Below are positions 1 to 62,000 of a stretch of 62,000 nucleotides of DNA, one piece after another; within the stretch, counting starts at the first letter, position 1, and every line of letters begins with the position of its first letter. This stretch comes from Malacoraja senta (taxonomy: Eukaryota). The notes under the pieces are model-generated. The model was not told where the DNA came from. It searched no databases and saw only the letters and a list, made by a program, of their open reading frames with translations. The translations under genes and the position numbers were made by a program. The stretch is taken from NCBI GenBank assembly GCA_038087875.1, contig CM075995.1, forward strand, positions 496,001 to 558,000. The letters are read 5' to 3'.

Positions 1-981
1 CCCCATGACCTGCGTGGGTTTTCCCTCGAGGTCTTCGGTTTCCTCCCACACTCCATAGACGTACAGGTTTGTAGGTTAATTCGCTTGGTAAATGTAAAAA
101 TTGTCCCTAGTGTGTGTAGGATAGTGTTAATGTGCGGGGATCGCTGGTCGGCGCGGACCCGGTGGGCTGAAAGGGCCTGTTTCCGCGCTGTATCTCTAAA
201 CTAAACTAAACAGTGATAGGTTTTCAGAAGGTAGACACAAAATGCTGGAGTAACTCAGCAGGTGAGGCAGCATCTATGGAGGGAAGGAATGGGTGATGTT
301 TTGGGTCGAGGCCCTCCTTCAGATTCAGGTTAAGTATTAAACTGTGTGAGCAGAGTTGTACCACGGGGCTGACATGGTGGTGTGGCTGTAGAGTTTCTGC
401 CTTACAGCGCCAGTGACCCGGGCTTGACCCTGACTACGGTTGCTGACTGTATGGAGTTTGTATGTTCTCCCCATGACCGCTTGGGTTTTCTCCGGGAGCT
501 CCGGTGTCCTAACAAATTCCAAAGATGTGCAGGCATTGCTCCTCTCCAGACATGCTGCCTGTCCCGCTGAGTTACTCCAGCATTGTGTGTCAGCCTTCGA
601 TTTAAACCAGTTCTTTCCTACGGGTTTGTAGGTTAATTGGCTTGGTATAAGTGTTAAATTGTCCCCAGTTTGTGTAGGGTGGTGTTAGTGTGTGGAGATC
701 GCTGGTCTGTGTGGATTCGGTGGGCCGAAGGGCCTGTTTCCACGCTGTATCTTTAAACTTATTTGAACAACCAGAGGGAGAGAAAAAAAAGTGTGATTTA
801 CAGAAAACCCTCATTATTAATAGTACATCCCCAAATGATTCTTAATGATGGTGTAGCTCAGCGGGTCGAGACCCGAAAGTTCGCCCATTCCTTTTCTCCA
901 GAGATGCTGCCTCGCCCGCTGAGTTACTCCAGCATTTTGTGTCTACCTTCGATTTAAACCAGCATCTGCAGTTCTTTCTTA

Positions 982-1312
982 AAGCCTTGTCCCACAGTAT
1001 GAGTTCATTCCAAGAGCTCTCCCGAGTTTGCCCTGATTCGAACTCGGAGATTTACGGTAATGGCCGCTCGTCGGTACTCGGGGCTCTCGTGGACATTTTT
1101 CAACATGTTGAAAAATTTTCATGAGTCTTCCCGAGCTTACCTGCCATTAGCGAGTCTTCCCGAGTACCTGCCGTTAGCGTTACGAGCCGCTAAGAGACGT
1201 CCCCGAGCTCCGACGTACCCGCTACGTTCATTCTCCGTGCTTACTACGAGTTTGATTTTTTTTAAACTCGGGAGAGCTCTTGGAATGAACTCGTACCGTG
1301 GGACATGGGCCA
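982..1312. mobile_element. PIF/Harbinger-type MITE
   Basis: Long imperfect TIRs (TGTCCCAC...GTGGGACA); TTA on both flanks. Confidence 0.75.
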
Positions 1313-1964
1313 TTACCCAAATGATTCTTAATACTTCACAAAGCTGCCCCATCTCTTCTCAAGAAAAACACACTTCCTCAGGCTATGTCAAAGTGTTAAG
1401 AAGCTAATGAATTACTGTTTTGTCAGCACTTGTGTTGATAACAGCCAAGCTGCCTTGCAGATTTTTCAGTCCATGTAAATCATGAAAGGGAAATTCTTAC
1501 CAGATCAGTCATTGCCCTGGTAAATAAATGCCTTATTCAGGAAATGAATCATAGAATATATAATACAGAAAAATACAGAGTATGAACAGGCCCTTCAGCC
1601 CACAATGTTTGTGCTGAACTTGCTGCCAAGCTGAACTGATCTCATCTGTCTGTACATGATCTAAATCCCTCTGTTGCCTGCTCTTCCATGTGCCTATCTA
1701 AAAGCCTCTTAAATGCCACCATCCTATCTGCCTCCACCACCACCCCTGGCAATGCATTCCAGGCCCCCACCACCCTCTGTGTAAAAAAACCCATTTTGGA
1801 TTGAACTTTTCCCTCTCACCTTCTAGCTACGCCCTATAGTGTTGGACATTTCCACCCTGGGAAAAAGATTCGGACTGTCTAACGCATCTATGCCGCTCAT
1901 AATTTTATATACTATCGAATCTCCTCTCAACGTTCCAAAGAAAAAAAACAGCTGACGTTCCAGA

Positions 1965-2805
1965 GAAGAAAATTGCTGTTGATGAGGAGTGCAGCGTAGA
2001 TTCACCAGGTTAGTTCCCGGAATGGCGGAGCTGACAGGATCACATTGAATGGCGGTGCTGGCTCGAGGGGCCGAATGGCCTACTCCTGCACCTATTGTCT
2101 ATTGACATATGATGAAAGAATAATAATAATAATAATAATAATCATTTTATTTACTGGCGCCTTTCTAAAACCCAAGGACACCTTACAATGCATAGAATCA
2201 CAACAAAACAAAAAAAACACATAATCGGAATAAATTAAATAAAAAAACACCACAGTACACAAATCAAGGACAGAATTCAATTTCAAAAGCACCAAAAGAA
2301 AATAAGAAACACAATTTGAGGAGAGAGCAGCGGCGACCAATTCGCGCCAGCGTCCACTCTCCCCTCCGACCGAAAGAATAGGTCGACTGGGCTTATACTC
2401 AACAGAATTTAGAAGGATGAGAGGGCATCTTATAGAAACATATAAAATTCTCAAGGGATTGAACAGGCTAGGTGCAGGAAAAATGTTGGGCCAGTCCAGA
2501 ACCAGGGGTCACGGTTTAAGAATAAGGGGTGGGCCATTTAGGACTGAGATGAGGAAAAACTTTTTCACCCCAGAGTTGTAAATCTGTGGAATTCTCTGCC
2601 ACAGAAGGCAGTGGAGGCCAATTCACTGGATGTTTTCAAGAGAGATTTATATTTAGCTCTTGGGGCTAAAGGAATCAAAAAAGGACATGGGGAAAAAGCA
2701 GGAATGGGGTACTGATTTTTGGATGATCAGGCATGATCATATTGAATGGCGGTGCTGGCTCGAAGGTCCAAATGGCCTACTCATGCACCTATATTCTATG
2801 TTTCT
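1965..2805 (+). mobile_element. CR1-clade LINE 3' fragment with nested insertions
   Basis: GVQRRFTRL...RTRGHGL...NLWNSLP and CR1 3' UTR. Interrupted at about 2123-2372. Confidence 0.75.
2123..2372 (-). mobile_element. Short retroposon with L2-like tail
   Basis: Ends GAAAGGCGCCAGTAAATAAAAT(TAT)n and is flanked by a GAAAGAATA duplication. Near-identical forward copy at about 21285-21532. Confidence 0.75.
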
Positions 2806-2949
2806 AAAATCCAAGCTTAACCAACCTCCTCCTGCAGCTGAGACCCTCTTATCCAGGCAGCATTCTGGTAAACATCTTCTACACCTTCTCCGAAGCCTCC
2901 ACATCCTTCTTGTGAAGGAGTGCCTAGAACTACACATGATACTCCAAAT

Positions 2950-3347
2950 GGCCCATTCTTGGTCACGTGTGTGACCGGGGGGGGGGGGGGGAGATGGAAA
3001 ATGGTGGAATAAATCTCTTCTAATTCTGAAAGCATTACAGGTATATTGTTTTGTGCTGCATATATGATTCGTATTTTTTTCGGTTTATCAAGTGAGATTT
3101 TTATATATGTTATGCCGACAATGTTTGTTTAGGGTCAGAGATCAAATATGACTGGTCACGAGTGTGACATCAAACGGAGGCGTTTTACAAACTCTGTGAA
3201 TTTTAAAATGTTCATATGTGTAGCAGACATGCATTATTATAGTTCTGTAGGTAGAAAAAATAGCAATGAATGAGATTAATCTCTTACAATAATTGTTTTA
3301 ATGTATCACTTTGTGATGTCATCTGGTCACTTTCCAAAGAATGGGCC
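2950..3347. mobile_element. Non-autonomous DNA transposon with 4-bp TSD (Sola-like)
   Basis: TIR GGCCCATTCTTGG / CCAAAGAATGGGCC with AAAT duplicated. Removal restores the CR1 sequence TACTCCAAATGTGGCCTAACC. Confidence 0.65.
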
Positions 3348-5044
3348 AAATGTGGCCTAACCAAAGACCTCTAGAGCTGCATCCTGACTTCCAAACTCTT
3401 ATATTCAATGCTTCTAGCAATAAAGGCAAGCTACCAAATGCCTACTTTACCATGATATGAACTTGAAATAAATAAAAATGAAAGCATTAAAGAGATCAGT
3501 AAGTGGGCTGAAGGGCCCGTTCTTGCAATGTACTGTTCTATGAAACATTATTCGGTTTCAAACAGGAGTTCTGGAAATACACACAAAATGCTGGAGTAAC
3601 TCAGCAGGACAGGCAGCATCTATGGAGAGAAGGAATGGGTGATGTTTCGGGTCAAGACCCTTCTTCAAACTCTTGAATCAGTTCTAGAATACCGACAGAT
3701 AATCTAGAAAGCTCTGAGCCAGAAAATAAGTGGTCTTAAACTCTTCCATTGACCCATTAATAGAATGGCTCTCATTGATTCTATTAGCGTTTCAAACGTT
3801 GGTAGTTTTCTTGACCTCTAGATGCATTTCTAACCATTCAACCACATCACCATATGACATAGGTGTAGATTTAGACGATTCGGCCCATCGAGTCTGCTCT
3901 GCCATTCAATCGTGGCTGATCTATTTTTCCCTCACAACTCCATTCTGCTGCCTTCTCCCCATAACAAAGGTTTACAAAGATGCCTTTAATAATCAAGAAT
4001 CTCCTCTTTACAAATACTGAAAGATTTGGCTTTCACCTCCATCTGCGGCAATGAATTCCACTGATTACGTCACCCTCTGGCTAAAGAAATTCCTCCTCGA
4101 GAATATCTATTTCCAAAGCCTTTGGAAATCACCCAAATCATATTGCCTCTGTCCTAACTTGCATTCATTCCAAGTGTCTACTGAACTAATTAATCCACGT
4201 TAAGATGAATACATATTTTAACAAGTCAGCAATCAACTCCATTCTGCAATCTGCTACACACATTTTTATTTCTACAAATTAAGCCAGTTGAGGCTCCCTG
4301 GCGTTAATAGTTCCTTCACAAGTTGCGATACATTAAGCATCAGGGTCATAGAAAACCACAATTCCATTGACAGCCTCCACAGCCTTCCGTGTCAATGTGA
4401 ATTCCACAGATTCACCACCCTCTGACTAAAGAAATTCCTCCTCATCCCCTTTCTAAAGGTACGTCCTTTTATTCTGAGGCTGTGCTCTCTGGTCCTAAAC
4501 TCTCCCGCTAGTGGGAAACATCCTCTCCACATCCACTCTATCCAGGCCTTTCACTATCAAGTTTGAATGAGGTTTCATCCTTCTAAACTCCAGCAAGTTG
4601 AAGACTTTAGAACTAGGTGATTATAATTGCGGGATGGAATGTCAAAGAGTGTTTGATTGTTACATGTTCTATGTTCTATTAGTCATAGAGTCTTACACTG
4701 TGGAAACAAGCCCGTCGGCCCAACTTCCCCACTCCGAGCAACATGTCCCATCTACACTAGTCCCACCTGCCTGCGTTTGGCCCATATCCCTCTAAACCTG
4801 TCCAATCCATGTACCTGTGTAAATGTTTCATAAACGTTGCAATAGTCCCTGCCTCAACTACCTCCTCCGGCAGCTCGTTCCATACACCCACCACCCTTTG
4901 TATGAAAAAGTTACCCCTCAGGGTATTAAATCTTTCCCGCCCCTCACCATAAATATATGTCCTCAGGTTCTCTATTCCCCTACTCTAGGCAAGAGACTGC
5001 GTTTAACCAATCTATTCCTCTCATGCTTGAGCACTATTAGATAG

Positions 5045-5818
5045 AATGTCTTTTATTGTCATTCAAACAACTTGGTTTGAACGAAATTTCATTTCCTACA
5101 GTTTTTACATTACAAAAAAAACCAAGACCCACACTTAACACAATTTACACAAACATCCATCACAGTGAATCTCCAACACCTCCTCACTGTGATGGAAGGC
5201 AAAGTCTTATCTCTTCCCTTTGTTCTTCTCCCGTGGTCCAGCAGTCCAACTGCAGCGTCGAGGCGAACTGGGGCTCCGATGTTAAGCCCCCGGCGGGCGA
5301 TGGTAAGTCCCGTGGCCGTTTAAGCCGCGCCGGGCGATGTTAGGCCCCGCTCCGTGTCCTTTAAACCCCGTGATTCCAGTGGGAGAAGTTGCCGTTGCGG
5401 AGCTCGGAAAAGCGGTCTCCCACCAGGGACCTGCGAGCTCCCGATGTTCCCGTCCACCGGGCCTGCAGCCGGAGCCTCCGAAGCTCCAAAGTCAGGTCGC
5501 CACCACAGCTCTTCCCGCTCCAAAGACGGCCAGCTCCGCAATGTCAGGTCCGCAGGCTCCGCGACTGGAGCCCTCAAGTTAGACCCGGCCGGCTCCTCGA
5601 TGTCAGGCCCAACGACAACGGAGACCCGACAGGGAAAAAGTCAGGTCCCCGCACAGGGAAGAGATTAAACGGTTTCCCCCACCCCCCCCCCCCCACCCCA
5701 CATATACACAGCTAAAAAAAATAATAAAAACTAGCTCAAGACATACATTTAACAAGATAATAAATTTAAAAAAGACAGACGACTGTAGTCGAGCCGCTGC
5801 CGTTGGGCGCCGCCACAC
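5045..5818 (-). mobile_element. Composite GC-rich non-autonomous retroposon
   Basis: Same head, T-rich and G-rich blocks, CCTTCCATCACAGTG box and GACAATAAA tail as 25702-26943, but a different GC-rich core. Confidence 0.7.
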
Positions 5819-6199
5819 CCATTATTACAAGCTTGATCATTGTAAAGTTCAAGAATCACTCAAAATACAAAGCAGCGAACACCAACAGAATCTAACAGAA
5901 TGACACCTAGGTTAATTACTAGGTTCATCAAGGCCGGGTGGCTAATGAAAAGAATGTTTACCTTGTAAATGCTAGCTCATCATTCAATAACAATTCCGTG
6001 TTTCAACACTGAACCCTGAATGAATGTTCACACACCTTCAAAAAATCTCATCAGCATACTGCTTGTCATTTTAATAGTGAACACATTTATCCAATTAACA
6101 CCAAATTGACAAATGCACAATTTATGCTGCTATGCTGTTATAATTATCTTCAGAATATAGGTCTAAAATGCCAAGATGCTTAATCTAGAAGCATAATTC

Positions 6200-6510
6200 G
6201 GGGCAGCACGGCGGTAGAGTTGCTGCCTGACAGCGCCAGAGACCTAGGTTGGATCATGACTAAGGGTGCTGTCTGTACGGAGTTTGTACGTTCTCCCCGT
6301 GACCCGCGTAGGTTTTCTCTGGGTGCTCCGATTTCCAACACTCCAAAGACGTGCAGACTTGTAGGTTTATTTGCTTTGGTAAAAAAATCGTACAAATTGT
6401 CCCCAGTGTGTGTCGGATATTGCAAGTGTGCGGGATCGCTGGTCGGCGCGGACTCGGTGGGACAAAGGGCCTGTTTCCGCGCTGTATCTCTAGACTAACT
6501 AAAATTAAAC
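6200..6510 (+). mobile_element. HE1-like SINE
   Basis: Same consensus. Confidence 0.8.
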
Positions 6511-6825
6511 AGCATTTGCCTTCCATAATTCTCGAAAGGTCGAAAATGTGAAGATGCTTAATCTATAAACTGTAGTGGGACACCCACAAGTAAAGGGTGG
6601 AGATACCATGCTTCCACAACTAGTCAAACTTTGGCAATGAAAACAATGGCAGCTAGAGTAGGAGGTTTAATTTTTTCCACTTTGACATTCAATACAAAAG
6701 GGATAAAATGCTTTCAAATCAAGTCATTATTTCTGTTTAAAGTTGTGCAACACTCCACTTAAAAACAATAGTGATAAGCAGTTAAAATCACTACAATTTG
6801 CTGGAGTAACTTAGCGGTCAGGCAG

Positions 6826-7815
6826 TCCCGTTTATATCAACGGGTCGATGGTGGAAAGGGTCAAGAACTTCAAATTCCTGGGCGTGCATATTTCCGAAGA
6901 TCTCTCCTGGTCCCAGAACACTGGCTGATGCAATCATAAAGAAAGCACATCAGCGCCTCTACTTCCTGAGAAGATTACGGAGAGTCGGATTGTCAAGGGG
7001 GACTCTCTCGAACTTCTACAGGTGCACAGTAGAGAGCTTGCTGACCGGTTGCATCGTGGCTTGGTACGGCAACCTGAGCGTCCAGGAGCGGAAAAGGCTG
7101 CAAAAAGTTGTAAACACTGCCCAGTCCATCATCGGCTCTGACCTCCCTACCATCGAGGGGATCTATCGCAGTCGCTGCCTCAAAAAGGCTGGCAGTATCA
7201 TCAAGGACCCACACCATCCTGGCCACACACTCATCTCTCCGCTGCCATCAGGTAGAAGGCACAGGAGCCTGAAATCTGCAACATCTGACAGATTACTGGG
7301 TACAGTAAGCACAGTACCTGGAAACAAAGGGGAGGCCTCCATTGTGTCCGGAAACGTGGCCGTCGGGCAGGACTTCAGGTCAGACTGAAGCGCACGGGGA
7401 CTTCGGCCCCCTCTCCCTACTATCCTACTGGCCAATGTACAGTCCCTTGAAAACAAAGTGTAGTCAATGCCTACTATGTTCTGTTGTGCTGAAGCAAAGC
7501 AAGAGTTTCATTGTCCTATCTGGGACACATGACAATAAACTCTCTTGAATCTCTCTTGAATCTTGACATCCAGGTTCAGGAACAGTTACTTCCCCACAGC
7601 CATCAGACTATTAAACACAACTTCAAACAAACTCTGAACTATAACAGCCTATTGCACTTTATCTGTTTATTTATGTCTGTATATATATATTCTATGGTAT
7701 ATGGACACACTGATCTGATCTGTATTTATGCTTACAATATTCTGTTGTGCTGCAGCAAAGCAAGAATTTCATTGTCCTATCTGGGACACATGACAATAAA
7801 CTCTCTTGACTTGAC
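6826..7815 (+). mobile_element. Rex1/Babar-like LINE 3' fragment with nested insertion
   Basis: Encodes NFYRCTVESLLTGCIVAWYG...PSGRR with a GACAATAAA-CTCTCTTGA tail. Interrupted at 7286-7565. Confidence 0.85.
7286..7565 (+). mobile_element. Internally deleted Rex1/Babar derivative (endonuclease start fused to 3' tail)
   Basis: Encodes LPTILLANVQSLENKV then joins the LINE 3' UTR. Flanked by an ACATC duplication (7281-7285, 7566-7570). Confidence 0.75.
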
Positions 7816-7957
7816 CTCTGGAGAACATAGTTGGTGACAAAGAAGGGTCCCGACCTGAATCAATGCCTATCCATGTTCTGCAGTTTGGAGAAGGAAGAGG
7901 GACACATCTGGATGATATTGGATACTTTTGTAACTTTGTCAGCTCCCTATACGTGGT

Positions 7958-8359
7958 CGGGTACGGTCAGGTCGGGGGGAGTTCCCCCCGCCACGGGTAC
8001 CATGTAATCCCGTGCTACCTGCTCCATGGTCAGATAGTCGACGACTAAACCGTCTCCCCCACCTGGTTTGCTAGGTGAGGAAGGGGCTCAGCAGGACCAA
8101 AAACAAGACCTGTCAAAGGGCGGATGAGCTCCTAGCGAGACAACGGCCATCCACACTTCAGTAGAAGTTGCGATCACTGTCGTACATAGCGTGCTGTAGA
8201 ATGATGAATAAGCACACGCACCAAAATCCTATACTTCCAGCGGCGGAAGTCCGCAGGAACTGGAGGACAGAGATGTGTGGTGCGTCCGTCACCGTTCCCG
8301 TTGGAAACCAGCACCACTGCGTCGCTAATGTTTTCAACGATGATGAATGAATGAATGAA
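7958..8359 (+). mobile_element. 402-bp non-coding retroposon, RTE-like 3' end
   Basis: Exact 10-bp TSD TATACGTGGT (7948-7957, 8360-8369), (TGAA)n tail, no tRNA A/B boxes recognised. Confidence 0.75.
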
Positions 8360-8983
8360 TATACGTGGTAACTCTTTGCACATTTGTGTATTGCATGCAA
8401 ACAAAGAATTTCACTATAACATGTCCAAGTGACAATAAAGTATCAATCAATTGCTCAATTAATTTAAGGCACAATTGCTAAAATTTCAAGAAGGGTCTCA
8501 ACCCGAAACGTCACCCATTCCTTCTATCCAGAGATGCTGACTGAGTTACTCCAGCATTGTGTGTCTATCTTCATTGCTAACATTTCTTTAGCTTCTGCTT
8601 CCTGGAAAATAAATGACTTCAAACACCAGAATCATCTAACCATCGATGGAAAAACTGTGCTTATAGTGTAAACCATCAAAGTCATACCATCAACACGGAG
8701 TTCTTGTGCTAACAAAGGTTCAGATATTACTTTCAATTAATTGTACACAAAAATAAAAGATCAAGTTTTCATTGTTAGTACCGGCGGCACAGCGCCAGAG
8801 ACCCAGCCTCGATCCTGACCACGTTTACTATCTGTACGGACTTTGTATGTTCTCCCTGTGACCGCGTGGGTTTTCGCCGGGTGCTCTGGCTTCCTCCCAC
8901 ACTCCAAAGATCTACAGGTTTGTAGGTTAATAGGCTTCAGTAACATTTGTAAAATTGTCCCTGGTGTGTGTAGGATAGTGTTA

Positions 8984-9199
8984 TGGGCCCGTCCCGCTTA
9001 GGCGACTCTTTAGGCGACTGCCAGGGACTAGTTTTAATGGAATTCACTTACGACACCTGGCGTCAACCTACGACAGCACCTGCGTCAACCTACGACAATC
9101 TACGGCAACCTATGACAGCAAAAATTGTCGCCACATGTTGAACATTTTGTGGCAGTCGCCTGTAGTTGCCCAAAAAATCGGCTAAGTGGGACAGGCCCA
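8984..9199. mobile_element. PIF/Harbinger-type MITE nested in a SINE
   Basis: TGGGCCCGTCCCGCTTAG...CTAAGTGGGACAGGCCCA. The TTA TSD is confirmed because removing the element restores the SINE consensus GATAGTGTTAGTG. Confidence 0.88.
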
Positions 9200-9816
9200 T
9201 TAGTGTACAGGGGTGATCACTGGTCGACGTGGACTTGGTGGGCCGAAGCCCCTGTTTCCACGCTGTATCTCTGAAGTATAACGTCTAAAGCCAATGTTTT
9301 TTTTCCTGTTCTGTTCTTAATACGTTAAAAAGGTATTGAAGGACAGCTAGGAAAGTAACATCTTAGACTCCTGTACACAGAGTAATTTCATGTCACTTTG
9401 TGTCCTCGAGAACAAGCCCTTTCAAACTCTCACTTTGTGCGGTTCCCATGACATAGTGGCCATCTGCCCAACAATAATCACTTCAAGATAAGATCAGGGC
9501 GAGAAAGTGAGAGAAAACAAATAGTCTTTTTAACAAGGGTTTGGTGGCCATGCATTTAAGTTGGCAAATGCTGGAGAGAAGTTAAATGTCGCCGATCTAT
9601 CTGCTTGCTGCTGCCTGACATAAAGCCTTTAAAATATGAAAGACAAAAGTATAATAACGGTGCAAATCAACACTCGTGATGAGAGCACAATCTGCTGTGA
9701 TATTGAGTGTCATCAAAACGAGGATCAACCATCCCAGCAATTGTGCTTATACTGTAAACCATCAAAGTCATACTATCAACACAGAGGTATTCTACAAGCA
9801 AAGGTTCAGGTACTAC

Positions 9817-10118
9817 TTTGTTTAGTTTAGAGATACAGCGTGGAAACAGGCCCTTCGGCCCATCGAGTCCGCACCGACCAGCAATCCCCCGCACATTAAC
9901 ACTATCCTACACACACTAGGGGCCATTCACACTTACACCAAGCCAATTAACCTACAAACCTGTATGTCTTTGGAGTGTGGGAGGAAACTGAAGATCACGG
10001 AGAAAACCCACGTGGTCACGGGGAGAATGTACAAACTCCGCACAGACGGCACCCGTAGTCGGGGTCGAACCTGACTCTCCGGCACTGTAAGCGCTGTAAG
10101 GCAGCAACTCTACTGTAG
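9817..10118 (-). mobile_element. HE1-like SINE
   Basis: Reverse-complement copy. Confidence 0.85.
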
Positions 10119-10169
10119 CCCATTGAATTAATTGTACACCAAAAGATCAAGTCTTCAATCCTGGCACAA

Positions 10170-10461
10170 GCGGCACGGTGGCGCAGCGGTAGAGTTGCTG
10201 CCTTACGGCGCCAGAGACCCGGGATCGATCCTAACTACGGGTGCTGTCTGTGTGGAGTTTGTCCCTTCTGCCCGTGACCTGCGCGGGCTTTTTCCGGGAG
10301 CTCCAGTTTCTGCCCACACTCCAAAGACGTACAAGTTTGCAGGTTGATTGGCTTCGGCAAAATTGTAAATTGTCCCTAGTGCGTGTGTGGGGATCGCTGG
10401 TTGGTGCGGAATCGGTGGGCCGAAGGTCCTGTTTCCGCGCTGTATCTCTAAACTAAACTAA
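10170..10461 (+). mobile_element. HE1-like SINE
   Basis: Full-length copy of the same consensus. Confidence 0.85.
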
Positions 10462-10832
10462 AAGTGCTGGCAGAAGAATCGTGTAAACAATGAAATGGGA
10501 CTGCTTGTATTTACACAGCAATTCTCATGCCTTCACTACATTCCACAAGCACAGTATAACTAATAACTTTGCAATCCCAACCCTTATGATTCAATCTTGA
10601 AACCAGGAGTAAAATGCAATCAGGATAGAGGTCGAGCAATAGTAAAAAAAAAGACTCGAGAAATGAATGAAATGAAAACAAGAAACAAATGACTATGATT
10701 TGTACTTTTCTGAATATAATTTGTTCTCAATCGAGCTACAGAAAGAGAGCCCTATCAAAACCCTGACCGAGGTTAGCACGAAAAATTAATTTCAACTATT
10801 TCTGCTTAGTGTTGTTAGAAACTGCAGGCGCA

Positions 10833-11142
10833 GTTTAGTTTCGTTTAGAGATACAGCGCGGAAAAAAGTCCCTTCGGCCCACCGGGTCCGCGCCGACCAG
10901 CGATCCCCGCACATTAACACTACCCTGCACACACCAGGGATAATTTACATTTATACCAAGCCAATTAGCCTATAGACCTGTACGTCTTTGGAGTGTGGGA
11001 GGGAACCGGAGCACCCGGGGAAAACCCACGCGGTCACGGGGAGAACGTACAAACTCCGTTCCAGGCAACCGTTGTCAGGATCGAACCCGGGTCTCTGGCG
11101 CTGTAAGGCAGCAACTCTACCGCTGCACCACCGTGCCGCCCC
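10833..11142 (-). mobile_element. HE1-like SINE
   Basis: Reverse-complement full-length copy. Confidence 0.85.
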
Positions 11143-12867
11143 TTAAAGTAAGATATCAAAATACCACCATCATTCAATAATAATCTTGACAAATTATCAC
11201 CAGGTTCAATTATTAACATTCAGCAATATAGCTTTAGTTTAGAGTTAAAGTGTGAGAGTAAGAGGTCCTTCAGCCCACCAGCTATCCCCGTACACGAGGA
11301 CAACCCTACACACATGGCGGCACAGTGGCGTTGTGGTAGAGCTACTGATTTACAGCGCCAGGGACCCTGGTTCGATCCTAACTAAGGTGCTTGTCTGTAC
11401 GGTGTTTGTACATACTCCCCGTGACCTGCGTGGGTTGTCTCCGAGATCTTTGGTCTCCAAAGACGTACAGGTTTTTAGGTTGATTTGGCTTTGGTAAAAA
11501 AAATTATAAATTGTCCCTAGTGTGTTCAGTTTAGTTTAGAGATACAGCACGGAAACGGGCCCTTCGGCCCACCGAGTCCCCGCCAACCAGCGATCCCCGC
11601 ACATTAACACTACCCTACACACACTAGGGACCAATTTCACATTCATACCAAGCCAATTAACCTACAAAGCTGCACGTCTTTGGAGTGTGGGAGGAAACCC
11701 GAGCACCCGGGGAAAACCCACGCTGTCACGGGGAGAACGTACAAACTCCCTAAGTCAACAACTCTGCGGCTACACCACAGTGCCAGCCCTCTATTTTTGC
11801 AAAAGTAGCGGAAATTAAGGTTCAGTACAGTCGTAGGTACAAAATCATAGGTAAGACGGCTGGGTGACATGAGCAAGCAGACCAGCATTGCTGGGACAGA
11901 ATGGTGCAGTAACCAACGCAGTGTTACAGCTCCATAATTGCATATTTTTGCAAAAAGATACAAGGTTCAATCCGTCACCTATTTCCTTCGCTCCATAGAT
12001 GCTGGCTCACCCGCTGAGTTTCCCCAGCATTTTCGTCTACCTTGGATTTTTCCAGCATCTGCACTTCTTTCTTGGACAAAGCAGGTTCAGTAAAGTCCCT
12101 GCTCTGGACTTCAATAAAAAACATGCCGCCAAATTCTTTTGGGCAATACCAAAGGGAAAGCTTAACACCTGGAGGCTCAAATCCAGACGAATTATTTCAC
12201 ATCAGCTCACACCTGCCGATTCGAGAGTGAACGTAAAATATCCCATGGCAGTATTTGACTATAACAGTAGAGTTACAGATCGAAATCAGTTGCAAAATGC
12301 CTTAAAAGAATTTGGGCGGCACGGTGGCACACCAGTAGAGTTGCTGCCTCACAGCGCCAGAGACCCAGGTTCAATCCTGACTACGGGTGCTCTCTGTACG
12401 GAGTTTGCATGTTCTCCCCGTGACTTGTGTGGGTTTTCTCCGGGAGCTCTGGTTTCCTCCAACACTCCAAAGACGTACAGATTTGTAGATTAATTGGCTT
12501 GGCAAAATTGTAAATTGTCTCTAGTGTATAGTATATAGTGTTAAGGGCGGCAGAGTTGTTGCCTTACAACGCCAGAGACCCGGGTTCGATCCTGACTCTG
12601 GGTGCTGTCTGCACAGAGTTTGTACCTTCTCCCCGTGTCCGCGTCAGTTTTCAACAGGACCTCCGGTTTCCACCCACGCTACAAAGACGTGTACGTTAAT
12701 TAGCTTGGTAAAATTGTAAATTGTCCCTCGTGTGTGCAGGTTAGTTCTAGTGTACGGGGTGATCGCTGGTCAGCACGGACTCGGGGGCTGAAGGGCCTGT
12801 TTCTGCACTGCATCTCTAATTTAAACCAAAACTACCCCTCCCAATCACACACTGACTTTGGCAATGG

Positions 12868-13985
12868 AGGGGGCCCTGGGCAAATTGGAGGAAAAGCACC
12901 TCATATTTCGCTTGGGCAGCTTACACCCCAGCGGTATGAATATTGAGTTCTCTAACTTCCTCTCTCCCCCTCTCTCCCCTCCCCCTCTCCTCCTCTCACC
13001 CCACCCCCTCTCCCCCTCTCCTTCCCTCTCCCCCTCTTCCCATTACTCCCCCTTCCCAGTTCGCCGACCAGTCTGACTGTCCCTGATTATTTTTTTCTGT
13101 TTGCTTTGTTGTTACCTTCTCCTAGCTAACAATGATCTATTCTACATCTTCCTTAGCAAAAGGATTTGAGTATAGGAGCAGGGAGGTTCTACTGCAGTTG
13201 TACAGGGTCTTGGTGAGACCACACCTGGAGTATTGCGCACAGTTTTGGTCTCCAAATCTGAGGAAAGACATTCTTGCCATAGAGGGAGTACAGAGAAGGT
13301 TCACCAGACTGATTCCTGGGATGTCAGGACTTTCATATGAAGAAAGACTGGATAGACTCGGCTTGTACTCGCTAGAATCTAGAATTTAGAATTTAGAAAC
13401 TTACAACATTCTTAAGGGGTTGGACAGGCTAGATGCAGGAAGATTGTTCCCGATGTTGGGGAAGTCCAGAACAAGGGGTCACAGTTTAAGGATAAGGGGG
13501 AAGTCTTTTAGGACTGAGATGAGAAAAACATTTTCCACACAGAGAGTGGTGAATCTGTGGAATTCTCTGCCACAGAAGGTAGTTGAGGCCAGTTCACTGG
13601 CTATATTTAAGAGGGGAGTTAGATGTGGCCCTTGTGGCTAAGGGGATCAGGGGGTATGGAGAGAAGGCAGGTACAGGATACTGAGTTGGATGATCAGCCA
13701 TGATCATATTGAATGGCGGTGCTGGCTCGAAGGGCCGAATGGCCTACTCCTGCACCTATTTTCTACGTTTCTATGTTTCCTTGATCTCCACCCCCTTTGA
13801 TGTCCCATTCTCACACCTTTCACTTCCTTATCTCTGTATTTCCCCCTCCCCTCTCAGTCTGAATGGTCTCGACCCGAAACGTCACCCATTCCTTCTCTCC
13901 AGAGATGCTGCCTGTCCAGCTGAGCTACTCCAGCATTATATTTCTATCTTCGGTTTAAACCAGCATCTGCAGTTCCTTCCTACAC
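12868..13985 (+). mobile_element. Penelope-like element 3' end, split by CR1
   Basis: KLEEKHLIFRLGSLHPSGMNIEFSNF resembles a PLE GIY-YIG C-terminus. Followed by a pyrimidine-rich UTR and the terminal repeat found throughout the window. Confidence 0.75.
13155..13776 (+). mobile_element. CR1-clade LINE 3' fragment
   Basis: Encodes LYRVLVRPHLEYCAQFWSP...RTRGHSL...QRVVNLWNSLP. Flanked by a TTCCTT duplication (13149-13154, 13777-13782) inside a Penelope-like 3' UTR. Confidence 0.9.
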
Positions 13986-15164
13986 AAAAACTAAACTCAC
14001 AATCTCAGAACGTAGCAGAACAGAATATGTGAAAAGGATTAGTAATACAGTGATTAAATAACCAGGATAGGCACAAAATGCTGGAGTATCTCAGCGGAAC
14101 AGGCAGCATCTCTGGATAGAAGGAATGGGTGACGTTTCGGGTCGAGACCACCCGAAATGTCACCCATTCCTTATCTCCAGAAATGCTGCCTCCTCCAGCA
14201 TTTTGTGCCTGTCTTCGGTGTAAACCAGCATCTGCAGTTCCTTTCTACACAGCTATGCAGAGGTTTGGACTATTGATGAGATACAACTTCAAGCCCACTC
14301 TGGCAGCTGGAGATTTGAATTGTGAATTCAATAATTTCATTTTCGGATTTACAAGCCATGGCAACCACAAAACCATCACCACAAGGGCCCGTAGGTTCAC
14401 TCATCTCCCTCAGGGAATGAAATCCACCATCCTGAACCAATATGATCTCTGAGAGTTGAGATATATTGTAACACCTTGTTTTAAAGGGCCTCTTTATAAT
14501 GGCTTTTGGTTATGGCAGCCGGACCTACCGACACAGCCGGTGACACCCTCTTCTCACCTCTCCCATCCGGGCAAAAGGTACAGAAGTGTGAAAACGCACA
14601 CCTCCAGATTGAGGAACTGTTCTTCCCAGCTGTTATCAGGCAACTGAACCATCCTACCACAACCAGAGAGAAATGCTGAACTATCTATCTACCTCATTGG
14701 TGATCTTCAGACTATCTTTGATCGGACTTTACTGGCTTTACCTTGCACTAAACGTAATTCCCTTATCACGTATATATACACTGAAAAATGGCTTGATTGT
14801 AATCATGTATTATCTTCCCGCTGACTGGTTAGCACGCATCAAAAACTTTTCACTGTACCTTGGCACACGTGACAATAAACGAAACTAAACTCACGGTACA
14901 CCAGCAGAGCCTTCATTACCAGTTGCCGCACCATTCGCTTGACGTGGCTGTTGTTGCAGCTTACACTGCTATGCTTCCTTCAGGCCACCACCACCATGGG
15001 GTTCCCTTCCTTCTCACCAGCTGCTGCTTCTTCCTGTCGGCCGTTGCTTTATCCACTCGGCCTCTCTTTTAGTTCTCTAGTTCCACACCCCACACCCCCA
15101 GCGATCTTCCTTCTCCCCCATAGTCGCTGAAATACTCCATCTTGGAAAAGGCCTATAGCCTTTA

Positions 15165-15565
15165 CTTACTTAGACTTAGTTCCTCCCACACTGTCGAGTG
15201 CATTGGGCAGCAAGCTTTCGCCATTTTGTTCGGTTACGTGCGACGTCTTCCACCCTCGTTAGGCTTGCGTCCCAGGCTTCCAAATCCTTCTAGAATGTTC
15301 GCCTCCATGTGAGTTTTGGTCGGCCTCTTTTCCTTCTTCCGTCAGCTTGCCATGTCATTGCTATCTTCGTTGCACGTTCTGGTGACATTCTGAGTACATG
15401 TCCTGCAAATTTCATCCTGCGTCCCTCTATGTCCTGGCTGAGAGGCTTTGTTGCGGTTTCACGGTAGATCTCCTCGTTTGATGTGGTGTCTGTAGCTAGT
15501 CTTCAGGATCTTCCTCAAGCAGCGTTGTTGGAATGCATCAATTTTTTTTTCATCTTCACATTGCC
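15165..15565 (-). mobile_element. RTE-clade LINE 3' fragment
   Basis: Minus strand encodes DAFQQRCLRKIL...SNEEIY...RRMKFAGHVLRM...GRRKRGRPKLTWRRT...RNRTKWRKL with an AAGT-type tail. Confidence 0.85.
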
Positions 15566-15876
15566 TTTAATCCTCCTATATTTCAAAAATGTATTTACCC
15601 CATCCCGTACTAATCAACACTTGAGATTGGCAGATTGTTAACTAGTACGGGTGTCAGGGCTTTATGAGGAGAAGGCAGGAGAATGGGGTTGAGAGTGAAA
15701 GATACGTCAGTTATGATAGAATGGCAGAGTAAACAGGATGGGCTGAATGGCCTAATTCTGCTCCGAGAACTTATGAATATCCTCAACAATTGAGGATACC
15801 AATGGAGAATCCTCTATCATCTTCAAACAAAAAAAAAAAGCCTTGAAGACCAACCTCATCATCATTGAAGAAGTCA

Positions 15877-16210
15877 AGGGCCTGTCTCACTTACGCAACT
15901 TTTTCGGCGACTGCCGGCACCCGTCATAGGTCGTTACAGGTCGCTGAAAATTTTCAACATGTTGAAAATCCAGCGGCGACCAGAACAAGGTACGACTCTA
16001 TGGGCGACTACTCACGACCATGCAGGCTTCTCCCCGCGCGCGACATGTCGCCAGGGTGTTGCCTGTATGGTAGTGAGTAGTCTCCTAGTCACTCAAAGAG
16101 TTGTAGCGTCTTTCTGGTCGCCGCTGAATTTTCAACATGTTGAAAATTTTCGGCGACCTATGACAGGTGCTGGCAGTCGCCGAAAAAGCCGCGAAAGTGG
16201 GACAGGCCCT
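15877..16210. mobile_element. PIF/Harbinger-type MITE
   Basis: AGGGCCTGTCTCACTT...AAGTGGGACAGGCCCT, near-complete palindrome, TCA TSD. Confidence 0.85.
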
Positions 16211-16529
16211 TCAGTCTTCATAAAATTGAATTTACTTCACATGGTATCAAGGAAAACCCGAGCTTAATGTAAAAAAGCAACAATGGAATTCATTGGCACA
16301 CAAACATTGTGCAAGAGGTGTGCGATAGTATTATTTCCAGCTCTAGGCAACTTGCACTCAATTCAGCTACAACAGTTGTACCTGACAACTTGGCAAATTG
16401 CCTATGTATATCCTATTCACAACAGCATGACAAATTAAGCCAATTAACACCCCATCAGACCACTCATTCATCAACACTATTGGAAGATGTCTTCAATAGA
16501 GTTAACAAGTGACACATACCTATTAGTTT

Positions 16530-18105
16530 CAAGTCAAGTCAAGTCAAGTCAAGTGAGTTTATTGTCATGTGTCCCTGGTAGGACAATGAAATTCTTGCTT
16601 TGCTTGAGCACAGAACATAAGTAGGCATTTACTACAAGGCATTCTATAAATATATACACAATGGTCAATATACTGATAAAGTGCAAATAACAGTATTGGC
16701 TAGTAAAGTTCAGTGTTATGTCCGAGCCAGGTTTAATAGCCTGATGGCTGTGGGGAAGTAGCTATTCCTGAACCTGGTCGTTGCAGTCTTCAGGCTCCTG
16801 TACCTTCTACCTGAAGGTAGTAGGGAGATGAGTGTGTGGCCAGGATGATGTGGGTCCTTGATGATGCTGCCAGCCTTATTGAGGCAGCGACTGTGGTAGA
16901 TCCCCTCGATGGAAGGGAGGTCAGAGCCGATGATGGACTGGGCAGTGTTTACTACTCTTTGTAGTCTTTTCCTCTCCAGGGCACTCAAGTTGCCGAACCA
17001 TGCCACGATGCAACCGGTCAGCATGCTCTCTACTGTGCACCTGTAGAAGTTAGAGAGAGTCCTCCTTGACAAACCGACTCTCCGTAATCTTCTCAGGAAA
17101 TAGAGGCGCTGATGTGCTTTCTTAATAATGGCATCATTGTTCTCGGACCAGGAAAGATCTTCAGAGATGTGCACGCCCAGGAATTGAAGCTCTTGACCCT
17201 TTCAACCATCGACCCGTTGATATAAACGGGACTGTGGGTCCCCATCCTACTCCTTCCAAAGTCCACAATCAGTTCCTTGGTTTTGCTGGTGTTGAGGGCC
17301 AGGTTGTTGTGCTGGCACCATATGGACAGTTGCTCGATCTCTCTTCTATACTCTGACTCATCCCCATCAGTGATACGTCCCACAACAGTGGTGTCATCAG
17401 CGAACTTGATGATGGAGTTTGCACTATGTCCGGCTACGCAGTCATGAGTATAGAGTGAGTACAGCAGGGGACTGAGCACGCAGCCTTGAGGTGCTCCCGT
17501 GCTGATTGTTATCGAGTCTGACACATTTCCACCAATACGAACAGACTGTGTTCTGAGAGTGAGGAAGTCGAGGATCCAATTGCAGAGGGATGCGCAGAGA
17601 CCCAGTTCTGCGAGTTTGGTAACCAGCTTGGAGGGGATGATTGTGTTAAATGCCGAGCTGTAATCGATGAATAACAGCCTGACATATGAGTTTTTGTTGT
17701 CCAAGTGGTCCAGAGCGGAGTGGAGGGCCAGCGAGATCATCCACCGTTGATCTGTTGTGGCGGTAAGCGAACTGCAGTGGGTCCAGGTTTTTGTCGAGGT
17801 AAGAGTTGATCTGCGTCATGATCAACCTCTCAAAGCACTTCATCACCACAGGCGTTAGTGCCACAGGTCGATAGTCATTGAGGCACGTTACCTTACTCTT
17901 CTTGGGCACTGGTATAATTGATGCCCTTTTGAAGCAGGTGGGAACCTCAGACCTCAGAAGTGAGAGGTTGAAAATGTCTGTAAAAACTCCAGCCAGTTGG
18001 TCCGCACAGGTTTTTAGAACGCGACCAGGTATACCATCAGGTCCAGGTGCTTTTCGAGGGTTCACCCCTCTGAAGGATTTCCTGACGTCGACCTCTGTGA
18101 CTGAG
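16530..18105 (-). mobile_element. Rex1/Babar-like LINE, 5'-truncated RT region plus 3' UTR, frameshifted
   Basis: Three overlapping minus ORFs give [66 protein letters not shown] and LLPSGRRYRS. Ends in a GACAATAAA plus (CTTGA)n tail. Confidence 0.9.
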
Positions 18106-20581
18106 TTTTTAGAATAGTTCCGAGATATGGCATGGAAACAGGCCCTTCGGCCCACCGAGTCCACTCCAACCAGCGATCCCCGCACATTAGCACTATCCTA
18201 CACATACTCGGGACAATTTACATTTACACGGAGCCAATTAACCTGTATGTCTTTGGAATGTGGAATGAAACTGGAACGTCTTGGAAAAACTCACATGGTC
18301 ACGGGGGGAACGTACAAACTCCGTACAGACAGCACCTGTAGTCGGGATCGAACACGGGTCTCTGGCGCTGTCATCACTGTGAGGCAGCAACTCTACCGCT
18401 GCGCCAGCGTGCCACTCGAGTCCGATGTTGGGTTCATCCCTCAACTCATACATCATGGGTCGTGGAAACATGACGTTTGTTCCTCCTTCTTTGCTGATGC
18501 AAAATTCTTTGCGAATAACGATATGATAATGGCCTAATCATAACGACTCCAGCAGCTCGCCATCTACTCGTCAAGGCTGAGTAACGATGGTTTTCACTGT
18601 TGTTCTGAGTACTGACAGGAAATATTTTATATAGGAAGGAACTGCAGGTGCTGGTTTCCACCGAAGATAGACACAAAATGCTGGAGTAACTCAGCGGGAC
18701 AGGCAGCATCTCTGGAGAGAAGGAACGGGTGGCGTTTAGGGTCGAGACTCTCACTCAACCAAAGTGATTCCATCTTCAACTATTCAGTTGCTGCTAAATT
18801 CATATTTTCCAGTGAAAGTCTTGGGGCGGCACAGTGGCACGGCTGGTAGAACCGCTCTCTCACAGTGCCAGAGTCCCTGGTTCAATCCTGACCTCGGGTG
18901 CTGTTTTTTGTGGAGTTTGCACCGCGTTTGAGTTTCCTCCGGGTGCTCTGGTTTCCTCCCACATCACAAAGATGTGCAGGTTTGTAGGTTAATTGGGCCT
19001 CTGTAAATTTCCCCTTGGTCTGTAGGAGGTGGACGTGAAAGAGGGATAGCATAAAACTAGTGTGAACGGGCGGTCAATGATCAGCATGGACTCAGTGGGC
19101 CGAAGAGCCTTTTTCCATGCAGTATCTTTTAATCAATCAATCATTGTTATACGTGTTAAAGAAGGAACTGCAGATGCTGGAAAATCGAAGGTACACAAAA
19201 ATGCTGGAGAAACTCAGCGGGTGCAGCAGCATCTATGGAGCGAAGGAAATAGGTAACGTTTCAGGCCGAAACCCTTCTTCAGATCATTAACACTGTATAA
19301 TCATTGTTATACAATTGTTATACTATTCTTATACCAATGTGTTTCTGAATTTTGTTGTTGTCTTTTTTGGATCGAATTTCTGTCTTTAATTTGTGTATTG
19401 GTGATGTCTTTATAACTTATTTTACTCTGATTATATGTTTCTTTGTTACATTTTGTAAGGTGTCCTTGAGACTTTTGTATAGGCGCCCATAAATAAAATC
19501 TATTATTATTATTATTATTATAATGTAAAACACTTTGGCCAACGAGAATTGTTTTTTAAATGTGCTATATAAATAAAAGTGACTTGACTTGAATCAAACA
19601 TTTCCGAAGATAGACACAAAAAGCTGGAGTAACTCAGCAGGTCAGACAGCATCTCTGGAGGAAAGGAAAGGTGATGTTTCAGGTCGAGTGCAAAGAAGGG
19701 CCTCGAGCTGAAATGTCACCCATTCCTTTTCTCCAGAGACACTGCCTACCCCGTTTGAGTTACTCCAGCCCTTTGTGTCTATCTTCGGTATAAACCAGCA
19801 TCTGTAGTTCCTTCCTACACAATAAATCAAACAGTTGGGATGCAGCAATGTCCTCCACATAACTGGAATACAGAAGAAACAGAATAGTTAACCAGTACTC
19901 CGTGCTGGAAATTGCATGTTAAAATATGGACTTGCAATCAAACTAAAATAATTCAGAATTGGCCAACCATGCATGTTATTTGTGGATCTGCTTCACAGCG
20001 ATTGCCCCTCTCTGCAGACCAGTGAAATTTCAATTGGATTTATAAAAAAAACAGTAAGCCCTCCCGCCGACTCACATCCACTGAGCAGCGACTGCACACA
20101 GACTAACAATACGGGCAGCTGAAAGCATTTCATTGCCTGGCCCAGTGGCGTGCCTGGGTTGAGATTCAAATGAAAAACCTCCAAGCAAAGGAGGGTGAAT
20201 TATTCTGCCACAGCGTTGAGGCAGACAATGTCTAAACTTATTATATGGGAAGGAACTGCAGGTGCGGGTTAAACCGCAGATAGACACAAAAAGCTGGAGT
20301 AACTCAGCGGGTCAGACAGCATCTCAGGAGAAAAAGAATAGGTGATGTTTCAGGTCAAGACCCTTCTTCAGACTACTTAGTGACAATGCATATCATAGTC
20401 ATATAGTGTGGGAACAGGCCCTTCGGCTCAACTTGTCCCCACCAGCCAACATGTCCCATCTACACTAGTCTCACCTGCATGCGTTTGCCCATATCCCTAT
20501 AAACCTGTCCTATCCATGTACCTGTCCAAATGCTTCTTAAATGTTGCCTCAACTACCTCCTCCAGCAGCTCATTCCATCCA

Positions 20582-21280
20582 TCAGGAGGAGCCGCCATCT
20601 TGGACGAACGGCTGCTAAACTGCAGCCGTCCGTCAAATTCACTTTTTGTTTCGTTTTAGCTTTTTTTATTTCTTTGTTTGTTTGGGGAATTTTGACTTTT
20701 AATGTGGGGGGGTAAGGGGGAAACTATTTCTGGGTCCCTACCTGGTCGGTGAGGCAGCTTTTTCTCCAGGCTGCCTCGTCGACCCGTCCTCGTGGCCTAC
20801 CAGCGGGCATGGAGCGCCGTTTCCTGACGGGACCGCCCAGCACCTTCAGCTTCGGTGGCGGCACAGTGCTGGAGCGCTATCGGGGAGCGTAGCGGGCGAT
20901 GCCTTGCCTGGGTCGCCGCGCTGGATCGACGCGCTGGAGCGTTGACCGCCGAGATCAACACCTCCGGGCTGCGGGTCTGCGGAGCGACCAGCTGCGGGCG
21001 GCGGCGCCGACTCCAACATCGGGAGCCTTGTGGCTCCAAATCAGCGCGGCCCTGTCGGCTTCAGGTGCCATCGACTCCGCTGGGAAACCGGCCGTTCCAG
21101 CCGCTGCGAGGACTCTCCCGACAGCCAGGAACATCGGGCCTCTGTAGAGGCAACTGTGGTGGCCTCGATCGGCCTGACTCTGGGGAGAACTGGGGTTGGG
21201 GACTGGACATTGTGCCTTCCCCCACAGTGGTGGTCATTGTGGGGGGATGATTTTGTGTGCTGTGCCTGTTAGTCTGTGTG
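20582..21280 (+). mobile_element. Related composite GC-rich retroposon (3' end interrupted)
   Basis: AACGGCTGC..CTGCAGCCGTCCGTC head, T-rich block, GGGGGAAAC block, GC core, GTGCCTTCCCCCACAGTG box. Confidence 0.6.
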
Positions 21281-21284
21281 CAAG

Positions 21285-21532
21285 ATGGCGGTCGGAGGGG
21301 AGAGTGGACGCTGGCGCGGTTTGGTCGCCGCTGCTCTCTCCTCAAATTGTGTTTCTTATTTTCATTTGGTGCTTTTGAAATTGAATTCTGTCCTTGATTT
21401 GTGTATTGTGGTGTTTTTATATTTAATTTACTCCGATTATGTGTTTTGTATTATTGTGATTCTATGCCTTGTAAGGTGTCCTTGGGTTTTAGAAAGGCGC
21501 CAGTAAATAAAATGAATTATTATTATTATTAT
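21285..21532 (+). mobile_element. Short retroposon with L2-like tail (second copy)
   Basis: Matches the reverse complement of 2123-2372. Confidence 0.75.
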
Positions 21533-23924
21533 CCACCCACCACCCTTTGTGTGAAAAGATTACTCCTTGGGTTCCTTTTAAATCTTTCCCCCAAATAATC
21601 CTAAAATAGTTAAGATCTAAAAAGATATTTTAAGCAGTTTATAGTTGTCTATAGGATCACGATCACAAGTTATAGGAGAACTAGGCCATTTGGCCCATCG
21701 AGTCTACTCCGCCATTCAATCATGGCTGATCTCTGTCTCTTAATCCCATTTTCCTGCCTTCACCCCATAACCCCCGACACCCGTTCTAATCAATAATTTG
21801 TCTATCTCTGCCTTAAAAATATACACTGACGGCCTCCACTAGACAATAGACAATAGGTGCAGGAGTAGGCCATTCAGCCCTTCGAGGTAGCAACGCCATT
21901 CAATGTGATCATGGCTGATCATCCCCAATCAGTACCCCGTTCCTGCCTTCTCCCCATATCCCCTGACTCCGCTATCTTTAAGAGCTCTATCTATCTATCC
22001 ACAGCCGTGTGGCAATGAGTTCCATAGATTAACTACCCTCTGACTAAAGAAGTTCCAAAGATCCAAAGAAGATGTTACAGTGGGTTGATCTATTGCCATT
22101 TTCCGTAAAGGGGAGAGAGCACAAAGCAAGACTTTGATGGTGCTGTTTCTGAGTGACCTTGACGCACAATATTTATACTGATCGCCACTTCATGCTCGAG
22201 ACGATCAATAACTGATTACTTGAAAACTAAGGATACAAGGTTATGTTTCACAAGGCAGTAGCAGCAGGCTAAAAGCTAAATCCAAAAAGATAACTTATTA
22301 TGAGGCAAGTTCCTCCAATGCCCCATTTTACCGTCAGAGAATTCGCAAATGCCAACTTGACCATTTAGAGTCATAGAGACTTTCAACATGGAAATAGGCT
22401 CTTTGGCCCAACTTACCCACGCCAACCAACATGTTCCATCTACACTAGTCTCACCTGCCTGCGTTTGACTAATATCCCTCTAAACATGTCCTTTCCATGT
22501 ACCTGTCTAAATGTTTCTTAACAGTTGCGATAGTCCCTGCCTCAACTACCTCCTCCGGCAGCTGGTTCTATACACCCACCACCCTTTGTGTGAAAAAGTT
22601 ACCCCTCAGGACCCTATTAAATCTTTCCCCCCTCACCTTAAACCTATGTCCTCTGGTTCTCGATTCTCCTGCTCTGGGCAAGAGACTCTGGGCAGTGGAG
22701 GCCAAATCACTGGATGGATTTCAGAGAGAGTTAGATAGACCTCCAAGGGCTAGTGGAATCAAGGGATATGGGGAGAAGGCAGGCACGGGTTATTGATTGA
22801 GGACGATCAGCCACGATCACAATGAATGGCGGTGCTGGCTCGAAGGGCCGACTGGCCTCCTCCTGCACCTATTTTCTATGTCTATGTCTATGTTTGCATG
22901 GGCTTTTGATTTTAAAAAGCTGCTTTTACACTCCTCCAAGTTGAAGTTAAGACACCTTTCCCCCCCCCCCCCAGGCAAAAGAATAAACCTGGCAGCCACA
23001 TTTCCAAAGTGAACAAACCTTGACCACTGTAATGAGCACAGCTGCCCAGACCTGAATGAACACTGCACCATCAGAAGGAACCGCAGGCTCAATCCATAAT
23101 CATTACTCAGTTCGTCCCCACCCCTTCCATTAAAAGGCAGACAGAACCTTCAGTAGGGTGGGTCGCAGATTAAGTAATTCTGCAGCTGAAGCCTTTCATC
23201 AAAATGATTTACAATTTTCTACTTGCATTCAACAGGCTGTAACGATTGTCTTTAAAAAAAAAAACAAGGACCAAGGTCTAACACCTTGCACATTACAAAT
23301 TTACAAACCGAGACAATTGTGCTTTAGAAGCACAAGCCAATACAGGAGGCTATTTCTGCAGCTTCGGCAGCACTGCGAACTTGTATCATTTGTGAATGTT
23401 GCAATCCATCATCTGTTTATAAGCAGCACAGTCGAGCACATGGAATGTTCAGATGTGCCGTAGAAAGCAGGATGCATCACGGCATGGTTTGGGAACAGCT
23501 CCATCCAAGACCACAAGAAATTGCAGAGAATTGTGGACGCAGCCCAGACCATCACACAAACCAACCTTCAGTCTGAAGAAAGGTCTCGACCAGAAACATC
23601 ACCCATTCCTTCTATTCCAGAGATGCTGCCTGTCCCGCTGAGTTACTCCAGCATTTTGTGTCTATCTGCACTTTAAACCAGTTCCTTCCTACTCCTTTCC
23701 ATTGACTCCATTTACACCTCATGCTGCCTCGGCAAGGCCATCAGTATAATCAAGGATGTGTCACACCCTCTTCTCCCCTCTCCCGTCGGGCAAAAGGTAT
23801 AGAAGTCTGAAAACGCATACCTCTAGATTCAGGGACAGTTTCTTCCCAGCTGTTATCGCGCAACTGAACCATCCAACCAACAATTAGAGAGCAGTCCTGA
23901 GCAACTATCTACCTCATTGAAGAC

Positions 23925-24718
23925 CCCGATCCAGAACTGGCACTGTTTGGATGCTCCGAGACTGCTTTGAACTTCACGTCTGAAGAACAACAAGCACTGA
24001 TGCTTGGTATGGTGGCAGCCAAGAAAATGATCCTAACAGACTGGAAATCATCCACACACCCCTGCTTCGAAAAATGGTTCAATCAAATGATAATAATCAT
24101 ACAGATGGAAAGGATAACGCTTCCACAACTCCAAGGTACCCAACAACCTTTTAAGTGTTTGGGGACCATTTATCAACCGTCTCAAAGACCAATAATTTCA
24201 TATTTTCTGCAGCGATGTAGTCCTGTGCTCTTTACTTGTGCTCTTGTAATGCCTGACTGTGTAGCACCATGTGGACTGTGGACTGTGTAGCACCATGTGG
24301 ACTGTGGACTGTGTAGCACCATGTGGACTGTGTAGCACCATGTGGACTGTGGACTGTGTAGCACCATGTGGACTGTGGACTGTGTAGCACCATGTGGACT
24401 GTGTAGCACCATGTGGACTGTGGACTGTGTAGCACCATGTGGACTGTGGACTGTGTAGCACCATGTGGACTGTGTAGCACCATGTGGACTGTGGACTGTG
24501 TAGCACCATGTGGACTGTGGACTGTGTAGCACCATGTGGACTGTGTAGCACCATGTGGACTGTGTAGCACCATGTGGACTGTGGACTGTGTAGCACCATG
24601 TGGACTGTGGACTGTGTAGCACCATGTGTTATGTCTGCCGGCTTTTTCTGTTGTCTTTTTATTTCTTTCTTTTCTTTCTCTTTTGTGTTTTGTTCTGTTT
24701 GTTTAAAAAATAAAAAAA

Positions 24719-24749
<31 letters not shown>

Positions 24750-24790
24750 ATAGATAAATAGATAGATAGATAGATAAATAAATAAATAAG
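23925..24790 (+). mobile_element. L1-clade LINE 3' end (ORF2 C-terminus, 3' UTR, A-rich tail)
   Basis: DPELALFG...AAKKMILTDWKS..P...W...IQMERI is typical of fish-type L1 ORF2 C-termini. T-rich 3' UTR, then (AAAT)n/(AGAT)n at about 24704-24790. Confidence 0.75.
24255..24628. repeat. Minisatellite with 71-bp higher-order unit
   Basis: With A=GACTGTGTAGCACCATGTG (19 bp) and B=GACTGTG (7 bp), the array reads (ABABA)x4, A, ABABA = 374 bp. Confidence 0.95.
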
Positions 24791-25701
24791 AAGGATCCTT
24801 GGACTACCTTTGATCGGACTTTATCTTTACGTTAACATAACGTTATTCACGTTGTTCCCATCATCATCATCATCTATCTGTGCACTTTGGATGGCTCGAT
24901 TGTGATCATGTGTTGTCTTTCTGCTGACTGGATAGCACGCAACAAAAGCTTTTCACTGTACCTCAGAACACCTGACTATAAACTAATTCAACTTGTTCTG
25001 TACATCAGCGTGCATTTTGGAGAAGATCAGACTTGCCCACGTGCAAGATGGCCCAATATCAGTTCCAGGTTCTCCCAAACTCAGAGTCATAGACTTACAC
25101 AGCAGGGAAACAGGCCATTCAGCCCAACATCCACGCCCACTAATTTGCCTACCAAAACATGTCCCAATTGCCTGCATTAGGACCTACCAGGCAGGACCTT
25201 GTCAAAAGCCTTGCAAAGCCATTGACAATACTCTTGGTCACCTCGTCATAAAAACTTTGAAAGACACCAAGCCATGCTGATTATCCATAATCAGTCGTAG
25301 AATCATACAGCATGGAAAAAGACCCTTCGGCCCAACTCGCCCATGCCGACCAAGTAGATTCCCAGCAGAGAAAAATTCAATTCCACTCTGCAAGAGGCAA
25401 GCGGCTTCAAATTAAACATGTCATTCTATGTACCACAATGAAACAATGTTGAGCTGATCACAAACGATGCTTGCAGAAAGCATGAAAACAGTGGACAGCA
25501 TTTATAAAATAAGCCACATTTATTGTGACAACATGTAACCGGAGGTCCCATTGCATTTTACATACTAATCAACAAGAAATTCCAATACTGCACTGGCTAA
25601 CTTAATACATCTGTAATATTCACAACCAGGATTCCATATCAAATCTGTTAAGGTGGAGACAGACAGATACCTGATTAGTAATAGCCCCTGTCCCACTGTA
25701 C

Positions 25702-26943
25702 TCAAAATTCAAGATTTCCTTTATTGTCATTCAGACATTTCGGTCTGAACGAAATTATGTTGCCTGCAGTCATACACAGAACCAATAATAACAAAACAGA
25801 CAATAAACACAAATTAAACATCCACCACAGTGAGTTCACTAAGCACATCCTCACTGTGATGGAGGCAAAGTCTTAGTCTCCGTCTCTTCCCTCCTTGTTC
25901 TCCCTCTGCGCTGAGGCGATCGATCCAGGCCGAAGATGCCGCCCTTCAGTCCAGCGGACCTCCGTGGTGATGTCGCCGCCACCGAAAGCCGGAATGCCGT
26001 CTCCGCTCCGAGACGGCCCGCCACAGCATCAGCTCCGGGTCCCGCAGTCTCCGCTCCGGGCCACCGCCCCAGCTCCAGGCCCCGCAGTCTCCGCTCCGGG
26101 CCACCGCCCCAGCTCCGGGTCCCGTAGTCTCCGCTCCGGACCCCGCTGCATCAGCTCCAGTCTCCGCTCCGGACCCCGCTGCACCAGCTCTGGGTCCCGC
26201 AGTCTCCGCTCCGGACCCCGCTGTATCAGCTCCAGGTCCCACAGTCTCCGCTCCGGACCCCGCTGTATCAGCTCCAGGTCCCACAGTCTCCGCTCCGGAC
26301 CCCGCTGCACCAGCTCTGGGTCCCGCAGTCTCTGCTCCGGACCCCGCTGTATCAGCTCCAGGTCCCACAGTCTCCGCTCCGGACCCCGCTGTATCAGCTC
26401 CAGGTCCCACAGTCTCCGCTCCGGACCCCGCTGCACCAGCTCTGGGTCCTGCAGTCTCCGCTCCGGACCCCGCTGTATCAGCTCCAGGTCCCACAGTCTC
26501 CGCTCCGGACCCCGCTGCACCAGCTCTGGGTCCCGCAGTCTCTGCTCCGGACCCCGCTGCATCAGCTCCAGGCCGCCGCCGAAAGCCAGAATGCCGCACC
26601 AGCAAGTCGGGCCACCGCTGCCTCAGCCCTGAAGACGGCCAGCCTCTCGTTGGTAAGTCCTGGCTGGCTCTGCCTCCGTAGCCTCGGGGTCGGTCGCAGG
26701 ATGGAGGTCACCAGCCCCGCCATTAGGCCTCACCGCAGACGGAGGCAGGGAAGGGGGATACGACACGAAAAAGTCGCATTCCCCCGAAGGAAGAGATAGA
26801 GAACATGATTCACCCCCCCTAACACAACCCAACAAACTAAAACTTAACCAAAACAAGACTAAAAAAACAACAGAAAAAAGTAAAAACAGACGGACTGCAG
26901 GCGAGCCGCAGCCGATTAACAGCGCTGCCACTTAGCGCCGCCA
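25702..26943 (-). mobile_element. Composite GC-rich non-autonomous retroposon containing the VNTR
   Basis: Splits a Harbinger MITE at CCCACTGTAC|GAGTTC. Has a GTGGCGGCGC...GGCTGCGGCTCGCCTGCAGTCCGTC head and a GACAATAAA tail shared with 5045-5818. Confidence 0.7.
26028..26572. repeat. GC-rich 42-bp VNTR
   Basis: About 13 units of CAGCTCCAGGTCCCACAGTCTCCGCTCCGGACCCCGCTGTAT and variants. The first units are 40 bp and one is internally deleted. Confidence 0.95.
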
Positions 26944-27540
26944 CGAGTTCAATCAAGAGTTCTCCCGAGTTTCCCCTGATTCAAACTCGGAGATTTACGG
27001 TAATGGCCGCTCGTAAGTACTCGGGGCTCCCGTGGACATTTTTCAACATGTTGAAAAATCTTCCCGAGTCTTCCCGAGCTTACCGCGTTACGAGTCGTTA
27101 AGAGACGTCCCTGAGCTCCGACGTACCCGCTACATTCATTCTACGTGCTTACCACAAGTTTGATTTTTTTTTAAGAGCACTTGAATGAACTCGTAAGTGG
27201 GACAGGGCTTTAAGGGTTATGGGGAGAAGGCAGGAGAATGGGGTTGAGAGGGAAAGATAGATCAGCCATGAATGAATGGCAGGGGAAACTCCGCTGTTTG
27301 CTGTTTTGAGAGTCATAGATCATACGGTGTAGAAACTGTCCCACCTGCCTGCGTTTGGCTTATATCCCTCTAAACCTATACTATCCATGTACCTGTCCAG
27401 ATGTTTTGTAAACATTGCAATGTTTTGCAAACATGCCTCAACTAACTCCTCTGACAGCCTGGTCCATACACCCACCATCCTTTTGTTTTTTTAATTTCCT
27501 CTTAAATGTACACAGCATCCTGCTGCCCATTAATTTAGTC

Positions 27541-27988
27541 CAGGGGTGGGCAACCTTGTTCTGCATAGGGGCCGGGACGCATGTCTGTGAGCGGATGGCG
27601 GGCCCCATCTATCACGTGTACACATGGATCCTGCCCCGGATGGCAGGCATCAAATCACATGTTCACAGTAGGTAGACAAAAATGCTGGAGAAACTCAGCG
27701 GGTGAGGCAGCCTCCTGCAATCCTTGCGTGTCTCACCCACTGAGTTTCTCCGGCATTTTTGTCCACCTTCGATTTTTCCAGCATCTGCAGTTCTTTCTTA
27801 AATGTGTCCACAGAAGGTGCGCGGCCGTGCCGGCAGTTTTGCGCAGGATGCGGTACAGCCAGAGCTCGGCCGCTGCTCACGGCGCCCGGCGGGCCGGACG
27901 ATTACGGGGGGAAAAATCCGCCTGCGGGCTGGATGATTTCGGGTTACGGGCCGCATTCGGCCCGGGGGCCTTAGGTTGCCGACCCCTG
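27541..27988. mobile_element. Non-autonomous hAT (Charlie-like) element
   Basis: TIR CAGGGGTGGGCAACCT / AGGTTGCCGACCCCTG; flanks ATTTAGTC / CTTTAGAC. Mini-Penelope nested at about 27670-27803. Confidence 0.8.
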
Positions 27989-29683
27989 CTTTAGACTTTA
28001 GAGATACAGAGCGGAAACAAGCCCTTCGGCCCACCGAGTCCGCGCCAACCAGCGATCACTCCGTGCACTAGCACTATCCAACACAATAGGGGTATTTACA
28101 ATTTTACCAAAGCCAATTCACCTGCAAACCTGCACGTCTTTGGAGAGTGGGAGGAAACCGCAGAACCCATGTGATCATATGGAGAATATACAAACTCCAC
28201 ACAGACAGCACCTGCAGTGAGGATCGAACCTGGGTCACTGGCGCTGTAAGGCACAACTCCACCGCTGCGTCACTGTGCCATTTAGTCTTCCTCAACGAAC
28301 TTGGAAAAAAAAGATTCATCCCATTTGCTTTGCATTAGTTAAGTTGTTTATATAATCAAACCAGGGCAACGGCTATCTTTTCAGAAACTGCAAACCAAAC
28401 GTAATAATTTTCCCACATGCTGCAAACACTTGGCAAACGCAGATTTCTGCCCTCTTACCTACTGCAACACATTATATTTCATGTTGCAGTTCAGTCCCAA
28501 ATCATCATTTGAAAAAATAACATTTTAGCAGGCTTGTTGCCAGATATAAATTTAGGATTGTAGCTTCAAATCTGCCCATTTCTAAATCGTAGTCTAGTTC
28601 TGTAAATCTGAAGGCGACTATGGTCCAAAGCAATTAAACTAAAATAAAAGTTGTCAGAGTTCACTCAGAAGAAGCTACAAAATTTGTTCTGTAGTACGGC
28701 TGATCATTTGGGTACCAGACTTTTCTGCTCAACATCGTGTCACTCATAGAATAATATTGACCGTATCATAGATAGAATTATAGAAAAGTCAAAATGAAAT
28801 GATTATTAAAATATATCATGTATCATATGCTAGGCAGATTCAGATTTAAAAACCTAATCACCAAACAACAGTTCAGGAAAGAGAAAAGTACCTTTACTAA
28901 ATCAATTATTAAAAGGGATAACTCGTAAAAATATTCTCTTCCAAATATTTATTAAAATTGACAATGAGATTTCTTTTAACAACTTTCTCGGTCTGTATCT
29001 GCCAACCCCCCCCCCCAACACAATTGATCCGAAACGCCACCCATTCCTTCTCTCCAGACATACTGCCTGTCCCGCGGAGTCACACCAACATTGTGCGTCT
29101 AAGTAGGCACCGAAGCTTAGCGCTGAAAGTCTTGGCAAATAAGAGTTGCTATAATTGTTGGAAAATCAGTAACTGCAACTGGCTCCTAGACGTGACATCA
29201 GTGCAGACAAAAACTGGTGAGAAGTTGCCAACTATATATTTTTTTAAATTACGTCCAAGAAACAAACCTACAAAAATCGGACAATTTGCTTTACATGTGA
29301 CCCAACCTCTCTCCCCCACAACCATAACACCTTCACTGATTTGGCTCTTTGTGCACATGTTTTGGGTTTAAAACACGGCAAGGGATCAAAGAGATAGATA
29401 GCATCTGCACTCAATATGCCTTTTTCCCACCCACCTGATATGTTGCCAAGGAGGCAAGATCACAAGCAAAATCTGCCACTTGCAAAGCGCCAGAAACAAA
29501 TCACAAAGACTCTGCCTCCCCTTCACTGAGCAAATACAACTTCTTGCAAGATGTCAGTTGAGACAACAATCAAATTAATTTTTGGACATGCATGTTTGTA
29601 CTTTCTTCAAAATGCAACCTCTTCAGACCAAATTGGTCAACCACTCTGCAGGCTTTCTTCATATTCAGTGAAAGTCATGTTTA

Positions 29684-30194
29684 AGGGGCCGTCCCACTGC
29701 GGTGACCTAATTCACGAGTTTAAAAGAGTTTGCCCTCGACTCATACTTGCAGCATGGTCGACACGAGGTCGTAGGAGGTCTTTGTAACTCTCCTTCATGC
29801 TCGAGAGTAGTCCCCGCGTACTTGAGGCCTCAGCTAGGTCGCGGCGTTTTTTTCAACATGCTGGAAAATGCCCGCGAGTAAAAAAGGTCGCCATGGAAAA
29901 AAAATCGATATTTTTTTTACTCGTAGGTTTAATCTAAGTAGGTCGTATTGTTAGTCGTAGGTAATCGAGGGTAGTCGAAGGTAGTCGTAGATAGTCTTCA
30001 ACATGGTTGAAGGGAGGTCGAAGGAGATCGAAGGAGGTCGTCTTCACTCTCCACTATTCGGTGTCCAATTTTCCCGAAGCTGGTCGAAGCTAGTCTTCTA
30101 CATGGTCGAAGGGGGTCTTCAACATGACACTTTTTCAAACTCTCTTAAACTCTTCTAAACTTGCCAATTAGGTCACCGCAGTGGGACAGCCTCT
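29684..30194. mobile_element. PIF/Harbinger-type MITE
   Basis: AGGGGCCGTCCCACTGCGGTGACCTAATT...AATTAGGTCACCGCAGTGGGACAGCCTCT, TTA TSD. Confidence 0.85.
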
Positions 30195-30939
30195 TTAATG
30201 TGCATGTTGAAACATTCTGCGTGTTTGCACTTAGATGTCAAACACATTTCTATGTCCAAAAGGACACAAAGTGCTGGAGTAACTCAACAGGTCAGGTCGC
30301 AACTCTGGAGAACATGCATAGGTGACGGGATCGGGTTTTGGGTTGGGATCCTTCTTCAGTTCCAGACAGAGAGTCTGAAGAAGGGTCCTGACACAGATGC
30401 TGCCTGATCTGCCTAGTTACTCCAGCCCTCTGTGTCCTTTTGTGTATTAACCAGCACCTGAAGTTCTTAGTTTCTGCATGTCTGTGTCTTGCCGCAGACT
30501 GTTAGTGTGTAAAGAATTGAAAGCAGTTGCTAAAGGTTGAAGTGATGTACTAACTGTGGGGAAAAGAGGTCATATCATCCATTTGTCCAGTTTTGGAAAG
30601 TATGCACTCATCTCATTCATGCCATGTTTAAGTTTAGTTTAGAGATACAGCGTGCAAACAGGCTTGTAGATCCACCGAGTTCGTGCCGGCCAGTGATCAC
30701 CCATACACTAGTTCTATCCTACACACTAGCGACAATTTACAGAAGTCAATTAACCTGCACGTCTTTGGAATGTGGAAGGGTCGCAGGGAAAACGCACGCG
30801 GTCACTGGGGGAGACCGTACAAGCTCCAAACCGACAGCACCTGTTGTCAGGATCGAACCCGGGTCTCCAATGCAGTAAGGCAGCAACCCCACCACTAAGC
30901 CACTGTTCCACCCTGTGTCTGTTGCCACTTTTCTCTTCA

Positions 30940-31360
30940 CAAATTGCATCGGCTCTGACCTCCCCACCATCGAAGGGATCTATCGCAGTCGCTGCCTCAA
31001 AAGGCTGCCAACATCATCAAAGACCCACACCATCCTGGCCACACACTCATCTCTCCGTTGCCATCGGGAAGACGGTACAGGAGCCTGAAATCTGGAACAT
31101 CCAGGTTCAGGAACAGCATCTTCTCCACAGCCATCAGGCTATTAAACACGACATCAAATAAGCTCTGAACTATAACAGTCTATTATTACTATTGCACTTT
31201 ATCTGTTTATTTATTGTGTATATATATATGGTCTATGGATACACTGAACTTTTATCTCCTGTTCTGTATTATGTTTACATACACTGTGGTGCTGCAGCAA
31301 GCAAGAATTTCATTGTCCTATCTGGGACACATGACAATAAAACTCTCTTGACTCTTGACT
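30940..31360 (+). mobile_element. Rex1/Babar-like LINE 3' fragment
   Basis: Same sequence family as 7130-7815; GACAATAAAACTCTCTTGA tail. Confidence 0.8.
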
Positions 31361-32085
31361 CTTCTTCTACCCGCTCCTGCATATTTTAGCCAAAGATGGA
31401 GTCTAAAATATTGAGTTGGCTTTGAGATTGGGTTTAATTATTTCAAAGATGATTGGTCAATTATTCAACATAGTCATAGGACTAAAACTGAATTCATTCA
31501 TGGAGGAGAATTATCTTATGATCGCAATGTAGGAGGACTGGAGGAGGACTGGCCAAATTTAGGACTGGCAATGTAGAAAATGGAGGAGGACTGGACAAAT
31601 GTTGTGCCTTCCACCACAGTGATGAATGCTGTGGTGGATGTTTATGTTAAATGTTTATTGTGTTTTTGTGTGTTCTTTCTCATTGTACCGCTGCTGGCAA
31701 ATTCATTTCTCTTGCACTTTATGTGCAATGTGACGAATAAAACCGTATTGTATTGTACTTCCACCACAAATCAGTCATAAAATTTCCAAGATTCAGTCTG
31801 AAGAAGGGTCTCAACCCAAAACGTCACCCGTTCTTTCTCCCCAGAGACGCTGCCTGTCCCGCTGAATTACTTCACTATTTTGTGTCTATCTTCGGTGTGA
31901 ACAAGCGTCTGCAGTTCCTTCCTATAACATTCCTAAATGGAAAAGGGGGAGTGAGGAATGAAAAGAACAAATCACACAGGGTACTCTAACATGCTATCTA
32001 CTTTGCATATAGTGCATACCGCCAGTGGCAGAGGGAAGCCAGATCATCAGGACATCAATGCACATTTGTTGCATGGAAATGCGAT

Positions 32086-32380
32086 GGGCGGCACAGTGAC
32101 GCAGCGGTAGAGTTGCTGCCTCACAGCACCGGAGACCCAGGTTCGATCCTGACTACAGGTGCTGCCCTTGTGGAATTTTACGTTCTCCCCGTGGGTTTTC
32201 TCCGAGATCTTCAGTTTCCTCCCACATTGCAACGACGTACAGGTTTGCAGATTAATTGGCTTGGTATAAATGTAAAACTGTCCCTAGTGTGTGTAGGATA
32301 GTGTGCGGGGATCTCTGGTCGGTGCGGACTCAGTGGGGCGAATGGCCTGTTTCTACGCTGTATCACTAAACTAAACTAAA
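32086..32380 (+). mobile_element. HE1-like SINE
   Basis: Same consensus with (AAACT)n tail. Confidence 0.8.
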
Positions 32381-34479
32381 GAGTGATCTGAATCTCCGTT
32401 TACTGGTTTTCATTATTTTATTTTAACGCTTCAGGTAGAAACATTGCCTGGGAGGCAGGAGTGCCATTTCATTCAGTTGGAAAATCTACAGATTCATGAT
32501 GAATCAATCAAATGGAAATCACACATGGATGTAATTGGATAAACTGTCTTTTCACATTTTGTAATCACTCTGAGCAAATTACTTCCAGCTGTTTGCACTC
32601 TTTGTTCACCTACTGGGCAAGCAATGTGGAAAAAATTCCTTCCGCCTTTGTGAAAAGCTTCATTTCATCAAAGAAGCCGCACTGTTGGCTAGATACAACA
32701 ATCTTAAATTATTGTACATTGCACATGGTTCTGTCACTTTTCTCAAAAACTAAGCACCACTAAACTACTTGTCTCTCCGTAGCATGTCCTTCTTCCCTCA
32801 CTTCCCTTTTCCATTGCAACTCATTTTATTTTACCTATCTCAATGCACGGTCAATGAGACTCAACTAATGCACTTGCAACAGGGTTCGAAGACAAATATG
32901 CCGTGCACAGCTCTCAGTCAGTTAATGAATAAAAAAATTGCAGCACGAAACCATGGGTGGAAAAAAAAACCCTCCCAATTTCAAAGGGTACCAGATTCGG
33001 ACCGAGTCTCCGCATTGCAACAAGGTCATATGGTAGACGAAAGAGAAGAAAGTTCTGCGAAACAAACTCTACCAAGAACTAATATAGAGTGGATGCGGAG
33101 GTGATGTTTCCACTAGTGGGAGAGTCCAGGACCAGAGGCCATAGCCACAGAATTAAAGGACTAAATTAAAATTGAAACTAATTCAAGAATCAAATTAAAA
33201 TTTCTTGAGGAGGGAGATGAGGGAGAATTACTTTAGTCAGAGGGTGGTGAATCTGTGGAATTCTTTGCCACAGAAGGATGTTGAGGCTGTCAATTGATAT
33301 TTTTAAGGCAGAGATAGATAGATTCTTGATTAGTACGGGTGTCAGAGGTTATGGGGAGAAGGCAGGAGAATAGGGTTAAGAGGGAAAATAGATTAGCCAT
33401 GATTGAATGGCGGAGTAGACTTGATGGGCTGAATATCCTAATTCTGCTCCTATCACTTATGAAGAACAAATGTGTTCAGGTGAACATGAAATTTCTTATG
33501 TCATGTCCTGCCATTAATCTGGTGAACTTGAGTTGAGTTAATTTGAGTTGTAACTTTACACCAAAAAACCCTCAAATAATGTGTAATTACTAGTGTTGTG
33601 AAACAATAATCTGGTGTCAGGTCCCAATCGCCTCGGGCTAGTCAAAACCACAACATTACTGAATAATGCTTAATGAAGGCTTTTAAACAACTATTTCAAA
33701 ACAATAAAAAAACTATTACAAAGGAAAATTTAGAATATCGGTTGCCAGCCAGTTTAGACTTTCTTGAATCCGACAGATGAAGTGTTGCTTAAACCCCATA
33801 CATCAGGATGCAGTGGTATATATACATGACTTTAAATACAGCCAAACACAACCTAATGTTGAAGAAGATTTCTATTAACAGTTGCAGCGATACAGGATAC
33901 ATTGAGATCCGCAACTCTCAAATGCAAAAAAAAATCAAAATTGTCAATTGCAGGAATAAATATCAGTTGTATCCTACAGATTTCTGTAACTGATGAAGTG
34001 TCTCAAACCGAAACGTCACCTAATCCACGTTCTCCAGAGATGCTGCCTGACCCGCTGAGTTACTCCAGTGCTTTGTGTCCTTTGGAATATTAACCAGCAT
34101 ATGATGCTCCTTGTGTCTCCACTCCAGCTTTCTATGTGAGTGTCTGATATGTTAACATTGATATACATAATGGTGCAAAATTCAAATTTATAGCACACAC
34201 TTCCTGTAGATATATTTCCCCATCACATTTAACAAGTACAGGATAATACAATAGTCTTTAATGCTATTGAAAACCTGTCAGTGTACTTGTGAAAGGCCTC
34301 TTTTCAGTTCGCGGGGAATACTGCAATTCTACCTTCAAAGGCAACCAGAAAAACTGTGCATTAATCACTGCCAGTGATGCTTCACATAGAAACGGTAGCA
34401 TTTCTCAGGGATTACAATGACCCCTTTGTCCCTGTACATCTACATCCCTCATCTACCCTCTTCTTCAATCCTGACACAG

Positions 34480-34725
34480 TCTCTGTCCCACTTGGCGAGT
34501 TTTTCAGCAACTGCCGGCATCGTTCACTGACATATCGGGTCACAGAAAAGGTCACGGCGTGACACGGCGTGACGACGTATTGACGCGCGCCGTTTCCTCA
34601 AGCAACGCAACATTTTTTTTTGTCGCCGCTGGATTTTGAACTGTTCAAAATCTTTCGGCGACCCTGATACGTCAGTCAATGACGCCGGCAGTCGCCGAAA
34701 AAAATCGCCAAGTGGGACAGGCCCT
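34480..34725. mobile_element. PIF/Harbinger-type MITE
   Basis: CTGTCCCACTTGGCG...CGCCAAGTGGGACAGGCCCT; left end degenerate. Inverted relative of 53085-53314. Confidence 0.75.
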
Positions 34726-35010
34726 TTAGGAGCTACGATGGAAGACTGAAATTTTAGAAAGTGGAGAAAAGAGCTCACTGATCACTTCACCGATGTTCTT
34801 CTATTAAATCACAACAGTACGCCGTCTTATCATGAACCCAATAAAAGTTACTTTCTAAAGCTTCATAATTTAAACACTTCCATCAAATCACTCCCTAATT
34901 ACCGCATGCCCATACTCGACAAGCAAGAAGAGAGGAGTGTGATATTTGTTAAGTATTCCAAGTAAATCAACCCAATTGTCTAAATTCATCAACAAAGCTC
35001 CGCAGCTTTT

Positions 35011-35305
35011 GGGCAGCACAGCGGTGGAGTTGCTGCCTTACAACACCAGAGACCCGAGTTCGATCCTGACCATGGGTGCTGTCTGTACGGAGTTTGTACA
35101 TTCTCCCCCTGACCTGTGTGGGTTTATGTCTGGTTTCCAACCACACTCCAAAGACACACAGGTGTGTAAGCTAATTGGCTTGGTAAAATTGTAAATTGTC
35201 CCTAGTGTGTGTAGGTTAGTGTTAGTGTGCGGGAATGACTACTCGGCGAGGAACTGGTGGGCCGAAAGGCCTGTCTCCGCGCTGTATCTCTAAACTAAAT
35301 TAAAT
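35011..35305 (+). mobile_element. HE1-like SINE
   Basis: Same consensus. Confidence 0.8.
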
Positions 35306-37985
35306 ATTCTCAGTGGAAAGGTTTGTGTCGCAATTGTCTCTTGGCTACAGATTTCTCCATTTAAAACAGGAGTGTTGAACATAATTGGGTCAGTCCCTGA
35401 GGATACTCAATTGTTCAGCTACATTTCCTGATTATTTTGTGGTCAACATCTGGCTCTTTTCCATGCGACTATTACAGTGATTTATGCCGGGGGGGAATTA
35501 AGTTTCCTACCAGCAAAGCCAATGTTTCCCTAAACGATCACCCGCCCGTAGGCTTGTCGGAGGCCTTCTGCCCAACTTGCCCACACATGTCCCATCAACA
35601 CGAGTCCCACCTGCCTGCATTTGGACCAGATCCCTCAAAACCTGTCCTATCCATCTGCCTGGATACAAAATGCTGGAGTAGCTCAGCGGGACAGGCAGCG
35701 GATGTCACCTGGATGACATTTCACCTGGATGACATTTCAGGTCGAGATCCTTCTTCACGCTGAAGAAGTCTGGTCTCGAGAAGGGTCTCCACCCAAAACG
35801 TCACCCATTCCTTCTCTCCAGAGATACTACTGCCTGTCCCGCTGAGTTACTCCAGCATTTTGTATCTATCTTCGGTTTAAACCAGCATCTGCAGTTCTTT
35901 CCTACACATTCTATCCATCTACCTGTCGAGCTGTTTCCTAAACATTGCGATAGTACATCCTCCTCCGGCAGCTCGCTCCGTACATCTATCATCCTTTGTG
36001 TGAAAGAGTTACCCTCAGGTTCTATTAACCCACCAGAAGACTCGTCGGTCGGTGGGACCCGGAACCCGCCGAAAGGCTCGTCGGCGTAACCGGGAGGGCG
36101 CTGGAGACGTCGGACACGAGGAGCAAGGGCCGGTAGGGAGGTGAACTGGGGTAATGCCTCCAGCGCCTTCAAGGTCGGCTGTAGGAGGCACCCCCGGGTC
36201 ACAAAGGAGAGGAGAGGGACGTTGGTTGGCGGGAACTGCCCCAGTACATCGAGCGCGTGGACCGACCGGACTTTGAATAATGGCCCCAAAAATGTACCTG
36301 CCTCAACTACCTCCTTCAGCAGCTCGTTCCATACACCTATCATCCTTTGCATGAAAAAGTTACCCCCCCCCCTCAGGATCCTATTAAATCTCTCCACCCC
36401 CTCACCTTAAACCTACGTCCTCTGGTTCTTGTTTCCCCTACGCTGGGCAAGAGACCCTGTGCACCAATCCGTTCTATTCCTCTCATGATTTTGTATTCTC
36501 AGAGGTCATAGAGCTCACACAAACAGATCCTTCATCCCACTTTGTCCATGCCGACCAGGTAGTCATGCCGACTGGGCTGGCCCCATTTGTCTATCAACAG
36601 CGTAGGAACACGGAGACACACAGACAGCCAGAGCAGACTAAAAACCAATGAAGAGACAAATTTACACGACTGCAACTTCATTCTCTCACTGCTACCAATC
36701 CCTATCAGCTGTCATTCTCAAGAGTTGCTGCCTTACAGCGCCAGAAACCCGGGCTCGATTCTGACTTTGCTACGGGTGCCGCCTGTACGGAGTTTGTACG
36801 TTCTCCCCGTGACCTGCGTGGGTTTTCTTCGCTATACCCGGTTACCACCCGCACTGCAAAGGCGTACAGGTTTGTAGGTTACTAGGCTTCGATAAAATTG
36901 TAAATTGTCCCCAGTATGTAGGATAGTGCTAGTGTACAAGGTGATCGCTGGTTAGTGCAGACTCTGTGGGCCGAATGGCCTGTTTCCGCACTGTATCACT
37001 AAAGTCTAAAGAGTAAAACTGTTGTGGTTTATGTTATGACATTCTCTTTGACTAGAGGTCAGATAGTTTCAAATGTGGCGCAGAAGAGCAGTGAACTATG
37101 GTCATAGTTAATAAAGACTTCATGAATGACCTTGGCTTCGTGATTGCTTGTCGTGCCATCAACAGATTGAAACCCAGATTTGATGTAACTGGAGTACAAG
37201 GGCTGGGATAGTGGATTCAGTGCCAGCTGCTACTAAAACGTACGACAAACCTGCAGACATGGACATAATTAGTGACGATCAGGGTTACTGGGAGCATCAT
37301 GGTTAATGGCGGACTATCGGGAGAAGAAGAAATGACAACTTTAAAACGCAGAGCAAGGTAACTTTTTCCAAATTCTGAAATTTGAAAAAATGTCTCCGTC
37401 GTTGCCAGTATTGTTCCCAAAGACAGAGTTTGTGGAAATTGGGCAATAGTACATCTGTTTCAATAAAGAAAGAGCACATAAAGGTCATTGACCAAAAGTC
37501 AACAACGGCAGGCTTCCAAAATTAATGCAAAAAGAATGTTAAAAGAAGCTTGCTTATCACTCTTTTTATACCAGGACTCAATAATCAAATAAAAAACAAC
37601 ACTTTTTTTTCCCCCTTCACCCTGTGTGAATCTGGAAAAGCAAGAATTTCGCTTTTGTAGCTTCCTGGGGGAAAGTGAACTATTTTTCAAAGTTTCTGAA
37701 CCATGCATTGCCTTGGTGACTAGATAAAGAAATGAGGTTATGGAAACACTGACATGGTCAAAAATATTTCTGAGAGTGTGTGAGCATCACTGATAAGGAT
37801 AAGGTCATGATTTATCTTTTTGATCCACTTCAATTTCAGTGCTCAAAAGAATTTGACAGCCTGTTGATAACAAATAACTTACAAAGCCATTGTAAGGATA
37901 TCATTTCACTGACAAAGAAATATGTTAACTTCCTCCACAATTGGGGGGGGGGGGGGGAGGAAAAGAAGAGTGTGCAATTACCTGA

Positions 37986-38285
37986 GTGTTAAAGAAGGAA
38001 CTGCAGATGCTGGAAAATCAAAGGTACACAAAAATGCTGGAGAAACTCAGCGGGTGCAGCAGCATCTATGGAGCGAAGGAAATAGGCCACAAAATTGCTG
38101 GAGAAACTCAGCGGGTGCAGCAGCATCTATGGAGCGAAGGAAATAGGCAACGTTTCGGGCCGAAACCCTTCTTCAGAACCCTTCTTCTTCGTCTGAAGAA
38201 GGGTTTCGGCCCGAAACGTTGCCTATTTCCTTCGCTCCATAGATGCTGCTGCACCCGCTGAGTTTCTCCAGCATTTTTGTGTACC
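37986..38285. mobile_element. Inverted-pair mini-Penelope element with hammerhead-like cores
   Basis: Two inverted arms, each with CTGAAGA-A-GGGTTTCGGCCC-GAAA-CGTT. TSD TGCAATTACCTGA (37973-37985, 38286-38298). Confidence 0.8.
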
Positions 38286-39830
38286 TGCAATTACCTGACT
38301 TGGGCAGCGCCAGAGACCCGGATTCGATCCTGACTAGGTACGCTTGTCTGTACGGAATTTGTACGTTCACCCTGTGAACTGCATGGGTTTACTCCCGAGT
38401 GCTCTGGTTTCCTCCCACACTCCAAATACATACAGAAAATGGAGGAGGACTGGCCAAAGTTTGTGCCTTCCACCACAGTGATGAATGCTTTGGTGGATGT
38501 TTATGTTACATTTTTATTGTGTGTTTGTGTGTTCTTTTTCATTGTACCGCTGCTGGCAAATTCATTTCACTTGCACTTTATGTGCAAGTGACGAATAAAA
38601 CTGATTGTGATTGTGAGGTAGGTTAAATGGCTTGGTATAATTTAAAATTGTCCCAAGTGTGTGTAGGATAGTGTTAGTGTGCGGGGATCGCAAGTCGGCG
38701 CCGACTCGGTGGGCCAAAGGGCCTGTTTCCGCGCCGTAACTCTAAACTAAACATTAAACATAACCCTGACTATACGAAATATCCTACATTATAAAAAATG
38801 TTGGCATTAATTGAAAGTGGTAAACTTGTAAAATAACGTCAAAAAAACAGAATGTATCACAAAATAATATTTCTGTAAAGAATCTATATTTAACACTCTT
38901 ATTTTAAAATACCACAAAATAGCAAACGATCCAATAATTTAAACCATGTTCCTCAAATCTCCTGGCCCAGAAATTATTAACAAATGCCATTTTAACCATC
39001 CATCATAATATCTATCTGTGACTGTGTGGATATGCAGCAAATTAAAATGGACACGAGGTACAATGGTGGCTTTGTTCTTAACAAACTGCAGTCAAGAGTA
39101 AAAGGGACCATAGCCTTAATCCTTTACTTTAGACTGCGGCAACAGGCCCTTCAGCCCAGCGTGTCCGCACTGACCAGCGATCACCCCGATCACTAGCACT
39201 ATCCTACACACTAGGGACAATTTTACAGCCTACCGGGCCGATTAACCTACAAGACCTGTACGTCTTTGGAGTGCGGGAAGAAACCAGAGCACCTGGAGAA
39301 ATCCCACGCGGTCACAGGAAGGCCCTGTAAGGCAGCAACTCTACCGCACCTAATCCTTGTGCCTATTCTATAACCCTATTGTCTTCCATAAATAACAAGT
39401 TTGAATTTTGACCAAACATTCATAGACATTTTTAAAATACCATATTGGGTGGTTTGGCACTCCTTAACTTGTAATCCTGATTTATCTGCCTTTATCCTAT
39501 TGCCAAAATACCTTGGTAATATGCAGCTCATTAGTTCATAAATTCACATGATAGGAGCAGAATTAGGTCATTCGGCCCAATCACGTCCACTCCGCCATTC
39601 AATCATGGCTGATCTCCCTCCTCAGGAAGTCACCCTCCTAACCCCATTCTCCTGCCTTCTCCCCATAACCCCTGACACCCGTACTAATCAGGAATCTATC
39701 AATCTCTGCCTTCAAAATATTGGCTTGGCCTCCACAGCCTTCTGTGGCAACGAATTCCACAGATTTACCTGGAGTATTGTGTAAGGGGAAAGGGAAACGA
39801 GTGATATAGGATACAAAGATATGCAAAAAA

Positions 39831-40220
39831 GACAATAGACAATAGGTGCAGGAGTAGGTCATTCGGCCCTTCGAGCCAGCACCGCCATTCAATGTGATCA
39901 TGACTGATCGTCCACAATCAGTACCCCGTTCCTGCCTTCTCCCCATATCCCTTGACTCCGCTATCTCCAAGAGCTCTATCTAATTCTCTCTTGAAAGCAT
40001 CCAGGGAACCGCCCTCCACCACCCTCTGAGGCAGATAATTCCACAGACTCATAACTCTGTCTATTGTCTCTGTGTAAAAAAGTGTTTCGTCATCTCCGTT
40101 CTAAATGGCTTACCCCTTATTCTTAAACTGTGGCCCCTGGTTCTGGACTCCCCCAACATCGGGAACATGTTTCCTGCCTCTAGCGTGTCCAAACCCTTAA
40201 TAATCTTATACGTTTCAATT
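39831..40220 (-). mobile_element. CR1-clade LINE 3' fragment
   Basis: Reverse complement of the CR1 3' end seen at 46270-46637. Confidence 0.8.
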
Positions 40221-40671
40221 CAGAAGTAATGATGATAAAGGAAACAGGCCATTGTCAGCTTATTTCTCTAATGTGAAAACAATGCATGACAGGCTGCTGT
40301 TCTCCCACTTTGACATCCAAGTACACTTAGTCTAATCTCTGGGCAATAACATTCAAAAGGCAGCACACCTGTAGCCGGATACATCATTAAGATGGAGACA
40401 CAAGAGACTGCAGGTGCTTGAATCTGGAGCAAAAAAACATGTTGAAGGAACTCGGGTTAAGCAGCAGCTGTGAAGAAAAATGGTTCACAGGTTCTGCCTG
40501 ACCCGCTGGATTCCTCCAAAATTTTGTTTTTTGGAATACTTCAATCATTGAGAGGAAAAACAATGAAAAAAAGATGCAGATGTCTGAATAAATTAACTCC
40601 TGCAATGTGGCATCAAGACATGAGTGTTTACTATATTTGAAGGTGTTTTTTTTTTTAAAAGGTTCTTCTCC

Positions 40672-40990
40672 GCGGCAAGGTGGCACAGCTGTAGAGTTGC
40701 TGCCTTACAGCACTTGCAACGCCAGAGACCCGGGTTCGATCCCGACTACGGGTGCTGTCTGTACGGAGTTTGTACATTCTCCCTGTGACCTGCGTGGACT
40801 TTCTCCGAGATCTTCGGTTTCCTCCCGCACTCAGAAGACGTGCGGGTTTGTAGGTTAATTGGCTTGGTGTATGTGTACATTGTCCCTAGTGTGTGCAGGA
40901 TAGTGTTAATATGCAGGGATCGCTGGTCGGCGCGGACTCGGTGGGCCGAAGGGCCTGTTTCCACGCTGTATCTCTAAACTTAAACTAAAG
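40672..40990 (+). mobile_element. HE1-like tRNA-derived SINE (representative; about 25 copies or fragments in the window)
   Basis: A-box-like GGTGGCACAGCTGTAG, B-box GGTTCGATCC, central domain, CR1-like GGGCCGAAGGGCCTGTTTCC tail and (AAACT)n end. Confidence 0.85.
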
Positions 40991-41174
40991 TTAATTTAAA
41001 ATAAAAATTCTGAACAGTGGTCAATGGCCACAATGGTCAGGGGTAGCACAGTGCCGCAGCGGTAGAGTTGCTGCCTTACAGCACCAGAGAACCCGAGTTC
41101 GATCCTATTCCTAATAGTTTTGAGGAAGCTTTCAAAACAAGTGCAGAGCTACCTCAGTCTTACACAAAATCTGC

Positions 41175-41560
41175 ATGACAACCCAACAGTATGAACATTG
41201 ACTTCTCTAACTTCAAGTAACCCTTGCTTTCCCTCTCTCCATCCCTCCCCCTTCCCAGTTCTCCGACCAGTCTGACTGTCTCCGACTGCATTTTATCTGT
41301 TTGCTTTGTTGTTACCTTCTCCCAGCGAACAATGATCCATTCTACATTTTCCTTGATCTCCATCCCCTTTGTCCTGTTTTCACACTTTACACTTCCTAAT
41401 CTACGTATCTCCTTCTCCCCTGACATCAGTCTGAAGAAGTGTCCCGACCCAAAGCGCCACCCATTCCTTCTCCCCAGAGATGCTGCCTGACCCGCTGAGT
41501 TACTCCAGCATTTTGTGCATATCTTCGGTTTAAACCAGCATCTGCAGTTCCTTCCTTTAC
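41175..41560 (+). mobile_element. Penelope-like element 3' end
   Basis: QPNSMNIDFSNFK* then the same UTR and terminal repeat; an uninterrupted version of 12925-13985. Confidence 0.75.
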
Positions 41561-41846
41561 AGCATTATAAAGTGTCAGTCCATCTGCATCAGTCACACAC
41601 TATTTATTATGCATCCCCCTATCTGGTAAATAAAGTATTTTACCGTCCACGAGCACAACTGAGAAACGTCACGATGAAGCACAAATGTGGATGTATTATG
41701 AGATGATCAAAGTTTGAGAAGAGTGTTATTAGTGAAATAACACAACGGAGCTTGTACGTTCTCCCCGTGACCTGCGTGGGTTTTATTGGAGATCTTCGGT
41801 TCCCTCCCACCCACACTCCAAAGACTTACAGGTTTGTAGGTTAATT

Positions 41847-42447
41847 CAGGCACGGAAATCGCTATCACAACATGGGTCTGTGGGCACCGCTCCCGTCTGA
41901 CTCCCGACGTCTCTGGCCACCCCCCGGGCGTGTGGGGGTGGGGGGGCACTCGGGTGGGGACGGGATGGTCCAGTGGCGGTTCGGCAGCGATTGCGGCGGC
42001 GGAGACCCGGGATTGATCCTGGCTGCGGATGAGGCACAGGTCTGTGTCCAGGGCTGCCGAGAGTGCTTTACGCTTGTGACCCTATGACCTGGACATGCAA
42101 TTCAAGCTCCGCTCCATAATCTTTGCTCCACCAGGACGTCTCCCTCCTCCAATCACCGCGCTCTATCCTCAGTCCCACCCCCAACTTCCGCCTCTGACCG
42201 ACACCTCCCTCCTCCAATCATCGCGCTGAATCATCATGGTCCCCCCCCCCATTGCCTGCTGACCGACGTCTCTCTCGTCCAATCGATGCCCTCGATCAGT
42301 CCCACCCGCACTGTCTCGCGGAAAGCGTAGATTTCACCGAGTTTTAAAATCCAGATTACAAAAAATGGGGGGAAATCGTCCCCCAACTCTCAAAAGGGGG
42401 GGACAACCCCCTGCCCCCCCCCCCCCCCCCCGGGATTTCCGCCCTTG
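41847..42447. mobile_element. Non-autonomous hAT element nested in a SINE
   Basis: TIR CAGGCACGGAAATC / GATTTCCGCCCTTG with exact 8-bp TSD GGTTAATT (41839-41846, 42448-42455). Confidence 0.85.
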
Positions 42448-44519
42448 GGTTAATTGCTTCTGTAAAATTGTGAATTGTCCCTGGTGTGTGTAGGATAGTG
42501 TTAATGTGCGGGGATTGCAGGTTGGCGGGGACCCGGTGCGAACCAAAGTAAACTGCTTACACCAGCAGGTTCACAACCAAGACAGCACTGATTTAAGATA
42601 AAACAGTCGGAAAATTAGCTTTAAAAAAAAAAAGACACTCAGCAGGCTCTGAAATGCAGTGTCTGAAAGAGTGCTGGAGACAGATTTAAGAATAGCTTTT
42701 GATAGGGCATAGGATAATGAAACAGTGAAGGAAGAACAGGGTAGTGCACTAATGGTTTTGGTCTTTCAAAAGTGAGAGATGCCATGGGTCTGAACTGACA
42801 AATACCCTGCCTTTGGGATCTGATAAAAGGTTAGTTTCTGAAAACATTCAACATTTTGAAAACATGTTTCATTAAATATTAAACAAGGGACGTCACAGTG
42901 ATGTAAGCTACTGCCTTACAGCGCCAGAAACCCGGGTTCGATCCTTAACTACAAATGCTCGTCTGTACGGAGTTTGTACGTTCTCCTTATGACAGCGTGG
43001 GTTTTCTCCAAGACATAAAAGGCACAAGACATCAAAGTTTTCTCCAAAGACATAAAAGTTTGCAGGTTAATTGGCTTGGTATAAATGTAAACTGTCCCTG
43101 TGTGTAGGATAGTGGGGATCGCAGGACGGTGCCGACTCGGTGGGCCAAAGGGCCTGTTTCCGCGCTGTATCTCGAAACTAAAAAATAATTCTGAACTCAT
43201 GCTTCATGAAACATTCTGAAGATAAGTTTCAGTCTCAACAGATGCTACTTGACATTCTGCATATTACCAGAGTCTTCTGTTTTCATTTCAGATTTTCTTT
43301 GCGGCATATTATCTTTATTTCACACTTCCCATACCTTCAGGTTTTTGCGTGCATTTTATTTTTGTTTAGTTTAGAGATACAGGGCGAAAACAGGCTAATT
43401 GTTAGTGTGCTCTTGCTCAATACCCATTGTACACTGCAGTGACAAAGGAGAGTCCTTGAAGGTTCAATAAGGATAGTAAATATTGGAATAGTCCAAGGTC
43501 TGGATAGAGTGGATATGGAGAGGATGTTTCCACCAGTGGGAGCGTCTCGGACCAGAGGCCAGAGCCTTAGAATACCAGGACGTACCTTAAAAAGTCGAGG
43601 AAGAATTTATTTAGTCAGCGGGTGGTGAATCTGTGGAATTCATTACCACAGACGGTTGTAGGGGCCAAGTTGATGGATATTTTTAAGGCAGATTCTTGAT
43701 TAGTACAGGTGTCAGGGGTTATGTGGAGAAGACAGGAGAATGGGGTTGAGAGGGGAAGGTAGATCAGCCATGATTGAATGGCAGAGTAGACTGAAGAAGG
43801 GTCTCGAGCCAAAACGTCACTCATTCCTTCTCTCCAGAGATGCTTCTTGTCCTGCTGAGTTACTCCACCTTTTTGTGTCTATCTTCGGCAGAATAGACGT
43901 GATGGGCCGACTGGCTCCTAGAACTTATGAACTTAGAACTGCAGAATATGGAAAAAGTATTCAATGAAAAATCCCCCCATATGAAATGGAAGATAGCGAA
44001 TTCATGGGATGGAGCGGTGATATCGATGAGCATATTGATCAACGGTACAGAAAAGGTGGTATTGGAGATCGTGAGATGCTTTAAGGTGGATAAGTCCCCA
44101 GGGTCTGACCACATGTTATGGGAAGCAAGAATGGAGATATATATCAATTGGGAAAGTGGACAAGGGAATGGTATATAGAATTTAACTGTATAAGCAGATG
44201 CATTCTGGAAAGTTAAACTAGGCCATAGAACATAGAAAAATAGGTGCAGGAGTAGGCTATTCAGCCCTTGACACCCGGCCGTTGACAAGGAAGGGTCCTA
44301 ACTAGGTCAAGATTTTATCAAGTAAATGACCACTTGCAGTCTTTTTAACTACCTTGTGCCACCTTCAGTATATTGTATCGATTGTTCTTGAATAAGGGGG
44401 GGAACTCATTCTTTAGTCAGAGGGTAGTTAATCTGTGGAACTCATTGGCACAGAGTGCCGTGAAGGCCAAGTCAGTAGATATTTTGATGGCAGAGATAGA
44501 CAAATTCTTGATTAGAACG

Positions 44520-45405
44520 GCCATTCAATATGATCACGGCTGATCATCTAAAATCAGTTCCCCGTTCCTGCTCGTTCCCCGTATCCCTTGATTCCTTTCG
44601 CCCCGAGAGTTAAATCTAACTCTCTCTTAAAAATATCCACTGAATTGGCCTCCACTGCCTTCTGTGGCAGAGAATTCCACAGATTCACAACTCTCTTGGT
44701 GAAAAAGTTTTTCCTCATCTCAGTCCTAAATGGCATACCCCTTATTCTTAAACTGTGACCCCTGGTTCTGGACTCCTCCAACATCGGGAACATTTTTCCT
44801 GCATCTACCCTGTCCAATCCTTTAAGAATTTTATATGTTTCTATAAGATCCCCTCCCATCCTTCTAATTTCCAGTGAATACAAGCTCTGTCGACCCATTC
44901 TTTCATCATATGTCAGTCCTGCCATCCCAGGAATTAACCTGGTGAACGTACGCTCCACTCCCTCAATAGCAAGAATGTTCTTCCTCAGATTAGGAGACCA
45001 AAATTGCACACAGTACTCCAGGTGTGGTCTCACCAGGGCCCTGCACAACTGCAGTAGGACCTCCTTGATCCTAAACTCAAATCCTATCGCAATGAAGGTC
45101 AACATGATATTAGCTTTCTTCACTGCCTGGTGTACCTGCATACTTACTTTCAGTGACTGATGTACAAGCACACCCAGGTCTCGTTGCACCTCCCCAACAT
45201 CATTTAAAGAATAACCTGCCTTCCTGTTCTTGCCACTAAAATGGATAACCTCACATTTATCCACATTACACTGCATCTGCCATGCATCTGCCCACTCACC
45301 CAACCTATCCAAGTCACCCTGCAGCCTGATAGCATCCTCCTTGTAGCTCACACTGCCACCCAGCTTGTGTCACCCGCAAACTTAGAGATGTCTCATTTAA
45401 TTCCT
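44520..45405 (-). mobile_element. CR1-clade LINE RT C-terminal fragment
   Basis: ORF 44554-45351: LQGDLDRLGEWADAWQMQCNVDKCEVIH...LVRPHLEYCVQFWSP...VVNLWNSLP. Confidence 0.9.
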
Positions 45406-46269
45406 TCGTTTGTGAATTTATGGAATTCCCTGCCACAGAGGACATCCCACCCTGCCAACCACCTTTTCACTCTGCTACCCTCTGGGAGGCGATTCGGGTC
45501 TCTGAAGGTTCTAAAAAATAGTTTCTACCCATGTACGATAAAAGAACTTAATTCCAACAGAGAACACTGGGGAAGCAACATGTAATTCCAAGAAATGCAA
45601 CATTCTTTTAAAATTCTTTTTAAATACTTATTTATTATTTTTACTAATAAGTGTAAATATGTGTCAATGGTTGTCGTGTTTGAATTTTTTAACCGGAGGA
45701 GATGCAATGGAATTTCGTTGCACAGTATTGTGCAATGACAATAAACGTATTCATCATCTTCATCATCATTGGAGGCCAAGTCACTGGATGGATTTAAGAG
45801 AGAGTTAGATAGAGCTCTAGGGGCTAGTGGAGTCAAGGGATATGGGGAGAAGGCAGGCACGGGTTATTGATAGGGGACGATCAGCCATGATCACAATGAA
45901 TGGCGGTGCTGGCTCGAAGGGCCGAATGGCCTCCTCCTGCACCTATTTTCTATGTTTCTATGTCTAAATCGTTAATATATATTGTAAATTACTGGGGTCC
46001 CAGCACCAAGTCTTGGCACTCTACTAGTCACGGCAGGATATAGCAGGGTGTTTAAGAAGGAACTGCAGATGCTGGAAAATCGAAGGTAGACAAAAATGCT
46101 GGAGAAACTCAGCGGGTGAGGCAGCAGGGCCCTGGGAAGTCTGTACGAAGGAATTGCAGATGCTGGTTTACACCGAAAATAGACACAAAAATGCTGGAGT
46201 AATAAATCAGTGGAAGCATCTCTGAAGAAGGGTCTCGACCCATAACGTCACCCATTCTTCTCTCCCGAG

Positions 46270-46637
46270 ATATAAGATTGTTAAGGGCTTGAACACGCTA
46301 GAGGCAGGAAACATGTTCCCGATGTTGGGGGAGTCCAGAACCAGGGGCCACAATTTAAGAATAAGGAGTAAGCCATTTAGAACAGAGACGAGGAAACACT
46401 TTTTCTCACAGAGAGTGGTGAGTCTGTGGAATTCTCTGCCTCAGAGGGCGGTGGAGGCAGGTTCTCTGGATGCTTTCAAGAGAGAGCTAGATAGGGCTCT
46501 TAAAGATAGCGGAGTCAGGGGATATGGGGAGAAGGCAGGAACGGGGTACTGATTGGGGATGATCAGCCATGATCACATTGAATGGCGGTGCTGGCTCGAA
46601 GGGCCAAATGGCCTGCTCCTGCACCTATTGTCTATTG
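46270..46637 (+). mobile_element. CR1-clade LINE 3' fragment
   Basis: ESRTRGHNLRIR...QRVVSLWNSLP plus the same 3' UTR. Confidence 0.85.
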
Positions 46638-47460
46638 AGATGCTGCCCGTCTCGCTGAGTTACTCGGACATTCCTTGTCTCTTGTTGAGAAATAGTTCGG
46701 TATTCCAGCATTTTGTGTCTATCTCCGGTGTAAACCAGCATCTGCAGCTCCTTCCTGCACAGTTCGGTATTTTTCGTTGTATTATCGTAAACACACAACG
46801 CAAACCTTTGCCGGCGTCGCAAATGTGAAGTCAAATGACGAAGTCAATAGACTTTTCGCCGCGCACAAGATCTTGATCCAACCCACCCACCCACCCACTC
46901 TAATCCAAGCGATCTGTTAGATCACAACGTCGTAAATATATCCGAATACAGATAGATGCTTAGATTTTACACCAGTTATAAATGCCTTCTACGGGGCCTT
47001 CCCTGCCACAAACACTTTCAACTGAACACAGTGTAATAACTGAAATAACTTGTCCAATTAACCGTTCCCTTAAAGGACAAGCCAAGTAACGCCCCCCTCC
47101 CCGGGCGGGCCAGTTATAGAGAGCCGCTCCTTCAACAACAAACAACGGCGGAATCTCAGCGTGAGTGGCCGGTGGAGGAAGCTCGCCACACCTGCTATTC
47201 AAGTCGTTGTGTTTCATGGGACTGGCGGCATTTGGGTTCGTTGGAGGAAGGACATGCAGACGCTGGTTTACACCGAAGATCAACATTGGAGTAACTCAGC
47301 GGGGACGGGCAGCATCTCTGGAGAGAAGGAATGGGTGACGCTTCGTTCGGGTCGAGACACCTTCTCCACACTTCAGAATATAGATCGTTGTTAGCTGAGG
47401 GGAAGGTGCCAACGGGGCACACAAGCGGTTCAATTTAACCAGGAGGACAGTCAAAGTAAA

Positions 47461-47560
47461 TGGGGGAGGGAAGGAGGGAGAGGGAAGGAGGGAGAGGGAA
47501 GGAGGGGGAGGGAAGGAGGGGGAGGGAAGGAGGGGGAGGGAAAGAGGGAGAGAGGGAGAA
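47461..47560 (+). repeat. Polypurine GGGAAGGAGGGGGA-type repeat
   Basis: About 7 copies of a roughly 14-bp pure G/A unit adjoining a minus-strand Penelope 3' fragment. Confidence 0.85.
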
Positions 47561-48023
47561 AGCAAGGGTTACTTGAAGTTGTAAGCTGCCCAAGCGAAAT
47601 ATGAAGATGGCTTGGATTTACGACCTTTGTGGGGGTGGGGGTGGGGGTCAGTTCTGCGTCTCTCCGACAAGCCAATTGCAAAGCGACCCATCCAGCCTGG
47701 TGGCTTGTACAAAACAATTATTTATTTACCAAGTTCTGGAAGCAGAGTAAGGCCATTCCCATCGAGTCTCTACTCCGCTATTCAATCATGCCTGACCCAT
47801 CTTTCCCTCTCAACCCAATTCTCCTGCCTTCTCCCCATAAACCCCTGACACCCGCACTGATCAACAATCTGCCAATCTCCGCCTTCAAAAATATCCATTG
47901 ACGACCTCCACAGCCGTTTGTGGCATAGCCAAGAATTATTTTATAATATATATATATATACAGACCTGGGATAGATTTACAACTTTTTTTTTTTAAAGCA
48001 AAGGAGAGCATTAACACCAGTAG

Positions 48024-48267
48024 GTTACACAAAAATGCTGGAGAAACTCAGCGCGTGCAGCAGCATCTATGGAGCGAAGGAGATAGGCAACGTTTCGGGC
48101 CGAAACCCTTCTTCAGACACCCCCCCCCCACATCAGTCTGAAGAAGGATTTCGGCCAGAAACGTTGCCTATCTCCTTCGTTCCATAGATGCTGCCGCACC
48201 CGCTGAGTTTCTCCAGCATTTTTGCGTAGCCTTCGATTTTCCAGCATCTGCAGTTCCTTCTTCAACA
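48024..48267. mobile_element. Inverted-pair mini-Penelope element with hammerhead-like cores
   Basis: Palindromic arms around a short spacer. TSD ATTAACACCAGTAG (48010-48023, 48268-48281). Confidence 0.8.
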
Positions 48268-48752
48268 ATTAACACCAGTAGTTTGGAGTTAAACTAAAAA
48301 CAGGTGGGGCGAGCTTAAACTGGGTACGTTTACAAGAGCGTCTATAGAAAGACGCACACAGTGGAACTAGCAGCGTGGGGAGGAGCCGAGTCTCTCCTGT
48401 CACCCCCCCACAAACACAAACAACCCAACATCGCCTTGAAACAAACTGATCTTCACACCCAGTCCTTCAAAAATTGCACAGATCGAACCACACCCTGCGG
48501 GCGAGTGCAAATATAAGCCATAAAAGGCGGGTTCTGGTGAACCCAACTCATCGCACACAATTCACCCCGAATAATCAATGACTCCATCAATGTCAAATTA
48601 CCGACACAGCACGGTTAATGTTGACCGATTGCTCATCGCTGTTATTTCAACCTCGTCTCTCGTTCTTCCCAACATCCTTTTCTTGGCTGTTGAGCTGTAT
48701 ATCTTTGGGTACTTGCCAACATTAGCTTTCCTTTTTTCTCTCTGTCACACAC

Positions 48753-48756
<4 letters not shown>

Positions 48757-48827
<71 letters not shown>
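48757..48827. repeat. (TA)n microsatellite
   Basis: About 35 uninterrupted TA units. Confidence 0.97.
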
Positions 48828-48830
<3 letters not shown>

Positions 48831-49295
48831 AGGGGAAGCGGGGAGACCACGTCTTCTGTCTGTGGACATTTGATGGAGTCTAGCAGATGTATTATTCGAT
48901 TCGACTGCGCCTCCTTGAAACCGACCGGAGACTTTTTAATCTCAGCTCCGGACGCGGTCGTGGGTTTCTGGCGCCGATTGCCGGCTCAACATGTATCGCC
49001 TTCCACTCTTCCTTCTCCCCCCCACCCACCCCACACCACCCAACTTCACTCCAAATCCCACCCCTCCCTCTTCCCCTTCCCCTTCCCTTGCACACATTTG
49101 TTTGTTTTTAATGGAACTAACAGATTTGTTGTTTTGCGCGTCTGATTTTAAACCTCTCCTCGGGCGTTCGTTGTTATGGAGATAAATAGATTGTAATGAG
49201 TGGAGGGAGGGAGGGGAACAAAATGTTTTGCCTCGCTTGTGTTGTGGATACGCACTTATTTTTGGGAAGGGGATAGATATGGTGGTGGGTATTAC

Positions 49296-49392
49296 CTGTT
49301 GTCTGCCTTAGACGTGTTGGGACAGGGCGGCGGATGGAGAACAGTCTGGTTTTCTTCCATTTCCACCACACACTTGGTGTTGAGGTCCATCT
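49296..49392 (-). CDS. KIF13A: KIF13A coding exon 2 (97 bp)
   Basis: ttctgcag|AG ATG GAC CTC AAC ACC AAG TGT GTG GTG GAA ATG...GAC AAC AG|gtaat = (E)MDLNTKCVVEMEENQTVLHPPPCPNTSKADN(R). In frame with exon 1. NTKCVVEME.NQTVLHPPP matches KIF13A better than KIF13B. Confidence 0.93.
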
Positions 49393-49426
49393 CTGCAGAA
49401 CATCAGTCAACACGTTAGCAGAAAGT

Positions 49427-49525
49427 CCACCACCCAAGTCTCCCTCTCTCTCCCCACCCAAGTCTCCCTCTCTCTCCCCACCCAAGTCTCCCTCTCTCTC
49501 CCCCCCACCTACCAAGTTTCTCCCT
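49427..49525. repeat. 24-bp tandem repeat in KIF13A intron 1
   Basis: CCACCCAAGTCTCCCTCTCTCTCC three times plus a degenerate fourth copy. Confidence 0.85.
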
Positions 49526-49682
49526 CTTTTCCTCCCCACTCCCCCACTCCCTCCCTCCACTATCAACGATGAATGCGATCAATGCAGAATGTTCGTGTCG
49601 ACAACAATTCAAAACACTCACAGAAAGTGCAATGGCTATTGGCTATTTTTAAGGCAGATTGGTGTACGTGAATTGTGCTCAC

Positions 49683-49737
49683 CTCGTCGGTTCATGGGCC
49701 GGACTCTCACTGCAACTTTCACCTTGGAATCCGACAT
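49683..49737 (-). CDS. KIF13A: Kinesin-3 motor KIF13A, coding exon 1 (55 bp)
   Basis: Minus strand reads aaaATG TCG GAT TCC AAG GTG AAA GTT GCA GTG AGA GTC CGG CCC ATG AAC CGA CGA G|gtgagc = MSDSKVKVAVRVRPMNRR(E), the KIF13 N-terminus. Canonical phase-1 donor; CpG-rich context. Confidence 0.95.
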
Positions 49738-50230
49738 TTTCACACACTTTCCTTCACTCACTCACTCTCTCTCTCTCCCAACTTGCACTTAATTCCTCGG
49801 TTGCTCAGTCTGCCGCGAAACTCTTCTCCCCGGCTCCTTCGTGCAAACGCCCAGCACAAAACCACGGGTCCATTACTCGAGACGGAGTTTAAAAAAAAGG
49901 GCAAAGGGAGCTCCTCTTGTGTTTGTGTGGGTGGGTTTTTTTTTTCCCCCTCCACTCTCTCCTTTGCCTAACCAGAGATGTTCCAATCCTCTCCCTTCAT
50001 CGCCGCCGTCGCCGCCATGTTACAGGCGTTCAATCAGTCAAAGCCGGGAGCCGCGGAGATTCCCGAAAACGCGGAGACCAGACGCCCGACTCGACTCGAC
50101 TCGACTGGATCTCCGCACTTGGCGGAAAGAGCCGAGGGCAGGGCAGGGCGCTCGGGCTCTTCACCCCAGGCAACGCGGTCGCTGCCACGGAAACACCCGA
50201 ATGGACTCGGGTCAAGCACAAGCCCAAGAG
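49738..50230 (-). promoter_or_regulatory. KIF13A: KIF13A 5' UTR and CpG-rich promoter
   Basis: CpG-rich unique sequence directly upstream of the ATG. Contains a YY1-like AACATGGCG (about 50013-50021), an RFX X-box-like GTTTCCGTGGCAGC (50181-50194) and a short (CGACT)n run at about 50088-50106. TSS unknown. Confidence 0.7.
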
Positions 50231-50449
50231 TTTAAGAAGGAACTGCAGACGCTGGAAAATCGAAGGCAGACAAAAGTCTGAAGAAGGGTTTTCGGCCCGA
50301 AATGTTGCCTATTTCCTTCGCTCCGTAGATGCTGCTGCACCCGCTGAGTTTCTCCAGCATTTTTGTCTACCACATGACCAAGAACTCCAAAGACACAAAA
50401 CGGACAAAGGACATTTATTGTCACATACACACCAATTGGTGCAGTGAAA

Positions 50450-51196
50450 TTCAAGTCAAGTGAGTGTATTGTCATGTGTCCCTGGTAGGACAATGAAATT
50501 CTTGCTTTGCTTGAGCACAACAGAACATAGTAGGCATTTACTACAAGGCATTCTATAAATATATACACAATGGTCAATATACTGATAAAGTGCAAATAAC
50601 AGTATTGGCTAGTAAAGTTCAGTGTTATGTCCGAGCCAGGTTTAATAGCCTGATGGCTGTGGGGAAGTAGCTGTTCCTGAACCTGGTCGTTGCAGTCTTC
50701 AGGCTCCTGTACCTTCTACCTGAAGGTAGTAGGGAGATGAGTGTGTGGCCAGGATGGTGTGGGTCCTTGATGATGCTGCCAGCCTTTTTGAGGCAGCGAC
50801 TGTGGTAGATCCCCTCGATGGAAGGGAGGTCAGAGCCGATGATGGACTGGGCAGTGTTTACTACTTTTTGTAGTATTTTCCTCTCCAGGGCGTTCAAGTT
50901 GCCGAACCAAGCCACGATGCAACCGGTCAGCATGCTCTCTACTGTGCACCTGTAGAAGTTAGAGAGAGTCCTCCTTGACAAACCGACTCTCCGTAATCTT
51001 CTCAGGAAGTAGAGGCGCTGATGTGCTTTCTTAATAATGGCATCATTGTTCTCGGACCAGGAAAGATCTTCAGAGATGTGCACGCCCAGGAATTTGAAGC
51101 TCTTGACCCTTTCAACCATCGACCCGTTGATATAAACGGGACTGTGGGTCCCCATCCTACTCCTTCCAAAGTCCACAATCAGTTCCTTGGTTTTGC
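50450..51196 (-). mobile_element. Rex1/Babar-like LINE 3' end
   Basis: Nearly identical to 16545-17285, with the same C-terminal ORF and 3' UTR. Confidence 0.9.
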
Positions 51197-51321
51197 GTTA
51201 CAGACACAGACACGCACAAAAAAAAAAGCTGGAGTAACTCAACGAGATCTGTGGAGAAAAGGGAATAGGTGACTTTTCGGATCGAGACCCTTCTTCGGAC
51301 TGAGAGCCAGGGGAAAGGGAA

Positions 51322-51880
51322 ACAATAGACAATAGGTGCAGGAGTAGGCCATTTGGCCCTTCGAGCCAGCACCGCCATTCAATGTGATCATGGCTGATCA
51401 TCCCCAATCAGTACCCCGTTCCTGCCTTCTCCCCATATCCCCTGACTCTGCTATTTTTAAGAGCCCTATCTAGCTCTCTCTTGAAAGCATCCAGAGAACC
51501 TACCTCCACCGCCCTCTGAGGCAGAGAATTCCTCAGACTCACCACTCTCTGTGAGATAAAGTGTTTCCTCGTCTCCATTCTAAATGGCTTACTCCTTATT
51601 CTTAAACTGTGGCCCCTGGTTCTGGACTCCCCCAACATCAGGAACATGTTTCCTGCCTCTAGCCCTTAACAATTTTATATGTTTCAATGAGATATCCTCT
51701 CATCCTTCTAAACTCCAGAGTGTACAAGCCCAGCTGCTCCATTCTCTCAGCATATGACAGTCCCGCCATCCGGGGAATTAACCTTGTAAACCTACGCTGC
51801 ACTCCCTCAATAGCAAGAATGTCCTCCCTCAAATTAGGGGTACAAAACTCCACACAGGTGTGGTCTCACTAGGGCTCTGT
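51322..51880 (-). mobile_element. CR1-clade LINE 3' fragment
   Basis: EGVQRRFTRLIP...SRTRGHSLRIR with the typical 3' UTR (GGCTCGAAGGGCCAAATGGCCTACTCCTGCACC). Confidence 0.85.
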
Positions 51881-53084
51881 AAACGAGAGATATAGACGGT
51901 GATATACTCTGAAGAAGGGTCAAAGAGAGGCAGTGTGGAAACAGGCCCTTCAGCCCAACTTGCCCACACCGGCCAACAATGTCCCAGCTACACCTGCCTG
52001 TGTTTGGTCCACATCCCTCCAATCTGGGTCCTATCTAGGTACCTGTGTAGGGGCTCAAACCGAAACGTCACCCATTCCTTCTCTCCAGAGACGCTGCCTG
52101 AGTTACTCCAGCACTTTGTGTCTATCTTCTATTGTTGATCAATTGTTCGGTATTCCAGCATTTTATGTCTATCTTCGGTCTACCTTCCTACACAAGACCA
52201 AGAACCACCGGCTAAGAGCATTCAGTGGTCACCATTCTCCCCATAACCCCTGTCACCCGTGGCCCAGCGGTAGAGTTGCTGTCGCTTGCAGGTTAATTGG
52301 CTTGGTATAAATATAAATTGTCCCTAGTGCATGTAGGATAGTGTTAATGTGTGGGGATCGCTGGCCGGCGCGGACTCGGTGGACTGAAGGGCCTGTTTCC
52401 ACGCTGTATCTGTATAAAATTAAACAAAGAGGTTGTCAATTTGTGCAGGAACGAACTGCAGATGCTGTTTTTTTTTTTTTTAAATATTTTAATTTTATTA
52501 GAAGTAAGTACAATTGTATACAATCATATTTTCATAATACCTTTTATGTACAGCTTCTTATTTAAAAAAAAAATTGTAATAAAGAAGAAAAAGAAAAAAG
52601 TTAGATAATGAAAAATAGAAAAATGTGAGATATATAGTGTGTGAAAAAGAAAAATAGAGTGAAAAAAGAAAGTTGAGACATAGAAAATAGAAGAAAAAGA
52701 GTAAAAGAAGAAAAGAAAATAGAAGTAAGGAGATCATTTATAATCTTGACCATCCCCAGTCACGGATTAGCTTTTACACCTGTGTTGCACGAAGATAGAC
52801 ACAAAAAGCTGGAGTAACTCAGTGGGACAAGCAGCATCTCTGGAGAGAAGGAATGGGTCTCAAGTGGGTCTCCTTCTCTCTAGAGATGCTGCCTGTCCCG
52901 CTGAGTTACTCCAGCTTTTTGTATCTATCTTAGGTTGTACATTTGGTGAAAAAGAAAAAGGTTAAAGAAGATGGAATCTAACAGGACCTTTGAGGAATCT
53001 CAAATTGTGAGAGGTAAACAGAAAGCATATATTTCCTCGGGCAGAACGATCAACAATTAGAAAATGGAGATTTAAGATAACTAA

Positions 53085-53314
53085 AGGGCCTGTCCCACTT
53101 GCCAATTTTTTTCGGTGACTGCCGGCGTCATATCAGGGTCGCCAAAAGATTTAGAATATTTCAAAATCCAACGGCGACAAACAAAATGTTGCGACACTTG
53201 AAAAAAACACCGTGCGTCGTACGTCATCACGGCGCTAATTTTTCGGTGACCTGATACGTTAGTCAATGATACCGGCAGTCGCCAAAAAAAAAATCACCAA
53301 GTGGGACAGGCCCT
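53085..53314. mobile_element. PIF/Harbinger-type MITE
   Basis: AGGGCCTGTCCCACTTG...CAAGTGGGACAGGCCCT; flanks TAA/TGA. Confidence 0.8.
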
Positions 53315-53594
53315 TGAGGCTTTGAGGAAAACATCCTCCACCAAAAGAATGAACTTCTTATGGAGTCCACACACACAAGATTAGAAGTTGTTCAGCCAGA
53401 GCTGAACACACTTCTCGGCATCTGCGTACAATGGTGTTTGTCTTGTCGCGTCTTGTGCTTCTTGTGCGTGGTGGTGGAAAGATTGGTGGAAACAGGGCCG
53501 CGACGTGAACGCTCTTTCCTTGACCCCAAAAGAATGATGAGGTTTGTGGAACAGCATCATTGTGGTAAAGCACTTTGGCCAACGAGACTTGACT

Positions 53595-53794
53595 NNNNNN
53601 NNNNNNNNNNNNNNNNNNNNNNNNNNNNNNNNNNNNNNNNNNNNNNNNNNNNNNNNNNNNNNNNNNNNNNNNNNNNNNNNNNNNNNNNNNNNNNNNNNNN
53701 NNNNNNNNNNNNNNNNNNNNNNNNNNNNNNNNNNNNNNNNNNNNNNNNNNNNNNNNNNNNNNNNNNNNNNNNNNNNNNNNNNNNNNNNNNNNNN
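53595..53794. other. Assembly gap (200 N)
   Basis: Run of exactly 200 N. A round length suggests a scaffolding join of unknown true size. Confidence 0.98.
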
Positions 53795-54320
53795 CATTTT
53801 ATCCCTACATTTTAATTCGGGAAATGAATTGTATGCTCCTTAATACAATTACAAAAATACAATAGAATTCCTAAATACCAAATATTACAAAACATATATA
53901 TATACAGGTAGTTCTGCCAAAATGTGATAGTTGCATTCTTTACAAACCTCATGGTATCGAAAAAAACAATTGCGCCAATGTCAACGGTTCAGGGGCTAGA
54001 GAGTTTCAGATATATACCAGTTACTTTTCCGCACAGGATTTTCAAGACTAAATGTTTTTTAATAGCTTCTACTTTATCGTTGTTAATGCAAGCTAAAAAT
54101 ATTATATAATGACACAAAGTGCTGGAGTAACTCAGCAGATCAGGCAACAACTATGGAATACATTGATAGGTGACATTTCGGGTCAGGACACTCCTTTAGC
54201 TTGACCCAAAACGTCACCTATTCATGTTCTCCAGATACTGCCTGCCTGACCTGCTGAGTTACTCCAGCACTTTGTCTTTTATTTTTGTAAACTGGTATAT
54301 GCAGTTCCTTATTTCTAATA

Positions 54321-54503
54321 CAGAAGCTCCCCGATTTACAATGCTTCGACTTGTGATATTTCGACTTTACGATCGGCAAATGTTCGGCAACGGCAAAGAG
54401 CCGCAGCTCACGCAATGTATTAAATGCGTTTTCAACTTGCAATATTTTCGGTTTACGATGGATTTATCGGAACGTAACCCCATCGTAGGTTAAGGAGCAG
54501 TTG
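54321..54503. mobile_element. Tc1/mariner (Tigger-like) MITE
   Basis: TA|CAGAAGCTCC...GGAGCAGTTG|TA with internal CGACTTTACGAT repeats. Confidence 0.7.
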
Positions 54504-54656
54504 TACTAAAGAGTGTATGTTGCTTTGAGTACCATTTCACGTTTTAATAGAAGCAATATCCAATTAACATTATGTAAACAGGTAGCAGAACTACCTGTAC
54601 ATCCAAAATAGACAATATCCTCGGTTCAAGATTGCAATCAATAATACTGTAAATAC

Positions 54657-54836
54657 CTTTAGGTCCAGTCTTGCTGCCTGGTTTCTCTGTTTGACAAGCT
54701 ACACATTTATTTACATTTGATGCGTTCTGAACAAAGCAAACTTCACAATCCCAGATCCCTGGTTGTTTCTTAAATCTGTCACCAAATCCTACAACTTCTC
54801 CTGCTGGAGCTGAAACAGGAACATTGGAAACAACAC
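54657..54836 (-). CDS. NUP153: NUP153 exon with RanBP2-type zinc finger 4 (180 bp, phase 1-1)
   Basis: ttttag|(G)VVSNVPVSAPAGEVVGFGDRFKKQPGIWDCEVCFVQNASNVNKCVACQTEKPGSKTGPK|gtattt. Confidence 0.93.
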
Positions 54837-54968
54837 CTAAAAGCAAAATTCATAAAATAAGGCAAAATAATTCACTAGTATCTTACTATTATCTTCACTA
54901 GTATCTTACGGAGTATAATTTAGGGAGGTAGAGGAAGAGAGGGAAACATAGTTTATAATTTACGAATT

Positions 54969-55747
54969 ATGCAGTTGACAATAAGCAAGTTCGGTATTCC
55001 GACTGCACATGCCCAGCTCAAAGGTCGCTATGCATAAACAGACCTGGAAAGCAGTGAAGGAGTGGACCTTCATTTTTTCTTTTTCCAGCTTTGATTCTTC
55101 TAGGTAAGAAAATATTGCTTTCAAACTATGAAATAGTTGTATTTATTGTTCCTTTGTTAAAAGCTAAGATTATTTTGTCGTTTTGATTGCTTCATTATGC
55201 GTTGGTGAGTGAGCGAGATCGTGCTTGTCCGTGGTCGGTGTCGGGCCTGGGTCCGTTGAGTTACTGTTGGGCCGTCCCCGTCCAGGGGCGGCCGGAGGTG
55301 TTGGGTTGGGCCGGGCCGGGCTTGCAGTCGGCGCGGTGGAAAGGCTGAATTGCTGCAGCACATTGGTGGCTGGTGCTCGGCTTTCGCTGACGGCCCCCGG
55401 CTGGCTGTGAGCCTGGGGCTGCTGGTGTCGTCGGTCACAGCCAGTGCGGAGAAGAAGCAGCAAATCCAGCCCAACCCCGCTCGCCGACGGGCCGGGGACC
55501 GCCAGCCAGCGATGGCGAAAGCCGAGCACCAGCCATTAACAGGGATACACACAAAGCGCTGCAGCTACTCAGCTTTTTCATAGTTTGAAAGCAATATTTT
55601 CTTACCTAGAAGAATTAAAGCGGGAAAAAACAGAAGAAATGAAGGTCCACTGCACTGCTTTCCAGGGCTGTTTATGCTTAGTGATCTTTGACCTGGGCAC
55701 GCGCAGTCGGAATACCGAACTCGTTTATTAATGATTCTGAACTGCAT
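54969..55747. mobile_element. Foldback element with about 165-bp inverted arms in NUP153 intron
   Basis: 54969-55133 is an imperfect reverse complement of 55576-55747; GC-rich core between. Confidence 0.75.
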
Positions 55748-57272
55748 TTAGTAGCTATCTAGAAATAAAAAGTCAATGTCCGTAAAAGTGACCATGTAAT
55801 GATCAGATTATCATAATCATGTCAAATGCTACATGAATATATTGCATATTAAAAACTAACGTTGAACAATAAAACGACCTATCATTTTCAGAAAGGCATT
55901 CAATCAGAATGAATCAGTAATAAATAAAATAAAGCGAATAAAAACATAGAATGAGCTTGCGCAAGTTTGTGTGAAAAGGAAGAGATTAGTGAGAGCAAAA
56001 ATGGAATTATGCGGTGCAAGGAAATAACAGATATTATGCAATTATTGTGCTTGCCTCCCCAGAGAAAGACAACAAAATTGTGGGGAAATCAAGGGACATT
56101 AATTTCTTAGATTGGTGAATATAAATGTCTAGATTGGTGAATATAAATTTAAAGGAGAAATGCACTTCCGCGGACAAGTGGCTTGAGCAACACTAGCAAG
56201 AGTATTAAATTAAGGATTGACCAGTGTTAGAGAGGATATGTCATTAAGAAGTGAGTGGGGGGGGTGGGGGGGGGGGGTAGGAGGAGAAAGAGATCATTAA
56301 TCATAGTCAGCAGTTTTAAGCAATTTCAAACTGTTACTAAAAGGCAAAAGAGTATTTTACACATCTATTTGAATTGTTTAAATTTCATTTTTGATAATCT
56401 GTTGCTGTATAATTGAATTTTCAGAAAACATTGAGGAAGGGGTTACGCAAGAGAAGACACTAAAGATTACGGTTCATGACTTTGTGGGTAGGAAGAAACA
56501 AAAAACAAGATTCTTGAAATAGGTAGCACTACAATCAGCATGAGAATGAAAGAGGAAGCTGGAAATCTTGGGTATTTCCAATTAGTACCAATAGCAAAGG
56601 TGTCATTCAGTATACCTTATTATTTTCTCTCCATCCTTCCCATGTGAAACTTAAAACTTGCCCATTTTCCAACTTCTCCTGGTTCTGACGAAAGGTTATT
56701 GATGATCAGAAATCTCAAATACAGTTTTGGACTTCCAGCTCTGGCAGTTTTTTGCTATGTATAATATGCTGTGTTGGTAAGGAACTGATAAGGAAACTGA
56801 ACCAGTCATTTTCAGGATGGTATGGGTATAACGTTGTGGGGATCAGCACTTTGGGCTGAAATATTTATAATTCAAATTTATGACCTGGATGTAATCAGTG
56901 CCAGTTTGTGATCACGCAAGAAGGTGGGAAGCAGAATAAAAATTGTGGGTATGTGAAATTAGCCACTTTGGATCAAAGAGGAATGATAAAGCAAACTATT
57001 TTTCTCAGCAAAGTTGATACTATTAAATATTGCTTTTCAAATGAATGTATTCTGTTTTTACAAACATTTTGCGCATTCACATGCAAATCCAGAGCAACTA
57101 GGAAGGCAAATGATTTCCTAACCTTTAAATGGAATTAAGTTGGTGTAAGGTAGAAAGTATACTGCAATTCTTTACATGGATTCATACACTTTAACCATAA
57201 GTACAATATACAGTTTCATCTCCGTTAGCAAACAAACTAAATTGCTAATAATATAAACAATAAAACACATAC

Positions 57273-57893
57273 CTGGTTTAGCAGACTGACAAGCCACACA
57301 CTTAACGACCTCAGGCTTGTTTTGCACAAAGCAAACGGCACAGTCCCAAGCTCCTTCGGGTTTCTTAAACTGATCCGCTAGTCCCAAAGCGGTACTGCTG
57401 GAAGTGTTGAACTCCATTCTTTTTGTTCTTTCAGTTACCGTAGGCAAACTCAGTGCAGGTTTTACTCCAGTGTCAGGTTTTGTCGTTTGACAGGCTGCAC
57501 ATTTTACAGCTTCCGAATTGTTTTGAACAAAGCAGACATCACAGGACCAGAAACCCACCGGAGGCTTGAACTTTTCCCCAAAACTCAATGGAGTCTCTAT
57601 AGAAGAAGCTTTGCTGCTGTTGGCTGACTCAACGTTAGTCTGTGTGGGATGCACAGATTTAGCAGTCTGACAAGCCGCGCATTGACTATCCATACTTTTG
57701 TTTTGTAAGAAACAGGAGCCACATTGCCACGAACCTTCAGCGGGTTTGAACTTATCTCCAAATCCAAATGTGCCGGAGCTCTCATTGGAGGCACTGTACT
57801 TTCCAGTAGCCGATGGCAAAGGTTTCACAGTAACTGGCTTACTGGTCAACGAGTTGACCGCACATCGAGTAGTAGGTGGAGGCAAAGTGAACT
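57273..57893 (-). CDS. NUP153: NUP153 exon with RanBP2-type zinc fingers 1-3 (621 bp, phase 1-1)
   Basis: Three W-x-C-x2-C-x3-N-x6-C-x2-C fingers (WQCGSC..CAAC, WSCDVC..CAAC, WDCAVC..CVAC). Bounded by ccaaag| and |gtatgt. Confidence 0.95.
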
Positions 57894-58359
57894 CTTTGGA
57901 AATGATTGAAACAAAAATGTTATTCATGATTTTGCCTACATGGGCAGGATAAACAGCTTCAACATTTTTGTCCCAATATCTACTTGTCCAAACATAATTT
58001 TACTTAGAAAATAAAGGCACAATTTTCCAAATGTAGTTCCGCTCACTCACACACAAACAGCCATACAGCTCCAAGTCGCGCACCCCCCCCCCCCCCCCCC
58101 CCGCGCAGTAAATGGGGTCAAGATGTTCAATAAACACAAGTATAAAAACCAACAGAGCCAATATTGGAATATTGCTGCTTGATGATAAAATAATATGCAT
58201 AAATGTCACTGTAATCAGCTTTATCCCTTTTACATTCACACCACATACATTGTGTAAATGCAGATCACGATGGTAGCTGAGCATCTCATTTGGACGTTAA
58301 TACCAGAAAAGACAAGTCACCTCACAAGCACCATATCTGGAACAAATAACTGCATCCAA

Positions 58360-59060
58360 AACAAACAGAAAATGCTGGGAGAACTCAGTAGGTCAAGGGA
58401 TAACAGCACAAAGATAGTTTTCTTCATCTTCACCTTCCGCCCCATCAGTCTTGACATTCAATAGATTGTTCTTCATAATTTCCGCAACCTTGAATGGGAT
58501 CCTACCACCAGACCTCTTCCCCTCGCCTCCCCATTCCAAAGGATTTATTCTTTTTGTGACTACTCTTCCATCTCGTCATTTCCTCTCAATGCATGTTCCC
58601 ATGCAATAGCATGTGATGCAATACCTGCCCTTTTACCCCTTCCCTTCCCACCATCCAGGGACCTAAACAATCCTGACAGTGGAAGCCGCAGTTGACTTAC
58701 ACTTCTTTTCATTTTATATTTTGCCTCTGCACAGGAAAAAGGAAATGCAGATTAACAAATCACTTTGCAGAACACTTCATTCAAGGGCTGCCCTGAGTTA
58801 TATTAATTCTCCATCTTGTTCTGACCCCAGTCTTCAGGCTCCTACTTTTTTCCAATGATGCCCAATTGTTTCCTTGACAAGTTTGTTCTGCACTCTATTA
58901 CACATGCCACTGTTTGCTCCATCGCACTGCAAATTAAATCACATTGTATTCACACTTTCACAGTTCTCATGAAGGGTCTTTAACTCAAAATGTAAACTTT
59001 CTCATCCCAACGACATTACTTGGTTTGGTGAGTGCATCCAGCATTTTCTGTTCTTGTTTT
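58360..59060 (+). mobile_element. Old degraded Penelope-like fragment in NUP153 intron
   Basis: Decayed coding remnants (TF.P.SL.IQ.I...F..L..DPTT..FP, EHF) ending in a degenerate terminal repeat. Confidence 0.55.
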
Positions 59061-59188
59061 GCAGCACTGTAGTTGATTTGTTAAGTGTTATTAAAGCTCA
59101 TATTTATTTAAGGCATAGCAACCCTGGATATTGATCAAGAACATCCAAAACTGGATCATTTTGATTAAAAAAAAATTAAAGTACATAC

Positions 59189-59317
59189 CAGGACCTTTTA
59201 AGATGTCCAGGACACTGCCTTGCTTCAGAGTTTTAGCAGGTTTAAATGGCCCATCACATTGTTCATCTTTCCCCTTGTTTGAAGGTGAAGGAACTGAAGG
59301 CGATGAGGTACGTTTTA
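59189..59317 (-). CDS. NUP153: NUP153 internal exon (129 bp, phase 1-1)
   Basis: cttcag|(V)KRTSSPSVPSPSNKGKDEQCDGPFKPAKTLKQGSVLDILKGP|gtatgt. Carries the diagnostic GPF.PA..LK.GSVLDILK.P motif. Confidence 0.92.
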
Positions 59318-59409
59318 CTGAAGGATTGCATGAAAGATTGTAATCACTTGATAGTGTCAGGCTTTAAGGTAACGTTTGATAAATGCATACAGAGTGAAAT
59401 TGCATCTAC

Positions 59410-59488
59410 CTGCATTAATGGAAGGTCTAGCAGATACAAAAATGAATGGAACTGATTTGTCAATCGGCTCACTGAAGGTAAATCCGGT
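59410..59488 (-). CDS. NUP153: NUP153 internal exon (79 bp, phase 0-1)
   Basis: Pyrimidine tract then caaag|TGFTFSEPIDKSVPFIFVSARPSINA|gtagat. GFTFS.P motif of NUP153; phase fits the next exon. Confidence 0.8.
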
Positions 59489-59690
59489 CTTTGATGGTGG
59501 CCAAGGGGATGGAAAGAGAAAGGGACAGACGTGTTAACTTTTACAAGTGCAGACAACATGAGGAGCTACCCACGCTGCCATTTTACATTAGTAATAATTT
59601 ATCCAAATTGCAGAAATAAATTTTGTTTTGAACAAATGGTATTCTCAATGATAGAAATCACAAAGATTACAGCTCAACAGAATTACTTAC

Positions 59691-59783
59691 AGACACTGAA
59701 ACAGGTTGCAGATTTGTTTCTGTAGCTTTTATATTCGGTGTAGAAAAGGTAAAGGCAACACTGTTTGGACTGGATACCACAGC
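59691..59783 (-). CDS. NUP153: NUP153 internal exon (93 bp, phase 0-0)
   Basis: tatag|AVVSSPNSVAFTFSTPNIKATETNLQPVSVS|gtaagt. Matches the F.FSSP..K.TE motif; frame-compatible with neighbours. Confidence 0.85.
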
Positions 59784-61224
59784 CTATATATGAGGAAAAA
59801 ATATATTCAAATACACATATACAAACAAATACATTTCAGAGCTGGTCTTTTCCACTGCTATCTTAATGCTTATACAAGACAGTTGATCAATTCCAGATTT
59901 GGCAACTGATCAATTCCAGGTATCCAGTAATTTTGATCACACAGAGGGTAAAACCCCTTCAAATTTACCCCATCAGAATGTGGAATATCATACACTCAGA
60001 GGACCTTCTTTTGAAACCGACGATTTTATAGTTGTCCCAGAAATCTGTAGGCGAAATACAGCCTAACCAAAGTCTTCCAAAGTCTTCTAAAGCTGCATCA
60101 TAATTCTTATATTCAATGCCCCGGCCAATGAAGGCAAGCATACCATATGCCTTCTTTATCATTCTATCTACTTGCCACTTTCAGAGAGTTATGGACTTGG
60201 ACCTCCAGATCCCACTGTACATCAATGTTGTTGCCATTAATTGTATATTTTCCCCCTTACATTTAACCTCCCAAATTGCAACACCTCACACTTTAAACTC
60301 CATTTGCTATTTTTGTGGCTGATCTACATCACGTTGTATACCTTGACAGTCTTCTTCACAGTCCATGACCACAGACTTTGGAAAAACAAAATATACTGTG
60401 GCCAACAGTTTGCTTCCATCTACAACTAGTTTCATCTCAAAATACTATCAGTTTTGATAAATGCCCCGTTCTCCTTCGGCCAAAAATTTAGTTTTAACTA
60501 CTCTCTCCTTTTCGAAATAGTGCGTGAAATAGTAGATGCAGATATGTAGAAGAATCAGAAAAACAATCCATTTGCTCCATTCATCAGGTTTTCTTTTTAG
60601 TTATTGTAGCATTGGCTATAGCATGTTAGCCAATTAGAATGCTAAGTCATTATAACCCCGCTTAATTGTAACTTTCATAGTGTAAGATCCTGCCCACTGC
60701 TTGCCAGTCGGAGTAGCAGTGTGAACGTATGATGTACTGTTTAGATGATGTAGACCTGAACAATAAAGATGCTTGTGCTTCAACCTGTGTGAGACTAAGG
60801 TATTTACATGAGCGAGTTTGAGCTCTTTACAGTTATCCAATGCTGCCACCCAAAACGCTTGTAACCCACTATTATTCTTCCGTTCGGCAACATTTTATCT
60901 AATATGAGCCTTCGTGGGCCATTCCCCCCCCCCACCCCACCCACAAATGTAGATTCAGAGAATTTAGAAATATTTCTTTAAATATTTTTACACTATTAGC
61001 ATACCTCGATCTAATGTCCATTTCTATCATACCAATTCATCTTATACGCAGTAGACTTTAAGTTCAAAACTCTAATTTCCAAATAAACTGGCGTTCCTCT
61101 TAAACGGCAAACAATATTCTACATGAACACTGCTTCTGGAGGGCTCCTTCCCACTACTTTACTAATTAAATCAATGCCAATATGCAAGATGGAATCTCTT
61201 CTGCAAAAATTGATAGATTTGATG

Positions 61225-61350
61225 TTTAAGAAGGAACTGCAGATGCTGGAAAATCGAAGGTAGACAAAAATGCTGGAGAAACTCGGCGGGTGAGGCCGCA
61301 TCTATGGAGCGAAGGAAGTTGGCAACGTTTCGGGTCGAATCCCTTCTTCA
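61225..61350 (-). mobile_element. Single-arm mini-Penelope element
   Basis: Begins at the CTGAAGAAGGG core. TSD GATAGATTTGATG (61212-61224, 61351-61363). Confidence 0.8.
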
Positions 61351-61593
61351 GATAGATTTGATGCTCTTTGATACAGGAATAATAAGGTAAGCAAGGTATT
61401 TCAAAATATTAATCACAAACAATTTATTTATAACATTACTAACATGAGAAATTCTCAAAGAAATTGCATCAAAATATTGCAGAAGAAATCCATGATAGTA
61501 ATTACTATAGATTGGATACGAGCTACAATCACCGCAAGACATTTTGTGGAAAAGCTGGCAACAAAAAGAGAGCAACAAGCAAGAGTGTTCTAC

Positions 61594-61731
61594 CTTGCTA
61601 GAAAGAGTTTTTGTTACTGCTGGTGTTATAGGTGAGGGTGCAGCAGACGGGGAGCCAAAGTTGAAAGTAGGCAATGCCGTAGCTTTAATTGGCAAAGATA
61701 CTTCAGGAAGTACAAAGGCTGGGGCCTGGAC
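61594..61731 (-). CDS. NUP153: NUP153 internal exon (138 bp, phase 0-0)
   Basis: ctgcag|VQAPAFVLPEVSLPIKATALPTFNFGSPSAAPSPITPAVTKTLSSK|gtagaa. Resembles the NUP153 VLPKISLPI..SLPTFNFSSP segment. Confidence 0.88.
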
Positions 61732-62000
61732 CTGCAGAGGGCACAATATTGCATTCATTATTTTAATACACTGTCATTTGACAATCTCCAGACATATTGC
61801 ATAACTCTTGTAAAGAGCAAGTTAAATTACATGTTAAATGCCATTTGTAAGTTATGCATGCAGAATCATAGAGTGATACAGTGCGGAAACAGGCCCTTCG
61901 GTTCAACTTGCCCACTCCGGCCAACAATGTCCCAGCTACACTAGTCCCACTTGAGTTAGATAGAGCTCTAGGGGCTAGTGGAGTCAAGGGATATGGGGAG

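Follow-up and report, generated by a model that had tools for sequence, protein, structure and literature searches.

Short repeats around a hammerhead motif

Are the commonest short repeats in this region of the Malacoraja senta genome a ribozyme-driven parasite, or are they dead end-pieces of a Penelope-like element (PLE)? In the 62,000-nt stretch of DNA analyzed here (the window), approximately 45 related arms account for 5,171 bp (8.3%). As a SINE-like repeat in the same window has 25 loci and 4,215 bp, the original prediction that this is the commonest short repeat is a fair one. The locus that raised the question, 37986-38285, is a 300-bp insert composed of two head-to-head arms on opposite strands, which differ by one mismatch in 88 nt, plus an internal tandem duplication. 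Throughout, C3 of the hammerhead core is position +1 of an arm, and positions upstream of the core refer to the sequence of subfamily B.

37973..37985, + strand: left target-site duplication, 13 bp, a perfect match to 38286-38298
37986..38177, - strand: long arm of subfamily A, -1..+130 (far tail site), containing the internal duplication
38027..38148, - strand: +29..+89 present twice in tandem (61-bp duplication; 2.0 copies and 98% in Tandem Repeats Finder)
38149..38176, - strand: intact hammerhead core (CUGAAGA, bulged A, 4-bp stem II, GAAA, C-G, UU)
38178..38190, + strand: 13-nt filler at the junction, a stutter of the bases copied last (+4..+13)
38191..38285, + strand: short inverted arm of subfamily A, -2..+93 (near tail site), tailless
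38193..38220, + strand: intact minimal hammerhead core
38286..38298, + strand: right target-site duplication, 13 bp

The filler at 38178-38190 is presumably of templated origin. Perfect duplications of 13 to 14 bp also surround the units at 19154, 48024, and 61225, which bears out the view that the units carry target-site duplications of their own. Duplications of 12 to 15 bp with one mismatch each surround those at 8488, 35662, and 43792. Overall, duplications of 12 to 15 bp were found in 7 of 34 units and are unrecognizable in most old ones; a duplication score of at least 9 was reached by 6 of the 34 scanned units, compared with approximately 1% of 150 random intervals.

8474..8586, + strand: single arm of subfamily B, +4..+96, 14-bp duplication with one mismatch
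19139..19312, - strand: single arm of subfamily A, -1..+130, perfect 14-bp duplication, short 5'-junction filler
35647..35925, both strands: head-to-head unit of subfamily B, stuttered at the junction, in a 15-bp duplication with one mismatch
43780..43898, + strand: single arm of subfamily B, approximately +2..+98, 12-bp duplication with one mismatch
48010..48281, both strands: two head-to-head arms of subfamily A (minus strand, -2..+91; plus strand, -18..+130) in a perfect 14-bp duplication
61212..61363, - strand: single arm with its 5' end (-1/+1) directly against a perfect 13-bp duplication

Contigs of sequencing runs matched to 41160-41580 gave 229,696 (X1), 133,984 (X23), 42 (X24), and 23,524 (X17) records. 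These counts indicate a very abundant family, although summed depth does not equal copy number. A pattern scan for the repeat returned no loci in viral contigs. Six loci in metagenome contigs each shared only 20 to 22 nt with the repeat and were discarded as chance matches.

A Penelope-like parent

Three copies in the window extend into the end of an open reading frame (ORF). Two of them had been recognized in the original prediction as repeats following GIY-YIG-like ORF ends; the third had not.

12836..13986, + strand: long copy with GIY-YIG ORF end (12882-12959), 3' untranslated region (UTR) split by a CR1-like insert, damaged core, and tail
41175..41561, + strand: long copy with the final codons of the ORF, a 3' UTR rich in pyrimidines, a decayed core (41431), and tail
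47242..47604, - strand: long copy with ORF end, internally deleted up to the core front

The 30-aa translation of 12870-12959 matched C-terminal pieces in five of the six proteins returned; the P0001 match was of low complexity and was dropped. One of those proteins led to ray proteins with a GIY-YIG match at E values of 5e-4 and 2e-3, below Pfam's cutoff, and the ray proteins led to 85 further proteins of at least 740 aa, the majority with RT domains. In a tblastn comparison, 12846-12959 aligned to residues 331-368 of protein P0007 (E value, 5e-8). This ORF-end homology to RT and GIY-YIG proteins agrees with the Penelope origin originally proposed, and by the same homology the short repeats are assigned to the 3' end (pLTR end plus tail) of a PLE.

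A CX2-5CxxC linker, a mark of Neptune and Nematis (PMC8557442), was present in eight of nine related proteins examined; the linker region lies outside the window copies, and Nematis shares it. The parent is an RT plus GIY-YIG element, judging from these protein relatives, and likely of Neptune type. The window contains no full-length parent, whole ORF, or upstream pLTR.

Two 3' sites and head-to-head arms

The 3' ends are sharply defined: 44 of 45 arms end either at +84..+100 (19 arms) or at approximately +120..+132 (25 arms), giving two sites approximately 35 nt apart. Both coincide with tail sites already published for PLEs. Of the 10 head-to-head pairs that could be scored, nine consist of one arm stopping at the near site and one at the far site, and the tail is present on just one of the two (P of ~0.01). 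Contigs of run X1 showed heterogeneous loose ends after 41514-41517 and 41556 in thousands of records, with the near site blurred in this comparison by reference substitutions at 41518-41519. Each composite unit has a junction of its own, and at three junctions the first template bases are stuttered. Previous work (PMC11167929) has shown that RT starts at two internal sites, which defines the tail, and that nicking and extension take place on both strands of the target.

5' ends at the front of the hammerhead

Manual curation gave 5' ends for 45 arms of this one window; arms shorter than approximately 30 bp were missed. Among the 26 arms that reach +4, 21 stop within the 9-nt interval -5..+4, where 1.6 would be expected from the downstream stop rate. 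The stop rate in this interval is approximately 25-fold that downstream (P of ~1e-21, or ~1e-9 after the rate is tripled and a 330-fold correction applied). The pile-up comprises six arms of subfamily A, 11 of subfamily B, and four of a third type, and the position of several ends is pinned down by a duplication or another arm directly adjoining them. Approximately half of the arms thus begin at the motif front, ~28 nt upstream of the predicted cut, most frequently at -1 (5 to 6 of 21).

Truncation of a full-length element at random 5' points, none of them preferred, would account for the 19 of 45 arms that stop at scattered points between +8 and +76 and for the three that reach the ORF, and PLEs are heavily 5' truncated (PMC8557442). 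However, the excess of stops in -5..+4 rejects it in this window, and we regard it as scarcely credible; the short copies share boundaries, namely, the 5' pile-up and the two 3' sites. Such a pile-up of short copies at the hammerhead front was not found in the available portions of PMC8557442 and PMC3846280, and nothing on truncation of killifish Neptune was found in PMC12602865.

The depth of matching contigs increased 10-, 29-, and 14-fold (X1, X23, and X17) from bin 41400-41414 to bin 41430-41444. This increase was not used to support a 5' step because bins at the ORF end were higher still (X1 and X23) and the reference core is mutated. No 5' loose ends near the core occurred among the contig matches listed.

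Immediately before the core lies a 7-nt match to the initiator consensus:

41426..41432, + strand: TCAGTCT, putatively initiator-like with A at -3; its CAG also closes a pyrimidine tract (possible splice acceptor)

Our preferred reading, which we consider fairly probable, is that the short repeats are PLE end copies whose RNA starts at TCAGT, with run-off making the 5' edge and the hammerhead carried as a passenger of the parent element. The parent RNA would begin at this initiator-like sequence just before the core, and staggered nicks would prime one arm at each tail site. Copying from these sites, 95 to 130 nt downstream, would then run off the RNA 5' end to yield copies of 95 to 135 bp. 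One arm, at 30374, starts at -3. An untemplated cap G before -3 was present in one of four arms inspected, which provides no support for a cap-derived base. In Drosophila virilis Penelope, the start site lies ~120 nt upstream (PMC2377424).

The distance of the D. virilis start site counts against the start-site reading, as do the 3' end of an intron meeting helix I in that species and the resemblance of the present spot to a splice acceptor. A second possibility, which we hold to be unlikely, is that the repeats are PLE end copies but that their 5' edge was set on a longer template, by an RT stop or by RNA processing. Immediately before -1 lies a pyrimidine tract that ends in CAG, and the commonest start, -1, is the base following AG. 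Two arms end within the tract, at -18 and -21, and the copy at 47604 has a deletion with one end at the core front. Reverse transcriptase stalls at the 3' foot of a hairpin and not at its 5' edge, which counts against an RT stop, as does the finding that stem II is not predicted to form. As to processing, no common upstream exon precedes the -1 copies in the window, and eight to nine arms retain intron-side bases to -2..-5. The D. virilis intron does end at helix I of the hammerhead (PMC4209133). Candidate causes of such an edge are the pyrimidine tract with its CAG acceptor, a bound spliceosome or protein, and a decay intermediate halted at the hammerhead fold.

A self-propagating, SINE-like unit of 95 to 135 nt, with an internal promoter and both priming sites, could also be mobilized in trans by a Neptune protein. 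Its ends are both shared, it has its own duplications, and short copies outnumber ORF-bearing ones in the window 42 to 3. No ORF-linked copy of the young subfamily A was found in the window. Precedents exist in the internal promoter of D. virilis Penelope (PMC2377424), in rotifer pLTR sequences that alone supported integration in trans (PMC3846280), and in the non-autonomous PLEs already described (PMC8557442). However, in most short copies the start lies past the initiator-like bases, so that the initiator would be lost, the composite units have no common junctions, and nothing in the window requires such an element. A single A arm reaches -18, into B-like 3' UTR sequence, which points to a longer source for subfamily A. 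Variant bases also occur at the ORF end in run contigs, suggesting several ORF-bearing subfamilies. We consider this alternative doubtful.

Hammerhead cores

The pattern CTGAnGA-N-GAAAC matched the window 10 times, compared with 1.21 expected (none of 100 shuffles reached 10). The predicted minimal type I layout with a palindromic ACGU was supported, its CUGAnGA and GAAAnnUH boxes enclosing a stem II within the 3 to 7 bp allowed for this class. Cores are intact, with a 4-bp stem II, at 38193(+), 38176(-), and 48116(-), where they had been placed, and at 19282(-). The last belongs to the copy near 19256, which had been listed as a variant; the other variants, near 23573, 31798, 46222, 48138, 50278, 20343, and 61324, are indeed such.

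Intact cores were found in 4 of 19 core-spanning arms, all of subfamily A (four of seven A arms and none of 10 B arms). Core conservation relative to flanks was compared within each subfamily. In subfamily B, cores were no better conserved than flanks (11/106 versus 92/755 mismatches; P = 0.75; the row at 13861 is anchored off the damaged core), and old cores decay neutrally. In subfamily A, the counts lean weakly toward conservation (0/77 versus 21/539; P = 0.09). The caveat that the copies may be inactive stands, with stem I being 2 bp in both A and B and not 2 to 3 bp, under the 3-bp minimum of the published descriptor. A scan with Rfam matched no hammerhead model at E values up to 5; its top matches were hairpin hits to microRNA models, below thresholds. 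Covariation likewise gave no support, with no two-sided changes at six pairs in 20 copies, a comparison in which single-lineage copies have little power; one-sided U-A/U-G stem changes separate the subfamilies.

In folding predictions, a transcript of the 300-bp unit forms a hairpin of approximately 90 bp that buries the core (z score, -22.8), and pairing of stems I and II was near 0 in all four copies folded. The double-hammerhead fold was scored at -6.7 versus -24.8 kcal/mol for the misfolded duplex, in a model that ignores tertiary contacts and help from proteins. The hammerhead in the window copies is thus predicted not to fold, the active fold being disfavored. A 2017 paper reportedly describes PLE hammerheads that cleave as dimers.

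The original prediction of a retrozyme-like non-autonomous family would have the hammerhead cut tandem transcripts into monomers, which are circularized and reinserted by a PLE enzyme. Four young arms do have an intact core. Starts exactly at the predicted cut (+29) were found in 2 of 45 arms (2 of 37 at risk; P of ~0.03): the arm at 52858 and the 61-bp duplicated piece, which begins exactly at the cut and ends at the near tail site. A supposed third such start, at 46623, proved to be a CR1-like tail adjoining an arm that starts at approximately +46. PLE-derived retrozymes have been described in one chondrichthyan genome (bioRxiv 10.64898/2026.07.22.740005). However, no head-to-tail pair occurs within 1 kb among 26 core positions in this window, where neighboring cores are head-to-head on opposite strands. 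The upstream unit starts, the private junctions, the buried core, the 2-bp stem I, the absence of compensatory change in 20 copies, and the flank-like decay of old cores also count against this model, which we judge very improbable.

The two arms that begin exactly at the predicted cut are, at the same time, an observation that run-off from a start site does not predict.

Comparison with known systems

The units resemble those of EN+ PLEs of the Neptune clade, as described in Craig 2021 (PMC8557442) and Arkhipova 2013 (PMC3846280): an RT parent with C-terminal GIY-YIG, heavy 5' truncation, an adjoining inverted 5'-truncated copy, a 30- to 40-bp tail at one end only, a short target duplication, and a hammerhead in the terminal repeat. 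In contrast to the units described there, most window units have no ORF sequence, and their 5' ends pile up at the hammerhead front.

The cores share with metazoan PLE minimal hammerheads (Cervera and De la Pena 2014, PMC4209133) the CUGAnGA box, an extra base before stem II, G10.1-C11.1, GAAA, palindromic 15.2-16.2, and NUH. In both, motifs are mostly single and tied to truncated PLEs, and close opposite-strand pairs also occur. Unlike that descriptor (stem I of at least 3 bp), the window motif has a 2-bp stem I, as in the atypical D. virilis motif, and a 4-bp stem II. A search of one supplementary file of PMC4209133 gave no entry for a shark or skate.

In Poseidon PAc of Anolis carolinensis (Frangieh 2024, PMC11167929), the tail is likewise set by two internal positions downstream of the hammerhead at which RT begins, and each strand is nicked and then extended. 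The hammerhead of PAc was dispensable for insertion in vitro, and no reads were found at the cut site. PAc is a member of the Poseidon clade with an ORF start located within stem II; in the window repeat, no frame stays open from after the core through the tail. Metazoan non-LTR retrozymes (PMC7229834; bioRxiv 10.64898/2026.07.22.740005) are also short, noncoding, PLE related, and equipped with a type I hammerhead. They form head-to-tail tandems, cut from one ribozyme to the next, that yield monomers and circles. Units in the window occur singly or as head-to-head pairs; they start upstream of the cut and stop at the PLE tail sites.

Implications

The element type, motif, and insertion layout are already published, and the gain is a sharper test rather than a new system. 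The unusual point is that about half of the arms begin at the front edge of the motif and not at the predicted cut. This bears on the role of PLE hammerheads in cells and on how pLTRs and inverted arms form, as in one reconstituted PLE system the ribozyme was dispensable and cut ends were absent from RNA data (PMC11167929). With both cDNA ends preserved in its copies, so abundant a family offers a free readout of the template, and the few starts at the cut site argue that cleaved RNA seldom serves as one.

A more far-reaching version, which we think improbable, is that a Neptune RNA with a discrete 5' end at the hammerhead start gave rise to a complete mini-retroelement of 95 to 135 nt, equipped with an internal promoter and both priming sites, that spread in trans, in several waves, through rays and skates without ribozyme cleavage. 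If true, a PLE's own two ends would have built a SINE-like partner, and the copies in the genome would preserve a fossil record of where the RNAs ended, with in vivo cuts at +29 rarely among them. Overall, the short repeats are likely dead end-pieces of a Penelope-like element rather than a ribozyme-driven parasite. If the pile-up marks an RNA start, it would account for the large number of tiny PLE copies lacking an ORF, with no need for a family of their own, and would predict a start site.

Flagged element and related copies

The hammerhead-core pattern matched 10 times in this repeat-rich stretch of vertebrate DNA, compared with 1.21 matches expected. The repeats described in the original prediction are thereby confirmed. 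The flagged element is a composite rather than a single unit (positions are numbered from C3 of the hammerhead core as +1, with the predicted cut after +28):

37986-38285, flagged element: 300-bp insert bounded by perfect 13-bp duplications
-1 to +130, minus-strand arm of the flagged element: contains a 61-bp tandem duplication of +29..+89
13 nt, junction filler between the minus-strand and plus-strand arms
-2 to +93, plus-strand arm of the flagged element

Over 88 bases, the two arms have a single difference. Searching the window with a profile of 13 of its copies gave 55 matches, 46 of which passed the end-calling filter. Hand curation, in which one internal duplicate was removed and split pieces were joined, left 45 arms, which occupy 8.3% of the window; all copy counts are for the window only. 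Subfamily A is young (0 to 8 mismatches per 88 nt between arms), subfamily B is older, and a third type is represented by a few copies.

Parent element

In three copies, the sequence continues upstream, first through a pyrimidine-rich 3′ UTR and then into the end of an ORF. The 30-aa translation of this end retrieved six proteins, five of which have this piece at the C terminus. One led to proteins from rays that match GIY-YIG weakly; a further step yielded 85 long proteins, most with reverse transcriptase (RT) domains. The relatives of the element's protein come from rays and skates, which suggests a batoid fish as the source of the stretch; tblastn linked the window's ORF end to these RT/GIY-YIG relatives at an E value of 5e-8. 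Because three copies continue into an ORF end related to RT and GIY-YIG proteins, the repeat is identified by sequence relationship as the terminal part of a Penelope-like element (PLE). A CX2-5CxxC linker was present in eight of nine relatives and suggests that the parent PLE may be Neptune-type.

At 58327-58784 (+), part of the ORF of a Neptune-type PLE survives in decayed form as an internal piece from the thumb to the GIY-YIG start, including the cysteine linker (E value of 1e-14 against the related protein P0007). It adjoins a zinc-finger exon, and no PLE terminal repeat was linked to it within the window.

Hammerhead core

The core has the layout of the minimal PLE hammerhead motif described in PMC4209133, with a 2-bp stem I that is shorter than the published descriptor allows (at least 3 bp). 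Rfam hammerhead models, suggested as a check with the original prediction, gave no match. Intact cores were found in 4 of 19 core-spanning arms, all of subfamily A. In subfamily B, core (11/106 mismatches) and flank (92/755) decay alike, with CpG sites lost in and next to the core; in subfamily A, the core had 0/77 mismatches and the flank 21/539 (P of 0.09). Among 20 copies, the stems showed no compensatory two-sided changes. In fold predictions, which take no account of tertiary contacts, all four copies folded gave stems I and II a probability near zero, and a double hammerhead was about 18 kcal/mol less stable than a misfolded duplex. As the two cores of the flagged element are on opposite strands, any transcript of it is predicted to form one long hairpin. 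The Anolis motif cleaved only with protein, and its cleavage was dispensable for insertion (PMC11167929).

Retrozymes are head-to-tail tandems (PMC7229834, bioRxiv 10.64898/2026.07.22.740005), and no such tandem was found at the 26 core positions checked in the window. The interpretation in the original prediction is partly supported: its Penelope origin holds, and its retrozyme-like family does not fit the copies in the window.

Ends of the copies

The 3′ ends fall at two sites in 44 of 45 arms, a near site at +84..+100 (19 arms) and a far site at about +120..+132 (25 arms); the remaining arm is interrupted by a CR1-like insert. Ten head-to-head pairs could be scored, and nine of them have one arm at each site; the exception is 52790-52936, where both arms stop at the near site. 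Aligned contigs showed unrelated loose ends behind both sites in thousands of records. These ends and pairs match the PLE insertion layout of PMC8557442 and PMC3846280, an inverted truncated copy alongside and a 30- to 40-bp tail at one end only. The Anolis Poseidon protein initiates reverse transcription at two internal sites bounding the tail and acts on both strands (PMC11167929).

Tail-to-tail joints of near and far sites (41517 to 41552-41561) occurred in tens of contigs from sequencing runs X1, X23, and X17 and may be insertions into older copies. In subfamily A (19154-19283 [-], 48120-48268 [+]), the tail's last bases are predicted to pair with the core's first bases, which would close the 130-nt unit as one fold (z of -2.25).

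At the 5′ end, 19 arms have scattered stops from +8 to +76 (0.007 per base). Of 26 arms reaching +4, 21 stop within -5..+4 versus 1.6 expected (P of about 1e-21; tripling the rate and correcting for post hoc choice of the interval leaves about 1e-9), as determined in one window with ends called by hand and subfamily B as upstream reference. Two others stop at -18 and -21, and three reach the ORF. The step is present in all three subfamilies, and the duplication directly abuts the 5′ end at 8488, 43792, and 61352. Random 5′ truncation is therefore rejected for the window, and with it the absence of shared boundaries that was named as one case against the original prediction. Earlier publications already describe minimal hammerheads in PLE repeats, their abundance as single motifs within truncated copies, and the inverted arms and tails; no description of the 5′ pile-up was found in the openly available PLE literature searched.

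At 38178, 30360, and about 35760, the junction filler duplicates the bases at the start of the template, as would be seen if RT had run out of template at that point. Only two arms start at +29, the first base past the predicted cut (P of about 0.03), one being the tandem duplication inside the flagged element, which is at most a sign that RNA cut at this point occasionally serves as template. The 5′-junction filler at 19284-19298 includes, in inverted orientation, the first 7 bases from the other end of the element, which would fit a second arm that was primed and then aborted.

Neighboring features

Two stretches likely belong to one gene:

57172-57999 (-), likely exon, an ORF with RanBP-type zinc fingers (Pfam)
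61348-61773 (-), likely further exon of the same gene

This gene, with three RanBP-type zinc fingers, is probably Nup153-like. A perfect duplication accompanies the young PLE arm at 61212-61363. Fragments of a young LINE at 16716-18197 (-), 50625-51197 (-), and 6810-7388 (+) are frameshifted, with an RT domain and long open reading frames. A tRNA-derived SINE-like repeat, presumably HE1-like, occupies about 25 loci, including an inverted pair at 11452-11688; one of its copies (about 38299-38735) directly follows the flagged element. Minisatellite arrays at 24255-24628 and 26032-26572 have higher-order periods of 71 bp and 42/126 bp, respectively, the latter array being GC-rich with open frames in both strands. 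A partial Rfam CPEB3 ribozyme match at 53494-53527 (-), adjoining an assembly gap, is weak (26.9 bits, threshold of 35; E value of 0.006) and probably due to chance.

Origin of the short copies

Positions -5..+2 read TCAGTCT, which fits the initiator consensus, with A at -3. The parent's nuclease would make staggered nicks about 13 to 14 bp apart. Reverse transcription could be primed from each nicked end at either the near or the far tail site, so that an arm would form alone or as half of a head-to-head pair. Should the RNA of the element begin at TCAGTCT, its first 130 nt would already contain both priming sites, and priming there would yield 95- to 135-bp copies ending at the RNA start. 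The main rival explanation places the 5′ edge at a stop caused by the pyrimidine tract and CAG acceptor, which occupy the same spot; in D. virilis, helix I marks the end of an intron, and transcription starts farther upstream (PMC4209133, PMC2377424). It is also possible that the short copies are a self-propagating short element. Nick priming on RNA that starts at TCAGTCT is the most likely origin of the short copies. An RNA start at this site would explain copy length, both boundaries, and persistence over subfamilies, and a separate family would be unneeded.
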